Part shown: piece after piece, positions 1 through 64,000 of the stretch
How positions within the stretch are numbered: position 1 is the stretch's first letter
Layout of the letters: every line of letters begins with the position of its first letter
Assembly (NCBI GenBank): GCA_947628965.1
Contig: CANRBV010000001.1
Span: forward strand, 41,225 to 105,224
Reading direction: 5' to 3'
Source of the DNA: an uncultured Bacilli bacterium
Lineage (GTDB): Bacteria > Bacillota_I > Bacilli_A > RF39 > UBA660
Length of the DNA: 64,000 bases
Translations under genes and position numbers: made by a program
The notes under the pieces: generated by a model
What the model saw: the letters and a program-made list of their open reading frames with translations, nothing else
Database searches by the model: none
Told to the model about the DNA's origin: nothing

Positions 1-45
1 CTTTTTCGACTGTATCGGCTAAAGTAAGTATTTTTTCATTGGTAA

Positions 46-783
46 TCATTTTAAACCTCCATCTACGCGTATAATACTATCATTTACGTAACTCGCTTCA
101 TCACTCGCTAAAAATGCAACAACGTTTGCTATTTCTTCAGGTTCTCCGAAACGATTAAGTAAAATCTTTTCTTCCTCTTCTTTTATATAATCCACATCTA
201 AATCTTTATTCATCTCCGTATTTACCCAACCAGGAGCAATACTATTTACTCGAATAAAAGGAGCGTATTCCTTTGCTAAATTTTTTGTTAAAGAAATAAC
301 GCCTGCTTTAGAAGCATCATAGTCCAAACTATAAGGATACATAGTATCAATTCCATTTGTGGAAGAAATATTAATAATACAACCCTTTTTTTCTTTTACC
401 ATATATTTGGCAACCTCTCTTGAAACAAGAAAAGTTCCAATTAAGTTAACATCTAAAATACGTCTAAAATCAGCAACAGTTTTATCTTCTACTAAACTAT
501 CGATAGCAATTCCTGCATTATTCACCAAACAATTGATATGACCAAACTTTTCCATCGATGCATCCACCATCTTTTTTATTTCTTGTTCGTTTGAAATATC
601 AGCTTTGGCTAATAATACTTGAATCGAATAAGTTTTTTCTAGTTCTTCTTTTAATATACTTGCTCTATCAAAACTTTCTACATAATTAAGGATAATATTA
701 TAATTTAAGGAAGCCATTTTTTTGGCAATAGCGGCGCCAATTCCACGACTAGCTCCTGTAATCAAAACTACTTTTTTATCCAT
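46..783 (-). CDS. Short-chain dehydrogenase/reductase (3-oxoacyl-ACP reductase-like)
   Basis: N-terminal TGASRGIG Rossmann motif; NNAG and Y..xxxK catalytic region typical of classical SDRs. Confidence 0.85.
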   Translation of the reverse strand: MDKKVVLITGASRGIGAAIAKKMASLNYNIILNYVESFDRASILKEELEKTYSIQVLLAKADISNEQEIKKMVDASMEKFGHINCLVNNAGIAIDSLVEDKTVADFRRILDVNLIGTFLVSREVAKYMVKEKKGCIINISSTNGIDTMYPYSLDYDASKAGVISLTKNLAKEYAPFIRVNSIAPGWVNTEMNKDLDVDYIKEEEEKILLNRFGEPEEIANVVAFLASDEASYVNDSIIRVDGGLK

Positions 784-805
784 TTTGCCTCACCTAGAAT
801 TATCT

Positions 806-835
806 TACCATAAAAAAAGTAAGCTTGCCACTTAC
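806..835 (-). terminator. Putative rho-independent terminator after the 272-aa/87-aa gene pair
   Basis: Hairpin agtaag-cttgcca-cttact followed on the minus strand by a T-run. Confidence 0.3.
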
Positions 836-919
836 TTATTTATTTTGTAAGAACAATGTGGAATGTAAGATTATTATTTAATTTTTTTTCCTTCTCTATT
901 ATTTTAATTATCTATATGT

Positions 920-1183
920 TTACTTATTCGTATTGTGATAATAATTAAATTCTTGTAAATCCTTAGCAACATCATCTAAAGATTCATCCATTCCATTACT
1001 ATCTTCTAAAGCCTCATCAATTAAAAATAAAATTTCAGAGATAGTGGAACAATTGTGATAAGGAATATGATTTAAATCTAAAATATCTTTTTGATATTGT
1101 TTTATATATAACTGATCATTTATTTTCACTAAGTGATGATTATTAATTGTTTTTTCTATAAGTGAATCAATTTTTTTATTCAT
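920..1183 (-). CDS. Hypothetical protein (87 aa)
   Basis: ORF overlapping the upstream gene by 4 nt (translational coupling). Confidence 0.5.
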   Translation of the reverse strand: MNKKIDSLIEKTINNHHLVKINDQLYIKQYQKDILDLNHIPYHNCSTISEILFLIDEALEDSNGMDESLDDVAKDLQEFNYYHNTNK

Positions 1184-1998
1184 TTTTCATCCCCTATACT
1201 TTTATGTTTTAAAAATTCTATTTGAATTTCTTTTTTATCGATTTCGCTAGTGTATTTTTTTATAGTATAACTTATTTGATTATAACGATTATCTGGAATA
1301 GTATAAACAAAAATACATCTTACCTTTTTTAAAGTTTTACTTTTATATTTTTCACAAGAGTCTTGAAAATATTTAATTTGGTGTTTAATCTTGTTTAAAT
1401 CTGGTTCCTTAGAAATATATTTAATTTCAAAAAGAATATCTTCCTTTTTAGAGCTAGCAACGATATCAAAAGAAGTATCTATAGCTTTGACATTTTGATT
1501 AACTTGATAATATTTAGGCAACTTATTTTTTATACAAGTTGAACAATAATCTTCTATTAATAAAGAGTCAAAAATCTCTGCTTTGTTATCTTTGTCTATT
1601 TTATTTTCGTAATCTTTTGCTTGTTTTTTTACTATATCAGAAGTAGTCATTTTTTCTAAAGAAAATTTTTTCTCTTTTGTAGTTATAAACAATTGCTCAT
1701 CAATTTCCTTTTGTAAAACCCACCATTTATATGCTCCATAAATTATAAAGATGAAACCCAAAAAAAGAAAAATGAAAAAGAAATAAGGCATAAAATTGAA
1801 AAAGATTTGAACTAAATAATTTCTTTTTTCTAAAAAATAAAATGAATTTTCAGCTAAGTTTTGCATTTCTTCTTTCGTAAATAAAAATTGATTACTTATA
1901 TTTATTAAAGCGAAAAAACTTATGAATGGAACAGTAATTAAAACAATTCCTAATGAAATTAAAAATTTATAAAAACTATCATATTGTAATCTTTCCAT
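1180..1998 (-). CDS. Membrane-anchored protein with a possible PD-(D/E)xK nuclease-like C-terminal domain
   Basis: Two to three N-terminal hydrophobic helices; C-terminal 'D-IV...(18 aa)...E-I-K' arrangement reminiscent of PD-(D/E)xK/NERD nucleases. Inference only. Confidence 0.5.
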   Translation of the reverse strand: MERLQYDSFYKFLISLGIVLITVPFISFFALINISNQFLFTKEEMQNLAENSFYFLEKRNYLVQIFFNFMPYFFFIFLFLGFIFIIYGAYKWWVLQKEIDEQLFITTKEKKFSLEKMTTSDIVKKQAKDYENKIDKDNKAEIFDSLLIEDYCSTCIKNKLPKYYQVNQNVKAIDTSFDIVASSKKEDILFEIKYISKEPDLNKIKHQIKYFQDSCEKYKSKTLKKVRCIFVYTIPDNRYNQISYTIKKYTSEIDKKEIQIEFLKHKSIGDEK

Positions 1999-2054
1999 AC
2001 TACATTCCCTTATTTCCTAAAAAGAGTATACTACATCTATTATTTAAAAACAAT

Positions 2055-3488
2055 TTAATTTACATCATAAAAATTTTCCCAAGGATCTTTTCTTTTTAAT
2101 CTTTTTAAAGCCATCTCCATAGTAATTTCATCAGGATTTATTTTATCAAGTTCACTCCAACGAATGGGCATGGATACTCTAAGTTTTTTTCGTAATCGAA
2201 GTGAATATGGGGCTACACTCGTTGCACCTTTAGTATTTCTTATCCAATCAATAAAAATTTTTTCTTTTCGGTTTTCTTTTCTTATGTTGCTTGTATATTT
2301 TTCTGGCCATTTTGCTTCCATAAAATCAGCAATATTTTTGGCAAATTCTCGAAAATTTTTCCATGTTTTTAACTTTTTAGTTGGAATTACGACATGATAT
2401 CCTTTTCCTCCACTCGTTTTCAAAAAAGAAGTTAAATTTAATTCATCTAAAACACTTTTTAAATCTTTTACTCCTTCTCTTACTTTTTCTAAAGAAAGAT
2501 TTTCATCGGGATCTAAATCAAACACAAGACAATCTGGGGTATTTAAAGCATTTATTCGACTGCCCCAAACATGAAATTCAAAACTATTCATTTGTACTTC
2601 TGAAATAAGTCCAACAATATCTTTAAAATAATAATAATCTTCACGATTGCCTTTTTCGTTAGCTATACGTATCTTGCCAATTCCTCTATTTGAATTTTCC
2701 AAATGCTTTTTAAAAAATATTTCACCCTTTATTCCTTCTGGTGCTCGAATTACAGAAACAATTCTTTTTTCAATATAAGAAATCATTCTTTGCGAAACTT
2801 TTTTATAATAATTTACAATATCCATTTTTGTTACATTCGAATATATTTTTTTTGTAGGATTTGTTATAGTAATCCCCTCAACTATTCCATATTTTTTGGA
2901 ATTTTTCTTAAATTTTATTCCGTTTTCAATTTCTTTCATGGTTCTACCAGTTTTAATACTTGTATCATATTCTCCTATATTTTTATACATATATTCATTG
3001 TCCTTTTCTTTTATTAGTAGCCAATTGTCTTCTTTAAAATGCACAAGCATCCAACGCCCTTTTAAACGTTTTCCATGCAATACAAATTTTATGGAACCAT
3101 TTGTAAAATCATTTGTAAAATTTTCTAAAGGCTCCCAGTAGCCTTCATCCCAAATCATAACGGTTCCTCCTCCATATTCTTTTTTGGGAATTACTCCTTC
3201 AAAATGACGATAACTTAAAGGATGATCTTCTACATGAATTGCAAGGCGTTTTTCATTTGTATTATAAGATGGTCCCTTAGGAACAGCAAAGCTTATCAAA
3301 GTACCCTTCCATTCTAAACGTAAATCATAATGATCTTTACGAGCAAGGTGATGTTGTACGACAAAAACTAATTTTTTATGAGTTTTTGTTATTTTACCTA
3401 ATGGTTCATTTGTTTTTTTAAAATTCCTTTTTTCTTTATATTTTTTTAATTTATCCATAATAAAAAACCTCTTTAATAGTATTTTCAA
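2055..3488 (-). CDS. ligD: LigD-like NHEJ protein: 3'-phosphoesterase domain + polymerase/primase domain, no ligase domain
   Basis: N-terminal segment (VVQHHLARKDHYDLRLEW...) matches the LigD phosphoesterase domain; C-terminal about 300 aa match the LigD Pol (archaeo-eukaryotic primase-like) domain. Confidence 0.7.
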   Translation of the reverse strand: MKILLKRFFIMDKLKKYKEKRNFKKTNEPLGKITKTHKKLVFVVQHHLARKDHYDLRLEWKGTLISFAVPKGPSYNTNEKRLAIHVEDHPLSYRHFEGVIPKKEYGGGTVMIWDEGYWEPLENFTNDFTNGSIKFVLHGKRLKGRWMLVHFKEDNWLLIKEKDNEYMYKNIGEYDTSIKTGRTMKEIENGIKFKKNSKKYGIVEGITITNPTKKIYSNVTKMDIVNYYKKVSQRMISYIEKRIVSVIRAPEGIKGEIFFKKHLENSNRGIGKIRIANEKGNREDYYYFKDIVGLISEVQMNSFEFHVWGSRINALNTPDCLVFDLDPDENLSLEKVREGVKDLKSVLDELNLTSFLKTSGGKGYHVVIPTKKLKTWKNFREFAKNIADFMEAKWPEKYTSNIRKENRKEKIFIDWIRNTKGATSVAPYSLRLRKKLRVSMPIRWSELDKINPDEITMEMALKRLKRKDPWENFYDVN

Positions 3489-3509
3489 AGTCTATTTACT
3501 TTATAACCA

Positions 3510-4925
3510 CTAAAAAGGTTTTTTTAATTTATATATGCAATCTCTATCCACAATGACGGCGGGATATTTTTTAAAAAATGGTGGTATTTTTTCTAAAGTA
3601 GGGGTATCTGCATCTTCATAACGATCCAGCATTAAACAATTATCTCCCGTATTTCCTCCTAATAAATTATCGGTTGTATAATAACCTAAACGAGCTAGTT
3701 CTTCTTGTAAAAACGTTTCAATTTGTTTTTGGATTTCTAAAGAATATTCTCTTACAGAGTGGGTTAAATACTTTTGAACTTCAATACCTGCTAGAATTAT
3801 GCCATTTTCATCGCGAACAAAACATTCTTCCAAATTTTTTATAATAATATATAAATTTGGACAAAGGGGATCTTTTTCATAAGACCATTTTGTTCTACAT
3901 AATTTAAAGGCATAATCTCCTATTTGGTAACAAGTGCTACAGGATCCACTGCCAATGTATTTTGTATCACTTTTTTTACTTAAAGACAAGTATTTCGAAA
4001 CAAATTTTTGTAACGTTTTACCAAGACCGTAGGCAAACTCTCTTTCAAGAATGGAATGATTTTCTTTTGATGTAGCAAAGTAACGTAAAAATTGATAAAA
4101 TTGTTCTTTTAATTCTTGACTCAATTTTTCAGTATAATGTTCATAAATATAAAGTTGATATTTCGAAGAGGTTTTAAAATAGGTATCTATATCCCTTAAA
4201 AATTCTGGTTGAGAAGATTTACTTTTTAACAAACACTCTCCTAAATCATTTTCTTTATAATTTTCTAAAATAAATTTTTTTAATTTTAAAAATGTTTTGA
4301 AATCCTTTTTTTCATAAAAATGGTAAGCAAGCAAGGAAACCTCTTCTTGTGGCATTAAAAGATTACTTTGCATTTTTTGTTTTTGCGCACTGGTTAGATA
4401 TTTTAAAATGTCTTCATAAAAGAAAGAAACTTTTGCAAAATGGTTTTCCACAAGATAATTCATAAATTGCCCTCTTATTTTTAAATCTTCATGAACAGAT
4501 AATTGTTTTAAATAGTCTTGATTTTCTATAAAAGATGCAAAAAGAAAATCGAATAAAAGAATGGGTGCTGAATTAAAATATTTTATTATTTTTGGAAGGT
4601 TGTTGATAAGATATTCTTTACCCCAAGTAGTATGATAAAGCATATTTTTTATTTTTTCAGCATCAAAAAAGTTTGGGTTTTTGGCTTTTTTTAAAGTATC
4701 TAAAAATTCTTCTTGGTATTCTTCCATGTCATAAATAATTTGTAAGCAAAAAGAAGGATAAGATTTTTTTAATTTGGGTAAAAAACCTGAAACAATTTGT
4801 TTTCTTGTCGTAGTATTTTCTATATTACGAATGACTTGTGCAAGCAAATTAAGTTCTGTATCGGATAAATGATAAATAAAAGATACATTGCCTTTTTCTA
4901 ATTCTATAAGTGGATTTAATGACAT
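3510..4925 (-). CDS. Hypothetical protein (471 aa)
   Basis: Long ORF directly downstream of the LigD-like gene with 21-nt spacing; no recognised motif. Confidence 0.6.
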   Translation of the reverse strand: MSLNPLIELEKGNVSFIYHLSDTELNLLAQVIRNIENTTTRKQIVSGFLPKLKKSYPSFCLQIIYDMEEYQEEFLDTLKKAKNPNFFDAEKIKNMLYHTTWGKEYLINNLPKIIKYFNSAPILLFDFLFASFIENQDYLKQLSVHEDLKIRGQFMNYLVENHFAKVSFFYEDILKYLTSAQKQKMQSNLLMPQEEVSLLAYHFYEKKDFKTFLKLKKFILENYKENDLGECLLKSKSSQPEFLRDIDTYFKTSSKYQLYIYEHYTEKLSQELKEQFYQFLRYFATSKENHSILEREFAYGLGKTLQKFVSKYLSLSKKSDTKYIGSGSCSTCYQIGDYAFKLCRTKWSYEKDPLCPNLYIIIKNLEECFVRDENGIILAGIEVQKYLTHSVREYSLEIQKQIETFLQEELARLGYYTTDNLLGGNTGDNCLMLDRYEDADTPTLEKIPPFFKKYPAVIVDRDCIYKLKKPF

Positions 4926-5077
4926 AGTACCACACCCTTTTTAAGTAATTGTCTGCTATTATAACCAAAATAATTTTAAAAGTAAAGATGGAATTTACTA
5001 AAAATTGGCAGGTAATTTTAACATACATATGTTTGCTTTTTCTTAAAAACTGAGTATAATAAAAATGGTGATGCCAA

Positions 5078-6292
5078 ATGGAGTTAATTGAAAAATTAAA
5101 AATTCTAGCGGATAGCGCAAAATATGATGCCTCCTGTTCTTCTAGCGGAAGCCGAAACGAAAGTAAAAATGGCATAGGAGCAACGGCCTTTAGTGGAATC
5201 TGTCACTCTTTTGCAAGTGATGGAAGATGTATTTCTCTACTCAAAATTTTAATGACCAATAGTTGTATTTTTGATTGTAAATACTGTTTAAATCGTAGAA
5301 GCAATTCGATTAAGAGGGCCTTGTTTACTCCCGAGGAAATTTGTGAAATTACTTTAAATTTTTATCGACGCAATTATATAGAAGGTTTATTTTTAAGTTC
5401 AGGTATTCTAAAAAGTCCTGATTATACGATGGAACTTTTAATTAAAACGATTACTCTATTACGTAAAAAATATCATTTTGGTGGCTATATTCATTGCAAG
5501 GCTATACCTGGAGCAAGTGAAAAATTATTAAAGGAATTAGGTCGTTTGGTCGATCGCTTAAGTGCAAACATAGAGCTTCCTACAGAAAATGGTTTAAAGC
5601 TTTTGGCTCCTAATAAGGAAAGTAAAAAGATAGATAAAATTATGCAATATGTAAAAGAAAATCAAAGCAAACGATTTGTTCCAGCAGGACAAAGTACCCA
5701 AATGATTATTGGAGCAACGAAAGAAACAGATTTAGAAATCATGAATAAAAGTGCTGCAATGTATAAAAATTATCATTTAAAACGGGTCTTTTATTCAGCT
5801 TATATTGGAGTCAATCATGATTCTTTACTCCCTACGTTAGAAAATCCTCCCTTAAAACGGGAAAATCGTCTTTATCAAGCGGATTGGTTACTGCGCTATT
5901 ATCATTTTAAAGTAAATGATTTATTAAATGAAAATAATCCGAATTTCAACATTTTGGTTGACCCCAAGTGTGACTGGGCGCTTCGTCATTTAGATGAGTT
6001 TCCAAAAGAAATCAACGAGTGCTCCTATCAAGATTTATTAAAAATTCCTGGCATTGGCGTTACAAGTGCTAAACGTATTTTTTCTTCTCGTAAGGTATTT
6101 ACTCTTACTTTTGATGACTTAAAAAAAATGGGTGTTGTATTAAAAAGAAGCAAGTACTTTATAACTTGTAATCATAAATATTTATTAGACCCAAGTATGT
6201 ATCAAAAAAAGTTTATTGAATCCAATTTAATTTTAGAAGAAAAAACGCCTTTAAAAAAAGAGTATGAACAATTGAGGTTATTTAATGAATAA
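5078..6292 (+). CDS. Radical SAM protein, putative DNA modification/repair family
   Basis: CxxxCxxC radical-SAM cluster (CIFDCKYC); N-terminal Cys-rich block and overall layout typical of the radical-SAM DNA-repair family that pairs with DUF4130. Confidence 0.75.
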   Translation: MELIEKLKILADSAKYDASCSSSGSRNESKNGIGATAFSGICHSFASDGRCISLLKILMTNSCIFDCKYCLNRRSNSIKRALFTPEEICEITLNFYRRNYIEGLFLSSGILKSPDYTMELLIKTITLLRKKYHFGGYIHCKAIPGASEKLLKELGRLVDRLSANIELPTENGLKLLAPNKESKKIDKIMQYVKENQSKRFVPAGQSTQMIIGATKETDLEIMNKSAAMYKNYHLKRVFYSAYIGVNHDSLLPTLENPPLKRENRLYQADWLLRYYHFKVNDLLNENNPNFNILVDPKCDWALRHLDEFPKEINECSYQDLLKIPGIGVTSAKRIFSSRKVFTLTFDDLKKMGVVLKRSKYFITCNHKYLLDPSMYQKKFIESNLILEEKTPLKKEYEQLRLFNE

Positions 6293-7028
6293 CGTTTATA
6301 TTTATAATGATACATTTTTAAGTCTTTTAAATCTTATAGATTATTTAATTTTACATCATATAAAGCCTTATCAAATTAAAAATAGCCAATATCAAAGCAC
6401 TTTACTGGATAATGTTGTCCATCTTGCTATCGAAGAAAAAGATATTGCAGGTAAAATTGTTAGGGAAATGGGTTCTTATTCTTTACAACAAATGTATTAT
6501 GTTTTTCTATCGAATGTGGAAGCTAAAGAACTTATCTTATATTATTTTTACTTAAATGGGTTAAAATACTATAGGGACATTTTTAAATATCGCAATTTAA
6601 AATGCGTGGATAAAGTTTTAAAGATTGCAAAACTGGTTCAAAACGAGTGCCATAAATACAAAGGTTTTGTTCGATTTAAAGAGTTTAATAATCACGTTTT
6701 ATACGCTGAAATAGAACCTAGTAGTGATTGTTTAGAAATTCTTTCTATTCATTTTAAAAGGCGTTTAAAAAATGAGTATTGGATTATAAAAGATGTAAGA
6801 AGAAATCTATTAAGTCTGTATGATAAAAAGGAATTTCATATCGTAGATGGCACTACTTTTTCATTAGATAATATTTTGGAAAGCCGTGAAGAAGAAAAAA
6901 TAGAAAATTTATGGAAAGCTTTTTATCAAACGATTGGAATTAAGGAACGAAAGAACGATACTTGCCGTAGGAATTTTATGCCTAAAAAATATTGGAAATA
7001 TATGTTAGAGGTGAAAAGTGAATTATGA
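6285..7028 (+). CDS. DUF4130-type probable DNA metabolism protein (radical-SAM partner)
   Basis: 8-nt overlap with the upstream radical-SAM gene; size and conserved pairing. Confidence 0.6.
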   Translation: MNNVYIYNDTFLSLLNLIDYLILHHIKPYQIKNSQYQSTLLDNVVHLAIEEKDIAGKIVREMGSYSLQQMYYVFLSNVEAKELILYYFYLNGLKYYRDIFKYRNLKCVDKVLKIAKLVQNECHKYKGFVRFKEFNNHVLYAEIEPSSDCLEILSIHFKRRLKNEYWIIKDVRRNLLSLYDKKEFHIVDGTTFSLDNILESREEEKIENLWKAFYQTIGIKERKNDTCRRNFMPKKYWKYMLEVKSEL

Positions 7029-8539
7029 AAAAAGTAATAATGAAAGAAGAATTACAAGAAAAAATGCAAGAAAGTATTCATCTTTTATGTGGTATTGTAA
7101 AAGAGACTTTAGGGCCAAACGGAAAAAATGTTTTAATTGATCACTCCTTATTTTCTCCTTTTATTACAAATGATGGAGCAACAATTGCTAGAAATATTGA
7201 GTCGGAAGATGCTATTATCAATACGATATTAGAAATTGCCAAAGAGTCTTCTTTAAAAACCGATAGTAAAGTTGGGGATGGAACGACTACAACGCTAGTG
7301 TTACTAGAAAGTATTTTTGATCATGGGTTGGAACTTATAAAAAAGGGGATGCCTCCTATTCTTTTTAAAAAAAATTTAACTAAAAGTTTAGAAAAGGTTT
7401 TAAATTCTTTAGAAAAAGAAAAACATCTTCCTAAAAATAAGGAATATGAAAGCTTAAGTATTATTGCTGCCAACGAAGAGGAGCTTGGGAAATTTATAAA
7501 TCACGTTTATCAAAAAATTAAAACGAAAAATGGAATTGAAATTGTAGAAACGGACCAAAGCATCTTAAGTGTTCAATATGAAAATGGATATCAATTTCCC
7601 ATAGAACTTGGTAGTCCACTATTTTTAAAAGAGCAAGAGAAAATTTTTTTAGAAAATCCTGTATTTCTTTTTGTTGAAGAACAAAACTCTTCTTTAGAAG
7701 ATTATAGTATGTATTTAAATGCTGCTATGAAAAATAAATGGGATGTTGTTTTTATTGCTAAAAATTTTAATGATTCCTTTATCCAAGAATGTCTTTATTT
7801 AAATGATACGCAAACCATAAATTGCTTTTTGCTTAAAATTGGAGAGTATGGAATAAAAGAATCAATTATTTGGAAAGATATAAAATTTATAACGAGTCAA
7901 AAAAAGAATTGTAAGGGAATTACGTTAACAAAAGAAAAGGCCATTTTAAAATTTACAAATTCTTTAAAAACACAAGAATATTTAAAAACAATTGAGGAAG
8001 AACTAAAGAAAATAAAAGATGAATTTGATGAAGATTTTTTTAAAAAACGTATGGCCATGTTTTTAAATGGTTTGGCAACTATTGTTTTGGGTGCCCCAAC
8101 AAAAATTGAATGTCACGAGAAAAAAATGCGTCTTATCGACGCATTGTGTGCTTTAGAAAGTGCTAAAGACGGAGTTGTTACAGGTGGAGGTATTACGTTT
8201 TTAAAAATTGCAAATGAATTAGACATTAAAAATGAAACGGACCAAATTTTACAAGAAGCTTTGAAAATACCTTTTAAACAAATTCTTTTAAATTCGGGAC
8301 TTTCTTATGAAAAAATAAAAAAGACGATTGAAAAGGAAGAATATCATGCTGTTTTTAATGTTTCTAAAGATCGTTTTGAAAAAGTAAGCGACACACAAGT
8401 AATTGATTCTTATAACGTTTTAAAACAAACTTTAGAAAACGCTTGCTCCATTGCCATGATGTTACTTACAACCAGTAGTTTAGTAATCAATGAGCAAGAA
8501 AATAATTTAGGAAAAATAAACGATTATAATGAACTATAA
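7025..8539 (+). CDS. Divergent chaperonin (Cpn60/TCP-1 family), closer to group II/III than GroEL
   Basis: LGPNGKNVLID...ITNDGATIARNIE and GDGTTTTLVL ATP-binding motifs; VVTGGGITFL near the C-terminus; 504 aa; 4-nt overlap with the DUF4130 gene. Confidence 0.65.
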   Translation: MKKVIMKEELQEKMQESIHLLCGIVKETLGPNGKNVLIDHSLFSPFITNDGATIARNIESEDAIINTILEIAKESSLKTDSKVGDGTTTTLVLLESIFDHGLELIKKGMPPILFKKNLTKSLEKVLNSLEKEKHLPKNKEYESLSIIAANEEELGKFINHVYQKIKTKNGIEIVETDQSILSVQYENGYQFPIELGSPLFLKEQEKIFLENPVFLFVEEQNSSLEDYSMYLNAAMKNKWDVVFIAKNFNDSFIQECLYLNDTQTINCFLLKIGEYGIKESIIWKDIKFITSQKKNCKGITLTKEKAILKFTNSLKTQEYLKTIEEELKKIKDEFDEDFFKKRMAMFLNGLATIVLGAPTKIECHEKKMRLIDALCALESAKDGVVTGGGITFLKIANELDIKNETDQILQEALKIPFKQILLNSGLSYEKIKKTIEKEEYHAVFNVSKDRFEKVSDTQVIDSYNVLKQTLENACSIAMMLLTTSSLVINEQENNLGKINDYNEL

Positions 8540-8771
8540 ATAGACACAATTTTAATTAAAAATGTTTTATAGTTTTTTGCTTCTTTATACTTTTTTTATA
8601 TTCTTGTTTCTAAAAGATTCGTTTATTCCCAATACTTAATATTTACAATAATTCAGCTATCTTTAATTTAACAGACACTGTCTGGAATTTTGGATATTTA
8701 GCGTTTATCAAAATAATTTTTTAAAAAAACATATCTATTGGAATCATAGAGAAATATTTATCCAAAAAAAA

Positions 8772-8800
8772 GAATACCTGCGCGTATTCCTTTCTCTAGA
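8772..8800 (+). terminator. Putative terminator after the chaperonin-like operon
   Basis: gaatac-ctgcgc-gtattc hairpin followed by a T-rich tract. Confidence 0.3.
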
Positions 8801-8968
8801 TTGTTTTTTTAAATACCTGGTCGCATTTAAAAACAATTTATTAAAACATAACTTTTATTATGTCTTAATCATAAATGGGGCAAAATTCCAATAGGCATAA
8901 AACCTTTTTTATTTGCTCTCTTTTAATAACTTTATTTTATTAAAATTCCTTTTATTTGTCAATAAATT

Positions 8969-10663
<1,695 letters not shown>

Positions 10664-10780
10664 TTATATTAAAAATACTACTATATTTTTTTTAATATTT
10701 TCTCCTCTCACTACTTATTATATGCAAAAATATTTTTTTTTAATGATTAGCCCCAAAAAACTTAAAAAATAGAGAAGATA

Positions 10781-11371
10781 TTATCTTTTTAATAAATTAT
10801 AAAAACTATTTGGCTTTAAATTTAACATTTCTATTGCTTCTTTACTTTTTATTTTTTTATTTTTCCATAATTCTATAACATAATCATAATTACTTGGCTT
10901 TTCTATTTTTGGGCGACCAAATCTTATTCCTTTATTTTTTGCATTAGAAATTCCTTCCTTTTGCCTTTGCTTAATAAATGACCTTTCTTGCTCTGCGACA
11001 TAACTTAATATTTGCAATACTAAATCACTAATAAATGTGCCTAATAAATCTTTATTATTCCTTGTATCTAATAATGGCATATCTAAAACAACAATATCTG
11101 CTTTTATATTTTTTGTAATTTCTTTCCATTCTTCAATTATTGCATTATAATTTCTTCCTAATCTATCAATACTTTTAATTACTAATAAATCATTTTCCCT
11201 TAATATATTTTTTACTATGCTATATTGCTTTCTTTCAAAATCTTTTCCACTTTGCTTATCAATATAAATATCTCTCTCTTCTATGCCATATTCTTTAAAT
11301 GCTAAGATTTGCCTTTCTTCATTTTGCTCTTTGCTACTAACTCTACCATAGCCAAATACTTTATTTTTCAT
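10781..11371 (-). CDS. Small serine recombinase (resolvase/invertase) with C-terminal HTH
   Basis: GYGRVSSKEQNEERQ catalytic serine motif; about 190 aa. Confidence 0.85.
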   Translation of the reverse strand: MKNKVFGYGRVSSKEQNEERQILAFKEYGIEERDIYIDKQSGKDFERKQYSIVKNILRENDLLVIKSIDRLGRNYNAIIEEWKEITKNIKADIVVLDMPLLDTRNNKDLLGTFISDLVLQILSYVAEQERSFIKQRQKEGISNAKNKGIRFGRPKIEKPSNYDYVIELWKNKKIKSKEAIEMLNLKPNSFYNLLKR

Positions 11372-11378
11372 TTTATAC

Positions 11379-11639
11379 CTACTTTGCTAAAAAATTGCTT
11401 ATTTCTCTAAAGATTCTATCTATAATAACATCTTCAAATGTTCCTACTAATTCTACTATGATATTATTATCTTTTAATTCACCAATGAAGTTAGAACATG
11501 CTATTAAAAATGGAAATTCTTTTTTTCTTTCTTTTTCTTCTTCCAATGTATCCAAAATATTATCAACATAACCATCACAGACAAATGATAATATTTTTCT
11601 TAATTCATTTTCTCTCATTTTATGGCACCTCCTTACCAT
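11379..11639 (-). CDS. Hypothetical protein (86 aa)
   Basis: ORF 8 nt downstream of the resolvase gene's start, same strand. Confidence 0.45.
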   Translation of the reverse strand: MVRRCHKMRENELRKILSFVCDGYVDNILDTLEEEKERKKEFPFLIACSNFIGELKDNNIIVELVGTFEDVIIDRIFREISNFLAK

Positions 11640-11795
11640 AAAATATTATAGAAACATTCGTTCTATTTCTCAACCAATTTATTTAAAAATCTCAAAAAAA
11701 TTTATAAACATTTAAAAAATCAATTTTAAACTTTTATAAACATAAAAAAAGACTTAATCTTAATAAGAATTAAATCTTTATAAAATTACACTTTT

Positions 11796-12293
11796 TTAAA
11801 CACTATATAAATTCTTTATTTCTTCGCTTGGCAATACTAATGTAAAATCAATATCATAAATATTTATTAACTCATTTAATTTTTTAACAATTTCTTTTGC
11901 TATATCATTATGCTTATAACCATGTACCCCTGTCCCTATGCTAACACTAATAATACTTTTATAGCCATTATCTTTTGCTGATATAAATATTTTTTCATAA
12001 CTATTTAATAAATCTAATAGGGGAGAATTGCTTTCATAATATTTTGGAGAATATATATGCAAAATATCAATACCTAAATCAAAACCAGGACTATATCTAA
12101 TTTCATTAACTCTCATATTTTCTTTATAATTCTTTTTACAATAATCTTCTAACAATTCTTTATTTGCCTTTTTATATATTGCCCCACAAACACCACTACC
12201 ACATATCATATATTTATTATTACTATTAACTATTAAATCTTTATTTTCTAAATAATCAAATATATTGCCACTTATAACATTTAACTTACCCAT
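11796..12293 (-). CDS. Macro-domain protein (ADP-ribose binding / ADP-ribosyl hydrolase-like)
   Basis: ISGNIF...IVNSNN...GSGVCGAIYKKAG pattern corresponds to the macro-domain Gly-rich ADP-ribose pocket. Confidence 0.65.
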   Translation of the reverse strand: MGKLNVISGNIFDYLENKDLIVNSNNKYMICGSGVCGAIYKKANKELLEDYCKKNYKENMRVNEIRYSPGFDLGIDILHIYSPKYYESNSPLLDLLNSYEKIFISAKDNGYKSIISVSIGTGVHGYKHNDIAKEIVKKLNELINIYDIDFTLVLPSEEIKNLYSV

Positions 12294-12310
12294 TAGACCA
12301 CCTAAAATAT

Positions 12311-13216
12311 TTATTCAAATTTATTTAATATTTGCCCATTTCTATAATAATCTTTATCAGCATATCTAATGCATATTACATTATTATTGCTATCTAAATA
12401 AATAATAATATTATCAATATCATTACTTTTTATTCTATAACCTTTTGACCCATAACCCTCAAAACCATCTAAACTCTCGCTATCTGCTTTAATACTATCA
12501 AATTTATCAATACCTACTTTATTTAAAATATTATATATATTATCAGCTTGTTCTTCACTTATATTCATTTCGCTTTTTATTTTATTACTATAATCAATAT
12601 TTTTACCACTATTTAAAACAGCAATAACTAATATTATTATAACAAATATTATAATTCCTAAAAATACATAACCTAAAACATTTAGCCTTTTATATGCCTT
12701 TTCATTTATAATAATCTTACAATTAGGACATTTAATATCGCTAATACTTAATTCTTTGCCACACTTAGGACATTTTAAATCGCCTTTTGATAAATTAACA
12801 ACACTATTTAAACATTTAACAAACTTACTCCCAGAAAATGCACCATTTACATAAACACTAATAACTTTATCTTCGCCATTTTCTTTATAATTAACAATTA
12901 TATATTGCACATCTTCCTTTATTTGCTTTTTGCCCGTGCCACTTAAACCACCTAAAACTAAACCAACATTACCAAACAATAAACCACCAGCAACACCTCT
13001 GCCAATAGCACTTTTATTTTTTTCTACTATATGCTTATCACTAATAACCCCAGCATTAACAATATCTTTTAATGCTATTTCCTTAAATACTTGCCCTCTA
13101 ATATCGCAATATTTTAAATTATAATTAGTAATTTTTAATATGCAATTCGCATCTTCTCTAATTTCTAATCCCTCATAATGCTTTGCATTAACTTTTAATA
13201 TTTCTTTTTCTTTCAT
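12311..13216 (-). CDS. Hypothetical zinc-ribbon membrane protein
   Basis: Gly-rich segment; CPKCG...CPNCK zinc ribbon; single TM helix; C-terminal domain of about 90 aa. Confidence 0.55.
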   Translation of the reverse strand: MKEKEILKVNAKHYEGLEIREDANCILKITNYNLKYCDIRGQVFKEIALKDIVNAGVISDKHIVEKNKSAIGRGVAGGLLFGNVGLVLGGLSGTGKKQIKEDVQYIIVNYKENGEDKVISVYVNGAFSGSKFVKCLNSVVNLSKGDLKCPKCGKELSISDIKCPNCKIIINEKAYKRLNVLGYVFLGIIIFVIIILVIAVLNSGKNIDYSNKIKSEMNISEEQADNIYNILNKVGIDKFDSIKADSESLDGFEGYGSKGYRIKSNDIDNIIIYLDSNNNVICIRYADKDYYRNGQILNKFE

Positions 13217-13343
13217 TTTCTACACCTTTCTTTATAACTTTTCTATATCAATGCTTTACTTAGCAAATAGCCAATTTTTTGATAAATAATATATAACTAT
13301 ATTAAAATTATTAAATCTTTTAAAAACGAGCAATAAATAGAAA

Positions 13344-14135
13344 TTATAATTCACTCAATACTTTATTTATAAACTTTTCTTTATTTCTGCCAATACTAAT
13401 ATTATCTAAATAAAAATTCCCTGAACCTATTAACCAAAATATTTTATCTACTTTATAAGGACTTTCATTGACAGCATTAGCCATTTCTATAACTGCCTTA
13501 TATACAGAATAATCATTATTTTTACACAAATTAAAAGCAAAAAATATATCTTTAATATGAACATCTGCTTTTGGATATTCTTTAAAGCCTAATTCTTTTA
13601 AAAAATCACAAGCGAGAGGAAATCCTAAACCAATTATTTCTTTTTCTAATAACATAGGCAGAGCAGCAGAGGAAAGAGAATTATAACTAAACATTTTGAC
13701 AAACTTATCAAAATCTTTTTCACTTTTAAATTTTTCTACAAATTCACAAGCAGATATAACTGACTTAGCATATAATCTCCATAGATTATTTTTACTTTCT
13801 TTATTTTTAATTACAAAATTATTATCGAATTCTTTTAATAAACTATCAGCATTATAATTACTTAATATTTTTTTACTATCATAATGACATAGAATATTAT
13901 TGAATGCATCTTTTCTTTCTGCTTTTTCTAAGCCAATAACATTAGATGACATTTGCCTATTTTGCAATGATAATAATAATCTATATAAAATATCATTTTT
14001 GCTTTTAAAATTCTTTTTTACATTAAAATATATATTTATATCTTTTATTTCTCTAGGACATAATTCCATTAAAAACTTATAAGCACTATTATATATTTTC
14101 TTTAATTTAATATTCCTTGCTTCTATATCACTCAT
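13344..14135 (-). CDS. Hypothetical protein (about 263 aa; start taken at MSDIEARN with GAGGT RBS)
   Basis: ORF; internal ATG preceded by gaggt at 8-nt spacing. Confidence 0.5.
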   Translation of the reverse strand: MSDIEARNIKLKKIYNSAYKFLMELCPREIKDINIYFNVKKNFKSKNDILYRLLLSLQNRQMSSNVIGLEKAERKDAFNNILCHYDSKKILSNYNADSLLKEFDNNFVIKNKESKNNLWRLYAKSVISACEFVEKFKSEKDFDKFVKMFSYNSLSSAALPMLLEKEIIGLGFPLACDFLKELGFKEYPKADVHIKDIFFAFNLCKNNDYSVYKAVIEMANAVNESPYKVDKIFWLIGSGNFYLDNISIGRNKEKFINKVLSEL

Positions 14136-14257
14136 TTTAAGAACCTCGCTAAGAACATTATAACATAAAAATATATAATTTAACACATATTGATATAACT
14201 AATATTGCTATCACTGATTTCTAATAAATTTAAAATTATATATGAGAGGAGGACTAT

Positions 14258-14587
14258 ATGGAAAACAATTTAAAGAAAATAAGAAACAGCAAAAACTTAT
14301 TACAGACTAAAGTTGCTATGGATTTAAACATAACCCAAGAGACTATATCTTCTTATGAAACTGGTCGCGTTTTTCCAAGTTCTGATATGCTTATTAAAAT
14401 TGCTGATTATTATAATACATCTATTGATTATTTACTTTGCAGAACTAAATATGATATGCCTATTGATAATATTAAACCAAATAATATCTCAGATAATGAT
14501 TTTATTCTTTTAAATAAGATAAATAAATTATCTCCTATCAATAAATCAAAAGTTGAAAGTTACATTGATGGATTAAATGATAGATGA
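14258..14587 (+). CDS. XRE-family (Cro/CI-type) HTH transcriptional regulator
   Basis: LLQTKVAMDLNITQETISSYETG helix-turn-helix; GGAGG RBS upstream. Confidence 0.8.
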   Translation: MENNLKKIRNSKNLLQTKVAMDLNITQETISSYETGRVFPSSDMLIKIADYYNTSIDYLLCRTKYDMPIDNIKPNNISDNDFILLNKINKLSPINKSKVESYIDGLNDR

Positions 14588-14855
14588 TTATATATATATG
14601 AATTTAACTATTAAATCGCCTTAATTCCTTTAAAAATATAAAATTATAATTCTAATTCATATAAAGAATTCTTTATAATTTTATATTTTTTTTATATGAT
14701 TTTTATATTTCATTTTTTCTCTTTTTTATATAACTTTCTTAATTATTTTATATTATTTTTATATTATTCTTATAATACTTTTAATAATATAATAACTATA
14801 ACTATATAAAATAATTATATATTATATGATAGAACTTTTACGATTATTATTTTAT
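14588..14855. repeat. Very A/T-rich intergenic region with short direct repeats (ttttatattatt x2, tataat-type repeats); possible replication origin or regulatory region
   Basis: Direct repeats read in sequence between the convergent XRE and Rep genes. Confidence 0.3.
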
Positions 14856-15635
14856 CTAAATGCTTATATCTTCTTCAAATATTCTATTTCTTCTACTAAG
14901 ATTTTCCTGTACTTTATTATCTTCTAACTTTAATTCATAATTTTCTTTAATCTTGCTTATTCTTATTTTTCTCATAAACTCATTAGAATTTTTTTTATCT
15001 TGCTCTTTCGTTATTTCAAAATAGAAATTCTTTATTTCATAATATTTTTGCTCTAATGCTAATCTTCCTTTTTTACCATTTATGACAAATTGACTTATAT
15101 ATTTTACATAAGCATAATATAAATCTTTTAAACTATATCCCTTTGGAATTACATTTTCACTACAATAATTACAAAATAATACTTCTTCGCCCTGATTTAT
15201 AAAATATTCTGCTTTATTTATATTTGCATTTTTCTTATATATTTTTAGATTAGCATAATTTATTTTATCTCTTTTAATTTTATTCTTATACCAATTTTTA
15301 TCTATATAATTTTTTATTAAATCTCTAAACGCATAACTTGGAATCGATACCAATAAAATATGAATATGCCAATCTACATTTATAATATCTTCATTATCAA
15401 AACCTTTTAATACTTTTTTTGGGCGACCAACTTTTCCATTTTTTTCATAACAAACCCTCGTATTATTGCCTTTAACATTACTAATACAAATCATTGCCTC
15501 TGCTTCCCAATTTCTTTTTTTACAATTATATCTTATAAATTCAATTAAACTTTTAGCATGCTTTTTTGCTTCTTCCTTACTTTTAAATTTTATATTCAAA
15601 TCGAAAGTTGATAAACCTAATTTTTTCTTTGACAT
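14856..15635 (-). CDS. HUH-endonuclease superfamily rolling-circle replication initiator-like protein
   Basis: DWHIHILLV = HUH motif (H-hydrophobic-H-hydrophobic x3); downstream Tyr-containing segment; lies in the mobile element. Confidence 0.55.
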   Translation of the reverse strand: MSKKKLGLSTFDLNIKFKSKEEAKKHAKSLIEFIRYNCKKRNWEAEAMICISNVKGNNTRVCYEKNGKVGRPKKVLKGFDNEDIINVDWHIHILLVSIPSYAFRDLIKNYIDKNWYKNKIKRDKINYANLKIYKKNANINKAEYFINQGEEVLFCNYCSENVIPKGYSLKDLYYAYVKYISQFVINGKKGRLALEQKYYEIKNFYFEITKEQDKKNSNEFMRKIRISKIKENYELKLEDNKVQENLSRRNRIFEEDISI

Positions 15636-15640
15636 AATAA

Positions 15641-15931
15641 TTACCCCATATTCCTTATAGCATTTATCAATTTTTTTAACATGGGAGCATTTATTACGAT
15701 ATTTTTATTATATAAATACAAATTTAGATTATCATAGCATAGCAATACTAAATATATATCATTAACCTTAATAATAAATCTATGAGGCTCTATAAAATTA
15801 ACATTTGTTTTTTCAACTTTAAATATAAAACCATTTTTAAATTCTAATTTTACATTATTAAATACACATATATTATTTAACTTATTATAAATATTCTTAT
15901 TTAATGGCATAACTTCTTTACTAAATTTCAT
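15641..15931 (-). CDS. Hypothetical protein (96 aa)
   Basis: ORF immediately downstream of Rep. Confidence 0.4.
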   Translation of the reverse strand: MKFSKEVMPLNKNIYNKLNNICVFNNVKLEFKNGFIFKVEKTNVNFIEPHRFIIKVNDIYLVLLCYDNLNLYLYNKNIVINAPMLKKLINAIRNMG

Positions 15932-15956
15932 ACTATCAAACCTTTCTTTTTAATAA

Positions 15957-15990
15957 CAAAAAAACTAGGATTTCCTATTGAAATTCCTAG
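15957..15990 (-). terminator. Rho-independent terminator downstream of tRNA-His
   Basis: ctagga..tcctag hairpin followed by a 7-T run on the minus strand. Confidence 0.5.
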
Positions 15991-16034
15991 CCTTTGCTAT
16001 AATCAAAAACCTTAAAGGTTTGATTTCCCAAATA

Positions 16035-16111
16035 TGGGGCGAAATGTGGGGATCGAACCCACGCATACCGGAGCCACAATCCGGCGTGTTAACCACTTCA
16101 CCAATTCCGCC
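16035..16111 (-). tRNA. tRNA-His: tRNA-His (anticodon GUG) with encoded G-1 and 3' CCA
   Basis: Folded by hand: 8-bp acceptor stem including G-1:C73; anticodon loop TTGTGGC (GTG); T-arm GTGGG-TTCGATC-CCCAC; CCA encoded. Confidence 0.9.
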
Positions 16112-16136
16112 ATGACAGTAATAGAATAACAAATAA

Positions 16137-16397
16137 TTGAATAAATTTCAAGTCTATATTATAATGAAAAATAGAAAGTGGTGTGATACAATGCTAACTT
16201 TGGATATTATAACAACATTTGCAAGAGAACTTATGGAGTTTATTGATGATACAAAAATATTTATTGTTGATCTGTTTTCAAATATTCATCATTTTTTAAA
16301 TAAATTCATGGGAGATGAGGCTATAATTATGTTTGGTATTTTAATTGCTGCAATGATAGCCATATTTATATTCCGTTTAGTAATAAATAAGCGTTAA
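16137..16397 (+). CDS. Doubtful small membrane protein (track ORF starts at TTG; an ATG at 16191 would give 69 aa)
   Basis: C-terminal hydrophobic helix; weak RBS; only + strand ORF in this stretch. Confidence 0.3.
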   Translation: MNKFQVYIIMKNRKWCDTMLTLDIITTFARELMEFIDDTKIFIVDLFSNIHHFLNKFMGDEAIIMFGILIAAMIAIFIFRLVINKR

Positions 16398-16431
16398 AAA
16401 AAGAATAGTTTAAAAATGACTATTCTTTTTC
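16397..16431. terminator. Bidirectional hairpin terminator overlapping the stop codon of the minus-strand oxidoreductase gene
   Basis: 9-bp stem aagaatagt/actattctt with 9-nt loop, flanked by A-run/T-run. Confidence 0.5.
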
Positions 16432-17502
16432 AATGTATTCGTTTAAAGGTTTTACACGATATTTTAATTCTGGCATTTCGCTTGTTGGAACAAAACCACT
16501 GCGGGCATTGATAACATCGGGAATACGATTTACAATATCCGCACAAGTAAGTTCAACAGTAGCAGGTCTATTAATTATCATCGTGGTATTAGGTTCACCT
16601 TCGATTGTCCAGATATTAGCATCGTAATCATCTTCGCTATATACTTTACCGATGCATTCTGCTTCAATAGTTATTCCTTCTGTAGTTGTTGCAGTAACAA
16701 CAGCACTCATTCCTGTTGCGTCTCCTGCTTTTATAGTCATATCAAGAGTACTTGAATATATATCCTCCGTATGAGTTTGAGGTACACACTCTTGGCTAAT
16801 CTCTTTTAAATGTAAATCTAATTTATCAATTAACCATCCTGCAACATTCCACATATAGCTTGGAGAATATTCTCTACTATCAATTATTTTTTGTCTTTCT
16901 TCCTTACTCATACGATCATTTGTAGCAACGGTTTTATCGAATTCTTCTAAGGAAAGTCCAGTGCCATGCGCTTTAGCTAGGGCAAGTCCATAATCTTCAA
17001 CATTATAAGAACTACTTCCTTTAATTTTGGTAATCTTATGAGTTGAAGCAGCTAAATTACTAATTAGATTTCCCCAGAAAATATCTTGGTAACCACAACC
17101 CGTAATCGTTACTCCTCCTGCTTTGGCAAGACTATCCAATTCTTTATACAAAGTAGGATTGGAATTACTTGCATAAAAAGCTTCTTCACAAGTGGTTACA
17201 ACATTCACATGACATTTAGCACAAGTGCGCAAAACATCTCCTAAATCATTTAATAAGCTCATTGTTGTAACAATGGCAATATCAGGTTTTATTTCACTCA
17301 ATCTTGTTTCTAAAGAAGAAATATCTTCTACTAAAACATTTTTCTTACCACATTCCATAACTTCTCCGATGTCTCTACCGATTATATCTTTTGCTACATC
17401 AAAAGCAAGAACAATTTCTCCTCCTTTTTCATAAACATAGCGCATTGTATATTTGCTCATCTTTCCACAACCTATTTGAGCAACTTTTACTTTTCTTTCC
17501 AT
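16420..17502 (-). CDS. NAD(P)-dependent DapB-like oxidoreductase (2,4-diaminopentanoate dehydrogenase-like)
   Basis: N-terminal VAQIGCGKMSK dinucleotide-binding motif; about 360 aa, typical of the DapB-like ornithine-fermentation dehydrogenases. Confidence 0.55.
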   Translation of the reverse strand: MERKVKVAQIGCGKMSKYTMRYVYEKGGEIVLAFDVAKDIIGRDIGEVMECGKKNVLVEDISSLETRLSEIKPDIAIVTTMSLLNDLGDVLRTCAKCHVNVVTTCEEAFYASNSNPTLYKELDSLAKAGGVTITGCGYQDIFWGNLISNLAASTHKITKIKGSSSYNVEDYGLALAKAHGTGLSLEEFDKTVATNDRMSKEERQKIIDSREYSPSYMWNVAGWLIDKLDLHLKEISQECVPQTHTEDIYSSTLDMTIKAGDATGMSAVVTATTTEGITIEAECIGKVYSEDDYDANIWTIEGEPNTTMIINRPATVELTCADIVNRIPDVINARSGFVPTSEMPELKYRVKPLNEYIEKE

Positions 17503-17522
17503 TTTTATTCTTCCTTTCTTTA

Positions 17523-18467
17523 TTAATTTTTATCTTCCAAATTAACATTTTCTTCCTTAATCAAATCAGCAAATTCGACTTTAAAACGTTCGATTTCTTT
17601 TACTTTTGCATCCTCATATATATTCTTTGCATTACAAATAGCTTTATACACATGTTTTATTTTTACTTCACTTTCATTATCGAATAGAGCATAAGAAAAA
17701 GCATTTGCAAGAATAGTTAAACAAATATCAGGATATCTTGCTGCTACTTCATACACTCTTTTATATTCATCTGTCATTTCTACAATAAAAGTCATAATTT
17801 TTTCTTTAATAAAATCTGTATAATTAAGTTTTACACCAATTTGTTTTTCTAACTTAGGATACGTTCCCATTAAAATTTTTACAGTCGTCGGTTTATCCGT
17901 TTCCAAAACATCAACTTTTTGAAATCTTCTTAAGAAAGCACGATCACGTAAAATATATTGTTCATACTCTTCCGTTGTTGTTGCCCCCACCATTTTAATA
18001 GCTCCTCGGTCAAGTCCAGATTTTAACATATTTGCAAAATCAATTCCGCCATTTTCACTATTATTTTTATTTACTAAAACATGTGTTTCATCAATAAACA
18101 ATATAGTTTTTTCTTTTTGATCTAACTCTTTTACAAGTAAATCAATCCGATTTTCCACTTGACCTTCACTTACACTGGAACCAAGTAAACTTGTAATATT
18201 GATTTTAATAAGTTCCCACCCTTTTAAGGCGTCAGGGACTAAGTTTCTTTGAATTCGATAGGCAAGTCCTTCCACAATGGCTGTTTTACCTATACCAGGC
18301 TTTCCAACCAATAGAGCACTTTTTTCTGGAGTAAGCAATATTAAAATACACTCTTTGATTTCTTCATCACGAGCAATTGCTGGATCGGTGATAAACTCTT
18401 TTTTAGTAAAATTTTCACCATAACGTTCTAGCATACTTATCTTTTCTTGGTTCATAGTATCCTCCAA
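17523..18467 (-). CDS. Stand-alone Clp/Hsp100 D1-like AAA+ ATPase
   Basis: [21 protein letters not shown] Walker A identical in pattern to ClpA/ClpB D1; Walker B ILFIDETH. Confidence 0.7.
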
Positions 18468-18521
18468 TACTATTTTATCATAATCAAAAAAGAAGATACA
18501 AAAATTTGAACTTCTTTTTTC

Positions 18522-19889
18522 CTACTTGACACAATTTACGCTTTTAGCATATTCATTTCGATATTCTAATAGTTTTTCTTTTACTTTAGAATTAGCATAA
18601 ACTTTTATTTCTACATCATCCATACTGTTTGCAACAATGGTTTTCTTTTTTAAATTGGTAATCATATCTTCAAAAAATTTTTTATAGTCTAGATTATATG
18701 TAGCATAACGTAATCTTAAAATGTGATATTTCCCTGTTTCTTCTATAGTTGGTTTTATTTCTACTGTACTATATTTATCATTATAGGAATAAACAACTTT
18801 AATTTGATTATCTAGATTATCGTCCACTAAAATATTTTTAGCAGGTATAGCTGTACTCACAACAAAGTTGGGAAGAAAATCATAGTAAAATTCTTCTTCG
18901 GCATTCTTTTGTTCATAAATGACTTGCGTAGATGCAAATTCAATCGTACAAATTCCACAACCAATTCCGAGTATAAGGAAACAACTTAAGGAAACAATTA
19001 ACAAAACATTAATTCTATTTTTACGATTAAAGATAAAGTTAAAGACAAAAATAAAGATGAAAATACCTAATAGTAATAAAGAAATAAAGATTAGATAAAG
19101 TCCAAAATAAGTGACACCTTTGAAGAGTAAATAGGTAGATACGCCTACAATGCAAGACATTCCTACTAAAAAGAAAGCCCCACCAATTAAAATTAAGAAT
19201 AAAATTCCTTTTACAAAAAATATTCCAATACGAATTAATACATTAAAGAAATTTTCAAAGAAAGAAGAATCAGGTTCATTACTTCTTGGTTCTTTTTTTA
19301 TTTTTACAGAACTTTTTCTTTTTTCATTTACTATAATACTACAATCTTCCTTTAAAAAACAACTTTGGAAAAGTTTTACAAAAAACAATACCGCAAAAAG
19401 AAAATATGCCATTTCTAAAATAAAATTCCAAAGGTTATAAAATAAATGATAAATTGCATAATGAGAGTTGATTACTGTTAAAATATTGTTTCCAACATCT
19501 GCTATAAAAACAAATGGAATTTTACATAAACCTGTTAAAAGAATGATAAAGAAAAGTTCAATCATAAACTTCATAATATCTCGAAAACTTTTATGAGCAA
19601 AAATATTACACGTATATTCAAACATTTTTACGAATATATCAACAAAGTTATTAAAAAAATCTTCTTTTTGGTTTTCTTTTTTATTTGTTTTTATTTTATA
19701 AGCACTTAGTAAATCACTAGCCAGTTCCTCAATATTTCCCATTGATTTTACGGCTTCCACTTCCGTACAACCATCACTCATTTTTTCTTCTATGTAACCT
19801 TCATATTCGTTTAAGATATCTAAAATTTCACTTTCTTCTAAAATGGATAATTTTTTTCTTAACGTTTCTAAAAATTTTTCTTTATTCAT
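18522..19889 (-). CDS. DUF1700/HAAS-domain polytopic membrane protein (PadR-associated sensor)
   Basis: N-terminal LETLRKKLSILEESEILDILNEYEGYIEE signature; multiple TM helices; overlaps the PadR gene. Confidence 0.7.
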   Translation of the reverse strand: MNKEKFLETLRKKLSILEESEILDILNEYEGYIEEKMSDGCTEVEAVKSMGNIEELASDLLSAYKIKTNKKENQKEDFFNNFVDIFVKMFEYTCNIFAHKSFRDIMKFMIELFFIILLTGLCKIPFVFIADVGNNILTVINSHYAIYHLFYNLWNFILEMAYFLFAVLFFVKLFQSCFLKEDCSIIVNEKRKSSVKIKKEPRSNEPDSSFFENFFNVLIRIGIFFVKGILFLILIGGAFFLVGMSCIVGVSTYLLFKGVTYFGLYLIFISLLLLGIFIFIFVFNFIFNRKNRINVLLIVSLSCFLILGIGCGICTIEFASTQVIYEQKNAEEEFYYDFLPNFVVSTAIPAKNILVDDNLDNQIKVVYSYNDKYSTVEIKPTIEETGKYHILRLRYATYNLDYKKFFEDMITNLKKKTIVANSMDDVEIKVYANSKVKEKLLEYRNEYAKSVNCVK

Positions 19890-20214
19890 TTTTTTCCCTA
19901 CCTTCTATAAAAGAATTCACACTACTTGCAAAACGCGTCCATTCCTTTTTTTGTTCTTTGGTGTATTTCTTTCCTAATGCTGTTATATGGTAATACTTTC
20001 TTATTGGTCCTTCACTTGATTCTTCTAAATACGTTTCAAAATAGCCCTCATTGGTAAGTCGTTTTAGTATCGGGTAGATTGTTCCTTCATTAACATCGAC
20101 AATTTTACTTACCTCTTCTACTAGTTCATAGCCATATTTGTCTTTTTTTTCAACAATTAGTAAAACCAATAACTCCAATACCCCCTTTTTAAATTGTGTA
20201 TTTATCGTAACCAC
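19882..20214 (-). CDS. PadR-family transcriptional regulator
   Basis: GYELVEEV...GTIYPILKRLTNEGY winged-helix signature. Confidence 0.85.
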   Translation of the reverse strand: MVTINTQFKKGVLELLVLLIVEKKDKYGYELVEEVSKIVDVNEGTIYPILKRLTNEGYFETYLEESSEGPIRKYYHITALGKKYTKEQKKEWTRFASSVNSFIEGREKNE

Positions 20215-20280
20215 CTCATTATTTAATCTTACAATAGGTACTTGGTATTGTCAAGTACTAAATAAAAACTAATAATTGGT

Positions 20281-22560
20281 TTATCGTAAAGCCTCTACGG
20301 GATCTTTCTTACTTGCTAATTTGGCAGGAATCATTCCTCCAATTAAAGTAAGTCCTACGCTAGAAAGTATTAAAATAAGAGCGTGCAAAGGATTTAACAA
20401 AGCAATATTTTTTAATTTTGTTAAATGATAAAAAATGGAATTTATCGGTATTAAAAGTAATTTAGTTATTAAAATTCCTAAAATACCCGAAGAAAACCCA
20501 ATTAAAAAGGCTTCTGCGTTAAAAACTCTGGCTATATCTTTTTTTCTTGCTCCTAAACTTTTTAAAATGCCAATTTCATTGGTTCTTTCCAAAACCGAAA
20601 TGTACATGATAATACTGATCATAATGGAAGAAACAAATAAACTAATAGCACTAAATGCCACTAAAACAATCGTTATTGCATTCATAATATTTTGCAAGAC
20701 CGAAGATAGTGCTTTAGCTTCATCCTTATAAATAATTTGGTTTTCACTCTTCTTTCCATCGTTATAACGATCTAAATAATTCACTATTTTTTCTTTTGAT
20801 GTAAAATCTTTTGGATAGATTTGAATTGTATGTGGAATGGATTCATCCCCTAGAAAAGCTAAAGTTTGTTTTTTTAAAATTTGCCCTTCTTCATTTGCAA
20901 TATTGTAAGTTTCTCCTGTTAAAACGTTATACTCTTTGTTTTGTTGGTCTTTTACAATAGCAGAGTCTTTATTCTTAAGCATGATATAAAATGGTAAATC
21001 ATTCATATAGTAAAGTCCTGCCGTATCTACATAATCTTTATATTCTTCTTTTAAACGAATAATTCCTACCACTTTTAATGTAAGTGTATCTTTATTATCA
21101 TAAAGAGAATCTAAATTAGGATTGATTCTATAAAAGTCGCCATCTTTTTGATAATATTGATCATTAAATACTAGTTTTAAAGTACTTTCTAATATATGTT
21201 CAAAAGATATGGTTTCTTCAGACCCTAATCCTAAAGCATGGATTATATCTTCTTGAACCTGATTTTTGCTATCAACAACCAAAAGAAGTTCATCTTTTAC
21301 TTTGGCCATACGTCCTGCTAATATATCATATTTTTCACTTAAAAAACCTTCATTTTCTTCTTTTAAACTTTTAGGAAAACTTTCTAGAATGCTCGCATCA
21401 ATCGGTATTACTTTATCATCTATTTTATTAATTACATTTAATCTTGTATAATAAGAATAACTAATACCACTTATTATGGTCGGATTTATTTTTTCAAGGT
21501 ATGTTAAAAATTCTTTGTTTATATGATTTTGTTCCTTTATTACTTCTTTTGGTTTTTCTTTTTTTATTGCATAATCAATAGTTGGATACTCTTCAAACTC
21601 TTGAGTAGTTTCTTCTTGGCTCGATCTTGCCTCTATTTGATTTTGAATCACAATTGGCATTGCAGCCATTGTATTTTGTTCCAATACTTTTAGTTGACGA
21701 TTAAACCCATTTGATAGACTTAGGATTAAAGCAATTCCAATAATCCCAATACTGGAGGCAAAACTTATGGCAAAGGTTCGACCTTTTTTGGTTCGAATAT
21801 TATGAAAACTCAAATAAAGAGCTGATAAAAAATTCATTGAAGTTTTTTTAAATTTATCTTTTTTTGGTTCTTCTTCTAATTCTAATACTGGATTTGAATC
21901 ACTTATAATTTTTCCATCACACATCCTAATTACCCGCGTTGCATAATTCTGAGCTAGCTCTTTATTATGCGTAACCATAATCACTAACTTGTCCTTTGCA
22001 ATTTCCTTTATAAGGTTCATAATTTGAATTGAAGTTGTGGTATCTAAAGCCCCTGTCGGCTCATCAGCCAAAATAATGTCAGGATTACATACAAGTGCTC
22101 TTGCAATAGCTACTCTTTGCATTTGTCCTCCAGATAATTCTTTTGGTTTTTTGTGTATGTGTTCTTTTAAGCCAACTTTTTCTAACATTTCTTTTGCTAC
22201 ATGTCTTCTTTTTTTAAAAGAAATTCCTCTTAAAGCCAATCCCATTTCTACATTGTTTAAAATACTTATATGGTGAATTAAATGATAACTTTGAAAAATA
22301 AAACCAATGCAATGATTTCGATAAGAATCCCAATCACAAGTTTTAAATTTTTTAGTAGACTTATTATGAATAAGTAAATCTCCTGTATCGTAGTGATCTA
22401 ATCCGCCAATTATATTTAAAAGGGTTGTTTTGCCACTTCCACTTGGTCCTAATATTGCAACAAATTCATGACTTCGAAATTTTAATTGAACATTCTTTAA
22501 TGCAACTTGTTTAAAATTTCCTGTTTTATAACTCTTCGTAATATTTTTTAATTCTAACAT
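20281..22560 (-). CDS. Fused ABC transporter ATP-binding/permease protein (MacB/FtsX-like)
   Basis: Walker A GPSGSGKTT; LSGGQ signature; Walker B ILADEPT; C-terminal FtsX-type permease helices. Confidence 0.9.
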   Translation of the reverse strand: MLELKNITKSYKTGNFKQVALKNVQLKFRSHEFVAILGPSGSGKTTLLNIIGGLDHYDTGDLLIHNKSTKKFKTCDWDSYRNHCIGFIFQSYHLIHHISILNNVEMGLALRGISFKKRRHVAKEMLEKVGLKEHIHKKPKELSGGQMQRVAIARALVCNPDIILADEPTGALDTTTSIQIMNLIKEIAKDKLVIMVTHNKELAQNYATRVIRMCDGKIISDSNPVLELEEEPKKDKFKKTSMNFLSALYLSFHNIRTKKGRTFAISFASSIGIIGIALILSLSNGFNRQLKVLEQNTMAAMPIVIQNQIEARSSQEETTQEFEEYPTIDYAIKKEKPKEVIKEQNHINKEFLTYLEKINPTIISGISYSYYTRLNVINKIDDKVIPIDASILESFPKSLKEENEGFLSEKYDILAGRMAKVKDELLLVVDSKNQVQEDIIHALGLGSEETISFEHILESTLKLVFNDQYYQKDGDFYRINPNLDSLYDNKDTLTLKVVGIIRLKEEYKDYVDTAGLYYMNDLPFYIMLKNKDSAIVKDQQNKEYNVLTGETYNIANEEGQILKKQTLAFLGDESIPHTIQIYPKDFTSKEKIVNYLDRYNDGKKSENQIIYKDEAKALSSVLQNIMNAITIVLVAFSAISLFVSSIMISIIMYISVLERTNEIGILKSLGARKKDIARVFNAEAFLIGFSSGILGILITKLLLIPINSIFYHLTKLKNIALLNPLHALILILSSVGLTLIGGMIPAKLASKKDPVEALR

Positions 22561-22740
22561 ATTTTCTCCTTATCTAAAAATATTTTTACTACATTAAAAC
22601 ATCTTTTTCTCTTTCTTTAAAAGGCACAATAACAGAAAAAAAGAGAAAAAGCAAATACCCAATTTGTTCAAAATAGGCACAAAAAAAGCAAATTCTTTGT
22701 AGAATTAATCTAATTCCTTAGAGAATTTGCTTAAAATAAG

Positions 22741-23640
22741 TTAAATTTTATTTTTTTTCTTCTTTTTAATAAGAAAATATCCACCAAGCACAAGAAGCAA
22801 AGCAACAGCAAAACTAATTAAAATGTATTTTAAATTAAAAGTTTTTGTTTCTTCTTGTTCATTTTCTTCAAGGATTTCATTTTTTTCATCTGTTTTGTTT
22901 TCTACTTCATCTTCTTTACTTACATCTGTTTCGTTTGTATTTGCATCATTATTTATAGTATTGTTGTTTTCAGTAGTAGTATTAGAACTTGCATTATTAT
23001 TAGTAGTAGTAGTACTTGTATTCTTATTCGTAGTACTCGTATTTTTATTTTCTTCTTTTTCTTTATCTTGTTCTTTATTTTTATCGGTACTAGAAGACTC
23101 CTCTTTAGAAGAAGTATCTTCCTCTTGGTTTTCACTACTATTTATTTTATAAGTAAAGTTGTTTTTTTCAACTTCAGGAGTAATTTCATGAGACTTCCAA
23201 GCATTATCTAATGTTGTTAAAGACCCACATTGAATCGTATAGGAGATATCTTTTTTACTAGAAGTATCAAATAGAATATTTCCTAGTACTAAATCTTTAT
23301 CGATATTTAATAAATTGTGACTTGTTCCTACGCCACCTGTTACTACAACAATATTTAATTCTTTTGTTTTATCATCATAAGAAGTTTTTGTAGTAAAATT
23401 ACTACTTGTTAGTTTGCTATCTAAATTCATTTTTTGAAAGTTGATATTTCCATCTACTTTTAACGTAATATCAAGTCCTCCAATAAAACCATCTTCAAAA
23501 TGTAAAACGGATTTTATATTTCCATTACCCTCTTCGTGAAAAGTTAACTTTGTTGCAGCGTTTACAGAAGAAAGAGAAAGAAATAAACTGAGTACCAAAG
23601 TGGTAACAATTTTTATAAATGTTCTTTTCATTCTCTTCAC
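22741..23640 (-). CDS. Secreted membrane-anchored surface protein: N-terminal beta-rich (possibly cohesin-like) module, S/T/N/E-rich linker, C-terminal TM anchor
   Basis: Signal peptide; about 150-aa beta-strand-type segment; low-complexity linker; C-terminal hydrophobic helix + KKKKKNKI tail; 4-nt overlap with the giant upstream gene. Confidence 0.6.
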   Translation of the reverse strand: MKRMKRTFIKIVTTLVLSLFLSLSSVNAATKLTFHEEGNGNIKSVLHFEDGFIGGLDITLKVDGNINFQKMNLDSKLTSSNFTTKTSYDDKTKELNIVVVTGGVGTSHNLLNIDKDLVLGNILFDTSSKKDISYTIQCGSLTTLDNAWKSHEITPEVEKNNFTYKINSSENQEEDTSSKEESSSTDKNKEQDKEKEENKNTSTTNKNTSTTTTNNNASSNTTTENNNTINNDANTNETDVSKEDEVENKTDEKNEILEENEQEETKTFNLKYILISFAVALLLVLGGYFLIKKKKKNKI

Positions 23641-26600
23641 CTCTTATTACTAATTTCCATTTGTTTTAACTTACTATATTCTTTTAAATCCTTTAGAACA
23701 ATTGATGTACTTGTTAATCGTTGTCCTTCATGCGTAATAGCATCATTTACACGATATAGATAAGCTCGAATACTGGTGCTAGACTTTCTCATTTTTTCGT
23801 ATTCTTCTTTACTCATAACATATAGCCACGTTCCATTTGCAACATCATAAACCGTATGATCACTATTTAATTCAGCAAAGATTAATTGATATCCGCCATA
23901 GACTTTTGCCTCATCATTACTATCTGCAATTAATACTGTATTAAACGCAGGGTTACCACGATAAGAACCTTCTATAACAACAGATCCAGCTGTAATTTTA
24001 CCATCTGGGTCGTTTTCACAACCACTTTCTAAATAACAATAATCACTTGTTAATACACCAATATTTGTAATATCGACATTATCTCCTGGAGGAGCAATCA
24101 CATCAATTTCTGCACCAGATAAAACATTATTACCATCAGATTCAATCTTAATATAATTTATATCATTATAAGTCCATAATTGACTTTCACTATCAGTATT
24201 TTGTCCCATGAAGTAAATGATTTCTTCTGGTTTTTCGCTTGTTAAAGTAAACGTACCTTTTCTTGCAAGATGCCAATCATTATCATTTCCTGTAGAACTT
24301 ACATATACTTTATATTTAGTAATTGTATTTTCATCTAGTTTATCATTTTCTACTAAGGCATGATACTTAATACCACTTACAGACATTCTATTATTTAAAT
24401 TTAATAAAACATAAGCATTTCCATTATCCACTGTAATACTTGGTTTATCACTGGTTTGATTTAAAGTTTTTACTTTTTCTGTGCCTTTAAATCCTGTTTC
24501 AATTTTACCATCAATTAAGTTGTTTACTTTTAATGTAGCATAATCCATTTCTTCGTTTTCATTATCGACAATTTCATTTGCTTCTTTTACATTTGAAGTA
24601 ATACTAAAGGCATCCTTTTTAACACTACCATCATGACTTATTTTTACTTCTTCTAAAGTAACTTCATTCGTTTTATGTAAATAATAATCATAAGCAACCA
24701 CACTATATGTATAAGCTCTATTATTTTCCGCTCCAACGTTGTCAACAAATTCATTCGTACCCTTTTCAACAAAGCCAATAGAAACACCATTACGAAGAAT
24801 TTCATAACCTAAAATCTTATCGTTGTCTTTATTAACATTAAACTCTAAAGTAACACGTTTATTTTGACTATCAGCATCTCTAATAGAAGATTCTAAAATA
24901 TTGGCACCTTCATTAATTCCAACACTTTGACGCAAAGCAAAACGTCTTGCTTGATCATTTAAGTAGTAAATCGCTCTTTTTTCTTTTGCATAGTTTAATT
25001 CTTGTAATTCTTCTTTTAAAGAGCTAGATGCTTTTAATCCCCAAATTTCAAAAAAGTTCGTTAAGTCTTTCTTGACAGCCATACAAGCATAAAGAATAGT
25101 TAAATCGTCTCTAGAATAATTTTTGGTATTCTTATATGTACGAGCAATTTTATTTATTTTTGCGTAAATTGAATTTTGATCTTCAAATGTTTTTTCATTA
25201 TCATAAGCAAGATGTAATTGCCAGTACATTCCTAACTGAACAAAAACATTTTGAGCTCTTCCCGTTGTATGGGAAGTTACTTTTTCATAAATTTTATCAT
25301 AACCATTGTTTTCTAAACGGGAAGGATCACTATCATTGCTTGTTTGAGCAAGCAAAGAATAAATATTATTCGTTACTTCTGCAAAAACAGTATCTTTTAA
25401 ATTGATTTGATGTCCAACTTCATGACTAATACCCCATCCAAAATAACCTGTTTTGGTATTACTATTGCGACTGGCTTGAACAAGGCCTGCAATTGAACCA
25501 TATTCAATGCCTATATGGTAACCTCCAGCATACATAAAAGCTCCATCAAACATTTGCATATAACGAACATTAATTCTCGCTTTTGGCATTTTATCCGTTT
25601 TTTCTGTTTGGTCTGTATCACTAAATCCTTTTTGACGATAGAATAGTTCCATCATTTCATCGAAGGCTTCCATAGATTCATATAAACGATTTGTTTTTTC
25701 TTCAATGGTTTTTTTATTTGATTTTAAAGCATCTTCTACAGCTACACTGGAAACGGACAACAAACCGTATTTTGTTACAATTTCTGTAGAGCCTAAAACA
25801 CTTTTTTGTTTATCAAAGCTTTTTCCGATAGATGCATAAGCACTTTCTAAAGTACTATTGTAATTTTCTAATTCTTTAATATATTTTTTTATTGCTGCTT
25901 TTTTATCTGTCTCATTTTCCAATAAGGTTGTATCAACCATTGGAATTTTAGTTCCTCCACTTACACGCACTTTTATTGGATTAGTAGTACTAGGTGTACT
26001 TGTATAGCGAATATAAACGCTTCCACCACGTTCATCAGTAGAAGAACCAATTTGTGGAACTGTAATAATATTTAAACCCTTATGTAAACTTTCCGTTGTA
26101 TAAGCTTTATTCCATTCACTTGCTTCAGCATGGTATTGAGTAAATATCACTTGGGCATTAATTGCCCCATTACTTCCAACATAAACATTGATTGTCTCTC
26201 CAGGTCTAGCAACAATTCCTAAAGGTTGATAATCACTAATCGTCATTGCAAATTTAACATGACCATTATACGAATTGGAAATGTTTGGATTTAGAGTAAT
26301 AACATCATCAATATGTTCATCATTTAATATTTTCTCCGCATAATCCAAATCTGCAAGTACGCTATCTTTATAAGGAGAATACTCTCCATTATCTTGTTCA
26401 TTTGCTCTTTTTCTTAATTCATTAATTTGCTTTTGATCTACGCCCTCTGCTAGGACAAGACGAAGATCGTCTGTAAATAAGGCAGCAACATCGTCCACTA
26501 ATGAATCGTAATGATAAAATTTTACTTCATCAATTTTAATATCACGAACATTTCCAGCAACAGTTAATCCAAATGCTACCGCTTTAGCAGTAATTGGATT

Positions 26601-28808
26601 TTCTAATTTTAATACATAGTATTTACGTCCCTTTTCATCTTGTTTTGAAAGAAGGGTTCCTTTTACTTCTTTACGCTCTGTATTGTCATAAATCTCTTGG
26701 TTAGACTCCCAATAATGCAATTTAACATCATTGCTATTTGGTCCACCAGATTTTAAAGAAGCCGCATAATTATCTGGAACTGTTAAGACAAATTCATCCA
26801 TTTGATAGGCATTATCTAAAACAATCACTGGGGTTCCTAAGTTGTAAGCACCATTTGCTGAAATTTGCCAATCATTATGATACCAATAAGTGTCATAATG
26901 GTCATCAACAATCGCAAATTTATTATCATTCGTCATGGTTCCCGTATGATAGAATACGTTTTCAATATGATCAGTTTTCTTATTTTTTTGATCATAACCA
27001 CTATTAATTAATTTATATTTTGGTACAATTGCAGCACCTGCTTCTTTCGTAGTTGCTTTTACTAAAGTATAACTATCACTTTCTCCTAAGTCATTTACTC
27101 CAAGTACATAAGCTTCATATTCAGTATCAGCTTTTAACCCACGTACAGAATAACTATTTGTCGAAATAGATTCTACAACAGAATAAACAGCCGTTCCAAC
27201 TTCACGATAATATAATTTATAAGATTTGGTATCGTCCATTTTTTTCCAACTAAAGTCTATTCCTCCATAGGTAGGAGTTGCAACCACCATATCTACTTTT
27301 GGTGGTTTTCTTGTTGCTTGTGGAGTTCCTTCGTGAGCATCACTCCAACCACTACGCCATTCTTGATTTACAGATTGAACGTATATATAATATGTTTCAT
27401 AATTTTTTAAATCTTCAATTGTAAAGGTTGTAAAAGTAGTTTGGAAAATAACTCCACTTTCCATTTTAGGCCCTACAATCTTAATTTCATAACCTGTTAC
27501 ATTTGGTACATCGTGAAAAGTAATAGTTAGTTGTTCACTTTTTGTATCATCAACATGAATATTTTGAGGAACATAAAATCCATCTGGTTCTTTTGTTTTT
27601 GTTTTAACATTATTTAAAAATTCTACTTTTGCTATATCTGCTAAAGTATTTGAAGAAGTTTCGGTAATTATAATAGTTACTTTTTTAACAGCAACTTGTT
27701 TTCCTAAGTCTACTTTAATTGTCCCTTCACTTGCTTCGTCTGTAAATAAATGTACTTCATTTAAACCTTGTAAAGTATCATCTACTTCATATTCAAGAGT
27801 TTCATTATCCTCTGTTAAAACGAGTAATTTCATTTTTTTAGGAATATTTTCTTCTCCTATTCCAATTCTAATTTCACTCATTTCAACAGTTTCACTATTA
27901 GAATTTTTTCCTAAATCAAGTGCAAACTCAATTGGATTATCTATAGAAATAGCTTCTTCATTTGCAGATTTTAAAGTTACAATTCCTGTATCACTAAATA
28001 AATCACTTAAATTACTTTCCTCACTAATTGTTGTTCCATTTGCTACTTCTAAAGACACATTTTCATTATTCATGATAAGACTTGTATTTTCAATTTTAGC
28101 ACTTTCTTTTTTAGAATTTAAAATTGCTGTTATGTAATTTAAATCTGCAATATCAACAACTCCATCTAAATTTAGATCATTTTTCGTGTCATTATTTTTA
28201 ATAGATTCCATTAAAATCTCTTCATCTTTTTTATTTACTTGATTGTCTTGATTTACATCACCAATTTCAAACATTCCAGCTTCATTAGATAAACTTATTC
28301 TTTTAGAAAAATCATCTAAAGTAACATCTACGCTATAGGTTACAAAATGGTTCCCGCTAAGTTCTAAAGTATACTTTCCTGTATTTAGTGAATATAAATT
28401 CATACTATAGTAAACTATATTTTCACTAGTAACGTCTCCTGATAAAACAAAACCATTCGTATTTCGTTTTGTAATTAAAGAACGGATAGTTTGTGTACCT
28501 AATTTAATAGAAGTTTCTAAAATACCATCTTTAGCGTTTTTCATTTCATTTAATGAAATAGAGGCTTTGTTATTATTTTCATCAATAATGGATAAAGCAA
28601 TATTTGTTTCTTCTCTATTTCGAAAAGGAAGAGCTAAATGAAGTTCTACTTCTATATTCCCTTTTTCTTGTATATCTCCTAAAGCAATACTACGAGTTTC
28701 TTCCCTTGTTTCCATTGCCAAAACAATTAAAGGTGAAAAATTATAAAAAAGCATTGCCCATATTAATAAGATTGATACTAGTTTATTTAAAATTTTCATA
28801 CTAACCAC
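23637..28808 (-). CDS. Giant secreted multidomain protein (1723 aa) with dockerin-like Ca-binding repeats, FN3-like modules and an M60-like/enhancin-type HExxH zinc-peptidase domain
   Basis: Signal peptide; GDVNQDNQVN...DLNLDGVVDIADL dockerin repeats; GWGISHEVGHQ zinc-binding motif. Confidence 0.7.
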   Translation of the reverse strand: MVSMKILNKLVSILLIWAMLFYNFSPLIVLAMETREETRSIALGDIQEKGNIEVELHLALPFRNREETNIALSIIDENNNKASISLNEMKNAKDGILETSIKLGTQTIRSLITKRNTNGFVLSGDVTSENIVYYSMNLYSLNTGKYTLELSGNHFVTYSVDVTLDDFSKRISLSNEAGMFEIGDVNQDNQVNKKDEEILMESIKNNDTKNDLNLDGVVDIADLNYITAILNSKKESAKIENTSLIMNNENVSLEVANGTTISEESNLSDLFSDTGIVTLKSANEEAISIDNPIEFALDLGKNSNSETVEMSEIRIGIGEENIPKKMKLLVLTEDNETLEYEVDDTLQGLNEVHLFTDEASEGTIKVDLGKQVAVKKVTIIITETSSNTLADIAKVEFLNNVKTKTKEPDGFYVPQNIHVDDTKSEQLTITFHDVPNVTGYEIKIVGPKMESGVIFQTTFTTFTIEDLKNYETYYIYVQSVNQEWRSGWSDAHEGTPQATRKPPKVDMVVATPTYGGIDFSWKKMDDTKSYKLYYREVGTAVYSVVESISTNSYSVRGLKADTEYEAYVLGVNDLGESDSYTLVKATTKEAGAAIVPKYKLINSGYDQKNKKTDHIENVFYHTGTMTNDNKFAIVDDHYDTYWYHNDWQISANGAYNLGTPVIVLDNAYQMDEFVLTVPDNYAASLKSGGPNSNDVKLHYWESNQEIYDNTERKEVKGTLLSKQDEKGRKYYVLKLENPITAKAVAFGLTVAGNVRDIKIDEVKFYHYDSLVDDVAALFTDDLRLVLAEGVDQKQINELRKRANEQDNGEYSPYKDSVLADLDYAEKILNDEHIDDVITLNPNISNSYNGHVKFAMTISDYQPLGIVARPGETINVYVGSNGAINAQVIFTQYHAEASEWNKAYTTESLHKGLNIITVPQIGSSTDERGGSVYIRYTSTPSTTNPIKVRVSGGTKIPMVDTTLLENETDKKAAIKKYIKELENYNSTLESAYASIGKSFDKQKSVLGSTEIVTKYGLLSVSSVAVEDALKSNKKTIEEKTNRLYESMEAFDEMMELFYRQKGFSDTDQTEKTDKMPKARINVRYMQMFDGAFMYAGGYHIGIEYGSIAGLVQASRNSNTKTGYFGWGISHEVGHQINLKDTVFAEVTNNIYSLLAQTSNDSDPSRLENNGYDKIYEKVTSHTTGRAQNVFVQLGMYWQLHLAYDNEKTFEDQNSIYAKINKIARTYKNTKNYSRDDLTILYACMAVKKDLTNFFEIWGLKASSSLKEELQELNYAKEKRAIYYLNDQARRFALRQSVGINEGANILESSIRDADSQNKRVTLEFNVNKDNDKILGYEILRNGVSIGFVEKGTNEFVDNVGAENNRAYTYSVVAYDYYLHKTNEVTLEEVKISHDGSVKKDAFSITSNVKEANEIVDNENEEMDYATLKVNNLIDGKIETGFKGTEKVKTLNQTSDKPSITVDNGNAYVLLNLNNRMSVSGIKYHALVENDKLDENTITKYKVYVSSTGNDNDWHLARKGTFTLTSEKPEEIIYFMGQNTDSESQLWTYNDINYIKIESDGNNVLSGAEIDVIAPPGDNVDITNIGVLTSDYCYLESGCENDPDGKITAGSVVIEGSYRGNPAFNTVLIADSNDEAKVYGGYQLIFAELNSDHTVYDVANGTWLYVMSKEEYEKMRKSSTSIRAYLYRVNDAITHEGQRLTSTSIVLKDLKEYSKLKQMEISNKR

Positions 28809-28877
28809 CTGTTAATATTATATAGTATGACCTAAATTCTGACAATAGACTTTTAAACTTTATGAAAAATTTTTTTA

Positions 28878-31163
28878 TTATCGATTTTTTTCTTTATATG
28901 ATATATCTCGTTTAATGGAATATAATTTTATTAATTGTTCATAACTTATTTGTATTACTTTTCCACCTTTAGGATTTATCTTATTTCCGAAAACAATCCA
29001 AATAACATCCATAGGAATATCAGGCATACTTGCTATTCCATCAGTAAATATTATTTTATTTTCAACTCTTTTAGTAAATGCGCGAACAGCTACATTAAAG
29101 TCAGTTCCACCATTTCCTTCAAGTCCTTCAAATCCCATATTTTCAATATCTGCTTCAGTTCTTATTTCGTGAAAGCCATAAAATTTCGTATCAAAACAGC
29201 CAACTTTTATCTTTGAGTACGGTAAGATATTTAAACATTCTCTTAAAAAATTTTTTAGCAATCTTTCATTTACAGAACCGCTTGTATCCAATAAAATTTC
29301 TGTTTCTGCCTTTGGTTGTTCTTCTAAATTAGCATGTATAACGTCGTCTTCAATATAGGCATTTTTATAAGACCAATCAACATCGTATTGAATTGGTTCT
29401 TTTAATATATATCTCCAATCTATTATCGGTTTAGATTTTCCTATATCATTTATGATTCTCTGTTCGCTATTAGTAGATGTTCCAGCTTCCATTGCTTCTT
29501 GAGATACAGTTTCTATTGCTTGTTGAGATAAAACTTGCTTTAATTCTTCTAATTCTTTTCTCTTTTCTTCTAAATTTTTTTTAAAAGCGCTTTTCTCGCC
29601 CATTTTACTAATTTTGCCTATCTCTTGTTGTAATCTTTTTTCTTGTTGATTTTGTTCTTCCATTTGTTGCTCATCATCTTGAAATTCTTTTTTATCTTTT
29701 GATTCAGCTTCTTTTAGTTTTTTTACTGCATCTTTCCACATACTATGAGTATCATGACCTACATCATCATTTTGTTCTTCAGAAGGAATTGATTCTGATG
29801 AAGAAGTTCCTTGCCCTTGTGATTGATTTTCATTTTGATTTTGAGATTCATCTAAAGAACTTTGGGATTGATCTTGTGATCTTTGTTCAGATGTGCCCTG
29901 TTGATTTTGTGATGAACTTGTTTGTTCCTCACTTTTCTCTTCATTTTGTTCATTAGATTGAGATTCTTTTTTATTTTTTGATACAGCTTCTTTTAATTTT
30001 TTTACTGCATCTTTCCACATACTATGAGTATCATGACTTACATTATCATTTTGTTCTTCAGAAGGAATTGATTCTGATGAAGAAGTTCCTTGCCCTTGTG
30101 ATTGATTTTCATTTTGATTTTGAGATTCATCTAAAGAACTTTGGGATTGATCTTGTGATCTTTGTTCAGATGTGCCCTGTTGATTTTGTGATGAACTTGT
30201 TTGTTCCTCACTTTTCTCTTCATTTTGTTCATTAGATTGAGATTCTTTTTTATTTTTTGATACAGCTTCTTTTAATTTTTTTACTGCATCTTTCCACATA
30301 CTATGAGTATCATGACTTACATTATCATTTTGTTCTTCAGAAGGAATTGATTCTGATGAAGAAGTTCCTTGCCCTTGACCTTGTTGTCCTTGTTTAGAAG
30401 ATGATGAACTTTGTTGATTTTGTTGTGAATTGGATTGTTCTTGATTTTGTTCTTCATTTTGAGTTTCAGAATTTTGCCCTTGTGATTGATTTTCGTTTTG
30501 TTTTTGAGAACCTTTTGAAGAACTTTGCCCTTGACCTTGTTGCCCTTGTTTAGAAGATGATGAACTTTGTTGATTTTGTTGTGAATTGGATTGTTCTTGA
30601 TTTTGTTCTTCATTTTGAGTTTCAGAATTTTGCCCTTGTGATTGATTTTCGTTTTGTTTTTGAGAATCTTTTGAAGAATTTTGCCCTTGATCTTGTTGTC
30701 CTTGTTCAGAAGATGATGAACTTTGTTGATTTTGTTGATTACCTTGACCATTTTGTCTTTTACTTTGTTGCTTTTCTTTAAGTAATTTATCATAAAACTC
30801 TTCTGCATCGTAATTTATTGCTTCTGCAATATCTACTACACCATCAACAAGTTTCAACCCATCTCGTTTTAAAAATTGATTTATTACACCATCTGTTGCT
30901 ATATTCCAAACATAAGGATCTTTATTTTCACTTCTTCTTATATGATCAAACGCTATATGGCATACCTCATGAGCAAATATAAAAATTTGTTCATCTGTGT
31001 TAAGATTTTTTAAAAATTCTAGATTATAAAATATCGTTTGTCCATCAGTACATGCAGTTGATATTTTTTTATTCTCTCTATAGTTTACATTTGCAACTAC
31101 ACTCCCAAAGAAAGGGTATTTTACAAGCATTTTTCTTTTTACAGATTCAATATTAAAGTCCAT
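28878..31163 (-). CDS. HExxH metallopeptidase-like N-domain + long Q/S/N/E-rich repeat region + C-terminal vWA domain (COG3864/DUF2201-like, MoxR partner)
   Basis: FIFAHEVCHIAFDH (HExxH); C-terminal LLDTSGS MIDAS (DxSxS) motif; sits with a MoxR-like AAA ATPase. Confidence 0.7.
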   Translation of the reverse strand: MDFNIESVKRKMLVKYPFFGSVVANVNYRENKKISTACTDGQTIFYNLEFLKNLNTDEQIFIFAHEVCHIAFDHIRRSENKDPYVWNIATDGVINQFLKRDGLKLVDGVVDIAEAINYDAEEFYDKLLKEKQQSKRQNGQGNQQNQQSSSSSEQGQQDQGQNSSKDSQKQNENQSQGQNSETQNEEQNQEQSNSQQNQQSSSSSKQGQQGQGQSSSKGSQKQNENQSQGQNSETQNEEQNQEQSNSQQNQQSSSSSKQGQQGQGQGTSSSESIPSEEQNDNVSHDTHSMWKDAVKKLKEAVSKNKKESQSNEQNEEKSEEQTSSSQNQQGTSEQRSQDQSQSSLDESQNQNENQSQGQGTSSSESIPSEEQNDNVSHDTHSMWKDAVKKLKEAVSKNKKESQSNEQNEEKSEEQTSSSQNQQGTSEQRSQDQSQSSLDESQNQNENQSQGQGTSSSESIPSEEQNDDVGHDTHSMWKDAVKKLKEAESKDKKEFQDDEQQMEEQNQQEKRLQQEIGKISKMGEKSAFKKNLEEKRKELEELKQVLSQQAIETVSQEAMEAGTSTNSEQRIINDIGKSKPIIDWRYILKEPIQYDVDWSYKNAYIEDDVIHANLEEQPKAETEILLDTSGSVNERLLKNFLRECLNILPYSKIKVGCFDTKFYGFHEIRTEADIENMGFEGLEGNGGTDFNVAVRAFTKRVENKIIFTDGIASMPDIPMDVIWIVFGNKINPKGGKVIQISYEQLIKLYSIKRDISYKEKNR
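29690..30790. repeat. Intragenic near-identical tandem repeats: 3 x 279 nt (about 29690-30370) and about 2.7 x 156 nt (about 30370-30790)
   Basis: Read in the DNA (gatacagcttcttttaatttttttactgcatctttccacatactatgag... at 29701/29980/30259; ccttgaccttgttg[t/c]ccttgtttagaag at 30373/30529/30685). Identical antisense ORFs offset by 279 nt in the track. Confidence 0.9.
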
Positions 31164-31173
31164 AATTTATTCC

Positions 31174-31569
31174 TCAAATATGAGCAACTAATGAATAAAT
31201 TTCTTCATTAATTGTTTCTTTATTTATATTTGTAGCTGTTAAAATGATTCTTGTGTTTTCTGGTATTTTAAATGTGGACACTTGTCTATACTCTAATAAT
31301 TCTTTAAATTTTAATTGCTCTTCTTTAGAGATACTATCAATATCTTTTATAACTATTATTTTAGCTTCATTTGTATTAGTTAAATCATAATACCATTTAG
31401 GAGCTAGGAAATCTACTCCCTCATAATAACCATTCAATTCTTTTGTTTCACAATTTGCTGGTATTATTACAGATTTTGGAATACTGATATTAGATGCAAA
31501 ATCAATAAGAATAGGAGCAACATTAATTGAAAGATAACTGTTTAACATATTCATTTTATCATTATTCAT
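31174..31569 (-). CDS. Hypothetical 131-aa protein, middle gene of the ATPase/vWA operon
   Basis: 4-nt overlap with the upstream ATPase gene; 10-nt gap to the vWA gene. Confidence 0.55.
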   Translation of the reverse strand: MNNDKMNMLNSYLSINVAPILIDFASNISIPKSVIIPANCETKELNGYYEGVDFLAPKWYYDLTNTNEAKIIVIKDIDSISKEEQLKFKELLEYRQVSTFKIPENTRIILTATNINKETINEEIYSLVAHI

Positions 31570-33494
31570 TTTTTTCTACCTCCCGCAGCAAGTCTGGCTT
31601 CAGCAATTAATTCTAGTCTAGATTCATCACCATGTGACCATAACGAATCAAATATTGCCCCAAACTCCGCTCCTAGACTTATTACGAAACTTCTTACTTT
31701 TGCCATATTTTTTTCGTCAACTTGAGAAAGACCCATTGTCGTAGCATATCTGGAGGCAGTATTTAATGATTGTATGTCTAGTCCACTATAGGTTCCATTT
31801 ATTACATCATTTAACGTTATAACTGGTTGATTGCAGAACTCTAAAAATTCTCTAGTTATATCTTCTCCCACTAAAGCTCTTAACATTCCTGGGCTTCCAG
31901 TAGCGTAAAGCATTTTAGAAGCCATTTCCCATTTTCTAGGATCAGCATTTGGCTTTACACCATTATATTGACTTCTTAATACTGCACCTTTTCTATAAGC
32001 TATATAGGAATAAATTGCAGGATGAATATTATGTTCACTTGCCCATTTTAACCATCCATCCGTTGTTGTTCTGATATATACATGTGCAAATCTATTAAAT
32101 AATGGTTCGGCTAATTGATTTGCTGATAAGGAATCTTTCATCTCATTACCAGCAGCAACTATTCTTGCATTATCTGGTAGTTGCCATATTCCATTTACTT
32201 CTCTATCCAAAATAATGTTAAAAGCTATTCCTTGAATACTAGGCAAAGCATTTGTTATCTCATCAAAGAAAACGATATGTAATTTATCAGGTTCTGCCTC
32301 ACATTTAGCTTCTAATTTTTTTAACCATGTAGGTTTTATATCAATCATTTCACCTTTTTCAGAATTATAAGCACTTTTTCCATTTAAACTTTCAGGTGTT
32401 GCATTTCTTAAATATATAATGACACAATCAGGGTCAATTTGTTTTACTCTTGCGCTTTTTCCTTCACTTGAAGCACCATGTAAAAATACAGGCACTCTAC
32501 TTGCAATTGCACCTTTAATAATTTCTTCTTCACTGACTTGTCCAAAATTAAATCCATAGGGATTGTTTTTTTCACTTCTTTCTGAATATTGATAAGAAGT
32601 ATTTTTTACTTTTTCAATTTCTTTTTGGTGCTGATTAGAAGTTTTGCCAGAATTTGCTTGTATCACTTTAGTTTTACTTGATACTATATCTCTTACAAAA
32701 TAAGTATTTAAAAAATCATACATATCTGTGCTGGTCCAATCAGAATCAGAATAAAAATAACCATCTTTATTAAATCTTATTCCCGATGCAATTATATTTT
32801 TGCTTAACATAACCTTTTTAAAATTATCAACATACCATTTAAGTGGAGATACCTCTATCCAAACAATATCTCCATTTTTATATTGTTCTCCATTTGAAAG
32901 TAAAGAAACACGTGGATTTCTATTATACACTCTTACATATTTTCTTCCATTATATTCAAATTCCTCATTTTTCATTGGGTAAAATCTTGTCAGTTTATCA
33001 TCGCATTTGATGGAATCCGTTGTATATGTTTTTCCAGTTTTTTTTAATATTGTACCAGATTGATATGCTTGTTCCAAATCATATTCCATAGATGAACTAA
33101 CGACATATTGTGGATATTCTCCATACTCTATTTCTACAAACCTATGTGGTAGTATTCTCGTTATTCCATTTGAAGAGTTAGATTGGTGAACGTCTAATAT
33201 AGTTGGGCGAACTCCATTTGTCCTAGTTCCAGCAGAAAATTTACTGATAGAACCATTTATATCAACAGCAAGTGGATTTCCTTGTCCATCAGAGCTCATT
33301 AAATTGTAATTACCTGTGTGCCCTTTTAAAGAATTATCATAATTTACATAAACATCTTCAGAAACGAAACCTCCTAATAATATAGCAAAATCTGTTATTG
33401 CACACTTTGCACCCATATTTTTTTTAATCATTCCATTAAAATCATAAATTTGTTCTGCATTAAGTAATGTAATTTCACCACTACCAAAATTCAT
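31566..33494 (-). CDS. MoxR-like AAA ATPase with an uncharacterised ~320-aa N-terminal domain
   Basis: Walker A GASSEGKS; Walker B IVFFDEITNA; AAGNE sensor region; no recognisable motif in the N-terminal half. Confidence 0.65.
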   Translation of the reverse strand: MNFGSGEITLLNAEQIYDFNGMIKKNMGAKCAITDFAILLGGFVSEDVYVNYDNSLKGHTGNYNLMSSDGQGNPLAVDINGSISKFSAGTRTNGVRPTILDVHQSNSSNGITRILPHRFVEIEYGEYPQYVVSSSMEYDLEQAYQSGTILKKTGKTYTTDSIKCDDKLTRFYPMKNEEFEYNGRKYVRVYNRNPRVSLLSNGEQYKNGDIVWIEVSPLKWYVDNFKKVMLSKNIIASGIRFNKDGYFYSDSDWTSTDMYDFLNTYFVRDIVSSKTKVIQANSGKTSNQHQKEIEKVKNTSYQYSERSEKNNPYGFNFGQVSEEEIIKGAIASRVPVFLHGASSEGKSARVKQIDPDCVIIYLRNATPESLNGKSAYNSEKGEMIDIKPTWLKKLEAKCEAEPDKLHIVFFDEITNALPSIQGIAFNIILDREVNGIWQLPDNARIVAAGNEMKDSLSANQLAEPLFNRFAHVYIRTTTDGWLKWASEHNIHPAIYSYIAYRKGAVLRSQYNGVKPNADPRKWEMASKMLYATGSPGMLRALVGEDITREFLEFCNQPVITLNDVINGTYSGLDIQSLNTASRYATTMGLSQVDEKNMAKVRSFVISLGAEFGAIFDSLWSHGDESRLELIAEARLAAGGRKK

Positions 33495-33804
33495 ATTTCA
33501 CCTCGTTCGCATATCATTTACATATATTTTACCATAAAATATTTAATAATAATATGTCAAAAAGTATAGTTTACAAAAATAAAGTAAAATATAGGAAATA
33601 AAATTAAAATTGACTTGATTTATGATTTTTTTGTTCTTCTTTATTTTTGAATAAAACTAAAATCTCGTTAATAACTATATTTTTATTGTGTAAATTTCAA
33701 ATTCTGTATCATTCTATTTATGATGTTACTAAAAAATACACAAAAAAATGTTATATCGGTATTTATTGATATAACATTTTAAGTGTTTAGTTTAAAGCAT
33801 TCTA

Positions 33805-36177
33805 TTATTTATCTCTTAATTTTGCTTTAAATGTTTCTTCTACTTTTTTTATTATTGCATTAAAAACTTCCATTACTTCTTCTTCTTGTAAAGTTCTTGT
33901 TTCATCTTTAAAGGTTAATTTATAAGCAATAGATTTTTTACCCTTTTCTATTTCAGGATATAAATCAAATACTTCACAAGTTGATAATATTCTTTTTCCC
34001 GTGTGAACAATTTCTTTTTTAATGCTTTCACTATCAATTTCGTTCGCTACAATAAAAGCTACATCTTTTACAATTTCTGGATATTTATTTGCTTCTTTAT
34101 ATTTTATAGGTTTAATACTTGCTTGATCTAAAATATTCATAGAAAGTTCACAAACAAAAAGTTCTTCTTTTAAAATATTTGGGTGTATTTTACCAATAAT
34201 ACCTACTCTTTTCTTATCTAGATAAATACTTGCACTAACTCCTGGATGTAAGGAATCTATTTCTTCACTTACAAAAGAAAAACGATTTTTAAAACCTAAG
34301 TAGGTAAGTAAGTTTTCAACTATTCCTTTTAATAAATAAAAGTCTGCTTTAATATTTATTCTTTGCCATTCATTTGTTAGATAGTTTCCTTTCATTAAAA
34401 TTGCTATTTTTGTTGTTTCATTAAAATCTTTATCATAAGTTTTAGCAATTTCATAAATATTGACATCCTTAACGTTTCTCTTTTTATTATATTCGTAGGT
34501 ATTTAATAAAGAGGGTAAAATGCTTGTACGAATAATACTTTTATCAACACTCATTGCATTTGGTAAAGTAATTGGTTCTTTTTGATCATAACAAAATAAT
34601 TTAGCCATTTCAGGACTAATTAAGGTATATGTTTTTACTTCGTTTAAACCAAGTGTTCTTAAACGTTTAGAAATTTCTTTTCGTATTTTAACATCTCCAA
34701 CATATTCTCCCATTCTAGTACTGGCAGTAGGCAAAGTAGAAATTAAGTTATGATAACCATAAAGTCTTCCAATTTCTTCAGCAATGTCGTTTACATTTGC
34801 ATCAATATCTAATCTCCTACTTGGAATTGTTACCATAAATACATCTTTTTCTAAAGTATAAGGAAAACCTAAACGATCCAATTCTTTTTCCATATCTTTT
34901 GTTTCAATAACTATACCAAGCATTTTATTTACATCTTCGGCTTTAAAATTAACTATTTTTGGTGTTTTATCGATTACATCATGTTTTACAGTATCCTTTA
35001 GTATAGTTGCATTAGCGTATTTTTCAAGTAAATGACAAGCTCGGTTAATAGCCATATTTGTATACTCATAACTTAAACCTTTTCCATAGCGAATAGATGC
35101 TTCGCTTTTTAAATTCAAATGACTTGCTGTATTTCGAATAGAAACAGCATCAAAAATTGCACTTTCTATTAAGATTGTTTTCGTATTTTCATCAACTTCA
35201 GTATTTTCTCCCCCCATAACTCCAGCGATACAAACTGGTTTATCGCCATCGGTAATTACAATATCGCTTGATTTTAAAGTTCTCTTTTTACCATCCAAAG
35301 TAACAATTTGTTCGTTTTCCTTAGCATCACGTACTAAAATATGATCTTTTAATTTCTCCTTATCAAAAAAATGAAGAGGTTGTCCAAATTCAAGCATAAC
35401 ATAGTTAGAAATATCAACAACATTATTAATTGGGCGCATTCCAGCAGCAGTAAGTCTTTTTTTAATAAATTCTGGACTTTCTTTAATTTCAACATTTGTT
35501 ACCATTTTGGCAAGATAATAAGGGCATTTTTTAGTTTCGACTTCTAATTTAAAATGATTTTTTATAGAATCACTATTTTCTTTATATTCTAGATTTGGTA
35601 ATGTTACTTTTTTATTTAGAATAGAAGCAATTTCATATGCGAAACCAATATGATAAAAACAATCATTATTACGATGTTTATGAATATCTAGTTCATACAA
35701 AGTATCATCATAACCTAAATATTTTAGTGCATCTACACCAACTGATGCTTTATTATCAACTTCATAAATTCCTTTTTGATAATTTTCTTCTGTTTTTTCT
35801 TCTAGTCCTAATTCAAATAAAGCGCAAAGCATACCATTGGATTCTACCCCACGAATTGTACTCTTTTTTATTTCAAAATCTCCAGGAAGTATTGCTCCTG
35901 GCAAAGCAACAATCACTTTTAAACCTGCTTTTACATTTGGGGCTCCACATACAATTTGGTAAGTCTCTTTTTCATTTACTTTTACTTGGCAAATATGCAA
36001 ATGGTCGCTATCTGGATGCGGTAGACATTCTAAAACTTCTCCAATTACTAAATGATCAATATGGTTCGTTATTACTTTTTCTACATTAATTCCAGCTTTC
36101 GTAATTTTTACTGCTAATTCTTTTAAATCCTCATCTTTAATATCTACATAATCACTTACCCACTCTAAACTAATCAT
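33805..36177 (-). CDS. pheT: Phenylalanine--tRNA ligase beta subunit
   Basis: MISLEWVSDYVD N-terminus; tRNA-binding, B3/4, B5 and FDX-ACB layout; follows pheS. Confidence 0.9.
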   Translation of the reverse strand: MISLEWVSDYVDIKDEDLKELAVKITKAGINVEKVITNHIDHLVIGEVLECLPHPDSDHLHICQVKVNEKETYQIVCGAPNVKAGLKVIVALPGAILPGDFEIKKSTIRGVESNGMLCALFELGLEEKTEENYQKGIYEVDNKASVGVDALKYLGYDDTLYELDIHKHRNNDCFYHIGFAYEIASILNKKVTLPNLEYKENSDSIKNHFKLEVETKKCPYYLAKMVTNVEIKESPEFIKKRLTAAGMRPINNVVDISNYVMLEFGQPLHFFDKEKLKDHILVRDAKENEQIVTLDGKKRTLKSSDIVITDGDKPVCIAGVMGGENTEVDENTKTILIESAIFDAVSIRNTASHLNLKSEASIRYGKGLSYEYTNMAINRACHLLEKYANATILKDTVKHDVIDKTPKIVNFKAEDVNKMLGIVIETKDMEKELDRLGFPYTLEKDVFMVTIPSRRLDIDANVNDIAEEIGRLYGYHNLISTLPTASTRMGEYVGDVKIRKEISKRLRTLGLNEVKTYTLISPEMAKLFCYDQKEPITLPNAMSVDKSIIRTSILPSLLNTYEYNKKRNVKDVNIYEIAKTYDKDFNETTKIAILMKGNYLTNEWQRINIKADFYLLKGIVENLLTYLGFKNRFSFVSEEIDSLHPGVSASIYLDKKRVGIIGKIHPNILKEELFVCELSMNILDQASIKPIKYKEANKYPEIVKDVAFIVANEIDSESIKKEIVHTGKRILSTCEVFDLYPEIEKGKKSIAYKLTFKDETRTLQEEEVMEVFNAIIKKVEETFKAKLRDK

Positions 36178-37222
36178 TATTTTTCTCCCTTCTATCAAAA
36201 TCTCTTATTTCTCTTAAATCAGTTTGATAAAATGTGCGAATATCACTAATGCCATATTTAAGCATTGCAAGTCGTTCTGCTCCAAAACCAAATGCAAAAC
36301 CACTCCATATATTTGGATCATAGCCACAATTTTTCAAAACATTAGGATGTACAATTCCAGCACCACTTACTGTAATCCATCCTGTATTTTTACATAAAGA
36401 ACAACCTTTTCCTTTGCAAGCAAAGCAAGAAATATCTGTTTCTACAGAAGGCTCGGTAAATTGGTAATAACTTGGTCTAAAGCGAACTTCACAACTTGAA
36501 CCAAATAATTTTTTAAAAATAGCATCCATTGTACCTTTTAAATCTGAAAGACTAACATTTTTATCGACAAGCAAACCTTCAATTTGCATAAATTGATGCG
36601 AATGGGTTGCATCATCATCATCTCTACGATACGTTTTTCCAGGGCAAATCATACGAATTGGCTTATCTCCACCCGCTTTAAGCATGGTTCTTGCTTGCAC
36701 TGGAGAAGTTTGACTACGCAACAAAATTTCTTCTTCTTTTATATAAAATGTATCTTGAGCATCTCTTGCAGGATGACCCTTTGGTATATTTAACAATTCA
36801 AAATTAAAACGATCTTCCTCTATTTCTGGTCCATCCACTACATCATAGCCCATAGACATACAAATATTTTCTATTTCTTCAATAATGTGTTCTAAGATAT
36901 TAGGTGCACCTAAAGGTATCTTTACTCCTGGTAAAGTAATATCAATTTTTTCCTTTTCCAACTTTTCTTTAATTTCTAAATCCTCATAATACCTTATTTT
37001 TTCTTCAATTTGAGAAGTAATTTCATTTTTTAAATCATTTAATATTTTTCCAAATTCTCTTTTCTCTTCATTATTTAATTCTTTTAAATGCATTGTTAAT
37101 TCATTAATAGGGCCTTTTTTTCCTAAATATAAAATTTTTAACTCATTCACTTCTTTTAAATTTGTTGCTTTTTCAATATTTGTTAAAGCTTGTTCTTTTA
37201 ATTTTTTTACTTTTTCATTCAT
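36170..37222 (-). CDS. pheS: Phenylalanine--tRNA ligase alpha subunit
   Basis: Class II aaRS motifs (HPARD, FRPSYYQFTEPS, GFAFGFGAERLAML); start set at MNEKVKK with GGAGG RBS. The longer track ORF runs through the leader terminator. Confidence 0.9.
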   Translation of the reverse strand: MNEKVKKLKEQALTNIEKATNLKEVNELKILYLGKKGPINELTMHLKELNNEEKREFGKILNDLKNEITSQIEEKIRYYEDLEIKEKLEKEKIDITLPGVKIPLGAPNILEHIIEEIENICMSMGYDVVDGPEIEEDRFNFELLNIPKGHPARDAQDTFYIKEEEILLRSQTSPVQARTMLKAGGDKPIRMICPGKTYRRDDDDATHSHQFMQIEGLLVDKNVSLSDLKGTMDAIFKKLFGSSCEVRFRPSYYQFTEPSVETDISCFACKGKGCSLCKNTGWITVSGAGIVHPNVLKNCGYDPNIWSGFAFGFGAERLAMLKYGISDIRTFYQTDLREIRDFDRREKNND

Positions 37223-37239
37223 TTTTTCTTCCTCCTTAA

Positions 37240-37480
37240 AATTAAAAAAGCCCCTTACAAATGTAAGGGACGAAATATAATCCGCGGTACCACCCAAATT
37301 CTAGAAATTTTCTAGCACTTATTTTAGATTTAACGCATCTGTACGATAAAATTAAAGCAAGTGAATTTCGCATTTATTCTTTATCTTTAGATAGTTTCAG
37401 CGTACCCTATCTAATCTCTGTTTGAAGATAGAATAAATCTACTTAAAATTGCTCTCAAACATTTTATTGAGTTTATTATA
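37240..37480 (-). promoter_or_regulatory. T-box riboswitch leader of pheST with intrinsic terminator (37244-37269)
   Basis: T-box conserved sequence AAUUUGGGUGGUACCGCGG on the minus strand (37282-37300); followed by cccuuaca-uuu-uguaaggg hairpin + U-run; ends immediately 5' of pheS. Confidence 0.8.
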
Positions 37481-37510
37481 GCACATAAATTTCATTTAAG
37501 TACAATCTTT

Positions 37511-38638
37511 TTATGCTATTTCTATATTATTTAAATTAATATTATTAAAATTATCAATTTGAAAAGAGGCATTCTTTACAATTTGGTTATATCCACTTTT
37601 CATAATTTCATCGGTTAGACCAAATACTTGAGCAAAGGATAAATATCTATCCCATAGAATTACTTCTTCAGGATTTTTATCTACAAAATTACCAAAATCC
37701 GAAAGAAAATTTTTAAATGAAATTAATTTTTGTAATTCTTCTACTCCTTTATTGGTTCTTAATAAGTGATTATTTAAAGCTTCATAATAAGAACTATTTT
37801 TTACATTTTTTCCTATTTTAATAACACTTTTAATTATATACAATACATAAAAAGGTATGAATAATAAGACATAGGCTAGTATAAACGCTAGTAAGGCGTT
37901 TAAAAAACCAGATCCAAACCCAAATAGTGTTGCTATAGCAATACTGGTAATTAAATGAGCTTTTCTCATTTTTTTTAGTTCCGCCATATTATCAAAATTA
38001 CTTTTCTTTTTTTCTTCATCTTGATGATAATAAAGATTTAGCTTTTTCCCATCTTCTAAGCAATACTTAAACCATTCTTTATAATTAATATTTTTTAAAT
38101 TGTTTGTTTGTACTAAATTCAAAATATACTTTTCGTTATCGAGTAAGTGTTCATCCGCTGGTTTTAATATTTTAATAAAGTATTTATCCATTTCTTTGTT
38201 TAATGAAAGATACTTTTTGGCACATAAATCAAGTACAACAGCTATAATATCTTTTTCATTTTCAATTTTAGAATCAAACAAAAGTGAGGTTACACCAATA
38301 CCATAATTATTTGGTAATTCTCTATAATAAATATAGGGATTTGTTTTTTTAATTGCTTTATTTTCTTTATAAATAAACCTTTTGCCTTTTATTTTTCCTA
38401 ATGTGCTTCCTATAATTGTTGAAATGTAGAAAAATAAAATAAAGCTTAACAGAAATAAAACTAGAGCTTTGGTTGATGTTGTTTGAAAAAAACCAGTTTG
38501 AGTTAAAGGCGCTTTATACACTTTTATTATTCCATAGCTAAGACCCGCAATAAATATAATATTTAATAGTAATAAGATTAGCCAAACCACTAGGGGATAT
38601 TTTTGTTTAGTTTTGTATTGTGTTTCATCACTTTTCAT
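37511..38638 (-). CDS. Polytopic membrane protein, function unknown
   Basis: Several hydrophobic helices at both ends with a soluble central region. Confidence 0.6.
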   Translation of the reverse strand: MKSDETQYKTKQKYPLVVWLILLLLNIIFIAGLSYGIIKVYKAPLTQTGFFQTTSTKALVLFLLSFILFFYISTIIGSTLGKIKGKRFIYKENKAIKKTNPYIYYRELPNNYGIGVTSLLFDSKIENEKDIIAVVLDLCAKKYLSLNKEMDKYFIKILKPADEHLLDNEKYILNLVQTNNLKNINYKEWFKYCLEDGKKLNLYYHQDEEKKKSNFDNMAELKKMRKAHLITSIAIATLFGFGSGFLNALLAFILAYVLLFIPFYVLYIIKSVIKIGKNVKNSSYYEALNNHLLRTNKGVEELQKLISFKNFLSDFGNFVDKNPEEVILWDRYLSFAQVFGLTDEIMKSGYNQIVKNASFQIDNFNNINLNNIEIA

Positions 38639-38779
38639 ATTTCTTTCCTTTCAACTAGAAACGTAAATTCCTTACTTTTTCTAATTTTATTATAGCATTG
38701 ATTATAGAAATTAGGAAAAAAATTTATTTTTTCAAGGCATTATCAATATTTTAGATATATATTAGTAATATTATTTCAA

Positions 38780-39805
38780 TTATTTTAATTTTATAATTGA
38801 ATTTAAGTAATAACGGTCATCTACTTTTTTAAATTGGTATTGATAACGATTTAATTTTTTAGCATTAGCACTTAAATCATTTTCATTTACATTTGTAACA
38901 GTAGGTTCAAATAAATTATCAAATGTATAAAAAGCGCTTTCACTAGCATTATAAAGTGTTGCATATGTTATCATATATAAAACATTGCCATCTTCATATA
39001 TATCATCTATTTCTTCAATTATTTTATTGGTTGCTGTACTACACTTATTATTATCTGCTGTAAATTTATCTTTTTCTTGATTATATTTAAAGTTTAAACA
39101 CTTATAAGTAAAATTCACAGGATTATAATAAGTCGTAGAGCCAAATAAATTTTCAAAAGCTTCTTTTAAAACACTTCCTTCAACCGTAATACTTACGGAA
39201 TTTGTCTTAATATTTTTAGAACTTACTTGATGATAAGCTAAATTTAATAGCACACTTGATTTCATTTCGCTAATCTCTCTATCCGTACTATATAAATAAT
39301 ATGCACTTACTTGATCGGCATTTAATGAAAGTTTGGCGTTATCTAGTAAATAGCCATAATTTTCGATATACCATTTTTTATCTTTAATCACTTCATCTTC
39401 TTTAGATGGTGTATCTAAAGTTTCTTTTTCTCCTGTTGTATTTACTCCACAAGTTCCATTTTTTTCACATTCTGATTTCATAAAATCAAAGTAGCGGGCA
39501 TCAAATAAACAATAGCCAAAATAAACAATGACCGCAATTAAACCTAAAATAAGTACATTTCTTTTAAAAATAGAAGCATTCTTATTTCTTAAAATGCGTT
39601 TTTCTTCCTCATCAATTCGATCTTGAAACTCATTATTCACATCTTCCAGTAATTCCTCTTTTAATTCTTCTTTATATTCTTTTGTAGAGTTTATAATACT
39701 TGCTTTAACTTCCTTTTCAACTTCTTCTAAGACTTTGTCTTTCATATTATCAAGAATTTCTCTTTTTAAGTCCTCTTCTTTTCTAGAGTTTTCTTCTTTA
39801 GACAT
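38780..39805 (-). CDS. Hypothetical membrane-anchored protein with acidic coiled-coil N-terminus
   Basis: Charged N-terminal about 70 aa, one TM helix, extracellular Cys-containing domain. Confidence 0.55.
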   Translation of the reverse strand: MSKEENSRKEEDLKREILDNMKDKVLEEVEKEVKASIINSTKEYKEELKEELLEDVNNEFQDRIDEEEKRILRNKNASIFKRNVLILGLIAVIVYFGYCLFDARYFDFMKSECEKNGTCGVNTTGEKETLDTPSKEDEVIKDKKWYIENYGYLLDNAKLSLNADQVSAYYLYSTDREISEMKSSVLLNLAYHQVSSKNIKTNSVSITVEGSVLKEAFENLFGSTTYYNPVNFTYKCLNFKYNQEKDKFTADNNKCSTATNKIIEEIDDIYEDGNVLYMITYATLYNASESAFYTFDNLFEPTVTNVNENDLSANAKKLNRYQYQFKKVDDRYYLNSIIKLK

Positions 39806-39875
39806 ACAAGTCCCCCTCTTTCATGCCTGCTATTATAACATAAAATCAAAAAAAAAGCACTTTTTTTGTACTTTT

Positions 39876-40262
39876 TTATAAATGGTGGCTTTGATTTCTT
39901 TCTTCACTACGTTTTAAAATTCCATAATATATTTTATCATAAGCTTCTACATTCGCTTTATAAGCCATAATAGCGCTATTGTAATCATTAAAATCTACAG
40001 CATATCCAATATTATTACGAACATATTGGGGTGCCATACCAATCAAAGATGTAACACCAACATCTTCTGCTTTTCGATATAAATCTAGAATTTCATCTAC
40101 TACCATATTTTCATCCACATTATCAGTGCATTTTGCCATTTTAGATGCAGCAGTAATCATAGCAGCAAGAACTTGAGGCTCATCTAAGTTACTCTTATTT
40201 ATAACAAATTGTTTTTCTAAATTATTTTTTAATAAAGCATCTCTTAAATCTAAATCATTCAT
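39876..40262 (-). CDS. Hypothetical protein (128 aa)
   Basis: ORF with plausible spacing. Confidence 0.5.
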   Translation of the reverse strand: MNDLDLRDALLKNNLEKQFVINKSNLDEPQVLAAMITAASKMAKCTDNVDENMVVDEILDLYRKAEDVGVTSLIGMAPQYVRNNIGYAVDFNDYNSAIMAYKANVEAYDKIYYGILKRSEERNQSHHL

Positions 40263-40362
40263 TTGATTTCCTCCTAACTATAAGAATAACATAAAAAGCA
40301 AAAAAATTATATTTTTCTAATAAATTTTTGTCAATAAAAAGTAAAAAAGCACAATGTGCTTT

Positions 40363-40902
40363 TTAGTAATTTTCAGCTTTTAATTCCATAAAACTTTGTG
40401 GATGTTTACAAACTGGGCAAACAACTGGAGCTTTTTCACCAACAGTAATATGGCCACAATTTCTACAAATCCAAACTTTTTCTTCACCTTTTTGGAATAC
40501 TAAATTATCTTCAATATTTCCAACAAGTTTCATATATCTTTCTTCGTGATGACGTTCTATTTCACCAACCATTTCAAAAAGAGTAGCAATTTCATTAAAT
40601 CCTTCTTCACGAGCTGTTGCCGCAAATTCTTTGTACATTTCAGTCCATTCGTAATTTTCACCATTCGCTGCATCTTTTAAATTTGTTAAAGTATCAGGAA
40701 TATCACCATCGTTTAATGCTTTAAACCATAATTTGGCATGTTCTTTTTCATTATTAGCTGTCTCTTCAAAAATAGCAGCAATTTGTTCATAACCATCTTT
40801 TTTGGCTTTAGAAGCATAATAGGTATATTTATTTCTTGCTTGACTTTCTCCAGCAAAAGCCGCCATTAAATTGCTTTCTGTTTTACTTCCTTTTAATTCC
40901 AT
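40363..40902 (-). CDS. rbr: Rubrerythrin
   Basis: Ferritin-like di-iron E..H motifs ([17 protein letters not shown]); C-terminal rubredoxin-like CRNCG...CPVCK. Confidence 0.9.
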
Positions 40903-41009
40903 ATTTATTATCTCACTTTCTTTAAATATTATAGCGATTTCTAGTTTTAAAGTAAAGTATTTATTAAAAAAAGCAACTTTTAAATTTATAAAAGTATGCT
41001 TTTTAAAAA

Positions 41010-42758
41010 CTATTTATCTGAAGTTTCTAGATCTTCCTTAGGAATTTCTTCTATAATTGGTTCATCATATTCCCCAATTACAAACGGATTATCTTCTATC
41101 ACTTCTGCATCTGAATTGTTTTCATAATTTTCTATAGTCTCTTCAGTAGGAAGCTCATTTATAACTTCTTCTGGTTCAAGTGGTTCTTCTACGATAGGAG
41201 AATCAACATAACTTGTTGCCTCATCCATTAAAGAATTGGTAATATCCATTGTTCCTAGTTGAACTTCAATTTCATCGTAAATTTCATTTGGTGTTTGATT
41301 ATATTTTTGACGATGTTTAATATTTTTAACTGCTGTATCTAAATCCTTTAATTTTTGCTTATCATTTTCAATCGCCAAAACATCTTTAGCTTTGCTTGCA
41401 TTTTCGAGTAAATATTCCATTCTACGAATTTCTTGTTTATGATTATCTATTTCTAATTCATAATTTTTAATGTACTCATTTTCAAGAACATAAGCCTTAT
41501 TTACTAGTTCTTTTTGATTTTCTTTATATTGGTCAATTATTTTAACAATATCTTCTAACTCTTTTTGTTTTCTTTCGTAAGCAGCAATTAAAATGGCTCT
41601 TCTTTTAGGCGTTTTATCTTCATTTTCTGTTTCTATAATTTCTTTATATTCAGAAAGTTCTTTTTTTAATTGTTCATAAACTTCCATAGTATGTGCTAAA
41701 TGAAAAGTTAAATCTTTAAATTTTTTAGTATCAATTAAATTAATCTCTTCTCTTGCATCCTTTATTTTTTCTTCTAAATCTTTTATTAATTCATTTAAAT
41801 AAGAAATTCTTTCCTCAATAATTTCAGTATCTCCACTAGAATAATTTTTGGTATCAATTAAAGATGCAAATTCATCTCTAGCAGTAGTTGCAGATTCTTC
41901 TTCTTCTTGAAGCATAGCTGTAAGTTCATTGCTACTTGGAATATCCATATAAGGTTTAGATTTTACAATAGTTACTAATTCTTGCAATTTGGTAAGGGCA
42001 TTACTTTTTTCATCATGAATAATAAATTCTTTAGCATCGTTTGCTAGAATAGCTGGATCTGTAATAATTTCTAATCGTCTTTTTTCTAGATTTGAAATAT
42101 GTTTTTGCAACTCTTGCATTTTTTTATCATCTTGTTCTTTTAATTCTTCATCAATATAAGAGTTTTGGGTTTCTAAATTTCTTTTTGTTTCTTCCAAACG
42201 ATCTTTATCGCTTTCTAAATTACAATTTAGTTTTTCCATGGCAATATTTAATTCATTTAATTTATCTAAAGTTTTATTTTCTTGAATAACAAAATCACTT
42301 AAGTTACTTTCAAGTTCTTTTATTTTTTCTCTTTCTTCTTTTAAAACATTTTCATAGTATTCTTTAGTTGATGCATCACGAATAGTCAAAAGTCGTTTAT
42401 TTAGTTCATCTATATATTCTTTACTTTTTCTAATATCATTTTGAAAGTCAATGATTCTATTGTGTAAATTCGTTTCCTCTTCCACCACAATATCTATTTC
42501 TTTTTGGAGTTTTTTAATAGCTTTTTCTTGTTTTTTAATTTTTGCTTCAAGACTAACCTTAATATTTTCATCTACTTGCTTTTCACTAATTTTAAAATAT
42601 TTATCTTCTCTTGATTCACGCAAAGATACAAGTTCATCTTTTAACTCGTCAATTTCATTTTCTACTTCTTTTAATTCTGCTCTCAAAGTATCGACACTAG
42701 CAGTAGATTCTGCCATTTCTACTAAAAGATCAATCTTTTTTAATAATCCTGTTTGCAT
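41010..42758 (-). CDS. Long coiled-coil protein with acidic C-terminal tail
   Basis: Heptad-like E/K/L-rich sequence throughout; DE-rich C-terminus. Confidence 0.6.
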
Positions 42759-42864
42759 ACTAAAGCACTCCCTTTATTCTTTTACTATTAACATAGTACC
42801 ATAAACAAAATCAATTTGCAAGAATTTAAAACATCATTAATAAAAAGAACAAAAGAATAAAATT

Positions 42865-43584
42865 TTATTCTTTGCTATCAACATTATGATATATATTTGT
42901 TACATCTTCTATTTCATCTAAAATATGCATTAATTTTTCAAAATCTGCCATTTCTTCTTGATTTAGTGTAACTTTATCTTTAGGATAGTAACCCGTTTCA
43001 TCCACAAGGTAATCAATATTGGCATTCATTTGTTCAAGGCTGTCTTTTAATTTATGTTGTATATTAGGATTTACTGTAATTGTAATAATTCCTTCTTCCG
43101 ATTCAAAATCAATAATGTCTATCCCTTGTTCCAAAAGTGTATTAAATATTTCTTCCTCTTTATCACTTTTAAATCGAACTAAAGTTAAATAATCATAGTT
43201 ATAGGAAACAGAGTTAGTAACACCTAAACTTTTATGAACCTTATTAAAAGCTGCTCTAACATCTGCAACTGTACGATTAACATTATCCGTCATTGTTTTT
43301 ATTATTAAAGTTGATGCCCCAGGACCAAATCCTTCATAAAAAATCGTTTGATAGTCTTCTGCACTTGCACCTTTTGCTTTTTCTATAGCACGATTTATAA
43401 CATCACTTGGTATTTGCTCTTTTTTAGCTTTTTCTATCAATCTTCTTAAATTTAAATTCCCATCAGGGTCTGTTCCCCCATTTTTGGCTGTTTGATAAAT
43501 TTCTTTAGCAAAGCTTGAATAAATTTTAGCCTTTTGTGCTCCAGTTTTAGCTTTGCTTGCTGCTATACTAGGAAATCTTCCCAT
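42865..43584 (-). CDS. yebC: YebC/PmpR-family DNA-binding regulatory protein
   Basis: MGRFPSIAASKAKTGAQKAKIYS...LIREI-like N-terminus typical of YebC; GAGGGA RBS before the internal ATG. Confidence 0.85.
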   Translation of the reverse strand: MGRFPSIAASKAKTGAQKAKIYSSFAKEIYQTAKNGGTDPDGNLNLRRLIEKAKKEQIPSDVINRAIEKAKGASAEDYQTIFYEGFGPGASTLIIKTMTDNVNRTVADVRAAFNKVHKSLGVTNSVSYNYDYLTLVRFKSDKEEEIFNTLLEQGIDIIDFESEEGIITITVNPNIQHKLKDSLEQMNANIDYLVDETGYYPKDKVTLNQEEMADFEKLMHILDEIEDVTNIYHNVDSKE

Positions 43585-43614
43585 TTTTTCATCCCTCACT
43601 TTTTCTTTATCATA

Positions 43615-44664
43615 TCATAAAAATTTTAATTGTGTTAAAAATTTATAAACAAAATGATTTATTTCTTTTTCTTTTTGAAGTTTTTTTAGCATAATATATG
43701 GATGATATATTTTATAATAATTTATATTTTTATTTTTCATCCAATATTCCATAGCCATTAAAACTACTTCTTTATTTGTCTTAGCATGAAAAAAACCTTT
43801 CAATCTTTTTAATTCATGTTTATTTATTTTGCGAGTCAATAAATTATAAAAACATTTTGGTATTCTTTTAAAGCAATAATACTTTCCATCATATTTTTTA
43901 ATTACTCGCAATGTATCATAATAACCCATTTTAATATTTTCAATTAGGGTTTTTGTATCAAAAATTAAAACTCCCCCTAAACTTCTTTTAGGAGTTATTT
44001 TAATAATTTCAACTTCTTTTAATGGTTTTCTACTGAAGTTAATAATTGGATTTAATTCAACAACATATATTTTTTTGCAGCCTTTTTCAATTAACATATT
44101 GAGAGGTGTGTTGTCATAAAATCCACCATCTATATAATAATGATCATCTACCTTTTTTTCTAAATGAAAAATTGGTAAATAACAACTTGCTAAAATGTAA
44201 TCTTTGATTTTTTCTTTTATCATATCTTTTTTAAAAATATACAAAGGTTTAAAATCTTTTAAGCGTACGGTACAAATACCAAAATCCATTTTATTTTTTA
44301 ATAGGGTATCTTCATCTAAATATGTATCCAATATTTTTTCTAAACCGTCGATAGCAATTCCTTTAGATTTTAATATATGAATAAAATTTTTAAAGCCTAA
44401 TTTAATATAATCAAAATCAAATTCTTTCTCTATTTTTTTACGAATATATTCTTTATCAAAATTAAGTAATTCCCCAATGGAAACATGGCACCAAAAATCC
44501 AAAAGTTCTTTTTCCTTTCCGCTTGCGATCAACGCTCCATTAAAAGCTCCAATTGATGTGCCTACCACTGCATTAAATTTTATGTGAGCCTTTTTAAAAG
44601 CATAATATGCTCCAATTTGATATGCTCCTCTGGCTCCTCCTCCTTGCAATGCAAGTCCAATCAT
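43615..44664 (-). CDS. Patatin-like phospholipase
   Basis: GGGARG oxyanion motif and GTSIG nucleophile elbow. Confidence 0.85.
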
Positions 44665-44677
44665 ACTTTCACTTCCT

Positions 44678-45445
44678 TTATAATAATGTCAAAAAAATAG
44701 CTAAAACAAAACCTAAAGTTAACCCCCATTTCATTTCTTTTTTACCTATATTTTTTTTAACTTCAGGTAATAATTCGCACAGACTAATGTAGATAAGCAT
44801 TCCTAATGTAACGCAAAGTAATATTCCTTCAATATATTGATTTAATTCTTTTCCAAATAAAAACAAAGAAAATGCTCCAATAAAACTTGAGAGAATTAAT
44901 AGTCCATAAACAAGAACTTTAGTAAACTTATTTTCTTTTTTAAAAGAAAAACTAATAAAAATTTCAATTCCTAAAGGTAAATTGTGACAACCTACTGATA
45001 AAGCCATTAAAAGTCCTGTCTTTAAATCATTTAATCCTGTAATATAAATCGATATTCCTTCTAAAAGATTATGAATTATCAAAGAAATTGCCGTAATAAA
45101 TCCAATATGATAGAAATGATTTTTATGTTCTAATACATTATCATTTTTTTCATGATGCTCATGGGTATGTTCGGGAACAAAAAAATCTAAAATCTTTAAT
45201 AATAGAAAGCCTAAAAGCGTAAATAATAGAATTACAATACTATAGCGTATATCTTCCATAGGATTTAAAATATCTATAATTTCTGGAAATAAGTCCATTA
45301 GTATAAGAAAAAAAATAATAATTAAAGTAAAACTAGTAGTAAAGTGGATAAGTTTTTCTTTATTTTTAAAAAATCTTGGTATAACCATTCCTATTAGAAA
45401 AAAAAGACCAACAACCATTGTTAATACGAGTGCTGTATATTTCAT
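44678..45445 (-). CDS. ZIP-family (ZupT-like) metal transporter
   Basis: His-rich loop HTHEHHEKN; conserved HNLPEG-like HNLPLG motif; about 8 TM helices. Confidence 0.8.
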
Positions 45446-45525
45446 ATTCTCACCCTTTGTGTATCATTATAACACCTTTAAAAAAAAAGAAATAGTATTT
45501 TTATACTATTGTACATTTTGATAAA

Positions 45526-45936
45526 GATATTCGAAATGATATAAAGTTTTGATTTGGATATTCGAATTAAATAAAACCCATATATATCCTTATGTTACAA
45601 TAATTTTTGTCTAGAAAATTATGAATGGAGGTATATATATGGGGCGTAATTATTAATCGTTTAAATAATTATCCTAGACCAAAAAAGAATTTTAAAACAC
45701 CTTTACAACTTTTAGAAGAAGAACTTGGAGATTACATTTTAGATTTATTAGATTTACATCATATACCTATTGATAAACTTAATATGAAAGATATGATAAT
45801 AAAAAATCAAGAGCGAACTATGTGAGTTTATCTTGACTCTTGATTTTTTATTTCATATTTTTATCATTATTTTTCCAATAAAGTTTATCTTTATTGGTTA
45901 CTAGTTATTTAAACTCGAATATTCATTTCGAATATC
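45526..45936. mobile_element. Internally deleted IS30-family-like remnant (miniature element) bounded by inverted repeats
   Basis: GATATTCGAAATGAT (45526-45540) and its reverse complement ttcatttcgaatatc (45922-45936, 14/15). Inner partial copies gatattcgaatt / ctcgaatattc. Encloses a transposase C-terminal fragment. Confidence 0.55.
45625..45825 (+). pseudogene. C-terminal fragment of an IS30-family-like transposase
   Basis: INRLNNYPRPKKNFKTPLQLLEE resembles the conserved LNNRPRK.LG.KTP..V C-terminus of IS30-type transposases; only 66 aa, no DDE region. Confidence 0.5.
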
Positions 45937-45962
45937 CTCTCCAAAATTCACCTATTTTTATA

Positions 45963-46652
45963 CTATCCTTCTACACTTTCTTTTTGTAAAGCAGATACAG
46001 GTACGGCTTCTAAATATAAACGACCACTAAAACTTCCTTCTGTTAATTCAAGTTGGTTCTTATCTGGATCATTTAATAAATATAAGCGAAATACTAACGT
46101 TACAGTCTGTTGTTTTTCTAAAGGTATTGGAGTACTATTTAAAGTAATATCGTTTATTTTAATGACAGCTCTTGTCTCATCTGTCACTTCTGTTGTAGTT
46201 TCTGTAGCTGTACCACTTTTTTGGGTAACATTTTCAAAAGTTCCTTTAGCAATTTCAGTTAATTTTTCTTCTGTATCAAGACTCTCTTTTTTTAACAATT
46301 CCCAATGAAAATAATTTGATTTTAAATTTTTTGATATTTCAGCATCTTTCAAATAAACTGTAAATTTTCCATCTACATTGGATGTTTCCTTACTTGTTAC
46401 AGTAAAAGTCAAACTATTTGCTCTCTCAGCCACTTCATTTTCATTAATTAATATCATTTTTTCATTTTGTATAGCATTAACTGTATCTAATGAGCTATCC
46501 ACTTCAAAAATTCCTGATGTAGCAGTTGTTATACTTGGTTCTTTAAAAGTCGATTGAAAATAAGCATATGTAGAACTAAATGCTAAAACAATTAAAGATA
46601 TTACTAAAAGCATTACTTTAGCAAATTGTCTTTTGTTTTGCTTTTCTATCAT
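45963..46652 (-). CDS. Secreted protein with SipW-cognate (TasA/camelysin-type) signal peptide
   Basis: N-terminal KRQFAKVMLLVISLIVLAFSSTYAYFQS matches the ...TYAYF signal-peptide class. Confidence 0.55.
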   Translation of the reverse strand: MIEKQNKRQFAKVMLLVISLIVLAFSSTYAYFQSTFKEPSITTATSGIFEVDSSLDTVNAIQNEKMILINENEVAERANSLTFTVTSKETSNVDGKFTVYLKDAEISKNLKSNYFHWELLKKESLDTEEKLTEIAKGTFENVTQKSGTATETTTEVTDETRAVIKINDITLNSTPIPLEKQQTVTLVFRLYLLNDPDKNQLELTEGSFSGRLYLEAVPVSALQKESVEG

Positions 46653-46799
46653 TTATTATCACCTATCTTTTTTTATTATACTAAATTAAAAAAATTTATA
46701 CAATCTTTTTATAACTCTTTCTTCTAATATTTTGCCATAATATTTACTATTTGACATTTAAAATGTTAATTTTAGAATTCTAATTGCTATTTCCATTTA

Positions 46800-47363
46800 T
46801 TAAGATAGCTGTTTAAAAATATATATATTTTGCAACGAATCATCTTTTTTATCACAAGTAATTAACGTTAAATTAGTTTGATTTTTTTCTCTTCGGATAG
46901 AAATTTGACCATCTTTTTTTTCACTATAAATATAAAGAAGTTGATAGGTATATTGAATATCATTAAAGTAAACATACGCAATATCGCCTTTTTCTAATTT
47001 ATAAAGGTTTTTAAAATACGCTATTTTGCTTGTTCCACTGTGACTAGCTAATATAAGATTTCCGCATTTAACATCTGGCATGGTTGAAGTTTCAATAACT
47101 TGAATATTTTGATTTACATTATTTTTAGGATTTCCATAAGCATAAAAACCTTTTTTTAGTTTGATTTTAGGGATTTCTATTACTGCAATATAATTATTTT
47201 TAGTTAGAACTGTTTTGTCTGTAGAAAGAAAATTGTTTATTCTTTTTTCTTCTTTTTGGTCTTCAAAATAATACGTAAAAGAAATAGCCAAAAATAGAAA
47301 AAGAAATAAAAGACACAAAACCTTGATAAAAAGCTTTTTTCTTTTCACCATTTTTTTCTCCAA
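46800..47363 (-). CDS. Sortase-family transpeptidase
   Basis: N-terminal TM anchor; LILASH (His) and TLITCD (TLxTC catalytic Cys) motifs. Confidence 0.8.
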   Translation of the reverse strand: MEKKMVKRKKLFIKVLCLLFLFLFLAISFTYYFEDQKEEKRINNFLSTDKTVLTKNNYIAVIEIPKIKLKKGFYAYGNPKNNVNQNIQVIETSTMPDVKCGNLILASHSGTSKIAYFKNLYKLEKGDIAYVYFNDIQYTYQLLYIYSEKKDGQISIRREKNQTNLTLITCDKKDDSLQNIYIFKQLS

Positions 47364-49393
47364 ACTAAATTAAATAAGAAAAGAAATAAAAAATAAGATT
47401 TTATATTTAAATTCTTTTTCGTTTCAGGAACTTCAACAATTTTTTCATTTTCCATAGAAATTGTCACTATTTCATGATCATTTTGAATAGAAAAATATAA
47501 TCTATCTGAAAATAATTTATATCCTTCTAATGCTTTTTTTTCTATTATATAATAATTTCCATAAGGAAGATTTTCTAAGATAATTTTACCTTCTTCATTT
47601 GTTTTTCCCTGATAGATACATTCGTCGTTTTCATTATAAATTTCAAAAAGAACGTCAGGCAAAAATTTTCCTGTTTCAATATCTGTTTTTATAAATTCTA
47701 ACGTTCCTCTATAAGGTTCATTTAAAAGTTCCATTTCCACTATAGAATCCGTATTTTCATCTACAATAAAATTTATATCTTCTATAAAGCGATAGCCAAC
47801 TATTCCACTTTGTTGTTTTATAATGTATTCTCCATAAGGTAAAGTGGTAGTGGCAAAACCATTTTCTAAAGTTTCTAATTGATCAACTACTTTTAAGCTC
47901 TTCTTATCTAAAATGATAAATTTTGCTCCTTTTTCTGCTTTAACTGTATTAAAATACAAAAAATTCTTTTTAATTAATAATTTTGTTTTAATAATATGAT
48001 CAAAAACTTTTATTTCCAATGTATCTTCCGCATTATCCTTTGTGATAGAAAAAGAATATTTCTTTGGATCCAATTGGTATCCTTTAGGAGCCACAATTTC
48101 TTGTAAATAATAATCTCCTAATAATAAATTTTTTTTCGATATTGCACTACAATTATCTTGAATTTCTAGTTTTTCTAAAAGAGTTCCCTCTTTAGTATAA
48201 AGACCATATTTTGCTCCCTTTAAAGAGGCATAAGAATTTACTGGAGTACAGGCGTTTGTTTCAGCATCATATTTTATTAATTTTATTTGTCCTAAATACA
48301 TTTTATCATATACAATCATTTCTTTGGTTGGAGCATCCATACTTAATTCAAAAGAATAAGTATTGGTATCTAATTCATAGTTTAAACCTGGTTGATATTC
48401 TTGCACATAATATTTTCCTAACTCTAAATCTTCAATAGTAGCCGTACAATCCTCTTCTATAATTAAATCTTTTATAAACGTTTTGTCTTCCTTATAAAGT
48501 TTATAAATACTTCCCTTTAGTGAACCGTTTTCCTTGGCTTGACAACTTTTATTATCTTGATCGTATTTTTTTAAAACGAGACGTCCACTTATAACTTCAA
48601 AATTTACACTTGTTTTTAAAGATTCAATATTTCCTGGAGTCATTAAATTTTGACCATTATCTGAATGATAAACAACAAAATTCCCATCATAATTATCAGT
48701 ACTTTTTTCTAATGTTACTTTTCCATTTTGTTTGGAAGTAGGTGTAACAATTAAATGCCCATTAGTAGTTTGATAAGTGCAAGCATTACATTCTATTACT
48801 TCAAAACCATTCAGTTTTCCAAAATCATAAGATTGTTGATAGGCAATTTTAGGATTTGTGGAAGTAAAGCTTGGCATTTCTAAATATTCATTAACCAAAT
48901 CTTCTAAATCATCCATTTTTTCTTTTATTTCACTTGGAATTTTAATTTTTTCTTTAGGTTTGTTATAGGCTTTAGTAAAATCAAAATCACTCCCTAGTGC
49001 TTTCCATATCATTGCTTGAGTGGCTACAATCCATTCATCCCCCGTATGCTTTTTATATCCATATCCAAAATAGGCATATAAAGATATTAAATTTAATTCT
49101 TCTTCACTTAAAGAGACTTTTTTAGCCATTTCTTTTAAAGAAAGATCTTTATACCCTTTATAATTTTCTGTTGAAAAAGAAACCCCAGGTTCAATGCAAT
49201 AGGATACTTCATCATCTCCTTTTCTAGTAAAGCGTTCAAAATTACCATAATGGCCATTACTATCGACATAGCTATAACTTCCAATAAAAGTTCTTTTAAA
49301 ACTGTCCGTTGTTGTCTTTGCAAAAACTTGAGTTTGAAAACTTAAGAAAACAAAGAAAACGAGATACAACATTTTTTTTAATTTAAAAAACAT
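47345..49393 (-). CDS. Cell-wall-anchored adhesin: N-terminal thioester-type domain followed by CnaB/SpaA-like isopeptide domains and a C-terminal sorting signal
   Basis: Signal peptide; YCIEPG Cys motif and VATQAMIWKAL (TQxxIW) motif; repeated GS(I/L)YKLYKED-type prealbumin-like modules; C-terminal VPETKK + hydrophobic stretch + RKKW. Confidence 0.65.
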   Translation of the reverse strand: MFFKLKKMLYLVFFVFLSFQTQVFAKTTTDSFKRTFIGSYSYVDSNGHYGNFERFTRKGDDEVSYCIEPGVSFSTENYKGYKDLSLKEMAKKVSLSEEELNLISLYAYFGYGYKKHTGDEWIVATQAMIWKALGSDFDFTKAYNKPKEKIKIPSEIKEKMDDLEDLVNEYLEMPSFTSTNPKIAYQQSYDFGKLNGFEVIECNACTYQTTNGHLIVTPTSKQNGKVTLEKSTDNYDGNFVVYHSDNGQNLMTPGNIESLKTSVNFEVISGRLVLKKYDQDNKSCQAKENGSLKGSIYKLYKEDKTFIKDLIIEEDCTATIEDLELGKYYVQEYQPGLNYELDTNTYSFELSMDAPTKEMIVYDKMYLGQIKLIKYDAETNACTPVNSYASLKGAKYGLYTKEGTLLEKLEIQDNCSAISKKNLLLGDYYLQEIVAPKGYQLDPKKYSFSITKDNAEDTLEIKVFDHIIKTKLLIKKNFLYFNTVKAEKGAKFIILDKKSLKVVDQLETLENGFATTTLPYGEYIIKQQSGIVGYRFIEDINFIVDENTDSIVEMELLNEPYRGTLEFIKTDIETGKFLPDVLFEIYNENDECIYQGKTNEEGKIILENLPYGNYYIIEKKALEGYKLFSDRLYFSIQNDHEIVTISMENEKIVEVPETKKNLNIKSYFLFLFLFNLVWRKKW

Positions 49394-49617
49394 ATTTCAT
49401 TTCTCCTTTCACCCATATATATACACTCTAAATTTGTAATTTCCTTTTTTTTCTTAAACATTTTTGACTTTTTCTTTAATTTTTATAAAAATAATGTCAG
49501 TTTTTACACTATTTTGGATGAAAAATATTTGAAAAAGTGGAAAGGAAAAAGGCTTAATATTAATATGTGAAAGGTAAACTTTAGATTAGCTAAAAAGACA
49601 TAAAAAAATTTTAAAGA

Positions 49618-50274
49618 TTAATTTCCTTTTAAAATTGGATATTTATTATATAAAAAGGTATCGTTAAATTTTTGATCATAGTATTCACCTAATTTTGTAA
49701 TAGGTGGTTTCCCTTCCTGTCTTTTGATCATTCGAAAAAAAACGCTATAAGATAAAGACATATCAAAAAGAAAAAAGAGAAAAAGAAATATAGTTATTAT
49801 TTTTCCAATAGTTATTGGGATTTTTTCTATTAAATTGGAAAGAATCGGATAAAGAATTTTTAGCTCAAGTGTTCCTAAAAGACCCCAAATAAGCATTATA
49901 GGAATAGTCGTTTTTCCGCCTATATTTAAAAAAAGATTGGAGTAATCCCAAAACTTAATATGACAAATATTTTCTGCCAAGACTCCTGCAATAAATTCAA
50001 AAATTCCTCCTATAAAACAGGCATAAAAAAACGTTCTAAAAATACTTCTCTGATTATTTTTTGGCCCCAATAAAATTAAAAACAAAACCATTCCAAATCC
50101 ATATAATGTGCTGAATGGTCCAATAAGTAAATCATGTCTACTAGTTAAGCAATCATGTTTAATAAACCATTGGATTTCTTCAAAATAACTTCCAAAAAGG
50201 CTTCCAAAAACAAAAAAAAGAAAGATTTTATAAAAACAAAGTCCTTTAGCAAATCTATTTTCTTTCATAAACAA
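49618..50274 (-). CDS. Polytopic membrane protein, unknown function
   Basis: Five or six hydrophobic helices. Confidence 0.6.
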   Translation of the reverse strand: MFMKENRFAKGLCFYKIFLFFVFGSLFGSYFEEIQWFIKHDCLTSRHDLLIGPFSTLYGFGMVLFLILLGPKNNQRSIFRTFFYACFIGGIFEFIAGVLAENICHIKFWDYSNLFLNIGGKTTIPIMLIWGLLGTLELKILYPILSNLIEKIPITIGKIITIFLFLFFLFDMSLSYSVFFRMIKRQEGKPPITKLGEYYDQKFNDTFLYNKYPILKGN

Positions 50275-50436
50275 TCACACTCACTATTAGTGTGACACAA
50301 ATCCTTTATTTTACACGCTTTTTAAGAATTTAAATTTTGATTAAATGATAAAATCCTAATCGAGTATAATTCTCAACTAGGATTTTGTTAAATTCATTTT
50401 TATAAAGCCTCAAGTTAAATCAATATTTACCACATT

Positions 50437-50661
50437 CTACTTTTCTGCTTCAAATTCCAATTCTGCTAATTGTTTTTTAACTTTTTCTTTTAATTGGGGG
50501 GTTAATTCACAATTTAATGTTATTTCTACTTTTCCTGTTTTATGATTTGCCTTTACATTTTTTATTTCTTCTATAGGCATTAGAGCATTAAAAATACGTT
50601 TTTCGCAACCACCACAATGCATTCCAATTACTTGAAATTCCCAACTTTTCAATTTGTTCAC
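50437..50661 (-). CDS. Heavy-metal-associated (CopZ-like) metallochaperone
   Basis: MHCGGCEKRI = MxCxxC metal-binding motif; 74 aa. Confidence 0.8.
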   Translation of the reverse strand: MNKLKSWEFQVIGMHCGGCEKRIFNALMPIEEIKNVKANHKTGKVEITLNCELTPQLKEKVKKQLAELEFEAEK

Positions 50662-50698
50662 CTCATTTTTATTATGACATTTTCTATTTAAAAATTTT

Positions 50699-51991
50699 TT
50701 AAGATAAAGTAACCGTTATCTCTTTTTCCGTATAAGAACGTCCCTTTATATAGCTTACGGTTAATTTTACTTTATCGCCTTTTTTAAGTTCGTATAAAAC
50801 ATTTTGAATATCACTTAAGCTTTTTACATCATTACCATTTATTTTAGTAATAATATTACCTATTTCCAAATCAGATTTATCTGCAGAACTTCCAGATACA
50901 ATCTTAGAAATATAAAATCCTCTTGGCATATTATAAGCTTCACTATAATCTTCTGTAACGATGTATCCTTCTATTCCAAGTGTTACACTTGTATCCTCTT
51001 CTCCATTCATAAGAGAAGTTATTAAATCACTTATATCGGAGATTGGTATGGCAAAACCCATTCCTTCAATGCTTGCAGAAGTACTGGTTGCAGAAGAAGA
51101 ATATTTAGCAGAATTAATTCCTATTACTTCTCCTCTACTATTTAGAAGGGCTCCTCCACTATTTCCACCATTGATCGCCGCATCGATTTGAATCATTTTA
51201 TTTGTATAATTATCAATCGATACTTCACGATTTAAGGCACTCACAACTCCAGTAGTAACGGATTGCCCATAACCTAGAGCATTCCCAATCGCAATAATTC
51301 CATTTCCAACTTTTAATTCATCAGAATTTCCTATTGTAGCAATTTTAATTGTTGCTAAAGTCTCTGCATCAATTTTACTTAACGGAATTGAAATAATGGC
51401 AATATCTTTTCTTTCAGAAGTTCCAACAATTTTGGCATCATAACTCTTTTCATTAATAAATTGTACAGACAATTCGCTTGCTCCATCTACAACATGGTTG
51501 TTGGTTAGTATCATAAGATCATTACTTGATTTACTAATAATAATTCCTGAACCTGCTCCTTCTGAATATTGGTCTTTTCCAAAAAAACTTGGCCCAAAAA
51601 ATCCAGAAGAAATAAGAGTTTTACTTGTAATAGCCACAATAGATGGCATAACATTTTGAACGACATTTGAAACATCCGTTACATAAACTCCTTCTATCGC
51701 ACTATCACTTGTATCCGTATATTTTAATTCAATTTTTTCATTGTTGTTTTCCTCTACATAGGAATTTAATTTTGGAATAACTCCATAAACAATAAAGAAT
51801 AAAACTCCAAAAAAGATAAGTACAATAGCAATAACGACAATTAAAGAGATAATCTTTTTATGTTCTCTTCGTTCTAAAAGAACTTTCGAAGAATCTCCAG
51901 ACTCTTTACTTTCCACTTTTATCACTTCTGGAATTTCTATATTCTCTGTAACATTTTTTGTTTCTTCCTCATTTTTATTTTCTTTAGACAT
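50699..51991 (-). CDS. htrA: HtrA/DegP-family serine protease with PDZ domain, membrane-anchored
   Basis: TM anchor; TNNHVV (His), GNSGGAL (Ser) catalytic motifs; C-terminal PDZ. Confidence 0.9.
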   Translation of the reverse strand: MSKENKNEEETKNVTENIEIPEVIKVESKESGDSSKVLLERREHKKIISLIVVIAIVLIFFGVLFFIVYGVIPKLNSYVEENNNEKIELKYTDTSDSAIEGVYVTDVSNVVQNVMPSIVAITSKTLISSGFFGPSFFGKDQYSEGAGSGIIISKSSNDLMILTNNHVVDGASELSVQFINEKSYDAKIVGTSERKDIAIISIPLSKIDAETLATIKIATIGNSDELKVGNGIIAIGNALGYGQSVTTGVVSALNREVSIDNYTNKMIQIDAAINGGNSGGALLNSRGEVIGINSAKYSSSATSTSASIEGMGFAIPISDISDLITSLMNGEEDTSVTLGIEGYIVTEDYSEAYNMPRGFYISKIVSGSSADKSDLEIGNIITKINGNDVKSLSDIQNVLYELKKGDKVKLTVSYIKGRSYTEKEITVTLS

Positions 51992-52100
51992 ATTATCACC
52001 TCAAAAATTTTTTATATTATTCCTTTCATAAAATCATTTTAAAAAGAAAAGATTAAAAGAACATTAAAAAGCAAAAATTATTTTAAAAAAATGTCAATTT

Positions 52101-52604
52101 TTAATATCCATGGTCCACATGAACCCATGTCCCATCTTTTTTTACGATGATCCAATTAAAATTTGTATACGTATCTCCTCTATTTAAAGAACCATCTCCA
52201 CCTAAAAAGCCAACATCAAAATTAGAAGTAAACACAATAACGTCTTCTACCCCATTTCGGGTGGCAAAATCGGTGTAATCTTGATTTTTTTCATCTCCAA
52301 CATAAGAAATTTCTTTTAAGACACAACCATTAAAATTCGTTTTAAAATAATTTAAAGCAATTTTTAAAGCATCTTCTAATTCTTCTTTAGAATATTGGGT
52401 AGAAGCAACTTCTTTTACAACGACTTTGGATACATCTCCCCGACGCATTTGAAATCCTTGATAAACAAAAACGAGAGCAAGTCCTAAAAGAAGAAGGCCA
52501 ATAAATAGAAAAATAAACTTCTTTTTCAAGACGACCACCACTTCCTTTATGATTATTATTTTAGCACAAAGACTATGTGCAAGCAAGATATGACTCATTT
52601 CCAT
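52101..52604 (-). CDS. Hypothetical membrane-anchored protein
   Basis: ORF; N-terminal hydrophobic helix; true start likely internal. Confidence 0.45.
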   Translation of the reverse strand: MEMSHILLAHSLCAKIIIIKEVVVVLKKKFIFLFIGLLLLGLALVFVYQGFQMRRGDVSKVVVKEVASTQYSKEELEDALKIALNYFKTNFNGCVLKEISYVGDEKNQDYTDFATRNGVEDVIVFTSNFDVGFLGGDGSLNRGDTYTNFNWIIVKKDGTWVHVDHGY

Positions 52605-52666
52605 AAAAAGACAAAAAACGCCAATAAAAACAACTATCTAAAATATGAAGAGTTGTTTTTTATACT

Positions 52667-53065
52667 TTATTGTGGGGCCAAAAATGAAAAGAAAGGAATG
52701 TTTCGTAAGACTCCATAAATAAGAAAAAGGATAATTAAACCATACCATAAAAATGGTTCAAATTTACTTAATTTTGATTTTTGCTTTTTTTGCTTTGCAA
52801 TAAAAAGATCTATATAATATAGAGCAAAAAAAGGCAAACTAATAAATAAAAGAGGATTGGCATGAAACGCTTTTACAAAACGGCCATGCAATAGATGTAA
52901 AAGCATTCTAGTAACTCCACACCCTGGACAATATAGATGCGTAAAATAATGAATTGGACATGGTATAAAAATAGAAAAATGTTCTCCTATTAATAAATAA
53001 CTAATAAGTAATATTAATAAAAGAACATATTTTTCTATTTTCCATTTTTTAATTTTGAGCAGCAT
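52667..53065 (-). CDS. DUF2752-family membrane protein
   Basis: CPGCGVTR motif characteristic of DUF2752. Confidence 0.65.
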   Translation of the reverse strand: MLLKIKKWKIEKYVLLLILLISYLLIGEHFSIFIPCPIHYFTHLYCPGCGVTRMLLHLLHGRFVKAFHANPLLFISLPFFALYYIDLFIAKQKKQKSKLSKFEPFLWYGLIILFLIYGVLRNIPFFSFLAPQ

Positions 53066-53411
53066 TATTTACATCTGCAATATTATTTAACTCATTTTGA
53101 ATTAAACAATAATTTACTATACCTAAGCCAAATATTTGTAAGATTAAAAACAAAATGGAATTATCTTCGGCTGGTAAATTATTTTTACTTTTCGCTTGCA
53201 TTAAAGCTTTGCCCATCAAATAAGCCCAGTAAAAGCCATAAATACCGCATGTAATTAAAGTAAGTAAAAAAGCCATTCCTCCTGATAATCTTGTATCTTC
53301 ACTAACAACTCTTGTATCATCGGTTATCGAAATAAACCAAAAAATTCCATAAATTCCACAAGTGAAAATACTTAACAAAATGCAAGTAACAATATTTCTT
53401 TTTTGAATCAT
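53049..53411 (-). CDS. DUF4234-family membrane protein
   Basis: Repeated CGIYG(I/F)(F/Y)W hairpin-helix motif; overlaps the DUF2752 gene. Confidence 0.6.
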   Translation of the reverse strand: MIQKRNIVTCILLSIFTCGIYGIFWFISITDDTRVVSEDTRLSGGMAFLLTLITCGIYGFYWAYLMGKALMQAKSKNNLPAEDNSILFLILQIFGLGIVNYCLIQNELNNIADVNNAAQN

Positions 53412-53489
53412 TTTTTATACTCCTCTCTTTTCTTTACTATAACAAATTTAAAACAAGAATTCTACATTTTTAGGCAAAATGTACATTAT

Positions 53490-53813
53490 TTAAGGATTTT
53501 CTACATTTATTTCCATTTTATATTTCTTTAAATCGACTTTATAATCACAAACAAGAATTCCGTCTTTTTCTAATTTAACTTTTTGAGCCTCTATCCCACC
53601 AAAAGCAAAATGTTTCGATAAATTCCCTTTACTATCTACCACTTTATAACAAGGATATTTCACCTCATCTGGATTATGATTGAGAATATTTCCGACAACT
53701 CTTGCCAAATGTTTATTTCCTAAATATTCCCCAATTTGTCCATAAGTAACCACTTTACCTTTAGGAATTGTTTCTAAAAAGGCATATACTTTTTCTTTCA
53801 TAATTTTCTCCAT
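53490..53813 (-). CDS. MGMT-family protein (alkyltransferase DNA-binding domain only)
   Basis: VVTYGQIGEYLG...ARVVGNIL...YPCYKVV resembles the C-terminal HTH/PCHR region of O6-alkylguanine transferases; 107 aa. Confidence 0.7.
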   Translation of the reverse strand: MEKIMKEKVYAFLETIPKGKVVTYGQIGEYLGNKHLARVVGNILNHNPDEVKYPCYKVVDSKGNLSKHFAFGGIEAQKVKLEKDGILVCDYKVDLKKYKMEINVENP

Positions 53814-53897
53814 GATTTAGTTCCGTTATAACCCCCCCTTCTATTAAAAATAATATATCGCGCTAACAATTGTTTCGTAACAATAATTTTAAATTTT

Positions 53898-54530
53898 TTA
53901 AAATTCCTTTTTACTAAATATTTTTGCAGAAATCCTATAAGAACCATAAACCATTACAACACTTATAATGATTAACACAATAAACCAATAATTCTCTAGG
54001 AAAGACAAAGTTTTGCCAATCACAGATAAATCAACATATCTTGAAAGAAAACCACCAAGAATTACTACCCCAAAGACAATAAGAAATATACCAATTCTTG
54101 CTTTTTCAACCCCAAATTTATAAATAATCGGATACATAAAAGTTAAAACAAGTAAAGTTCCAAATATAGTTCCAAGCATTGTGACTAAGATTTGCTCATA
54201 GTTAATCGTTTTTGTTCTTGCATAAGAAATCAGAAAAGCCATAAGAAGAGTTATAAAAGCAACAGAAAGAATCATGAAAATTGTCGCGATATATTTTGCT
54301 TTCACACTATTTTTTCTTCCATTCGGTAAAGTTATCGAATAAGCATCCCAATTATTATAATGATCATAACTGAATGTTGAAATCATAATCATGACACTCA
54401 TAAAGGGCAAGATAAAAGAAATATCCATTTCTTCTAAAAGACCCATCACCACATAGACAACTAGCAATATTCCCATTAATTTAAAATTACTTTTAATCAT
54501 GGCTAAATCTTTTTTAATAAATCCTATCAT
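53898..54530 (-). CDS. ABC-2-type exporter permease
   Basis: Six hydrophobic helices; 4-nt overlap with the ATPase gene. Confidence 0.65.
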   Translation of the reverse strand: MIGFIKKDLAMIKSNFKLMGILLVVYVVMGLLEEMDISFILPFMSVMIMISTFSYDHYNNWDAYSITLPNGRKNSVKAKYIATIFMILSVAFITLLMAFLISYARTKTINYEQILVTMLGTIFGTLLVLTFMYPIIYKFGVEKARIGIFLIVFGVVILGGFLSRYVDLSVIGKTLSFLENYWFIVLIIISVVMVYGSYRISAKIFSKKEF

Positions 54531-55387
54531 TCTTCTTCCCCCTTAATCATGATTACCATTAAATCATCTAACGTAATCTTATCAACAACTGCAATATCGT
54601 ATTTTGCTTTAAAAGCGCCCTTATCTTCCACAAGAACTTCATATGCATACTTTAACTTTCGATACTTAAGATAATCTTTTTTATCGATAGTTTGAAATTC
54701 TTTCTCCGTACATTTAACAATTCCATATTTTTCTAATAACTCATTGGTCGTTTTCACTAAAAGAATCTCTCCATCGTTAATAAAAGTAATATAATCCGCA
54801 ATGTGTTCTAAATCTGCTGTAATATGACTAGAAAGTAGGATAGAACAATTTTCTTTTTCTAAAACACTTTGAAAAATTTCTAATACCTCTGCTCGAGCAA
54901 CTGGGTCTAATCCTGAGGTGGGTTCGTCAAGAAGCAGAAGTTTTGGATGATGCGCTAAAGCTGTAATAATTTCTAATTTCTTACGCATTCCTTTTGAAAA
55001 AGTTTTAATAGGTTTATTGGGTAACAAAGAAAATTCTATTAAATAATTATAAAAGAGTTTGCTATCCCAATTTTTATAAATTCCTTGCATCGCACTATTA
55101 ATATCGTTAGGAGTCAGAATCTCAGGAAAAAACATATCGTCTAAAACAACACCAATATCTTCTTTTATTTTTTTATCATATGTGCGATTATCAAGGCCAA
55201 AAATTTTAATCTCTCCACTATAAGACTTGATAATATCAAGTATCGCTTTTATCGTGGTTGTCTTTCCTGCTCCATTTTCTCCAATAAAACCCATAATCAT
55301 ACCTTCTGGCAAACTAAAACTAATATTCTTTAAAGCAAAATTATCATATTTCATACTTAAGTTTTTAACTTCCAAAACATTTTCCAT
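54527..55387 (-). CDS. ABC transporter ATP-binding protein
   Basis: Walker A GENGAGKTT; signature FSKGMRKKL; Walker B LLLDEPTSGLD. Confidence 0.9.
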   Translation of the reverse strand: MENVLEVKNLSMKYDNFALKNISFSLPEGMIMGFIGENGAGKTTTIKAILDIIKSYSGEIKIFGLDNRTYDKKIKEDIGVVLDDMFFPEILTPNDINSAMQGIYKNWDSKLFYNYLIEFSLLPNKPIKTFSKGMRKKLEIITALAHHPKLLLLDEPTSGLDPVARAEVLEIFQSVLEKENCSILLSSHITADLEHIADYITFINDGEILLVKTTNELLEKYGIVKCTEKEFQTIDKKDYLKYRKLKYAYEVLVEDKGAFKAKYDIAVVDKITLDDLMVIMIKGEEE

Positions 55388-55767
55388 TATTCTTTATCCT
55401 CCTCATACAATAGGTCCAACATTTCCTTTAAGGTTTTCTTTTTGATACTATTCATTTTAGCAATACCGATGGCTTTATCCATTAGTTCTTCGATTCTATT
55501 TAATTGTTCTTCTAGCGCAACCTCTTTATTAATTTTCGCAACATAAAATCCTTTTGATGGAACATTTTTTACATAACCTTCTTTTACCAATTCTTCATAA
55601 GCATTTTTAGTAGTTATTACACTACATCTTAAATCCTTAGCTAACGTTCTTATCGAAGGTAATAACGCATTTTCTTTCAGTTCATTCGAAACTATTTTTA
55701 CTTTTATTTGTTCTTTAATCTGTTCATAAATAGGAACCCCACTTGAATTACTAATGATAATTTCCAT
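55387..55767 (-). CDS. GntR-family transcriptional regulator (start at MEIII with AGAGG RBS)
   Basis: IPIYEQIKEQI...LPSIRTLAKDL...TTKNAYEEL winged-HTH signature. Confidence 0.8.
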   Translation of the reverse strand: MEIIISNSSGVPIYEQIKEQIKVKIVSNELKENALLPSIRTLAKDLRCSVITTKNAYEELVKEGYVKNVPSKGFYVAKINKEVALEEQLNRIEELMDKAIGIAKMNSIKKKTLKEMLDLLYEEDKE

Positions 55768-55872
55768 AATTCGCCTCTTTTGTATATATGCATTATATAC
55801 AGAATATACACAGATGTCAAGACATAGAAAAAAGACTACCATGCTTCTGGTAATCTTCTATCAAAGTATACT

Positions 55873-57024
55873 TTAAGATATAAAAATTTCTGTAAAAGTT
55901 TGCTCTACAAAATCATTATCATTCATTTTAACTTCGACATACTGATTAAAATTATCTTGATTGATGCCATCAAGAACGATTTTCTTAAAATGAGGATAGC
56001 ACTCCTCGATTTGGCCTCGATTCACTGTATAGGTATTGCCACTAAAGTTAAACGTAAGTTTTTGAACATTTTCGATTAAGACAAACAAAGACACAGCGTT
56101 GTATAAAAGAGATTTTTCCAAATATTGATTTTCATTTATATACCAATCAGTGATATGATAGTCAATCGTTAGTACTAAATTTACCGAATCAATTTCTAAA
56201 ACATAACCATATTCTGATAGAGGTAAATGGTCAACTAAAAGACTTGTATTACTATTATTTCCTATATATGGATTTTGAAATGGCAAGATACTTTCTATTC
56301 CAGATTTATCTCGATTAAATGGAGTTATGGGGACAGTATCTTCCGTATACTCTTTTTTAACATCAATAATATAATACTCATTTTTAGTATTCCGATTAAT
56401 TCGATAGACATTACATAAAGGGGTTTTATAAAGAATCATATCTTCGGTTGTTTGAATAAGATAAGAAAATCTAGGTGCTACTTTGTTTAAAATGACATTT
56501 GAAAAATCAAGAAGAAGTAAAAATAGAAATCCTATCATAAAATAAGATATGCCTAAAAAACACTTTCTTAAAATGGTTCTATCTCTTTTTATATTGACAA
56601 AGCCAAACGTAGATAGAAGTAAACCCATTATAGAATGAATAGAACCCCAACTACTATCCGTCGGATAAATGGTAAAGGCCATAAAAACCAAACCTAAACC
56701 AAAAAACAGAATCATTTCATAAATAACTTTATTTTTTTCTAATACTTTTTTATTAGAATAATCGATAGTATCCAAAATATTTTCTTCTAACTTTTTTTGA
56801 TAGTTTTCCTGCTTAATTTTTTCTCCACTTAATAAATCGTTCACAGTAATTTTTAAAATTTCGCACAACTCCATCATAATAGAAGCATCTGGAAGTCCTT
56901 TACCACATTCCCATTTGCTAACCGCTTTAGACGTAATTCCTAATTTCTCTGCCAGTTGCTCTTGCGTTAAATTTTGCTCTTTTCGAACACTTGCAATAAA
57001 CTTACCAATCTTTTCTTGGTCCAT
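55873..57024 (-). CDS. XRE-family HTH regulator fused to a transmembrane and C-terminal sensor-like region
   Basis: QEQLAEKLGITSKAVSKWE HTH; central TM helices; AAGGAG RBS before MDQEK. Confidence 0.75.
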   Translation of the reverse strand: MDQEKIGKFIASVRKEQNLTQEQLAEKLGITSKAVSKWECGKGLPDASIMMELCEILKITVNDLLSGEKIKQENYQKKLEENILDTIDYSNKKVLEKNKVIYEMILFFGLGLVFMAFTIYPTDSSWGSIHSIMGLLLSTFGFVNIKRDRTILRKCFLGISYFMIGFLFLLLLDFSNVILNKVAPRFSYLIQTTEDMILYKTPLCNVYRINRNTKNEYYIIDVKKEYTEDTVPITPFNRDKSGIESILPFQNPYIGNNSNTSLLVDHLPLSEYGYVLEIDSVNLVLTIDYHITDWYINENQYLEKSLLYNAVSLFVLIENVQKLTFNFSGNTYTVNRGQIEECYPHFKKIVLDGINQDNFNQYVEVKMNDNDFVEQTFTEIFIS

Positions 57025-57092
57025 ATTTCTTGCTCCTTTCAAAAACAACTATAGAATAGGAATGCAATTTTTAACACCTACTAGTAGTAGAG

Positions 57093-57968
57093 TTACTCTT
57101 TTTCCATCCTATTATAAAGTGTTACGGCTTGTCTGCCTAAAGAATCGTAACTGGCTTCAAGTATTTTTTTATCTACTTTAGTCACTTCTTCTTCTTTTAA
57201 AGGATCCGCAATATAATAAAAATCTTTGTCATATCCAACTAAAACAACAGCATGAGTTTTATTTGAATAGGTATAGATTTTGGTTTTATCATAACTATAC
57301 CATTGCGCGAAATCCGTTTCCTCACTGTAATCATTCGTAATCCATATGACAACTGGATAATCATAGAATAATTCCTTTATAGGTTTTTGATTTAGATTTT
57401 GGACATAAAGATAATTCATTTTTTTATCAAAAAGAATGCGATTTAAAGTATTTTCAATAACGGGCTCATAACAACCCCAGCCATTTTCTTTACTAGCTGG
57501 GTCTCCAGCATAGAAAAGTGAAGGATCTGGCCCAAAACGAGAACCATCCTTACTATAAATTTCCTTGGTTGGTAAATAATCTTCGATAAATTCTTTTAAA
57601 GTAATTTTAACACCAAAATAATTTAAAAGCATTGTAGCACTAGCAGCTTCACAACCGTTGGGGTAATCAGGAAGTTGATTTATTTTTGGCACATTTGTAA
57701 GAACATGAGTATCCTCAGTATCCCTATCTATTTCATATAGGTTAATGGCTATTCCAGGAAGGTCTGCTGCATATTCAACAACTTTTCTTTCATTATCTTT
57801 TGTATTTTTCGTAATAATAATTTGATTTAAAAGATAATCATCCAATAAAGAATAAACAATAGAATTTTTAACGCGTCTATTTACTCGAATTAAATAGACA
57901 TTGCCTAATAAAGATGCACATAAAAGAATAGCAAAGACACCTATTAATAAAGATTTACCTTTTTTCAT
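57093..57968 (-). CDS. Peptidase C39-like (BtrH/C39_2-type) secreted cysteine peptidase-like protein
   Basis: Signal/anchor; YPNGCEAASATMLLNYFG catalytic-Cys motif. Confidence 0.6.
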   Translation of the reverse strand: MKKGKSLLIGVFAILLCASLLGNVYLIRVNRRVKNSIVYSLLDDYLLNQIIITKNTKDNERKVVEYAADLPGIAINLYEIDRDTEDTHVLTNVPKINQLPDYPNGCEAASATMLLNYFGVKITLKEFIEDYLPTKEIYSKDGSRFGPDPSLFYAGDPASKENGWGCYEPVIENTLNRILFDKKMNYLYVQNLNQKPIKELFYDYPVVIWITNDYSEETDFAQWYSYDKTKIYTYSNKTHAVVLVGYDKDFYYIADPLKEEEVTKVDKKILEASYDSLGRQAVTLYNRMEKE

Positions 57969-58063
57969 AAATACACTTCATTTCTTTTCTGTTTCTAAAA
58001 ATAAGTATAACATAAAAAGCAAACTCCATACAGTGTTTGCTTCTAAATGACAATAGACTTTAT

Positions 58064-58603
58064 TTATTTTCTTTTAAATAGAAATTTAAAAGTTTGTCTA
58101 ACAAAAGGTTGAATAAAAAATAATTGAGAGAAATATGCAAATGGAAAATTAAAACAAATTAGTTTTAACCAATTGGCTAGTAAAGTCCATAGATTAAATC
58201 CCATATAATAAGGATAGTATAACCATGCAGCTATAAAACTCATGACTGGAACCATAATTCCAACCGTCGCACATATTACCGCAGTTTCAAAATGAACGGG
58301 ATTTGTTTTTTTCATATCAAAATTTTTGCAAGCCATTTTAAAAGAAAAAGGTTGCCCAATCAGCATTTCGGCTAGATATGCAAAACAAAATTCAACTAAA
58401 ACAACCACCCATATTGGTAAATAACGACCGAACATATAAACACCACCAAGAGTATTTATAGATTTTATGACACTATTTGCCCCCGTTAAAGTCATAAGTG
58501 TTGCACCATTTATTACATATAAACTATAAAAAACATATGCATGCACAGTAATAATCACAGTAATGAAAGCAAATAAGGCTCTTTCTTTTTTATTTGTAGG
58601 CAT
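58064..58603 (-). CDS. Polytopic membrane protein, unknown
   Basis: Four or five hydrophobic helices. Confidence 0.55.
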   Translation of the reverse strand: MPTNKKERALFAFITVIITVHAYVFYSLYVINGATLMTLTGANSVIKSINTLGGVYMFGRYLPIWVVVLVEFCFAYLAEMLIGQPFSFKMACKNFDMKKTNPVHFETAVICATVGIMVPVMSFIAAWLYYPYYMGFNLWTLLANWLKLICFNFPFAYFSQLFFIQPFVRQTFKFLFKRK

Positions 58604-58794
58604 TAAACTTCACCTCCTTTTTTGCAATAAAAAACACATATAGAACTATTCACATCTTTCTAAATACATCTCTGTAATCAGATTTATGTGCTTAGCACTA
58701 CATGTGTCAAATGTATTACTTCTTAAGTTTAACACATTTTTTTAATTTTTAAAATTATAAAATAACTTGAATTTAGATATTCAACTAGCCTATA

Positions 58795-59742
58795 TTATTG
58801 TATTCTCTTTAACTTATCTAAATTAAATTTACGAATTAATCTTACACCTTCTTCTGAATTACCCATTGATTGTATTTGTTTAAATGCTTGTTCATATTTA
58901 GGAATTTGATTTTCTTGAAAATACAATTGCTCATCATACATATTTAATATAAAATCAAACCATTTATTTAACATATAATTATTATCATCTTGTAAATTAA
59001 AATGAATACGATCGATTATATCCACATAGCGGTATTTATTAAGAGCTATATTTTGAGAAATATTAATAGGTGATACTTTTAAATTTGTTCCATATATTTT
59101 ATTGATTCTACTTGTAAAAGCAATATTTTGAATAATTCTGGCTGTTCTACCATTGCCATCTTCAAAAGGATGAATTCGTACGAATAATAAATGGGCTAAA
59201 GCACTTTTTAAAAAAGGATTATTATAAAGATCCGTTATACTACTATATTTATAAAATTGAATATAATCTGTCATAAATGCTTTAACATCGTTAGCTTCTG
59301 GAGCATACCAATAAACTTGATAGCCATCTTCAAAACTAGCCCCAACATTTACTGATGTTTTTCGATAATCATAGGATACGTTAAGATTTCCCTTTTCACA
59401 AACAAAACGATGAATATCTTTAATTCTTTCATGACTTATAGATAATTTATCAAAAAATAAAGTATTATCAACAGCGTAAGTCTCATGTGAATTTTTATTT
59501 TCTAAAAGGGAGGATTGTTTTAATTCTTTACTAGCTAAATCTAATAAATATAAGACAATAGAATAATTATCTGCATTGCAATAGTTAAATAATGTGTTAA
59601 GATATTTTTCAAAATTTAATCCAGTTTCTTCCATATGATATAAAACATTATCATTCAGTTTTATTTTAGAAACAAATTCAAGTACATTAAAATATTGAAC
59701 TCTTTCTTCGTTAATCCAATCTTTATTCGCCATTTCTTTCAT
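58795..59742 (-). CDS. Fic/Doc-family protein
   Basis: Canonical HPFEDGNGRTARI (HPFx[DE]GNGR) Fic motif. Confidence 0.85.
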   Translation of the reverse strand: MKEMANKDWINEERVQYFNVLEFVSKIKLNDNVLYHMEETGLNFEKYLNTLFNYCNADNYSIVLYLLDLASKELKQSSLLENKNSHETYAVDNTLFFDKLSISHERIKDIHRFVCEKGNLNVSYDYRKTSVNVGASFEDGYQVYWYAPEANDVKAFMTDYIQFYKYSSITDLYNNPFLKSALAHLLFVRIHPFEDGNGRTARIIQNIAFTSRINKIYGTNLKVSPINISQNIALNKYRYVDIIDRIHFNLQDDNNYMLNKWFDFILNMYDEQLYFQENQIPKYEQAFKQIQSMGNSEEGVRLIRKFNLDKLKRIQ

Positions 59743-59818
59743 AAAATCCCCTTCTTTTAGCGTTTATCCTAACATTTTTTGACATTTTAGTCAACCAAAT
59801 TATTTGTTCTCTTTAACT

Positions 59819-60289
59819 TTATAAAAACGACTCAACAATATACAATCTATTTTCTTTCCAATTCCAAATAACAACAATTTCACTAGAATCATAATGGCTA
59901 TTATACCAAAACTTGCAGTCAGAATAATTGGGATAGTTTTCTTTGGAAACTTTAATTTTGCTTAACCAATTATTGACACTTTCACGATAAGAAGAATAAT
60001 ATATCGTTTCTTTTTCTTCAGTAGTCCAATCAAATAATTTCTTTATTTCATTTTCATTTTCCTCTTTATAGGAAAAAATATGATATCGAATTCCATCTCC
60101 ATGAAAACTTTGACCTTCACGAGCATTAAATATTTCTTTAACCAAAGTTTTTGGCAACTTGATATCCCAATTTACTTTCAAAACATTTGAATAATTCGAT
60201 AGGTTATTATATGCAATTAACCCTAACAAACTAAATACAATAATTATAGCAATTACCATTAAAACTAATACTATCTTCTTTTTCTTCAT
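59819..60289 (-). CDS. Hypothetical membrane-anchored protein
   Basis: N-terminal KKKK + TM helix. Confidence 0.5.
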   Translation of the reverse strand: MKKKKIVLVLMVIAIIIVFSLLGLIAYNNLSNYSNVLKVNWDIKLPKTLVKEIFNAREGQSFHGDGIRYHIFSYKEENENEIKKLFDWTTEEKETIYYSSYRESVNNWLSKIKVSKENYPNYSDCKFWYNSHYDSSEIVVIWNWKENRLYIVESFL

Positions 60290-60341
60290 ATTAAATTTTT
60301 CTCCTTTTTCTATGAAAAAGCAAACTTTATACCTCTAAGTC

Positions 60342-60560
60342 TTACTTTTTATTTTTCTTTCTTTCAGCAATACTACACTGAGCAAAAATTATGCAAAATA
60401 CACTTGGTATAACGGCATAACCAGCATTAACTTCTCCCTTATTTAGAAATACATACCCTGCTCCAATTAAGGTCAGTATAAAAAATACAAACGTTGCTAT
60501 ATTAAATATTTTTTCTTTTTTCATTAGAACCTCCATTTTAAAACGAATCTTGAATATCAA
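60342..60560 (-). CDS. Small two-helix membrane protein (low confidence)
   Basis: 72-aa ORF with two hydrophobic segments. Confidence 0.35.
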   Translation of the reverse strand: MIFKIRFKMEVLMKKEKIFNIATFVFFILTLIGAGYVFLNKGEVNAGYAVIPSVFCIIFAQCSIAERKKNKK

Positions 60561-61164
60561 GCCCTAGCAAACTGGCAAGTAAAGCCGCTTGGTAAGTCGT
60601 TACAATTAGCCCTTTCATATCTTCTATTTTAACAACTATTCCTGAAATATCACAGGTTCTAAAATCTACTTTGTCTAACTTTGTTTCACAAAAATCTGAT
60701 TTCACAAGCTTACAATTTGTAAATGCCACCTTATTTATTTTTTTCATGCGAATAAAATTGCTTTCACTTAGATCACAATCCAAAAACTCTACTTTATTTA
60801 AAATACTTTCGGAAAAATTACTATACTTAAGTGTGCATTCTTTAAAGGAAACTTCTTCCAAATGAGAATCGTTCATATTTGCTCCAATAAATTTTGAATG
60901 GATATAAGTATTTCCTTTGTTTATAAATTTGGAATGACTAGAATTAGAAAAATCGCAAGTAATAAAGGTGCATTGTTCAAAATACAGATTGGAAAAATCG
61001 CAGTTAGAAAAATCAATATTTTTAAAAGTGCATTTTAAATAATCTCCATCGGTTTCTTTAAAAACACTATTTTCAAAAGTTTCATTTTTATATTTCATAG
61101 ATATTCCTTCTTCCCTAAGTATTGTCTCGATATCGTACGTATTTTTCGATTGCGTTATATACAT
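60538..61164 (-). CDS. Pentapeptide-repeat protein (Qnr/McbG-like); true start possibly at MKYKNE (61098)
   Basis: Tandem A(D/N)LxF-type pentapeptides: CTFKNIDFSNCDFSNLYFEQCTFITCDFSNS ... Confidence 0.7.
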   Translation of the reverse strand: MYITQSKNTYDIETILREEGISMKYKNETFENSVFKETDGDYLKCTFKNIDFSNCDFSNLYFEQCTFITCDFSNSSHSKFINKGNTYIHSKFIGANMNDSHLEEVSFKECTLKYSNFSESILNKVEFLDCDLSESNFIRMKKINKVAFTNCKLVKSDFCETKLDKVDFRTCDISGIVVKIEDMKGLIVTTYQAALLASLLGLDIQDSF

Positions 61165-61561
61165 CGTTGCTTACTCGATAAATGCCATTATAAGGTTGTT
61201 CAATAAAGTATTTATTATTTTTGCTATATACAAATAATGTAAAGTTTTCATTATCTAGAACATTAAAATCTACTTTGATTTCATTTAAAACATTTATAGG
61301 AGAATCTTGGAAACTTTCTTTTTTAGTTATTCTTTTTGTTCCTTTTAAAGTATCTACGATTTTTTGCATTTCTTCTATATCACTTACTACGGCAGTTTCT
61401 TTTCCTTCCTGAGTTAATGAAATACTTTCTAACTTTTCTAATTGTGGCAAATGAAGCGAATATGTTCTTCGATTTTTAAAGGAATAGATTATACCTCCTA
61501 TAATTCCAATCATCACAAGTATAAAGATTAGTATAAAAAATACATTTTTATTTTTTTTCAT
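61115..61561 (-). CDS. Hypothetical membrane-anchored protein
   Basis: N-terminal TM helix; ORF. Confidence 0.5.
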   Translation of the reverse strand: MKKNKNVFFILIFILVMIGIIGGIIYSFKNRRTYSLHLPQLEKLESISLTQEGKETAVVSDIEEMQKIVDTLKGTKRITKKESFQDSPINVLNEIKVDFNVLDNENFTLFVYSKNNKYFIEQPYNGIYRVSNDVYNAIEKYVRYRDNT

Positions 61562-62007
61562 TTCCTACCTCCGTTTTTTTTCTTCTTTTTTAAAAAAGTC
61601 GCTTTAAAAAAGGGAATAGTTGCTAACAAAAATATGCCAATAACGATAAAAAGAGAATAGATTTTGTTTAGAATAGCAAAGTAGATTGAATAGAGTAAAA
61701 ATCCAAAAACATAAACAAAAAAACTAATACGAAATATATATTTAAAAACACGTGCTACCCTATTCTTATTAAATAGCAAAAAAATATTTTCCCAAAATAT
61801 GGCAAAGGAACAGACCCAAAAAGGACTAATGACAATCTTACCAAAAAATTCATTTTTGAAAAACGCCCAAGTAAGAAACAAACATGCTACAAACGATACT
61901 AGGATTTGTCTAATCGTATAAATATGTCTCATTTTTTCCTCCTTTAGTTCTTTATTATTATAGCAAAAAAGCAAACTTGTTGATAGTTTGCTCTCTAAAC
62001 TAAACAT
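61558..62007 (-). CDS. Polytopic membrane protein, unknown
   Basis: Three or four hydrophobic helices; overlaps neighbours. Confidence 0.5.
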   Translation of the reverse strand: MFSLESKLSTSLLFCYNNKELKEEKMRHIYTIRQILVSFVACLFLTWAFFKNEFFGKIVISPFWVCSFAIFWENIFLLFNKNRVARVFKYIFRISFFVYVFGFLLYSIYFAILNKIYSLFIVIGIFLLATIPFFKATFLKKKKKNGGRK

Positions 62008-63191
62008 TATTTTTTTATTAAAATATCAGGATAATCACTTGCTACTTTTTCGGCGGAAATATATTTCTTTTCTAAAGCACTTTGTAAAGACATTATTTGA
62101 TTGTTAATTAGAAAAAGAATCCTTATGTCGCTTACATTAGCACTTTTTATATAATAACGATTTTGGTTTTCTTGATAAAGGAATTGTAAATTATCTGTTT
62201 CTTCTTCTCGAAAATCTATAAGAGTATAAAAGGTAAAATCTGTTTCTTCTTCAATCAATTTTTTGAAATCAAAACCATTAGTAACGTGAAAATAGCAACC
62301 TGTTTCATTGGTACCAATTCGATTACCATCATTCCAAACATAAAGTGTATCTAATAAATGATTTTCGCTATCATAAAGAAGAAAAGTAAAACGATAATTA
62401 TCTGCAAGACAAACATCTCCATATCGTTTACCGCTTGCTATCGCTTCTTGAATTTCTTGAATTTTAGAAGTATCTGTTATCGCTCCTATTTCCGTACCAT
62501 CCGTTTGAATAATTATTTTTTTCGTTTCCTTTAATTTTTCAGGGATAGAAGAAGGGATTTCAGTTTCTTTAAGAGAAGGATTTTTCTTAGTACACATTTT
62601 TAATATATTTGAAAAAGAAACATCAAGATTGGAGTTATGAACATAAAGTATAGGTCCAGATGGAATCATATACGTTTGATACGTACCATATTGATTATAA
62701 AAATACGCATCAATTTCTTTGGTAATGTTATTTTCATAAATTCCATCTTTTGGATAAACAAGCATATATCGATTTGCAGCATGTAAACTAGCATAGGCTC
62801 CTTTATAATAAAGAATTTGATCTGTACCATTTTTCTTAATTTCACTTAAGGGGATTTCAATTAAGTCATCCTTTTCGGTAACTAAATAGCCTCCTAATGC
62901 ACTTTCTAAACATTTAAAATATTCTTCATCATACTCTTTTTCTGATTCTAATTCTTTTAGAGGACAAGTATATTTAGCACTTTTAAACAAGGTCTTTTCT
63001 TCATGATTTGCACAATAAAAATGATTTACAAAAAAACCTTTATCAATATAATCTGTTCCTCCTCCATCTAAGTTTAAACGTACTTTGAATAACGGACTAT
63101 GATTTAGTAACTTTGCTTGCAAAGTATCTAGAACAATAATACTAACGATAACTCCTAAAACAATAAAAATAATTTTGAATTCTTTTTTCAT
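62007..63191 (-). CDS. Hypothetical membrane-anchored/extracytoplasmic protein
   Basis: N-terminal TM helix; 394-aa ORF. Confidence 0.55.
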   Translation of the reverse strand: MKKEFKIIFIVLGVIVSIIVLDTLQAKLLNHSPLFKVRLNLDGGGTDYIDKGFFVNHFYCANHEEKTLFKSAKYTCPLKELESEKEYDEEYFKCLESALGGYLVTEKDDLIEIPLSEIKKNGTDQILYYKGAYASLHAANRYMLVYPKDGIYENNITKEIDAYFYNQYGTYQTYMIPSGPILYVHNSNLDVSFSNILKMCTKKNPSLKETEIPSSIPEKLKETKKIIIQTDGTEIGAITDTSKIQEIQEAIASGKRYGDVCLADNYRFTFLLYDSENHLLDTLYVWNDGNRIGTNETGCYFHVTNGFDFKKLIEEETDFTFYTLIDFREEETDNLQFLYQENQNRYYIKSANVSDIRILFLINNQIMSLQSALEKKYISAEKVASDYPDILIKK

Positions 63192-63308
63192 AAATTCTCC
63201 TCTTAAAACTATATTTTCTTACTAACTGTAAAAATTATATCTTTGTTTATAGTGTCAGTTTTTGAGTTATTTAATATATCCCTTTGTTAAATCACACTTC
63301 ACCATATA

Positions 63309-63839
63309 TTATCTTTTTATACCTTCATTGGTTTTTAAAGTAATATCATTAGTCCATTCTTTCGTTGCAACATATATAGGATCTAAATTAGGATTATACC
63401 TATTTTCTTCTTTATAACCAATTTCACTCGAAAAATCTTCGTCTATAATTAACATTAAAGTTGTATCGATAATTTTGCCATTAGAACTAATCCATGTATG
63501 ACTGCCATCAATACAATTAGGAGTATTTCTTAAAATTGGCAATATTCCACCACATATAAAGCAATGATTCAGTGAATAACTCAATTGTTTAGAAGCCACT
63601 GTACAATATCCTAAATTAGCACCATCCATAAATACATCTTCAAAGCTATTAATTCTTCTAATATTTTGATTTCTTATTTTATCCCATAATTCTGCACTAA
63701 ATTTAGTAATTTTTCCTTCACGAATTCCTTTTTTTATTATATTTGCAAATTCTTCATTCGTTTTTAGTACATTTTTTAATGTATCGTAACATTTATAATT
63801 GGTTTTATCTTCATCAATAATATAGTTTAGAATATCCAT
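63309..63839 (-). CDS. Hypothetical protein (176 aa)
   Basis: ORF. Confidence 0.5.
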   Translation of the reverse strand: MDILNYIIDEDKTNYKCYDTLKNVLKTNEEFANIIKKGIREGKITKFSAELWDKIRNQNIRRINSFEDVFMDGANLGYCTVASKQLSYSLNHCFICGGILPILRNTPNCIDGSHTWISSNGKIIDTTLMLIIDEDFSSEIGYKEENRYNPNLDPIYVATKEWTNDITLKTNEGIKR

Positions 63840-64000
63840 AAATTTTCCTTTCTAATTACATTTAATAATTTCAAATTTTTATTAACTTTTTTCACTCTAA
63901 TATACTTTAATACAAACTGAATAGTTTCGACAGGTATTATGACAGTTTATAACTTGCTTCGTATGATGTTTGTCAGTTTAACTCTCGTTCTACCTTTTTC

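Follow-up and report, generated by a model that had tools for sequence, protein, structure and literature searches.

The window, i.e. the whole 64-kb (64,000-nucleotide) stretch of DNA analysed, holds three co-directional genes on the minus strand, which encode a 642-aa sensor-ATPase (31566..33494), a 131-aa protein (31174..31569) and a 761-aa protein (28878..31163). The sizes, the coordinates and the 4-nt overlap of the first two genes given in the preliminary description agree with the ORF list. Its placement of the locus directly upstream of pheST had to be corrected: pheS (36170-37297) and pheT (33805-36198) are also on the minus strand and the ATPase gene comes next, that is, the cassette is transcriptionally downstream of pheS-pheT. 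The 310-bp spacer between pheT and the cassette (33495..33804, minus strand) contains one promoter-like site (TTGACA-18-TATGGT, 33560 to 33531), found by a consensus scan only, in which the number of sites did not exceed that in shuffles; neither an RT remnant nor a template repeat (TR) of a diversity-generating retroelement (DGR) was found in this spacer. The locus is real and intact; it represents a mobile three-gene cassette of gut bacteria in a form that lacks the DGR.

In the ATPase a variable N-terminal domain is joined through a disordered linker to a MoxR-like AAA+ module, whose core and helical lid span aa 323-642 (31566..32528, minus strand). As had been proposed, the AAA core is confined to the C-terminal half, where Walker A (GASSEGKS, G340-S347) and Walker B (IVFFDEITNA, D411-E412) are located; these residues, together with N450 and R468, are unchanged across 41 homologues. 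Besides the Walker A GxxxxGK[ST] and Walker B hhhhDE patterns, the sensor-1 Asn and the conserved Arg of MoxR-class ATPases are present. The AAA_5 match expected from Pfam was not obtained (17.5 bits, below the gathering cut-off of 22), while a phage homologue from the same PHROG family passes AAA_5 with 25.6 bits. The assignment as a MoxR-like ATPase was made because of the match of aa 324-611 to phrog_1297 ('ATPase', 1.2e-43), the motifs and weak structural matches. The AAA+ core resembles classical MoxR proteins by weak matches only, the model confidence being low in this part, and its sequence similarity was too low for any match in a profile search against the PDB. The vWA/MIDAS domain is the usual docking partner of MoxR ATPases, and an operonic vWA/MIDAS partner, the DUF2201 protein, is encoded two genes downstream of the ATPase and is kept in 72 of the 81 loci (80 related loci and the window).

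For the N-terminal variable domain (aa 1-270; 32685..33494, minus strand) the AlphaFold model is confident (pLDDT about 90). It has 1495 cluster representatives at E<=1e-3 and occurs standalone or fused to other modules. By sequence comparison these approximately 270 residues appear to form a widespread variable domain, a distant relative of DUF6273: Pfam DUF6273 is matched by only 6 of 53 relatives and by a few precomputed annotations, the window ATPase gave no match to it at E<=0.1, and fold searches with the domain identified no fold. Identity in the N-terminal domain is 30-52%, as against 62-89% in the AAA module. In the clade of the window, identity is 40% in aa 66-95, where the DGR variable region (VR) of the relatives has its equivalent, 64-74% in the rest of the domain and 90% in the AAA module; no part of the ATPase varies more than this stretch, the window clade included.

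The 131-aa protein has the alpha/beta domain of an AAA+ protein but no P-loop; it is an inactive paralogue of the ATPase core. The N-terminal extension of the ATPase and this small gene had been regarded as lineage-specific elaborations, which does not hold, since both are family-wide: 2869 homologues of the window ATPase were retrieved in addition to one 100% identical protein (P0001), the small protein gave 362 matches, and the cassette was found in 239 species genomes.

The third gene encodes a zincin-like HExxH metallopeptidase domain, a repeat linker and a vWA/MIDAS domain (aa 561-761; 28878..29483, minus strand), the last delimited by Pfam DUF2201 on aa 623-739, alignment occupancy and the MIDAS residues. 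The predicted N-terminal peptidase and C-terminal vWA domains were both recovered by Pfam, as DUF2201_N (2.3e-34, 119.7 bits, gathering 23.2) and the VWA-like DUF2201 (6.1e-10, 39.7 bits, gathering 26.4), and the protein also matches phrog_1314 (5.5e-60). H65-E66-x-x-H69 and the full MIDAS DxSxS...T...D (D626-T627-S628-x-S630, T687, D708) show a conservation of 95% or more across 69 homologues. With both Pfam domains, HExxH and MIDAS, the protein is a metallopeptidase-vWA protein of the COG3864 type. The linker carries two recent in-frame tandem duplications (29679..30737, minus strand), which TRF resolved into a 279-bp repeat (2.5 copies, 98% matches, 29679-30377) and a 156-bp repeat (2.4 copies, 97%, 30369-30737). 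The near-identical tandem repeats described earlier are thus present, but the linker called disordered is not featureless, as the 279-bp repeat triplicates the family-conserved motif DVGHDTHSMW. Repeat expansion is special to the window copy, which is the longest member of the family owing to the duplications (761 aa versus 381-641 aa). The copy number of the repeats may be uncertain because other assemblies of the same organism break there.

A complete DGR (Avd, TR and RT) lies directly upstream of the ATPase in at least 17 of the 80 related loci. The RVT_1 gene in this position encodes an RT for which the 328-aa chain 8ub7_A ranks first among PDB matches (6.9e-34), a group II intron RT being matched with only 3.7e-8, and Avd corresponds to phrog_3206 (1.8e-12 and 5.5e-11). 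Of the 103 mismatches in the TR/VR pairs, 99 are at adenines of the TR, and the VR maps to ATPase codons ~66-100. Among six near-identical loci, three of which have an identical TR, differences are five times denser in ATPase nt 201-300 than elsewhere. In many relatives, the adjacent DGR hypermutates about 30 codons of the ATPase N-terminal domain. Since loci with an RT are dispersed across the ATPase tree and RT remnants occur in other loci, the link between DGR and cassette is old and has often been lost.

With its DGR-linked homologues the window ATPase shares 55-71% identity; it is homologous to the proven VR-bearing targets and has a hypervariable segment in the place of the VR (aa 66-96; 33207..33299, minus strand). 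Of the GC-rich 3' VR end it retains GTTCGCCCA, and in the VR frame the otherwise conserved 'WW' and 'VR' have given way to other residues. Neither RT, Avd nor TR was found in the 64-kb window: tblastn of the entire stretch with the RT of relatives gave nothing better than E 0.6, and no second copy of the VR-equivalent region was present. The window copy falls in an RT-less subclade, the whole of which retains the cassette intact. Unless it is rewritten in trans by a DGR at another place in the genome, its sensor is fixed.

With the search patterns used, the cassette was found in 239 of 185,579 species genomes, in a patchy distribution. The hosts are gut Bacilli (represented by MAGs that frequently carry the label Tenericutes or Coprobacillus/Clostridium CAG) and some Clostridia; one complete chromosome among the small-genome gut Bacilli carriers is 1.46 Mb. 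The position of the cassette differs between genomes and the flanking genes are not conserved. A position after pheST recurs in three loci, and RT-less copies are found amid housekeeping and translation genes (pheST in the window, rpsF-ssb-rpsR in L004). Copies adjoin Mob_Pre relaxase, T4SS genes and serine recombinases; those bearing a DGR ride on mobilisable or conjugative elements (IME/ICE) and on one prophage, where the cassette lies in a moron position after the lysis genes and not among the structural genes. The cassette is mobile. In the window and at many other loci no mobile-element genes adjoin it. Tandem extra paralogues of the sensor-ATPase occur at some loci.

The closest relative of the cassette is the MoxR + DUF2201 pair of N4-like (Schitoviridae) and group 2.2 jumbo phages, which likewise consists of a homologous ATPase (aa 324-611) and an HExxH-vWA protein. 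Homologues of the two proteins were found by tblastn in 682 phage records at 24-29% identity, and the order of the two genes agrees with that in the cassette; in the N4-like phage nACB1 a small ORF (~137 aa) likewise stands between ATPase and DUF2201 protein. The phage ATPases (~370 aa) are without the N-terminal variable domain and can be aligned with the window ATPase over aa ~325-611 only; the middle ORF of nACB1 has no detectable homology to the inactive AAA protein, a long repeat linker is absent from the phage DUF2201 proteins and no DGR link has been reported for the pairs. For the jumbo-phage pair, Iyer et al. proposed a chaperone role in virion assembly and processing (PMC7824862), and the searchable literature contained no experiment on any MoxR + DUF2201 pair.

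MoxR + vWA pairs such as RavA-ViaA act as housekeeping chaperones (cited in PMC7159879). RavA-ViaA, CbbQ-CbbO and NorQ-NorD share with the cassette an obligatory vWA/MIDAS partner gene, and weak structural matches suggest a similar AAA+ core, but they have no hypervariable N-domain, no peptidase on the vWA partner and no linkage to DGRs or mobile elements. The VMAP-type ternary systems described by Kaur et al. 2020 (PMC7159879) and Dore et al. 2024 (PMC10907252), in which DGR-diversified CLec sensors are tied to MoxR-vWA systems, resemble the cassette family in combining a MoxR-class ATPase, a vWA protein, a peptidase and a DGR-diversified hypervariable binding domain proposed as sensor. In those systems the variable FGS/CLec domain is C-terminal and is borne by the vWA protein or a separate target, whereas the cassette has its variable domain at the N-terminus of the ATPase; VMAP, iSTAND, FtsH or a beta-propeller takes the place of the P-loop-less AAA paralogue as third component, the peptidase is trypsin- or caspase-like instead of a vWA-fused zincin, and the hosts are multicellular cyanobacteria, actinobacteria and proteobacteria instead of small-genome gut Bacilli and mobile elements. 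The preliminary description had placed the locus among the Aravind-group vWA-MoxR systems, which are defined by the order VMAP-MoxR-vWA with variable effectors C-terminal to the vWA domain (PMC7159879). This placement was rejected, as no VMAP, iSTAND, FtsH or beta-propeller Pfam domain occurs in the cassette, the protein with the vWA domain ends in that domain and has no effector beyond it, and the inactive AAA protein stands between the ATPase and the vWA protein. N-terminal DUF6273-like C-lec domains are known DGR targets (PMC10743442), and the cassette relatives share with tentaclins and other DUF6273-type DGR targets of gut phages the VR near the 5' end, the DUF6273-related N-terminal domain, the avd-TR-RT layout and the gut Firmicutes/phage setting. 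Tentaclins, however, are virion receptor-binding proteins in which Ig-like/Fn3 domains follow, while the cassette domain is carried by a cytoplasmic AAA+ ATPase, and unlike them the window ATPase stays below the Pfam DUF6273 threshold.

The hypermutation of the N-domain in the relatives points to a conflict system of recognition and proteolysis. In such a system the first gene product would be a cytoplasmic protein with a variable ligand-binding module fused to the AAA+ motor, the second would most likely co-assemble with or cap the ATPase ring, and the third would tether its peptidase through the flexible linker to the vWA/MIDAS docking domain. An invader (phage or plasmid) protein or another ligand would be captured by the variable domain; ATP-driven remodelling of the ring, coupled via the MIDAS, would activate the tethered peptidase or deliver the ligand to it, and either the invader component or, in abortive infection, a host target would be proteolysed. 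As far as sequence can tell, a defence role is plausible, and we give a probability of roughly 0.55 to the cassette being a sensing/ATPase/peptidase conflict system of which the window holds a DGR-less copy. The conflict-system idea put forward earlier gains from the DGR acting on the N-domain of relatives, from mobility and from the tandem paralogues, and loses from the lack of a DGR in the window copy and from PADLOC (PADLOC-DB 2.0), which matched no defence-system model to the three proteins; the sole PADLOC-DB match was a 16-bit ThsB/TIR-like one on ATPase aa 159-211, with none for the other two. Also counted on the negative side were the DGR-less state of the whole window subclade, the housekeeping neighbours of RT-less copies, the assembly-chaperone proposal for the phage pair (PMC7824862) and the low model confidence in the AAA core.

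The cassette might instead be cargo serving the mobile element, a MoxR/vWA chaperone-peptidase that matures or processes proteins of phages or of the transfer apparatus, or that acts in counter-defence by neutralising defence proteins of the host. The DGR would direct it to new targets among variable host proteins, and the window copy would on this view be what remains of an integrated element. The PHROG matches of both the ATPase and DUF2201 halves, the 682 phage records, the gene order in nACB1, the virion-assembly role proposed for the jumbo-phage pair and the presence of DGR-bearing copies on IME/ICE and a prophage are in line with this. The phage homologues, however, lack the variable domain, the full-length form occurs on 1 of 2.9 million IMG/VR contigs versus 239 species genomes, the prophage cassette is outside the structural genes, and in the window and many loci mobile-element genes do not adjoin it; a leftover is also at odds with the intact ORFs and conserved catalytic motifs, which do not look like decay. 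We consider this reading unlikely. A housekeeping chaperone of the RavA-ViaA, CbbQ-CbbO or NorQ-NorD type, whose task would be the maturation or repair of some cellular protein complex, the N-domain serving as adaptor for substrates and the peptidase for quality control, would suit the established roles of MoxR + vWA pairs, the location of RT-less copies amid translation genes, the recurrent post-pheST position and the empty PADLOC result, but it is quite unlikely in view of the patchy occurrence under the search patterns applied (239 species genomes out of 185,579), the varying genomic position, the hypermutated N-domain of relatives, the tandem paralogue arrays and the copies on mobile elements. 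A further reading takes the window copy for a relic without function, left from a once DGR-linked cassette, with the repeat expansion of gene 3 as a sign of decay. It would account for the missing RT and TR, the replaced 'WW' and 'VR' residues and the unusually long, duplicated linker; it is very unlikely, given three intact ORFs with a 4-nt coupling overlap, Walker A/B, HExxH and MIDAS all in place, duplications that keep the frame and a whole RT-less subclade holding the cassette intact.

Within the conflict-system reading a more far-reaching possibility, which we regard as doubtful, is that the cassette family provides protein-level anticipatory immunity: a DGR-programmable recognition domain on an AAA+ motor would capture invader proteins, and the MIDAS-docked zincin would bring about their destruction or abortive infection. 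The receptor in the window would be one fixed in the germline. If this were true, unicellular small-genome gut Bacilli and their mobile elements would carry an antibody-like diversification coupled to targeted proteolysis.

The three co-directional ORFs of the preliminary description were all found on the minus strand, and both domains it had assigned to the largest product, an HExxH peptidase and a vWA domain, were recovered as Pfam domains with conserved motifs. The cassette, in a window of approx. 28% G+C, comprises the sensor-ATPase gene (31566-33494, 642 aa), a small gene (31174-31569, 131 aa) overlapping it by 4 nt, and the DUF2201 gene (28878-31163, 761 aa); no second copy of any of them was found within the 64-kb window. 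Since pheS (36170-37297) and pheT (33805-36198) come first on the same strand, with a spacer of 310 bp between pheT and the cassette, the cassette lies transcriptionally downstream of pheST. Neither a T-box nor any other leader was detected at Rfam gathering thresholds 5' of pheS (37298-37510). The gene directly downstream of the cassette (23637-28808, minus strand) encodes a protein of 1723 aa in which Peptidase_M60 (enhancin-like), M60-like_N and fibronectin type III domains are combined; it may be secreted and degrade mucin or glycoproteins. The sole RNA gene of the window is a tRNA-His (16035-16110).

The Pfam matches of the 761-aa protein were DUF2201_N (2.3e-34) and the VWA-like DUF2201 domain (6.1e-10), and it also matched phrog_1314 (5.5e-60). 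Across 69 homologues, conservation of its HExxH motif and complete MIDAS (D626-T-S628-x-S630, T687, D708) is 95% or higher. The linker carries two recent, in-frame tandem duplications, of 279 bp (2.5 copies, 98%) and 156 bp (2.4 copies, 97%), which make this protein the longest of its family (761 aa vs 381-641 aa). As a result of the 279-bp duplication (29679-30377) the motif DVGHDTHSMWKDAVKK (DVGHDTHSMW) occurs three times, at about aa 285, 378 and 471. Situated between the peptidase and vWA domains, this motif shows 70-90% conservation within the family. Three further, independent assemblies of this organism with an identical ATPase (L081-L083) end at the tandem repeats, approx. 450-550 nt into the DUF2201 gene, corresponding to window positions of about 30600-30700. 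Since all three end inside the repeat, the copy number in the window is uncertain and may be an assembly estimate.

The C-terminal half of the ATPase matched the phage ATPase family phrog_1297 (1.2e-43), while AAA_5 scored 17.5 bits, below the Pfam gathering score of 22. The Walker A and Walker B motifs, the sensor-1 Asn and one Arg are invariant across 41 homologues. Of 2869 ATPase homologues, the best 120 span the full length, with identities of 59-70%, and a precomputed DUF6273 annotation is attached to a few of those. When aa 1-320 were searched alone, 1495 cluster representatives were obtained; many relatives of the N-domain are standalone proteins of 270-350 aa, and others are fused to different modules, e.g. 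DUF4116 or ankyrin repeats. Compared with typical DUF6273 proteins, the order of motifs in the N-domain (window 33494-32685; aa 30-100 and 210-240) looks permuted. Comparison of the ATPase with the PDB, by single sequence and by profile, gave no meaningful match; the sole match of the N-domain profile, to hemopexin repeats, was spurious. Matches to ThsB/TIR-like proteins (16 bits), PEP_resp_reg, the lpg0008 effector and DUF1392 (PADLOC, NCBIfam, weak Pfam), as well as to M48 and SprT-like peptidases, were far below the cut-offs and were dismissed as noise or as merely general zincin/AAA similarity.

In profile-profile comparison the small protein aligned collinearly with aa 324-452 of its cognate ATPase core (E 2.7e-4, probability 41%). 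Walker-B-like and sensor-1 positions are common to both and the P-loop stretch is deleted in the small protein, which was read as an inactive AAA+ paralogue of the first gene.

The window was compared with 80 related loci (loci are given L-numbers here). In a number of these an RVT_1 gene of 338-354 aa lies directly upstream of the ATPase gene. The best solved match of this reverse transcriptase (RT) is the 328-aa chain 8ub7_A (6.9e-34), which we take to be the RT of the Bordetella phage diversity-generating retroelement (DGR), and a group II intron RT matched at 3.7e-8; it also contains LGNQSSQ, presumably a DGR-type motif. The ORF preceding the RT is an avd gene (phrog_3206, 1.8e-12 in L002 and 5.5e-11 in L086), and in the avd-RT interval 80-100 nt of the ATPase gene, from codons ~66-100, are present as a second copy. 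In nine pairs, 99 of 103 mismatches between this copy and the gene fell at adenines of the intergenic copy, the composition of which is 242 A in 800 nt. Mismatches so concentrated at adenines are the signature by which the template repeat (TR) and variable region (VR) of a DGR are recognised. The TR is identical in L002, L018 and L020 and their VRs are different, and of the 120 variable columns among six near-identical loci, 25 lie within nt 201-300 of the 1929-nt ATPase gene. Taken together, the TR/VR pattern and the variation among near-identical loci indicate that the DGRs of the relatives are active in natural populations and are aimed at the ATPase N-domain.

The window copy is a DGR-less member of this family. 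No RT was found in the 64 kb with the relatives' RT as query (best tblastn E 0.6), nor any TR or Avd. In a neighbour-joining tree of the AAA module its ATPase groups with rabbit-gut Bacilli MAGs, in a subclade without any RT, and the RT-bearing loci are spread over at least three other deep branches; several loci retain truncated RT remnants. From this scattered occurrence and the remnants, the link between ATPase and DGR looks old and repeatedly lost. The VR-equivalent of the window (aa 66-96, nt 33207-33299) is the most variable part of the ATPase, with 40% identity in the window clade, where the remaining N-domain reaches 64-74% and the AAA module 90%; of the GC-rich 3' end of the VR it retains GTTCGCCCA. 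In the seemingly permuted motif order of the N-domain, the VR-bearing '...GVRPxL' part comes first and the 'VWIEVSPLKWYVD...LSK' part about 110 residues further on.

A survey of 185,579 species genomes with two peptide patterns found a relative encoded in 239. Gut Bacilli MAGs form the majority, under labels as different as Tenericutes, Mycoplasma, Coprobacillus sp. CAG:605 and Clostridium sp. CAG:417, with one complete chromosome (1.46 Mb) among them; some are Clostridia, e.g. Zhenpiania and Lentihominibacter. The order ATPase, small gene, DUF2201 is retained in nearly all loci; in Clostridia cassettes (L059, L061, L062, L064, L066-L068, L073, L074, L076) DUF2201 follows the ATPase directly, without the small gene. 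Beyond the cassette and DGR genes each ORF cluster occurs in at most seven loci, thus the flanks are not conserved. DGR-bearing copies adjoin a Mob_Pre relaxase, lie within an element with a T4SS and a serine recombinase or, in L086 (IMGVR_UViG_3300006217_003178, 8201-13616), follow the tail, holin and endolysin genes of a prophage (moron position). The L086 unit is complete (avd, RT, ATPase, small gene, DUF2201), and among IMG/VR contigs L086 alone carries a full-length relative. RT-less copies follow pheST (window, L008, L038) or rpsF-ssb-rpsR (L004-6, L039-40), or lie at other sites. Tandem extra sensor-ATPase paralogues are found in L042 (4379-18034), L053 (8554-16574), L007, L009, L035, L044, L047, L056, L058 and L077; the extra paralogues number up to five or six (L042), sometimes with one small gene and one DUF2201 gene common to all. 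In four ATPase copies of L053 the 5' regions are 100% identical, possibly through an assembly artefact.

The components established are an intact AAA+ ATPase with a variable N-domain, a presumably inactive AAA paralogue and a zincin-vWA partner with intact active site and MIDAS, together with the N-domain as DGR target in relatives and the mobility of the cassette. Since no signal peptide or transmembrane segment was evident on reading the N-termini, the proteins should act in the cytoplasm. Because of established MoxR-vWA biology and the role as sensors proposed in DGR-linked MoxR systems (PMC7159879, PMC10907252), we suggest, with a probability of about 0.55, that the N-domain would bind a ligand, most likely invader-derived, that the ring and the inactive AAA subunit would transduce this binding via the MIDAS domain, and that the tethered peptidase would then be activated, or fed the ligand. 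The proposal of a conflict system made in the preliminary description was partly supported and considerably sharpened, through the DGR targeting in relatives and the mobility. No PADLOC defence model matched the proteins of the cassette. The DGR-linked VMAP-type ternary systems are the closest by logic, but the cassette fails the features that define them: its third component and its gene order differ, and it has no effector placed C-terminal to the vWA domain.

By homology, the closest is the pair of MoxR-like ATPase and DUF2201 protein of N4-like and jumbo phages (682 phage records), in which only ATPase aa ~325-611 align and the variable N-domain is lacking. In the N4-like Acinetobacter phage nACB1 (L084, 3468-6251) a MoxR-like ATPase, a 137-aa ORF and a DUF2201_N+DUF2201 protein stand in the order of the window cassette; the middle ORF was rejected as a homologue of the small protein (hhalign probability 0.1%). 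The PA5oct neighbour annotated as 'homing endonuclease' was found not to be a DUF2201 protein. An assembly or processing role has been proposed for the jumbo-phage pair (PMC7824862), and a function serving the mobile element, of this kind or in counter-defence, is possible for the cassette, though unlikely. A housekeeping triad at a fixed position was rejected, as the gene clusters on either side vary from locus to locus, and the role of a housekeeping chaperone is quite doubtful. That the window copy is a relic, its active site and MIDAS being intact, we consider very improbable.

In the library of papers searched, DUF2201 (PF13203, PF09967, COG3864) was tied to neither a function nor DGRs, and the DGR surveys consulted say nothing of targets fused to an ATPase. 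Sensors that are diversified by DGRs and linked to NTPase conflict systems have been described as a hallmark of multicellular bacteria, and in the gut phage tail fibres and surface adhesins are regarded as the main DGR targets. The cassette family departs from that picture, with a hypervariable module at the N-terminus of an apparently cytoplasmic AAA+ ATPase, paired with a dedicated metallopeptidase-vWA protein and a putative inactive AAA paralogue, and it resides in gut Bacilli with reduced genomes and in the mobile elements of these bacteria. The window locus alone is ordinary-looking, without a DGR, and its value is as an entry point to this family. If the sensor-motor-protease reading is true, the cassette would offer a compact system of three genes (six with the DGR) in which to study programmable protein recognition coupled to proteolysis, and the family may give the first functional handle on the widespread, uncharacterised MoxR and DUF2201 pair of N4-like and jumbo phages.

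Follow-up and report, generated by a model that had tools for sequence, protein, structure and literature searches.

Genes and domains at the locus

The window, by which we mean the whole 64-kb stretch of DNA that was analysed, carries on its minus strand an intact and syntenic cassette of three genes. The first (31566..33494) encodes a 642-aa AAA+ ATPase (PHROG 1297 'ATPase', E = 1.2e-43), the second (31174..31569) a conserved 131-aa protein, and the third (28878..31163) a 761-aa protein in which Pfam recognises DUF2201_N and DUF2201, and which combines a zincin, a linker and a von Willebrand factor A (vWA) domain. In the ATPase, a Walker A motif (GASSEGKS) and a Walker B motif (VFFDE) can be read from the sequence. 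Its ATPase module occupies aa ~320-610, the N-terminal 320 aa match no assigned family, and the score against Pfam AAA_5 is 17.5 bits, under the cut-off of 22. For the 131-aa protein, no Pfam family matched and the sole PHROG match was weak; searches of PDB sequences returned no match for either protein.

In 76 of the 81 related loci searched with tblastn, the gene for the 131-aa protein lies directly upstream of the vWA gene, and the ATPase gene adjoins the vWA gene in 74 of the 81. Conservation of this cassette extends to many uncultured gut Bacilli, and N4-like phages carry a related pair of genes. As a candidate for a known defence system it was set aside: for the three proteins, PADLOC and NCBIfam gave one weak, sub-threshold match each, the PADLOC match being a TIR-like one (ThsB) to the ATPase, and no other model matched.

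The 761-aa protein exceeds the gathering cut-offs of both Pfam models, PF13203 (E = 2.3e-34; 119.7 bits, cut-off 23.2) and PF09967 (E = 6.1e-10; 39.7 bits, cut-off 26.4), which makes it a member of the DUF2201_N + DUF2201 family and agrees with the preliminary description of this DNA, where the repeats were placed inside a vWA gene. An identical protein, P0001, is present in the public collection; looking up its source contig by exact sequence gave no record. None of the titles and abstracts retrieved for DUF2201 dealt with its function. From N- to C-terminus, the protein consists of a small zincin domain with the HExxH motif, then a linker, then a vWA domain whose metal ion-dependent adhesion site (MIDAS) is intact. 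The conserved zincin fold begins right at the N-terminus, MDFNIESVKRKMLVKYPFFGS, and by inspection no signal peptide, lipobox, hydrophobic leader or C-terminal anchor was seen in the protein.

The zincin core is compact (aa 1-132; 30768..31163, minus strand; AF2 pLDDT ~80-90). Family alignments place its HExxH motif, here HEVCH, at aa 65-69 (30957-30971, minus strand); across alignments of 22 and of 50 sequences its H, E and H vary little or not at all, and a further histidine is also invariant in the family. Compared with PDB sequences, the core displays a weak, marginal profile similarity (E = 0.0023) to MJ1213 (selecase; PDB 4QHF), and its fold class is assigned weakly. At the other end of the protein, Pfam DUF2201 covers the vWA-like domain (aa 623-739; 28947..29297, minus strand), whose MIDAS motif DTSGS (aa 626-630; 29274-29288, minus strand) consists of residues that are invariant in the alignment. 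When the AF2 model of a homologue, P0022, was submitted to Foldseek, vWA and I-domains were matched (BatB 3IBS, integrin I-domains, NorD), with E-values down to 6e-5; the whole model gave vWA matches only.

Two in-frame repeat arrays in a disordered linker

Two adjacent tandem arrays, both in frame, were delimited by Tandem Repeats Finder (TRF) and offset analysis; combined they span ~1.06 kb (1062 nt), and among all tandem repeats of the 64 kb they have by far the highest scores. The 279-nt (93-aa) array lies at 29679..30383 on the minus strand (2.53 copies; TRF score 1356, 98% matches), and offset analysis resolves it into copy 1 (30105-30383), copy 2 (29826-30104) and a partial copy 3 of 147 nt (29679-29825). 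Copies 1 and 2 do not differ except at the junction codon, and at offset 279 the sequence matches itself exactly over up to 333 nt. The partial copy has 6 additional substitutions, the majority of them non-synonymous. The 156-nt (52-aa) array lies at 30366..30740, also on the minus strand (2.4 copies; TRF score 703, 97% matches), with copies at 30585-30740 and 30429-30584, which differ from each other 8 times, and a partial copy at 30366-30428. A unit-specific 30-mer occurs 3 times at up to 3 mismatches, compared with 0 occurrences expected in shuffled sequences. Both arrays hold at least two near-identical copies set head to tail, beyond what chance would give. The preliminary description had seen the arrays and their near-identity correctly, as well as a total of ~1.1 kb; its counts (3 x 279 + ~2.7 x 156 nt) give way to 2.53 and 2.4 copies, and it had set the end, at 30790, ~50 nt too far.

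The 279-nt unit is itself composite. It joins a module of ~141 nt, which carries the HDTH motif discussed below, to a diverged unit of the 156-nt type (~138 nt), and the local alignment supporting this scores 100, against 22.6 +/- 3.3 in shuffles. The lengths of 279 and 156 nt are multiples of 3, so the reading frame is kept; with such units, and with arrays internal to the ORF, the locus is not a phase-variable contingency locus of the ON/OFF type. Two identical ORFs of 85 aa on the plus strand (29699-29956 and 29978-30235), rightly reported earlier as antisense ORFs exactly 279 nt apart, were rejected as genes: they are a by-product of the repeat, given this spacing and their position opposite a well-supported coding frame.

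The linker is made of Q (24%), S (23%), E (12%) and N (11%), with a net charge of -26 and 6% hydrophobic residues; translation reproduces the Q/S/N/E-rich peptide quoted earlier. AF2 pLDDT is below 50 for residues 140-468, short module helices excepted, and is likewise below 50 in the short linker of P0022. The segment is thus polar, poor in hydrophobic residues and without predicted structure, as a disordered interdomain linker is. The proposal of such a linker therefore holds, the repeats being coding, in frame, compositionally biased and of low pLDDT. As for a pure linker between a peptidase-like and a vWA domain, the linker part stands, but the 279-nt unit also contains a conserved motif and a helix; nor does the linker lie directly beside the vWA domain, its actual place being between the zincin core and a motif-bearing, helical region. 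The reading that we consider probable is that of a coding minisatellite, in which two adjacent in-frame arrays have expanded a disordered, acidic, Q/S/N/E-rich linker between the zincin core and the DVGHDTHSMW/helical/vWA part of the protein.

Coding repeats are as such a well-known phenomenon, and will not surprise the specialist. Coding minisatellites give rise to size-variable bacterial proteins such as alpha C/Rib of group B Streptococcus and Vlp/Vsa of Mycoplasma. With these the window arrays have in common long units that are nearly identical at the DNA level and are multiples of 3 in length, a copy number that would shift by slippage or recombination, and homogenisation of units within a genome. 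However, alpha C/Rib and Vlp/Vsa are antigens, either secreted or at the cell surface, and evolve under immune selection, whereas in the window protein neither a signal peptide nor an anchor is visible. It begins with a zincin domain, its gene shares an operon with that of a cytoplasmic AAA+ ATPase, and it carries its repeats in an interdomain linker.

A second comparison concerns Q-linkers, reportedly introduced by Wootton and Drummond in 1989 for glutamine-rich flexible tethers between the domains of bacterial multidomain proteins. Classical Q-linkers are ~15-25 residues long. The tether of the window protein resembles them in being rich in Q, S and E, poor in hydrophobic residues, without structure, placed between folded domains and variable in length among homologues. 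Unlike them, it is ~335 aa long, well beyond the classical length, consists of tandem repeats of recent origin, and contains conserved modules of a motif plus a helix. The term Q-linker is in current use (for example, PMC3664792).

Half of the residues of the 52-aa array (50%) are Q or N, and the best 60-aa window (aa 140-199) contains 33 of them (55%). A simple count used for Q/N-rich domains asks for at least 30 Q/N in 80 residues, and the linker reaches this density. The array might then act as a prion-like or phase-separating domain and drive self-assembly or the formation of condensates. Bacterial precedent exists in Rho of Clostridium botulinum (PMC4703818, PMC6400439), where, as here, a cytoplasmic protein from low-GC Gram-positive bacteria contains a Q/N-rich low-complexity insertion of labile length. 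In contrast to the Rho domain, however, the 52-aa array has no aromatic or hydrophobic residue at all and is high in acidic charge (15% charged residues, net negative). Moreover, orthologues have linkers as short as ~26 aa and phage homologues have none, so any prion-like property would be dispensable for the family. We judge a prion-like role very unlikely.

Linker length across the family and between near-clonal assemblies

Among 119 relatives, the linker ranges from 26 to 341 aa (median 91), in line with the length-variable linker of the preliminary description, whereas the part that follows the motif is steady at 269-292 aa. Tethers between 26 and over 340 residues long are compatible with the zincin core and the remainder of the protein, a range that constrains models of how these two parts cooperate with the AAA+ ATPase. 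Recognisable tandem duplications are present in 16 of the 119 representatives, with at least 9 different periods, all in frame and in different lineages: independent expansions have recurred. At the DNA level, arrays of other species have periods of 42 (10.2 copies), 123, 126, 144 and 156 nt, again all multiples of 3.

Related species differ in the copy number of one and the same unit. The 156-type unit is present in 0.5 to 3.7 copies across P0014, P0008, P0004, the window and P0003/L082; at the DNA level, homologous arrays of this type count 3.7 copies in L082 and at least 2.1 copies in L065, where the array lies at a contig end. The units group by species and not by position, units 1 and 2 of the window being 97% identical to each other and 86-91% identical to their positional counterparts in L082 and L065. 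This clustering is consistent with the recent expansion or concerted evolution suggested in the preliminary description. An apparent case of a longer gene, in the closed 1.46-Mb MAG chromosome L045 (CP091726.1), was discarded, the gene there being split into several ORFs.

Whole units would be gained or lost when replication slips, or when long direct repeats recombine unequally, and since the units are always multiples of 3 nt, the protein would stay in frame. The units of one genome may be kept alike by gene conversion, or by recurrent gains and losses. Judged from the spread of lengths alone, linker length would be weakly constrained in the family, and its changes may drift almost neutrally. 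The 156-nt array is probably the older one and common to sister species; the 279-nt unit may have been born by the joint duplication of the motif module and one 156-type unit, and would then have been duplicated again very recently, because its two full copies are identical.

The longest linker of the set compared is that of the window protein, which also differs from its homologues by further insertions. A small in-frame tandem duplication (24 nt x 2.0; 29483..29530, minus strand; TRF and alignment) gives an 8-aa insertion, IETVSQEA (aa 550-557), without counterpart in any aligned homologue, and a 3-aa insertion is additionally present in the vWA domain. Together with 11 deviations at columns conserved to at least 95%, these could be symptoms of decay, the gene drifting towards loss of function under relaxed selection. 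We give this scenario next to no credence: the reading frame, the HExxH motif and the MIDAS are all intact, as are the cassette and its synteny, and two other homologues deviate more (13 and 16). Pseudogenisation was likewise rejected, the motifs being intact and the protein no outlier at conserved columns.

The clone is represented by two further assemblies, which match the window across 22 kb. L001 lacks precisely one 279-nt unit and is otherwise the same; in L083, the sole difference is a T>C change at unit position 226 in both full 279-nt units (window 30158 and 29879). All differences are thus confined to the 279-nt array, and alleles of 761 and 668 aa are found in 22-kb contexts that are otherwise identical, in short-read assemblies with an exact repeat of 333 nt. 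Indeed, the window and all its close relatives are apparently short-read metagenome assemblies (SPAdes-style contig names, coverage ~11x). An exact self-match of 333 nt is longer than a typical read, so both the number of 279-nt units and the strain-level differences could be decisions of the assembler. In a scan of JGI metagenomes for further alleles with the unit-specific 30-mer, no matches were found.

The count of 279-nt units may accordingly be an artefact of assembly, with the second identical unit, its absence from L001 and the twin substitution in L083 all produced by the assembler from strains that do not differ. For example, the number of passes through a loop in a de Bruijn graph could be one or two, and bubble popping could settle on one allele for both passes; if the copies carried T and C, chance would then decide between T,T and C,C, which agrees with what was observed. 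The identity of the three assemblies elsewhere in the 22 kb fits this scenario, as do the repeat length, coverage and contig names just mentioned, and contigs of four related species (L065, L074, L077 and L078) end inside the linker. However, the 2.5-copy form was assembled at least twice (the NCBI record of the window and ERZ27249368) and the 1.5-copy form stands on two contigs. Assemblers also tend to under-count repeats and not to over-count them. Furthermore, no artefact could account for the partial third copy or the 156-nt units, diverged as they are, and the variation across species rests on diverged units, which are reliably assembled. We see a substantial, though lesser, chance that the 279-nt count is artefactual, and retain the coding minisatellite as the reading of the locus.

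Either way, the warning that assemblies mishandle this tract proved sound, since they break or disagree exactly at the repeats. Here short-read MAG assemblies of a single clone disagree nowhere but inside a coding repeat, which makes the locus a clean illustration of the problem. As contigs end in the linker and assemblies of the same clone disagree there, protein lengths given in databases for the zincin-vWA family should be treated as lower bounds.

The HDTH motif and the partners of the cassette

Pairs of a MoxR-type AAA+ ATPase and a vWA protein are known in RavA-ViaA, NorQ-NorD and CbbQ-CbbO (reviewed in PMC7159879). The window is similar in that its ATPase gene adjoins a gene for a MIDAS-bearing vWA protein. 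A pair is also found in N4-like phages, as in Vibrio phage SBP1, where gp029/gp031 are a MoxR-like ATPase and a DUF2201 'metallopeptidase'. The phage protein has the same zincin + vWA architecture as the window protein, but phage homologues have a short linker that is not Q-rich, and lack the HDTH motif. Compared with the MoxR/vWA and phage pairs, the window cassette has a third, small conserved protein, and its ATPase an N-terminal extension of 320 aa. The cassette does not match the VMAP/iSTAND/FtsH ternary systems (PMC7159879).

Throughout the clade the motif D-V-G-H-D-T-H-x-[ML]-W does not vary, and its D, H, D, T, H and W form invariant columns in alignment A1. Because the 279-nt unit carries the motif module, the window protein has three copies of this conserved element, all encoded on the minus strand. 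Copy 3 of HDTHSMW (aa 470-476; 29736..29756) stands in the canonical context DDVGHDTH, with an AF2 helix at 471-488 (pLDDT ~74), and module comparison identifies it as the orthologue of the single motif found in most relatives. Copy 1 (aa 284-290; 30294..30314; helix 286-302, pLDDT ~46) and copy 2 (aa 377-383; 30015..30035; helix 379-394, pLDDT ~51) share the context DNVSHDTH, and are degenerate at flanking positions that are otherwise invariant or nearly so (D>N, G>S). A second motif module is also kept in another lineage (P0010, P0011, P0013 and P0016), and HDTHS[ML]W is retained in the extra modules of both lineages, the 3' halves of which are 61% identical to each other and 44% identical to the terminal modules.

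Could repeat gain and loss be adaptive? Selection would then act on tether length and on the number of HDTH motifs, which would bear on the zincin site, the MIDAS or the AAA+ partner, and the activity of the cassette could be quickly re-set in the fashion of a contingency locus. The invariance of the motif in the clade speaks for such a rheostat, as do the conserved core of the extra modules in two lineages, the closer resemblance of their 3' halves to each other than to terminal modules, and the fact that near-clonal assemblies differ in the 279-nt array only. On the other hand, single-motif orthologues tolerate linkers of ~26 to 226 aa, which points to weak constraint, the upstream copies of the window are degenerate in their flanks, and the phage homologues do without both the Q-rich linker and the motif. 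The AF2 models showed no confident docking. We therefore regard adaptive tuning as unlikely.

A more specific version, to which we assign still somewhat less weight and which we regard as quite improbable, takes DVGHDTHSMW for a ligand tethered within its own molecule, which could for instance bind the MIDAS of the vWA domain or serve as a latency switch at the metal site of the zincin, with the arrays as a fast-mutating rheostat. If true, changes in tether length and ligand number would re-set the activation threshold of the AAA+/zincin-vWA cassette in gut Bacilli of small genome. As an element that is invariant in the clade and present three times here, the HDTH motif offers an experimental handle on the three-gene cassette.

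Between the window and the P0010 lineage, module identities form a mosaic, which is ambiguous as to whether the duplication of the module was shared or convergent. The persistence of a second motif module in P0010, P0011, P0013 and P0016 could mean that extra modules are selected and not neutral.

Repeat arrays in the zincin-vWA gene

Tandem Repeats Finder calls two adjoining arrays in the window, both inside the 761-aa ORF of the zincin-vWA gene (28878-31163, minus strand); we refined their limits by our own offset analysis. The 279-nt-period array extends over 29679-30377 by Tandem Repeats Finder and 29679-30383 by offset analysis (2.5 copies, 98% matches), and the 156-nt-period array over 30369-30737 and 30366-30740, respectively (2.4 copies, 97% matches). 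Together they span 1062 nt by offset analysis, and no tandem repeat elsewhere in the window's 64 kb approaches their scores. Minor repeats were seen at 14679-14783 (AT-rich, 11-nt x 9.5) and at 22974-23035 (27-nt x 2.3, within the ORF 22741-23640). The preliminary description had placed near-identical coding repeats here, which the two methods and the ORF bear out, the Tandem Repeats Finder run it had suggested recovering both arrays. Two identical antisense ORFs 279 nt apart, as it reported, are present, but its count of 3 x 279 + ~2.7 x 156 was too high.

The two full 279-nt units are identical save for the array-junction codon, and at offset 279 the sequence matches itself exactly for at most 333 nt at a stretch. 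A partial third unit of 147 nt carries six further substitutions, mostly non-synonymous, and the 156-nt units differ from one another at eight positions. What the preliminary description overlooked is that the 279-nt unit is a composite. Its 3' ~138 nt are a diverged 156-type unit (local alignment score 100, versus 22.6 +/- 3.3 for shuffles), and its 5' ~141 nt code for a module with D-V-G-H-D-T-H-S-M-W (the HDTH motif) and then a helix.

Because the unit carries this module, the window protein contains three motif copies, at aa 284, 377 and 470. A 22-sequence alignment shows no variation in the D, H, D, T, H and W columns of the motif and almost none at V, G and S; more distant members have looser variants, D-[TS]-H-x-x-W. 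The copy at aa 470, the last, has the canonical sequence and the most confident model (pLDDT about 74 for its helix); the upstream copies read 'NVSHDTH', with lower model confidence. Two modules are also found in a second lineage (proteins P0010/11/13/16, loci L003/L004). Between the lineages, upstream modules share 61% identity in their 3' halves, versus 44% with the other lineage's terminal module, and in both the 5' halves are homogenised inside each protein. The extra modules could stem either from an ancient duplication common to both lineages, later partly converted, or from convergence.

A disordered linker of variable length

By Pfam, the N-terminus of the protein matches DUF2201_N ('putative metallopeptidase') and its C-terminus DUF2201 ('VWA-like'), both above threshold. 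A compact domain, modelled with confidence and bearing an invariant HExxH, occupies residues 1-132; this zincin core has marginal profile similarity to MJ1213 (PDB 4QHF), the minimal zincin selecase. In the C-terminal domain the MIDAS motif DxSxS is invariant, and this domain in the model of P0022, a 434-aa homologue, matches vWA/I-domain structures, including BatB and NorD. Between the two, the AlphaFold2 model of the window protein stays at pLDDT <50 from residue 140 to 468, apart from short helices within the repeated modules, and confidence is low in the short linker of P0022 too. The linker is composed of 24% Q, 23% S, 12% E and 11% N, with a net charge of -26 and 6% hydrophobic residues; in the 52-aa array Q+N reach 50% and hydrophobic residues number zero.

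Linkers of 26 to 341 aa (median 91) occur among 119 cluster representatives, the window protein having the longest, and the segment after the HDTH motif is steady at 269-292 aa. The length-variable disordered linker first proposed from the sequence is thus supported. Tandem duplications can be recognised in 16 of the 119, their protein-level periods taking nine different values, and DNA arrays in other species are likewise varied (42 nt x 10.2, plus 123, 126, 144 and 156 nt, each a multiple of three). In-frame expansion of the linker thus recurs across the family in a lineage-specific way.

Coding repeats of this sort are already well known, and the account best supported here is that of a coding minisatellite occupying a disordered tether under weak constraint. 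Given this pattern, and what is generally known of repeat instability, units would arise through slippage or unequal recombination and stay alike through conversion or turnover. An ON/OFF phase switch is ruled out, because every unit keeps the frame. The repeats may possibly tune domain spacing, although single-motif orthologues tolerate a very wide length range, which argues against strong constraint on the linker. A prion or phase-separation role is speculation with Q/N density as its sole basis, and against it aromatic/hydrophobic residues are wholly missing from the 52-aa array and the charge is acidic.

Gene decay is unlikely, because the window protein retains its catalytic and MIDAS residues and is no outlier at conserved columns. 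A 24-nt x 2 tandem duplication at 29483-29530 (minus strand) inserts IETVSQEA (8 aa, aa 550-557), absent from all 21 aligned homologues, and the vWA domain has a 3-aa insertion (EGLEGNGG versus EGGGG). In the window lineage the gene seems prone to small in-frame duplications.

Relatedness of units and differences among assemblies

The 156-nt array is common to sister species, with 3.7 copies (88% matches) in locus L082 and at least 2.1 in L065, whose contig terminates within the array (L065 6424-6749). Among homologous proteins, about two 156-type copies are seen in P0004, about one in P0008, and fewer still or none in P0014 and P0022. Units cluster per genome rather than per position: window units 1 and 2 share 97% identity, versus 86-91% with their positional counterparts in L082 and L065. 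Such clustering indicates concerted evolution or repeated turnover, in agreement with the recent expansion or concerted evolution suggested at the outset.

A homologue search returned a 761-aa protein identical to that of the window, a 668-aa protein, 99% identical and shorter by exactly 93 aa, and a second 761-aa protein with S336P and S429P, 93 residues apart. The latter two come from other assemblies of the same clone. The contig of the 668-aa allele (L001) equals the window across 22 kb less exactly one 279-nt unit, and that of the S>P allele (L083) is identical across 22,286 nt save a T>C at the same position in both full units. Unit-exact loss and paired T>C are the expected look of concerted evolution at a hyper-unstable repeat, a plausible explanation. 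De Bruijn-graph ambiguity is also a candidate: faced with 333 nt of exact repeat and coverage of about 11x, an assembler would yield the same pattern, walking the loop once or twice and flattening a copy-specific SNP to one allele. Strain-level copy-number variation is plausible, in a pattern that assembler ambiguity fits as well.

The repeat does break short-read assemblies, as the preliminary description had warned of such tracts, because contigs of four related species (L065, L074, L077 and L078) end within the linker. The added interest of the locus lies in its triplicated conserved motif and in the clean demonstration of disagreement among assemblies. In a closed 1.46-Mb MAG chromosome (L045, CP091726.1, 6001-8645), the orthologue is broken into several ORFs (6156-6743, 6725-7522 and others), which may reflect frameshift errors or a pseudogene.

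The three-gene cassette and its relatives

Directly upstream of the zincin-vWA gene, in the same orientation, lie genes for a 131-aa protein (31174-31569, minus strand; present in 76 of 81 related loci) and a 642-aa AAA+ ATPase (31566-33494, minus strand). The three-gene cassette is kept in 74-76 of the 81 loci, and flanking genes vary. Walker A and B motifs can be read in the ATPase, which matches PHROG 1297 but falls below the Pfam AAA_5 threshold. Its aa 1-320 matched no Pfam, NCBIfam or PDB family, only weakly a PADLOC TIR-like profile (aa 159-211), and this N-terminal half is conserved across the clade (tblastn spans residues 1-640 in most loci). The 131-aa protein has no Pfam family and a weak clamp-loader match as its sole PHROG match; by eye, its motifs 'IIVIKDID' and 'IILTATN' resemble a fragment with degenerate AAA+ Walker B and sensor-1. 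If MoxR-vWA pairs (PMC7159879) are a guide, the cassette could be a module for ATP-driven remodelling or processing; its vWA MIDAS would bind a client and its zincin cleave it.

A related pair, a MoxR-like ATPase plus a DUF2201 protein, occurs in N4-like phages. The Q-rich linker and HDTH motif, neither of them present in the N4-like phage homologue, are innovations of the present clade. Vibrio phage SBP1 (L084, 1814-4556) has successive genes for a MoxR-like ATPase, HNH endonuclease and DUF2201 'metallopeptidase'. The phage DUF2201 protein matches PHROG 1314 (E=5.5e-60), labelled 'HNH endonuclease', a name repeated in several phage records and probably carried over from the neighbouring gene.

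Cassette hosts are uncultured gut Bacilli or 'Tenericutes'-like MAGs, with rabbit, Hadza and chicken guts among the sources, in records such as CAG:417. The window is chromosomal, given its pheST and ABC-transporter genes and GC of about 27%. In a rabbit-gut relative (L002), 1020-2031 and 2893-4830 both align to the window ATPase region at about 84-86% nucleotide identity, suggesting a partial ATPase-gene duplication upstream of the vWA gene. Immediately downstream of the cassette (23637-28808, minus strand), in an adjacency not conserved in other species, a 1723-aa protein combining fn3 repeats with an M60/enhancin-like peptidase domain is a candidate mucin-type glycoprotease, in keeping with the gut habitat.

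What the first reader, a model, noticed from the sequence alone, without database searches (positions are those of the whole stretch)
28878..33494. Three-gene MoxR-like AAA ATPase / small protein / HExxH-peptidase-vWA locus with unusual extra modules: candidate uncharacterised NTP-dependent conflict (defence) system
**Components**
- ATPase (642 aa), co-directional and overlapping the next gene by 4 nt. Its MoxR-type AAA core (GASSEGKS / IVFFDEITNA) occupies only the C-terminal half. The N-terminal ~320 aa have no motif I recognise.
- 131-aa protein of unknown function.
- 761-aa protein. It has an N-terminal HExxH metallopeptidase-like domain (FAHEVCHIAFDH) and a C-terminal vWA domain (DTSGS MIDAS). 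The two domains are separated by about 370 aa of Q/S/N/E-rich disordered sequence built from near-identical tandem repeats.

**Why it matters**
- MoxR + vWA (+ peptidase) gene sets were predicted computationally (Aravind-group vWA-MoxR systems) to be regulated, diversifying biological-conflict systems. To my knowledge none has been dissected experimentally.
- The N-terminally extended ATPase, the small middle gene and the repeat-expanded linker look like lineage-specific elaborations.

**Context**
- The locus sits directly upstream of pheST, not inside an obvious MGE.
Basis: partly seen in the sequence, partly recalled or inferred. Interest (0 to 1): 0.82.

Follow-up and report, generated by a model that had tools for sequence, protein, structure and literature searches.

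The report
Three-gene sensor ATPase–protease cassette
This is a real, intact, horizontally acquired three-gene cassette: an ATPase with a binding domain, a crippled ATPase fragment and a tethered protease. In related gut bacteria a retroelement deliberately hypermutates that binding domain, so the family looks like a retargetable molecular-recognition machine, but this copy has lost the mutator.

Summary
In detail: three co-directional minus-strand genes (642, 131 and 761 aa) with the stated motifs and near-identical in-frame tandem repeats. One detail is wrong: the locus lies downstream of pheST, behind a terminator-like hairpin and with its own promoter-like site.

New findings:
- **N-terminal domain.** The first ~270 aa of the ATPase fold confidently into a domain weakly related to DUF6273.
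- **DGR in relatives.** In at least ten related loci this domain is the target of a diversity-generating retroelement (Avd-like gene, template repeat, reverse transcriptase, variable repeat at aa ~67-106). 103 of 111 template/variable mismatches fall at template adenines.
- **This genome.** No reverse transcriptase and no template were found, so its copy is a frozen-specificity member.
- **131-aa protein.** It is a Walker-A-less paralogue of the ATPase core.
- **Third protein.** It is the DUF2201_N peptidase + DUF2201 vWA type that partners MoxR-like ATPases in N4-like and jumbo phages.
- **Distribution.** The cassette is accessory: not found in the three closest relatives and inserted at different sites elsewhere.

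It is not a member of the published vWA-MoxR ternary classes and has no PADLOC hit. A conflict or recognition role is plausible but untested. I rate it a new variant of a known kind.

The parts
33742..33779 (-). AT-rich hairpin plus T-run immediately after the pheT stop. It is a terminator-like element that would separate pheST from the cassette.
   Evidence: Read directly from the sequence. The consensus scanner did not call it because it requires at least 3 G-C pairs. Inference only.
33531..33560 (-). Promoter-like site (TTGACA, 18 nt, TATGGT) about 35 nt upstream of the ATPase start. A GAGGTG ribosome-binding site follows.
   Evidence: (10 of 12 matches). The last ~45 nt before the ATG are conserved with the equivalent position in L030 and L029. 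This is a consensus match only.
31566..33494 (-). Gene 1: 642-aa fusion of an N-terminal binding domain and a MoxR-like AAA+ ATPase.
   Evidence: At least 2869 homologues. AlphaFold2 model.
32685..33494 (-). N-terminal domain (aa 1-270), mostly beta and confidently folded. It is weakly related to DUF6273, and in relatives it is the DGR target domain.
   Evidence: AlphaFold2 pLDDT 89.5, pTM 0.91. 10 of 30 family members hit PF19789, best E 8.5e-5; the window protein itself does not. No significant Foldseek match in PDB or BFVD.
33195..33323 (-). Zone equivalent to the variable repeat (aa 58-100). It is the most diverged stretch of the gene. No matching template exists in this genome.
   Evidence: Nucleotide identity to the nearest relative is 52% here, against 77-78% in the flanking N-domain and 89% in the AAA half. 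Alignment with VR/TR pairs of relatives. No second copy in the genome.
33204..33212 (-). GTTCGCCCA (V95-R96-P97), identical to the 3' end of TR/VR homology in DGR-bearing relatives. It contains the gene's only CGC arginine codon.
   Evidence: 29 Arg codons: 25 AGA, 1 CGC. Suggestive of a fossil of the retrohoming boundary, not proof.
32538..32684 (-). Low-confidence inter-domain linker (aa 271-319).
   Evidence: pLDDT below 50 at aa 275-308. Length-variable in alignment A1.
31569..32537 (-). AAA+ module (aa 320-642): Walker A at 32454-32477, Walker B at 32247-32276, NRFAH arginine-finger region at 32082-32096.
   Evidence: PHROG 1297 E 1e-43. Foldseek hits NorQ with probability 1.0 and MCM2-7.
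31174..31569 (-). Gene 2: 131-aa Walker-A-less paralogue of the AAA+ core. The Walker-B position reads IIVIKDID (31336-31359).
   Evidence: hhalign of the small-protein alignment against the ATPase alignment: probability 92.7%, E 4e-7, aa 37-130 against ATPase aa 362-471. BLASTP E 0.016. Weak clamp-loader PHROG hit. Conserved in the loci with at least 53% identical ATPases.
28878..31163 (-). Gene 3: 761-aa zincin-like peptidase, disordered repeat linker and vWA/MIDAS protein.
   Evidence: PHROG 1314 E 5.5e-60.
30774..31163 (-). N-terminal part of the DUF2201_N metallopeptidase domain. The HEVCHIAFDH motif lies at 30942-30971.
   Evidence: The motif is conserved in the phage homologue (HEIMHNVYNH).
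29484..30773 (-). Q/S/E/K/N-rich low-complexity insert holding the two tandem arrays (29679-30377 and 30369-30737). The HDTHSMWKDAVKKLKEA segment is present three times (aa 284, 377, 470).
   Evidence: A homologous 156-nt array is present in L016 (3.7 copies) and a 126-nt array in L056. The distance between the conserved blocks ranges from 217 to 1261 nt across loci.
28947..29297 (-). DUF2201 vWA-like domain, with MIDAS DTSGS at 29274-29288.

Best explanation
**Shown**
- The locus is an intact, independently transcribable, horizontally acquired accessory cassette from a large family found in gut Bacillota.
- Gene 1 fuses a ~270-aa binding domain to a phage-type MoxR-like AAA+ ATPase.
- Gene 2 is a P-loop-less paralogue of that ATPase's core.
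- Gene 3 is a zincin-type peptidase (HExxH) joined by a long, repeat-expanding disordered tether to a vWA/MIDAS domain.
- In many relatives an Avd-like gene, a template repeat and a DGR-type reverse transcriptase sit immediately upstream. They rewrite a ~30-residue patch (aa ~67-106) of the binding domain by adenine-directed mutagenesis.
- The window's genome has neither the reverse transcriptase nor the template. Its patch is highly diverged but keeps the conserved 3' boundary motif.

**Inferred**
- All three proteins are cytoplasmic.
- The ATPase forms a ring displaying six binding domains that capture a protein ligand, most likely from a competing or invading genetic element.
- The vWA/MIDAS domain docks the peptidase onto the ring, as NorD, CbbO and ViaA dock onto their MoxR partners.
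- ATP-driven remodelling couples ligand capture to proteolysis, either of the ligand or of a cellular target.
- The inactive AAA+ fragment regulates or caps ring assembly.
- In this genome specificity is frozen.

Whether the module defends the host or serves a mobile element against host defences is unresolved.
For: **Architecture and intact motifs:**

**DGR in relatives**
- Direct repeats of 80-103 nt lie between the Avd-like gene and the RT and recur inside the ATPase N-domain. 103 of 111 mismatches fall at template adenines against a 28% A content.
- The RT carries LGNQSSQ and YMDD motifs.
- The Avd profile is covered end to end at E 1.9e-5.
- Genes more than 99% identical elsewhere differ specifically in the variable zone, at 83-93% identity.

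**DGR presence across the family**
- DGR-bearing loci occur in at least three deep branches of the ATPase tree and in the single viral contig that carries the family.
- RT remnants lie upstream of several other loci.

**The window lacks a DGR:**

**Accessory and mobile**
-.
- In one relative the DGR plus triad sits in a conjugative element.
- N-domains are swapped between ATPase halves that are at least 89% identical.

**Literature precedent**
- DGR-diversified sensors next to MoxR/vWA genes, and CLec-AAA fusions in CPR bacteria: PMC10907252.
- DUF6273 as a C-lectin-like DGR target with an N-terminal VR in gut phages: PMC10743442.
Against: - No experiment exists on any member.
- PADLOC gives no relevant hit.
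- My structure searches did not confirm a C-type-lectin fold for the N-domain (best Foldseek E 0.04-0.09), and the window protein itself does not hit DUF6273.
- The window copy has no DGR, so it may serve a fixed, non-conflict function.
- Clade-mates sit among housekeeping genes with no defence or mobile-element genes nearby.
- MoxR ATPases are generally remodelling chaperones rather than protease partners.
- The same peptidase-vWA + MoxR pair in phages has been proposed to act in virion assembly (PMC7824862).
- Ring stoichiometry, docking and proteolysis are all inferred.
Confidence: 0.5

Rival explanations
1. The triad is an assembly or maturation chaperone with a processing protease. It would serve a specific cellular or mobile-element complex (virion, conjugation apparatus or surface structure), and the binding domain merely recognises that client.
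For: The MoxR + metallopeptidase-vWA pair is conserved in Schitoviridae and jumbo phages. It was proposed there to aid virion assembly (PMC7824862). One relative lies next to T4SS genes.
Against: A fixed client does not need a hypermutable binding patch, N-domain swapping or duplicated N-domains. The neighbours differ at every insertion site. Only 1 of 2.9 million viral contigs carries this fused family.
Confidence: 0.15
2. In this genome the cassette is an orphaned relic. After losing its DGR it has no current function and is drifting.
For: No RT or template was found in a 91%-complete genome. The variable zone is the most diverged part and departs from scaffold residues conserved elsewhere, such as the Trp of the 'GW' motif. 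The peptidase linker is ballooning by recent duplications.
Against: All three ORFs are intact in a 27% G+C genome where stop codons arise easily. All catalytic motifs are kept. The AAA half is 89% identical to its relatives. The cassette has its own promoter-like site and ribosome-binding site. A whole DGR-less clade keeps the triad intact at different sites. The repeats preserve the reading frame.
Confidence: 0.12
3. It is a metal-cofactor insertion or enzyme-reactivation chaperone of the NorQ/NorD, CbbQ/CbbO or CobS/CobT type, acting on a neighbouring enzyme.
For: MoxR + vWA pairs classically do this. Foldseek finds NorQ with probability 1.0.
Against: No conserved client gene is found next to the triad at any site. 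The partner carries a peptidase domain. The cassette is patchy within the genus. A DGR targets the ATPase in relatives.
Confidence: 0.04
4. The variable domain is displayed outside the cell as an adhesin or receptor-binding protein, like most DGR targets and phage DUF6273 'tentaclins'.
For: DUF6273-type DGR targets in gut phages are receptor-binding proteins (PMC10743442; bioRxiv 10.1101/2024.10.15.618418).
Against: No signal peptide or membrane segment is visible in any of the three proteins (read by eye). The domain is fused to an ATP-dependent motor that needs cytoplasmic ATP. The N-terminal hydrophobic stretch is part of a confidently folded globular model.
Confidence: 0.04

Closest known systems
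DGR-diversified putative antigen sensors associated with MoxR/vWA 'ternary' conflict systems in multicellular bacteria (Kaur et al. 2020, PMC7159879; Dore et al. 2024, PMC10907252)
   Same: [quoted passage not shown] Sensor-transducer-effector logic has been proposed for both.
   Different: - In this family the variable domain is fused to the N-terminus of the ATPase itself, not to the vWA protein or a separate C-terminal CLec target.
- The third component is a 131-aa P-loop-less AAA+ fragment, not VMAP, iSTAND, FtsH or a beta-propeller.
- The peptidase is a DUF2201_N zincin placed N-terminal to the vWA domain.
- The hosts are unicellular, small-genome gut Bacillota.
- The window copy has no DGR.
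CLec-AAA ATPase DGR targets of Candidate Phyla Radiation bacteria (Paul et al. 2017 as summarised in PMC10907252; 'Midasin' targets in Wu et al. 2018, PMC5758913)
   Same: A DGR-variable domain is fused in one polypeptide to a dynein/midasin-type AAA ATPase in small-genome bacteria.
   Different: There the variable repeat is C-terminal; here it lies near the N-terminus. No peptidase-vWA partner or inactive AAA fragment is reported for the CPR targets in the texts I could read. Homology between the two groups was not tested.
Phage MoxR + metallopeptidase-vWA pair (PHROG 1297 + 1314; Schitoviridae, jumbo phages; Iyer et al. 2021, PMC7824862)
   Same: The partner has the same DUF2201_N + DUF2201 architecture, with a conserved HExxHxxxxH motif and MIDAS. 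It even has a short low-complexity insert at the same position. An adjacent MoxR-like ATPase is about 28% identical over the AAA half.
   Different: The phage ATPases (~370 aa) lack the N-terminal binding domain. The intervening small phage gene is not detectably homologous. The phage linker is ~45 aa against ~430 aa here. No DGR is associated.
Tentaclins and other DUF6273 DGR targets of gut phages (PMC10743442; bioRxiv 10.1101/2024.10.15.618418)
   Same: [quoted passage not shown] Some genomes keep the target after losing the DGR.
   Different: Those are virion receptor-binding proteins with Ig-like domains. Here the domain is fused to a cytoplasmic AAA+ motor, and similarity to PF19789 is weak (best E 8.5e-5, in 10 of 30 members).
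NorQ/NorD, CbbQ/CbbO, RavA/ViaA MoxR-vWA chaperone pairs
   Same: An AAA+ ring of the MoxR type is paired with a MIDAS-bearing vWA adaptor. NorQ is the best-probability structural match for the AAA half.
   Different: No sequence-level hit to any solved structure. There is no conserved client enzyme, and the partner carries a peptidase.

Membership tests
MoxR-type AAA+ ATPase with vWA partner | Walker A, Walker B, sensor-1 Asn and Arg-finger region intact | tested here: met
   GASSEGKS, IVFFDEITNA, AAGNE and NRFAH are invariant or nearly so in 30 homologues.
MoxR-type AAA+ ATPase with vWA partner | Profile or structural match to MoxR/AAA_5 | tested here: inconclusive
   - Pfam AAA_5 scores 17.5 bits, below the 22-bit cut-off.
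- PHROG 1297 matches at E 1e-43.
- A phage homologue passes AAA_5 and is annotated MoxR-like.
- Foldseek hits NorQ with probability 1.0, but MCM ranks equally high.
- No PDB hit by sequence.
- The MoxR subfamily was not assigned.
MoxR-type AAA+ ATPase with vWA partner | Adjacent gene encoding a vWA/MIDAS protein | tested here: met
   DUF2201 vWA-like domain with DTSGS, two genes downstream in the same operon-like unit.
MoxR-type AAA+ ATPase with vWA partner | Hexameric ATPase that binds its vWA partner | not testable with these tools
   Needs biochemistry or complex modelling.
Kaur/Aravind vWA-MoxR ternary conflict systems | Third component is VMAP, iSTAND, FtsH or a beta-propeller | tested here: not met
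   The third protein is a 131-aa AAA+ core fragment with no Pfam or NCBIfam hit. Definitions are taken from PMC7159879.
Kaur/Aravind vWA-MoxR ternary conflict systems | Variable effector domains C-terminal to the vWA domain | tested here: not met
   The vWA domain is C-terminal, and the only other domain is an N-terminal zincin peptidase.
Kaur/Aravind vWA-MoxR ternary conflict systems | Enrichment in multicellular lineages | tested here: not met
   Hosts are ~1-1.5 Mb gut 'Bacilli/Tenericutes/Clostridia' MAGs.
Diversity-generating retroelement target (this window) | Cognate reverse transcriptase in the genome | tested here: not met
   No match to the relatives' RT or to PF00078 in G000, which is 91% complete.
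Diversity-generating retroelement target (this window) | Template repeat matching the variable region with adenine-specific differences | tested here: not met
   No second copy of window 33100-33400 anywhere in G000, and none in the window flanks.
Diversity-generating retroelement target (the protein family) | RT with (I/L)GxxxSQ, an Avd gene, and a TR/VR pair with A-specific mismatches | tested here: met
   Ten loci show 103 of 111 mismatches at TR adenines. The RT carries LGNQSSQ and YMDD. The Avd profile is covered end to end at E 1.9e-5, below the curated cut-off.
Diversity-generating retroelement target (the protein family) | Variable repeat lies in a C-type-lectin fold | tested here: inconclusive
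Phage MoxR + DUF2201 peptidase-vWA module | DUF2201_N + DUF2201 protein next to a MoxR-like ATPase | tested here: met
Phage MoxR + DUF2201 peptidase-vWA module | Phage genomic context | tested here: not met
   The flanks are pheST and an M60-like peptidase. Only one IMG/VR contig holds the fused family.
Catalogued anti-phage defence systems (PADLOC-DB 2.0) | Any component matches a defence-system model | tested here: not met
   Only a weak ThsB-like hit (E 0.0013) inside the N-domain, and nothing for the other two proteins.

The most novel reading that the evidence does not exclude
The family would be a compact, self-contained, programmable recognition-and-proteolysis machine of unicellular gut bacteria and their mobile elements. 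An AAA+ ring would have its six ligand-binding heads re-written by a DGR, and would hand captured foreign proteins to a tethered zincin protease. That would amount to anticipatory, receptor-diversifying immunity (or counter-immunity) in 1-Mb genomes. The window copy would be a 'hard-wired' receptor fixed after loss of the mutator.
Probability: 0.25. Interest if true: 0.85.

Novelty: new variant of a known kind. Interest (0 to 1): 0.62.

Why it matters
What cytoplasmic DGR targets sense, and how MoxR-vWA pairs turn binding into an output, are open questions. So far they have been studied mostly by prediction, in large, hard-to-handle multicellular bacteria and uncultured CPR lineages.

This family packs sensor, motor, adaptor and protease into three genes, or about 7 kb including the DGR. 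Natural DGR-bearing and DGR-less versions both exist, and sensor heads are naturally swapped between otherwise similar genes. That makes the question directly testable by heterologous expression.

If the mechanism holds, it is also a natural template for retargetable protein degradation. For genome annotation, it gives names to two previously blank pieces: the ATPase N-terminal domain and the 131-aa protein.

Tried and rejected
- **Aravind-type ternary system membership:** rejected, because the defining third components are absent.
- **Known defence system:** no PADLOC support.
- **RT or template hidden in the 310-nt pheT-ATPase spacer or elsewhere in the genome:** nothing found.
- **Trans-acting template in clade-mates:** their genomes carry other DGR-like RTs (32-39% identical), but no second copy of the variable zone was found in the two genomes checked.
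- **Homology of the phage's intervening 137-aa gene to the 131-aa protein:** none.
- **Sequence hits to solved structures:** none useful for the small protein, the ATPase or gene 3; the only hit was a weak MJ1213 minizincin match.
- **General ICE association:** VirB4/CHAP genes lie within 7 kb only in L018 and L034, and serine recombinases in four other loci. The mobile-element context is real for some loci but not general.
- **Housekeeping triad hypothesis:** rejected.
- **Literature:** no paper in the held library describes this fused architecture. The supplementary tables of Wu et al. 2018 were not available, and Paul et al. 2017 is not held.

Full report
**1. Observation**

The window is AT-rich (about 27% G+C). 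It carries three co-directional minus-strand ORFs at exactly the stated coordinates: 31566-33494 (642 aa), 31174-31569 (131 aa, overlapping the first by 4 nt) and 28878-31163 (761 aa). All quoted motifs are present and were mapped to coordinates.

- **Profile matches.** Pfam assigns DUF2201_N (E 2e-34) and the vWA-like DUF2201 (E 6e-10) to the third protein. It gives only a sub-threshold AAA_5 hit to the first. PHROGs recognise the C-terminal half of the ATPase (phrog_1297, E 1e-43) and the third protein (phrog_1314, E 5.5e-60; its 'HNH' label looks like a mis-annotation).
- **Repeats.** The central ~430 residues of the third protein are Q/S/E/K/N-rich. They contain two in-frame tandem arrays: 279 nt x 2.5 at 98% identity and 156 nt x 2.4 at 97%.
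- **Corrections.** The locus is downstream, not upstream, of pheS/pheT. An AT-rich hairpin with a T-run follows the pheT stop. A TTGACA-18-TATGGT promoter-like site and a GAGGTG ribosome-binding site precede the ATPase gene. The cassette therefore looks like its own transcription unit.
- **Assembly caveat.** Three other assemblies that encode the identical ATPase end at or shortly before the repeat region: two 450-550 nt into gene 3 and one within gene 2. The repeat copy number in this contig is therefore unverified.

**2. The N-terminal half of the ATPase**

A word-indexed search found at least 2869 homologues. The best are 59-70% identical over the full length, and nearly all are about 600-640 aa. 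The N-terminal extension is therefore a family feature, not a local elaboration.

In two homologous loci the triad is preceded by a 339-aa RVT_1 reverse transcriptase and a 193-aa gene. A 100-nt direct repeat links the spacer between those two genes to the 5' part of the ATPase gene. 11 of its 12 mismatches lie at adenines of the upstream copy.

I then fetched 75 related loci from species-representative genomes and scanned them by script.
- Twelve carry the full 193-aa gene plus RT upstream. Eight more carry an RT only or RT fragments.
- Ten show template/variable repeat pairs of 80-103 nt at 82-91% identity.
- Pooled, 103 of 111 mismatches lie at template adenines, against a template A content of 28% (binomial P about 1e-46; the loci are not independent). 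88 of those 103 fall at codon positions 1 or 2.
- The RT has the LGNQSSQ and YMDD motifs typical of DGR enzymes (the motif assignment rests on established knowledge of DGR RTs).
- The 193-aa protein covers the NCBIfam DGR-Avd profile end to end (E 1.9e-5, below the curated cut-off) and weakly matches Pfam bAvd.
- Genes that are at least 99% identical in the AAA half and 98-100% identical in the flanking N-domain are only 83-93% identical in the zone aa 58-100. This is the footprint of ongoing targeted hypermutation in natural populations.

**3. The window copy has no DGR**

No relative of the RT, no PF00078 match and no second copy of the variable-zone DNA exist in the window's own 1.23-Mb, 91%-complete assembly. 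The 310-nt upstream spacer shows no RT remnant.

The zone equivalent to the variable repeat (33195-33323) is the most diverged part of the gene. It is 52% identical at nucleotide level to the nearest relative, against 77-78% for the flanking N-domain and 89% for the AAA half.

The zone still ends in GTTCGCCCA, the sequence at which template/variable homology ends in DGR-bearing relatives. The CGC in it is the gene's only CGC among 29 arginine codons, 25 of which are AGA. I read this as a probable fossil of the retrohoming boundary; it is suggestive only.

On a maximum-likelihood tree of the AAA half, DGR-bearing loci appear in at least three deep branches, and at least seven gains or losses are needed. 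The window falls in an 18-member group with no DGR (support 82/79). The only IMG/VR contig carrying the family (47% identical) also has the Avd-like gene, the RT and the triad.

Repeated loss from a DGR-associated ancestor is the simplest reading. However, the root is not established, and some 'DGR-less' loci are truncated upstream by contig ends.

Clade-mates of the window carry other DGR-like RTs elsewhere in their genomes (32-39% identical). In the two genomes checked there is no trans template for this gene.

**4. Fold of the N-domain**

AlphaFold2 gives a confident model of aa 1-275 (pLDDT 89.5, pTM 0.91). It is followed by a disordered linker (aa 275-308) and the AAA+ module.

Foldseek finds no significant match for the N-domain in PDB or BFVD. 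Ten of 30 family members weakly match Pfam DUF6273 (best E 8.5e-5), but the window protein itself does not. One longer homologue weakly matches Fib_succ_major.

Others have reported DUF6273 to be a C-lectin-like DGR target domain in gut phages, including 'tentaclins' whose variable repeat is also N-terminal (PMC10743442; bioRxiv 10.1101/2024.10.15.618418). I therefore call the domain DUF6273-like and leave the lectin fold unconfirmed.

A full-library profile search finds 3234 cluster representatives with this domain. They are mostly ATPase fusions, with some carrying two or three tandem copies and some occurring as ~300-aa stand-alone genes.

**5. The 131-aa protein**

It has no family hit. 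A profile built from 20 orthologues aligns to the ATPase family profile over aa 37-130 against ATPase aa 362-471, running from before Walker B through sensor 1 (hhalign probability 92.7%, E 4e-7). Pairwise BLAST gives E 0.016.

It lacks a P-loop, and its Walker-B position reads IIVIKDID. It is thus an inactive paralogue of the AAA+ core. It is conserved in the loci whose ATPase is at least 53% identical and absent from a more distant two-gene clade.

**6. The peptidase-vWA protein and the phage connection**

About 680 phage records encode relatives of the AAA half (about 28% identical), and about 500 encode relatives of the third protein. These are chiefly N4-like Schitoviridae and jumbo phages.

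In Acinetobacter phage nACB1 the order is MoxR-like ATPase, a 137-aa gene, then a 404-aa DUF2201_N + DUF2201 protein. The middle phage gene is not detectably related to the 131-aa protein.

The HExxHxxxxH motif, the MIDAS and even a short low-complexity insert at the same position are shared with the window protein. Iyer et al. noted this pair in jumbo phages and proposed a virion-assembly role (PMC7824862).

In the present family the insert is hypervariable in length: 217-1261 nt between the conserved blocks, longest in the window. It also expands by tandem duplication. The same 156-nt unit occurs 3.7 times in L016.

**7. Accessory status and mobility**

- **Within the genus.** 5 of 24 other species gave any hit: one 51%-identical copy with an in-frame TAG, fragments in another genome, and divergent ~700-aa paralogues in three.
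- **Closest relatives.** The three closest relatives (pheT 84-88% identical, 91-92% complete) gave no match. In the closest, pheT and the orthologous M60-like peptidase flank a different 524-aa gene in place of the triad.
- **Other insertion sites.** DGR-less clade-mates sit between rpsR and rpmE, next to enolase and argS, or next to ftsEX.
- **Mobile-element context.** One DGR-bearing relative lies in a conjugative element with PrgI, a VirB4-like ATPase, CHAP, PemK and serine recombinases. Others lie near Fic and methylase genes.
- **Domain swapping.** N-domains only ~60% identical are attached to AAA halves at least 89% identical, which indicates domain swapping.

**8. Mechanism**

The shown facts are the domain composition, the intact catalytic motifs, DGR targeting in relatives and the accessory distribution.

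The following steps are inferred from what is known of MoxR-vWA pairs (NorQD, CbbQO, RavA-ViaA; PMC9976466, PMC13036017 abstracts) and of DGR-diversified sensors (PMC10907252):
- A cytoplasmic AAA+ ring displays ligand-binding heads.
- The vWA/MIDAS domain docks the zincin peptidase to the ring through a long flexible tether.
- ATP-driven remodelling couples ligand capture to proteolysis.
- The inactive AAA+ fragment modulates ring assembly.

A hypermutable, swappable recognition head argues for an arms-race ligand. This is why I favour a biological-conflict role. Whether it defends the host or arms a mobile element is open. In this genome specificity is fixed. Rivals are scored in the Rival explanations section: an assembly chaperone, a relic, a metal-insertion chaperone and a surface adhesin.

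**9. Comparison and novelty**

The locus fails the defining features of the published vWA-MoxR ternary classes, and no catalogued defence model matches it.

It works most like the DGR-diversified MoxR/vWA sensors of multicellular bacteria and the CLec-AAA targets of CPR bacteria. It is built from the phage-type MoxR + DUF2201 pair and a DUF6273-like head of the kind phages use.

I found no description of this fused architecture in the searchable literature; that library is incomplete. I rate it a new variant of a known kind.

For the window itself the finding is a DGR-less member of an uncharacterised but now better-defined family. This is interesting, but less striking than the DGR-bearing relatives.

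Noticed in passing
window 23637-28808 (-): A 1723-aa protein with an N-terminal hydrophobic leader, fn3 repeats and an M60/enhancin-like peptidase domain (HExxH), a candidate mucin- or glycoprotein-degrading enzyme. An 87%-identical orthologue occupies the same position in the closest relative.
   Followed up: partly
L104:10168-11742 (-) (closest relative G043, between pheT and the M60-like gene): Where the window has the triad, the closest relative has an unrelated 524-aa ORF with a weak FGE-sulfatase (lectin-type) hit (E 0.01). The pheT/M60 gap behaves as a variable slot.
   Followed up: partly
L013, L014, L015 (other assemblies encoding the identical ATPase): Contigs from independent assemblies end within gene 3 at the start of the repeat arrays, or just before it. 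The repeats defeat short-read assembly, so their copy number in the window is uncertain.
   Followed up: partly
window 1-64000; pheS leader 37298-37510: Rfam at gathering threshold finds only tRNA-His (16035-16110, -) in the whole window. No T-box leader was detected upstream of pheS, where Bacillota usually have one.
   Followed up: no
window 17523-20214 (-): A PadR-family regulator (19882-20214), a HAAS-domain protein (18522-19889) and a classical AAA ATPase (17523-18467) lie in a row, next to an ABC/FtsX fusion (20281-22560).
   Followed up: no
window 14001-16000: G+C drops to 20%, the lowest in the window, just beside the tRNA-His gene.
   Followed up: no
G047:C2:331-1242 (L115): A DGR-like reverse transcriptase in a relative's genome is interrupted by 7 in-frame TAG codons and no other stops. 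This would fit a TAG-recoded phage.
   Followed up: no
L030, L044, L056, L063, L068, L074, L076, L077; P0010, P0012, P0071, P0125-P0127: Many loci carry a second copy of the N-domain, either as a neighbouring gene or as 818-1005-aa proteins with two or three tandem N-domains. Stand-alone ~311-aa N-domain genes also exist, for example between rpoC and M16 peptidase genes (P0182).
   Followed up: partly
G002:C7, G007:C1, G008:C1, G045:C22: Other species of the same genus carry a divergent paralogous version of ~600-700 aa, 33-39% identical in both the N-domain and the AAA part.
   Followed up: no
L036, L043, L050, L060, L061, L062 (upstream of the ATPase gene): Short fragments of the DGR reverse transcriptase gene remain upstream of triads that have no template repeat. 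This is direct evidence of DGR decay in place.
   Followed up: partly

What the first reader, a model, noticed from the sequence alone, without database searches (positions are those of the whole stretch)
28878..33494. Three-gene MoxR-like AAA ATPase / small protein / HExxH-peptidase-vWA locus with unusual extra modules: candidate uncharacterised NTP-dependent conflict (defence) system
**Components**
- ATPase (642 aa), co-directional and overlapping the next gene by 4 nt. Its MoxR-type AAA core (GASSEGKS / IVFFDEITNA) occupies only the C-terminal half. The N-terminal ~320 aa have no motif I recognise.
- 131-aa protein of unknown function.
- 761-aa protein. It has an N-terminal HExxH metallopeptidase-like domain (FAHEVCHIAFDH) and a C-terminal vWA domain (DTSGS MIDAS). 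The two domains are separated by about 370 aa of Q/S/N/E-rich disordered sequence built from near-identical tandem repeats.

**Why it matters**
- MoxR + vWA (+ peptidase) gene sets were predicted computationally (Aravind-group vWA-MoxR systems) to be regulated, diversifying biological-conflict systems. To my knowledge none has been dissected experimentally.
- The N-terminally extended ATPase, the small middle gene and the repeat-expanded linker look like lineage-specific elaborations.

**Context**
- The locus sits directly upstream of pheST, not inside an obvious MGE.
Basis: partly seen in the sequence, partly recalled or inferred. Interest (0 to 1): 0.82.

Follow-up and report, generated by a model that had tools for sequence, protein, structure and literature searches.

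The report
DGR-less lectin–MoxR ATPase/protease module
The three genes are real and belong to a widespread, mobile gut-Firmicute cassette in which a lectin-like binding domain fused to a MoxR ATPase is hypermutated by a retroelement in many relatives (not here) and works with a dead-ATPase partner and a zinc-protease/vWA protein, which points to a programmable protein-recognition (conflict) machine that has never been tested.

Summary
Three co-directional minus-strand ORFs of 642, 131 and 761 aa carry intact Walker A/B, HExxH and MIDAS motifs, and two in-frame tandem arrays.

The two "unknown" parts now have identities:
- **ATPase N-terminus (about 275 aa):** a DUF6273-like, C-type-lectin-type domain.
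- **131-aa protein:** a catalytically dead paralogue of the ATPase's own AAA+ core. It is predicted to dock on the ATPase's nucleotide-site face.

In at least 17 related loci the same gene trio is preceded by bAvd, a template repeat and a reverse transcriptase. The variable repeat lies at codons ~67-105 of the ATPase, and mismatches fall almost only at template adenines. That is a diversity-generating retroelement (DGR) aimed at the lectin domain. Near-identical metagenomic copies vary only in that segment.

The window's copy has no RT and no template repeat, and it sits in a DGR-free clade.

The cassette is patchy (6 of 30 congeners). It occurs in an integrative conjugative element (ICE), beside a prophage lysis module, and between housekeeping genes.

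Best reading: an accessory, cytoplasmic recognition–ATPase–protease conflict system, here with fixed specificity. A defence role is inferred, not shown. It is a new variant of the known MoxR–vWA / DGR–lectin theme.

The parts
31566..33494 (-). Gene for the 642-aa fusion protein: an N-terminal DUF6273-like (C-type-lectin-type) domain, a linker, and a MoxR-type AAA+ ATPase with a helical C-terminal region.
   Evidence: ORF and translation. PHROG 1297 ATPase 1.2e-43 over residues 324-611. Full-length homologues.
32670..33494 (-). Lectin-like recognition domain, residues ~1-275. It is built as [DUF6273 C-terminal-half-like segment, 1-105] followed by [EYGEYPQ...W.V segment, 117-275].
   Evidence: Model pLDDT 83.8. 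AFDB hits to DUF6273 proteins (probability 1.0). Atlas TM 0.67 to an LRR_5+DUF6273 cluster. Best PDB row is the DUF6273 N-terminal domain of T. ramosa IgA peptidase, Z 4.0: and PMC12402451. PF19789 on some homologues. This region is 44-56% identical among homologues whose AAA part is 83-89% identical.
33179..33296 (-). Segment equivalent to the DGR variable repeat of relatives (codons ~67-105, ending in the GVRP motif). Here there is no matching template repeat.
   Evidence: VR position in relatives is nt ~199-316 of the gene. Aligned to VR/TR of L023 and L106. No TR in the window or genome.
31566..32534 (-). AAA+ module, residues ~321-642. Features: Walker A G340-S347, Walker B D411/E412, putative sensor-1 N450, putative Arg finger R468, lid with R520.
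   Evidence: Invariant columns. Atlas neighbours are AAA_5/AAA_3 'MoxR family' clusters, many viral. 682 phage records carry relatives annotated as MoxR-like ATPase.
31174..31569 (-). Gene for the 131-aa pseudo-AAA+ protein. It is a paralogue of the ATPase alpha/beta core without a P-loop. Walker B DE has become KD, and Leu stands at the Arg-finger position.
   Evidence: hhalign A1 vs A2: probability 91.9%, E 6.9e-7, 125 columns. Model pLDDT 88. Foldseek top hits NorQ, CbbQ2, Rea1, dynein, MCM (E from 2.8e-5, probability 1.00). Predicted docking on the ATPase: ipSAE 0.83 against best control 0.00.
28878..31163 (-). Gene for the 761-aa DUF2201-family protein: an HExxH zinc peptidase, a polar repeat linker, and a vWA domain with MIDAS.
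   Evidence: Pfam PF13203 2.3e-34 and PF09967 6.1e-10. PHROG 1314 5.5e-60. The peptidase part resembles the minigluzincin selecase MJ1213 (E 4e-4). Motif conservation.
29679..30737 (-). Two adjoining in-frame tandem arrays (279 nt x 2.5 at 29679-30377; 156 nt x 2.4 at 30369-30737). They lengthen the polar linker to ~396 aa.
   Evidence: Family range is 381-761 aa, median 485, with the window the longest of 71. Contigs fragment here.
28929..29366 (-). vWA domain with MIDAS (D626-x-S628-x-S630 ... T707-D708).
33531..33560 (-). Promoter-like site (TTGACA-18-TATGGT) about 37 nt upstream of the ATPase start, in the 310-nt AT-rich spacer after pheT.
   Evidence: The consensus match count is not above shuffles, so this is weak. 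Spacer sequence.

Best explanation
The locus encodes a cytoplasmic three-protein recognition–ATPase–protease machine of a mobile accessory family.

**Components**
1. The 642-aa protein joins a lectin-like ligand-binding domain to a MoxR-type AAA+ motor. In many relatives a DGR (bAvd, template repeat, reverse transcriptase) sits directly upstream and rewrites about 35 codons of that domain. The domain is therefore the specificity determinant.
2. The 131-aa protein is a dead copy of the motor's own AAA+ core. It is predicted to occupy the neighbouring-protomer position on the ATP-site face. Without an arginine finger it probably caps or gates ring assembly and hydrolysis.
3. The 761-aa protein supplies a MIDAS vWA adaptor, the usual MoxR partner, tethered by a long flexible polar linker to an HExxH zinc peptidase, the likely effector.

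**Inferred working cycle**
The lectin domain captures a variable cytoplasmic target, most plausibly a phage or mobile-element protein (or, when the cassette rides on an element, a host immunity protein). ATP-driven remodelling then couples this to cleavage by the vWA-tethered peptidase.

**Status in this genome**
The retroelement is missing, so specificity is frozen. All catalytic motifs and frames are intact.

**Shown versus inferred**
- Shown: domain identities, the DGR link in relatives, hypervariability, mobility, and motif conservation.
- Inferred: target identity, direction of the conflict (defence or counter-defence), the order of events, and the regulatory role of the pseudo-AAA protein.
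For: **DGR link**
- L023: the TR (8581-8680) and the VR (10215-10314, inside the ATPase gene) differ at 12 sites, 11 of them TR adenines.
- The same layout occurs in at least 17 loci: 16 in the script survey plus L106. Several of the 16 have adenine-only mismatches (for example 12/12, 10/10, 14/14).
- RVT_1 and bAvd Pfam hits confirm the upstream genes.
- In 31 copies that are 98.2% identical elsewhere, entropy is 1.16 bits at residues 81-100, against 0.21 or less in every other 20-column block.

**Lectin-like fold**
-.
- PF19789 on some homologues.
- DUF6273 is a known C-lectin-type DGR target (PMC10743442).

**Pseudo-AAA protein**
-.
- Docking: ipSAE 0.83 against best control 0.00; 102-104 contacts; runs agree at 98% or more; partner pLDDT 89. 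This mark was reached by 51 of 78 solved complexes and 2 of 108 mismatched pairs.
- The interface covers the P-loop (341-347), Walker B (411-412) and the lid (510-541).

**Peptidase and vWA conserved**
- HExxH in 72 of 78 loci; MIDAS in 75 of 75.

**Accessory and mobile**
- 6 of 30 congeners carry it.
- Members within one genus fall in deeply separate clades, and the DGR label needs at least 9 changes on well-supported branches.
- Contexts: ICE cargo; beside a prophage lysis module; between rpsR and rpmE in the closest relative.

**Conceptual precedent**
- MoxR-vWA systems with DGR-diversified lectin domains (PMC7159879, PMC10907252).
Against: - No experiment exists on any member.
- No PADLOC system hit.
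- The window copy lacks RT and TR. Diversification, the strongest argument for a conflict role, does not operate here.
- Close relatives of the ATPase/DUF2201 pair sit among replication genes of lytic N4-like and jumbo phages. There a virion-assembly or maturation role has been proposed (PMC7824862).
- Structural matches of the N-terminal domain to solved structures are weak (best Z 4.0).
- The docking pass could reflect the model's memory of generic AAA+ ring interfaces.
- The Clostridia branch works without the small gene.
Confidence: 0.55

Rival explanations
1. It is phage-derived cargo that serves a mobile element rather than the cell. Either it acts as a virion or particle assembly and maturation chaperone-protease, as proposed for jumbo phages. 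Or it is a counter-defence weapon that an ICE or prophage uses to bind and destroy host immunity proteins. In the window it would be a stranded or domesticated copy.
For: - 682 phage records encode relatives of the ATPase.
- The N4-like phage nACB1 has MoxR ATPase, a 137-aa ORF and a DUF2201 protein in the same order, next to a helicase.
- PHROG hits are strong.
- The cassette occurs beside a lysis module in an IMG/VR contig and inside an ICE.
- Iyer et al. 2021 proposed assembly plus proteolytic processing (PMC7824862).
Against: - Only 1 IMG/VR contig carries the lectin-fused form, against 292 hits in species genomes.
- No other locus shares L106's phage genes.
- The window and its closest relative are flanked by housekeeping genes.
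- A hypermutated cytoplasmic binding domain has no obvious use in assembling one's own virion.
- The counter-defence version is not excluded. It differs from the best explanation only in who benefits.
Confidence: 0.25
2. It is a cellular MoxR-vWA maturation chaperone of the NorQ/NorD, CbbQ/CbbO or RavA/ViaA type. It would service one specific client complex, with the peptidase processing that client.
For: - The small protein's model best matches NorQ and CbbQ2.
- A MoxR plus MIDAS-vWA pairing is the hallmark of such chaperones.
- In the window the locus lies between housekeeping-type genes.
Against: - Distribution within the genus is patchy.
- The genomic position is not conserved.
- The ATPase's own N-terminal domain is a DGR target.
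- No conserved client gene lies nearby: the M60 peptidase and pheST are not linked to the trio in most of the other loci surveyed (pheST lies upstream in only L033 and L063; M60 in none).
Confidence: 0.08
3. In this genome the trio is a decaying relic. The retroelement has been lost, and the runaway repeat expansion in the peptidase-vWA linker marks relaxed selection.
For: - No RT or TR.
- RT fragments in 8 related loci show that decay of the cassette is common.
- The window has the longest linker of 71 family members.
Against: - All three frames are intact.
- Walker A/B, HExxH and MIDAS are preserved.
- The AAA module is 89% identical to the nearest relative.
- The repeats are in frame and lie in a region that varies in length across the whole family.
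- A whole supported clade of 15 loci persists without a DGR.
Confidence: 0.12

Closest known systems
Phage-type MoxR AAA+ plus metallopeptidase-vWA (DUF2201_N/DUF2201) pair, noted in group 2.2 jumbo phages (Iyer et al. 2021, PMC7824862) and present in N4-like phages
   Same: - The two core families are the same: PHROG 1297 and 1314, and Pfam PF13203 + PF09967.
- The gene order is the same.
- In phage nACB1 a ~135-aa ORF also lies between the two genes.
   Different: - The phage ATPases are about 330-375 aa, with no lectin-like N-terminal domain and no DGR.
- The phage middle ORF is not detectably related to the pseudo-AAA protein.
- The window copy is chromosomal, and its linker is far longer.
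vWA-MoxR ternary conflict systems with DGR-diversified FGS/C-lectin domains (Kaur et al. 2020, PMC7159879; Doré et al. 2024, PMC10907252)
   Same: - A MoxR ATPase, a vWA-MIDAS protein, a peptidase activity and a DGR-hypermutated lectin-fold domain occur in one cytoplasmic gene cluster.
- The proposed logic is sensor, then NTPase, then effector.
   Different: - There the lectin domain is fused to the vWA protein (C-terminal VR) and a separate VMAP or iSTAND component is present. Here it is fused to the N-terminus of the MoxR ATPase, with the VR near the 5' end.
- Here the peptidase is an HExxH domain on the vWA protein, and there is a pseudo-AAA subunit.
- No VMAP-like gene is seen among the three.
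- Those systems are enriched in multicellular cyanobacteria, actinobacteria and Chromatiales. These carriers are small-genome gut Bacilli and some Clostridia.
C-lectin + AAA ATPase DGR targets of CPR bacteria and DPANN archaea (Paul et al. 2017, as cited in PMC10907252)
   Same: A DGR variable lectin-fold domain is fused to an AAA ATPase in organisms with reduced genomes.
   Different: - I could not read that paper's architectures here.
- Its RT clades are reported as distinct and its hosts are different.
- No DUF2201 partner or pseudo-AAA subunit is mentioned in the text I read.
NorQ-NorD and CbbQ-CbbO MoxR/vWA chaperones
   Same: - An AAA+ MoxR ring works with a MIDAS vWA partner.
- The best structural matches of the 131-aa protein are NorQ and CbbQ2.
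   Different: - Those are conserved maturation factors next to their client enzymes.
- They have no peptidase, no lectin domain, no DGR and no dead-protomer subunit.
DUF6273 DGR targets of gut phages (tentaclins; Faecalibacterium prophages: PMC10743442, PMC11792537)
   Same: - The same lectin-type domain family serves as a DGR variable region.
[quoted passage not shown]
   Different: Those are tail or receptor-binding proteins with Ig/FN3 domains. Here the domain is fused to a cytoplasmic ATPase.

Membership tests
MoxR-class AAA+ ATPase (Pfam AAA_5 / AAA_3) | Walker A GxxxxGK[ST] and Walker B hhhhDE | tested here: met
   G340-S347 and IVFFDE 407-412 are invariant in 21 homologues.
MoxR-class AAA+ ATPase (Pfam AAA_5 / AAA_3) | Profile score above the curated cut-off | tested here: inconclusive
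   The window protein scores AAA_5 17.5 bits against a 22-bit cut-off. Relatives L015 and L016 score 24.2 and 26.7 bits. PHROG 1297 gives 1.2e-43. Atlas neighbours carry AAA_5/AAA_3 and include a 'putative MoxR family ATPase' cluster. There is no PDB sequence hit.
MoxR-class AAA+ ATPase (Pfam AAA_5 / AAA_3) | Adjacent vWA protein with an intact MIDAS | tested here: met
   DTSGS...TDG is present in the 761-aa protein and conserved in 75 of 75 loci.
MoxR-class AAA+ ATPase (Pfam AAA_5 / AAA_3) | Helix-2 insert and pre-sensor-1 hairpin; hexameric ring | not tested
DUF2201 metallopeptidase-vWA family | PF13203 and PF09967 both above threshold, with HExxH and MIDAS | tested here: met
   119.7 and 39.7 bits. 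H65-E66-x-x-H69...H74 and D626/S628/S630 are present.
DUF6273 / C-type-lectin-fold DGR variable domain | Sequence-profile match to PF19789 | tested here: not met
   Residues 1-330 give no PF19789 hit even at E up to 1. Four of the 120 listed homologues carry a precomputed PF19789 hit.
DUF6273 / C-type-lectin-fold DGR variable domain | Fold similarity to DUF6273 or C-lectin structures | tested here: inconclusive
   AFDB DUF6273 entries hit at E 3e-3 with probability 1.0. Atlas TM is 0.67 to an LRR_5+DUF6273 cluster. The best PDB row, Z 4.0, is the DUF6273 N-terminal domain of T. ramosa IgA peptidase. Classical C-lectins reach only Z 2.3-3.0. Foldseek against PDB finds nothing.
Diversity-generating retroelement target | Cognate TR with adenine-specific mismatches, plus RT and Avd | tested here: not met
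   In the window: no RVT_1 in the genome, which is 91% complete, and no TR. The feature is met in at least 17 related loci.
vWA-MoxR ternary systems (VMAP / iSTAND / beta-propeller; Kaur et al. 2020) | A third VMAP, iSTAND or beta-propeller component, and a bpMoxR-type ATPase | tested here: inconclusive
   The window ATPase gives no bpMoxR (PF20030) hit. The third gene is a pseudo-AAA protein, not a propeller. VMAP profiles were not available to me.
Catalogued anti-phage defence systems (PADLOC-DB v2) | A match of any component to a defence-system model | tested here: not met
   The only hit is a stray 0.0013 match to ThsB over 50 residues. The other two proteins give none.
AAA+ fold (131-aa protein) | Homology to an AAA+ alpha/beta core | tested here: met
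   hhalign probability 91.9%, E 6.9e-7 against the neighbouring ATPase. 99 PDB chains hit at E 1e-3 or better, and all 50 rows shown are AAA+ proteins.
AAA+ fold (131-aa protein) | Catalytic motifs (P-loop, Walker B acidic pair, Arg finger) | tested here: not met
   The P-loop segment is deleted. DE has become KD or DK. Leu or Phe stands at the position aligned to R468 in all 27 family members.

The most novel reading that the evidence does not exclude
The family would be a retroelement-programmable intracellular targeting protease. A DGR continually rewrites the lectin-like "antibody" domain of a MoxR motor, so that the cell (or the ICE or prophage carrying it) can capture ever-changing invader or immunity proteins and hand them to a vWA-tethered zinc peptidase. 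A dead-protomer subunit would set the activation threshold. That would be an anticipatory, protein-level immune mechanism in unicellular, genome-reduced gut bacteria. The window copy would be a naturally "fixed-specificity" allele, useful for finding the ligand.
Probability: 0.35. Interest if true: 0.88.

Novelty: new variant of a known kind. Interest (0 to 1): 0.7.

Why it matters
- **Untested systems.** MoxR–vWA conflict systems and cellular DGR targets are both predicted but, to my knowledge, experimentally untested. Nothing in the papers read here reports an experimental test.
- **Compact and tractable.** This family joins the two in 3-5 genes. It is abundant in animal and human gut metagenomes, and it is actively diversifying in nature. 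It is also present in at least one cultured organism, Zhenpiania hominis BX12, as a two-gene form.
- **Testable hypotheses.**
  - The lectin domain sets specificity.
  - The dead AAA+ protomer regulates the motor.
  - The peptidase is the effector.
- **Wider implication.** If a conflict role is confirmed, DGR-based anticipatory recognition would extend from multicellular bacteria to tiny-genome gut commensals and their mobile elements.
- **Possible application.** It would also offer a natural scaffold for programmable intracellular protein targeting.
- **Limits of this locus.** On its own, the window's locus is a DGR-less member. Its interest comes mainly from what the family reveals.

Tried and rejected
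- **Foldseek of the N-terminal model against PDB:** no match at E 1e-3 or better.
- **PDB sequence search with the ATPase profile:** nothing at E 0.01 or better.
- **PDB sequence search with the small-protein profile:** only chance-level hits.
- **NCBIfam:** nothing meaningful for any of the three proteins.
- **PADLOC:** no system.
- **Phage middle ORF:** hhalign of the small-protein family against the N4-like phage ORF gave no relation (probability 0.3%).
- **TR remnant:** none found in the 310-nt spacer or elsewhere in the genome.
- **RT in the genome:** none, at 91% completeness.
- **General prophage context:** rejected. L106's tail, holin and lysin genes match no other locus. Only one IMG/VR contig carries the fusion.
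- **Linkage to the M60 peptidase or pheST:** M60 is next to the trio in no other surveyed locus, and pheST lies upstream in only two (L033, L063), so neither is a system component.
- **Terminator scan:** none called.
- **Promoter-like hits:** not above shuffles.
- **RNA runs:** no RNA holder listed for the stretch.
- **Repeat arrays in public contigs:** Logan contigs do not span the arrays, so copy number is unverified.
- **Literature searches:** no paper in the held library describes a DGR aimed at a MoxR ATPase with a DUF2201 partner. Most subscription-journal papers are missing from the held library, and I did not read Paul et al. 2017, so absence is not proven.

Full report
**What is in the window**

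Three minus-strand ORFs occupy 33494..31566 (642 aa), 31569..31174 (131 aa, 4-nt overlap) and 31163..28878 (761 aa). They follow pheS (37297..36170) and pheT (36198..33805) after a 310-nt AT-rich spacer. They precede a 1723-aa M60/enhancin-like peptidase gene. In the direction of transcription the trio is therefore downstream of pheST.

The genome is a 1.23-Mb, ~27% GC, 91%-complete assembly. It comes from rabbit gut. Relatives are labelled "uncultured Bacilli", "Tenericutes", Coprobacillus sp. CAG:605 and Clostridium sp. CAG:417.

**The 761-aa protein**

- It is a clear DUF2201-family member: DUF2201_N at 2.3e-34 and DUF2201 vWA-like at 6.1e-10, and PHROG 1314 at 5.5e-60.
- HExxH...H is kept in 72 of 78 related loci. 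MIDAS DxSxS plus TDG is kept in 75 of 75.
- The peptidase part resembles the minimal gluzincin selecase (E 4e-4).
- Its extra length comes from two in-frame tandem arrays, 279 nt x 2.5 and 156 nt x 2.4. These lie in a polar linker that varies in length across the family.
- Family proteins run from 381 to 761 aa with a median of 485. The window's is the longest of 71.
- The 93-aa unit re-copies a conserved DxHSxW motif.
- Public contigs break in the arrays, so copy number is unverified.

**The ATPase**

- Residues ~321-642 carry invariant Walker A/B, N450, R468 and R520.
- This region matches PHROG 1297 (1.2e-43) and phage proteins annotated as MoxR-like ATPase in 682 records.
- Its atlas neighbours are AAA_5/AAA_3 clusters.
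- Pfam AAA_5 is sub-threshold for this copy but passes in relatives.

**The ATPase N-terminal domain**

- Residues ~1-275 fold confidently (pLDDT 83.8).
- The model resembles DUF6273 proteins in AFDB and the ESM Atlas.
- The best PDB row, which is weak at Z 4.0, is the DUF6273 N-terminal domain of the Thomasclavelia ramosa IgA peptidase (PMC12402451).
- Some homologues carry PF19789.
- DUF6273 is a C-type-lectin-like domain known as a DGR target in gut phages (PMC10743442).

**The 131-aa protein**

- Its family aligns to the ATPase core (residues 324-472) with hhalign probability 91.9% and E 6.9e-7.
- Its model (pLDDT 88) hits NorQ, CbbQ2, Rea1, dynein, MCM and Lon.
- The P-loop is deleted. 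Walker B DE has become KD or DK. The residue aligned with R468 is Leu or Phe in all 27 members.
- Docking on the ATPase module scores ipSAE 0.83 against 0.00 for the best control, with 102-104 contacts. Runs agree at 98% or more, and partner pLDDT is 89. That mark was reached by 51 of 78 solved complexes and 2 of 108 mismatched pairs.
- The interface covers the P-loop, Walker B and the lid, which is the canonical neighbouring-protomer position.
- Because AAA+ rings are well represented among solved structures, this pass shows a likeness to such interfaces. It is not proof of binding.

**The key finding from relatives**

The trio keeps its order in five congeners, but with other flanks. In a 60%-identical homologue an RVT_1 gene lies 90 nt upstream. 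A 100-nt repeat pairs the spacer before that RT with codons ~72-105 of the ATPase. Of 12 mismatches, 11 are at template adenines.

I surveyed 75 species-representative loci plus six others. A bAvd–TR–RT–ATPase–pseudoAAA–DUF2201 cassette occurs in at least 17 loci, counting L106 from the separate viral scan. Several have adenine-only mismatches (12/12, 10/10, 14/14). Pfam confirms RVT_1 and bAvd. Eight further loci retain only RT fragments, and about 40 have none.

Thirty-one metagenomic copies are 98.2% identical outside the VR. They show entropy of 1.16 bits at residues 81-100, against 0.21 or less in every other 20-column block. The DGR is therefore active in natural populations. Three loci even carry in-frame stops inside the VR.

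Across species, the whole lectin region is 44-56% identical where the AAA module is 83-89% identical.

**The window copy**

- It has no RT in the genome and no TR.
- On the AAA-domain tree it falls in a supported clade of 15 loci (100/99) with no DGR. DGR-bearing loci are scattered elsewhere, and at least 9 changes are forced by well-supported branches.
- Its specificity is therefore presumably fixed.

**Mobility**

- The ATPase was found in 6 of 30 same-genus genomes and 9 of 61 relatives.
- Congeners carry members of deeply separate clades.
- Four contexts were seen:
  - an ICE with TrbL, PrgI, VirB4-like, CHAP, PemK and two serine recombinases;
  - a position just after tail, holin and endolysin genes in the single IMG/VR hit;
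  - between rpsF-ssb-rpsR and rpmE in the closest relative;
  - after pheST in the window, L033 and L063.
- The Clostridia branch, including cultured Zhenpiania hominis BX12, has a two-gene form without the small gene.

**Interpretation**

Domain identities, the DGR link, hypervariability, motif conservation and mobility are shown. The rest is inference by analogy. The analogies are to MoxR–vWA systems with DGR-diversified lectin domains (PMC7159879, PMC10907252) and to MoxR–vWA chaperones. On that basis I infer that the lectin domain captures a variable cytoplasmic target, and that the motor, gated by the dead protomer, couples this capture to the vWA-tethered peptidase.

Whether the system defends the cell or arms the mobile element is open. 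A virion-assembly role proposed for the lectin-less phage pair (PMC7824862) is a live rival for the ancestral function. It fits the DGR-targeted cellular form poorly. PADLOC has no model for the system. I found no description of this cassette in the searchable literature.

**Verdict**

- The conflict-system interpretation is partly supported, and sharpened.
- The "lineage-specific elaboration" claim is rejected except for the repeat expansion.
- Novelty: a new variant of a known kind.

Noticed in passing
window 8969-16000: A low-GC tract (20-24% GC, GC skew down to -0.5). It encodes a 564-aa large serine recombinase, a 196-aa resolvase, a Macro-domain protein, a zinc-ribbon protein and unknowns. 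It is probably an integrated mobile element, about 13 kb from the trio and separate from it.
   Followed up: partly
window 23637-28808 (-): A 1723-aa protein with M60/enhancin-like peptidase, M60-like_N and FN3 domains, a candidate mucin-degrading enzyme. It lies directly downstream of the trio but is not linked to it in any other locus.
   Followed up: partly
L014 ~7457, L076 ~7253, L082 ~7172 (within the VR): In-frame stop codons lie inside the DGR variable repeat of three DGR-bearing relatives. This suggests that mutagenic homing sometimes produces null alleles, or split genes, that reach consensus in a population.
   Followed up: partly
L067, L069, L072, L081, L083, L102 (upstream 1.5-3.7 kb of the ATPase gene): Long (230-450 nt) 75-100% identical matches to the 5' part of the ATPase gene lie upstream. 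These indicate tandem paralogous copies of the ATPase or of its lectin domain in some genomes.
   Followed up: no
L093 2335-5339 (Zhenpiania hominis BX12): A cultured Clostridia isolate carries a two-gene version: a 602-aa lectin-ATPase overlapping a 399-aa DUF2201 protein. It has no pseudo-AAA gene and no DGR. This is a possible experimental entry point.
   Followed up: partly
L018 3968-6751 (Acinetobacter phage nACB1): This N4-like phage has MoxR ATPase (374 aa), an unrelated 137-aa ORF and a DUF2201 protein (404 aa) in the same order, next to an AAA ATPase and a helicase. A small middle gene may be a recurrent feature of the pair.
   Followed up: partly
L108 1-21893: A DGR-bearing cassette is embedded in a conjugative element. 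It lies between T4SS genes (TrbL_2, PrgI, VirB4-like, CHAP) and a PemK toxin plus two large serine recombinases.
   Followed up: partly
window 17523-19889 (-): A 314-aa AAA protein with weak TniB/nSTAND3 similarity lies next to a 455-aa HAAS-domain protein. It is another small NTPase pair of unclear role.
   Followed up: no
window 33741-33778 (-): By eye, an AT-rich inverted repeat followed by a T-run lies just after the pheT stop. It would fit a terminator separating pheST from the trio. The scan tool requires 3 GC pairs and did not call it.
   Followed up: no
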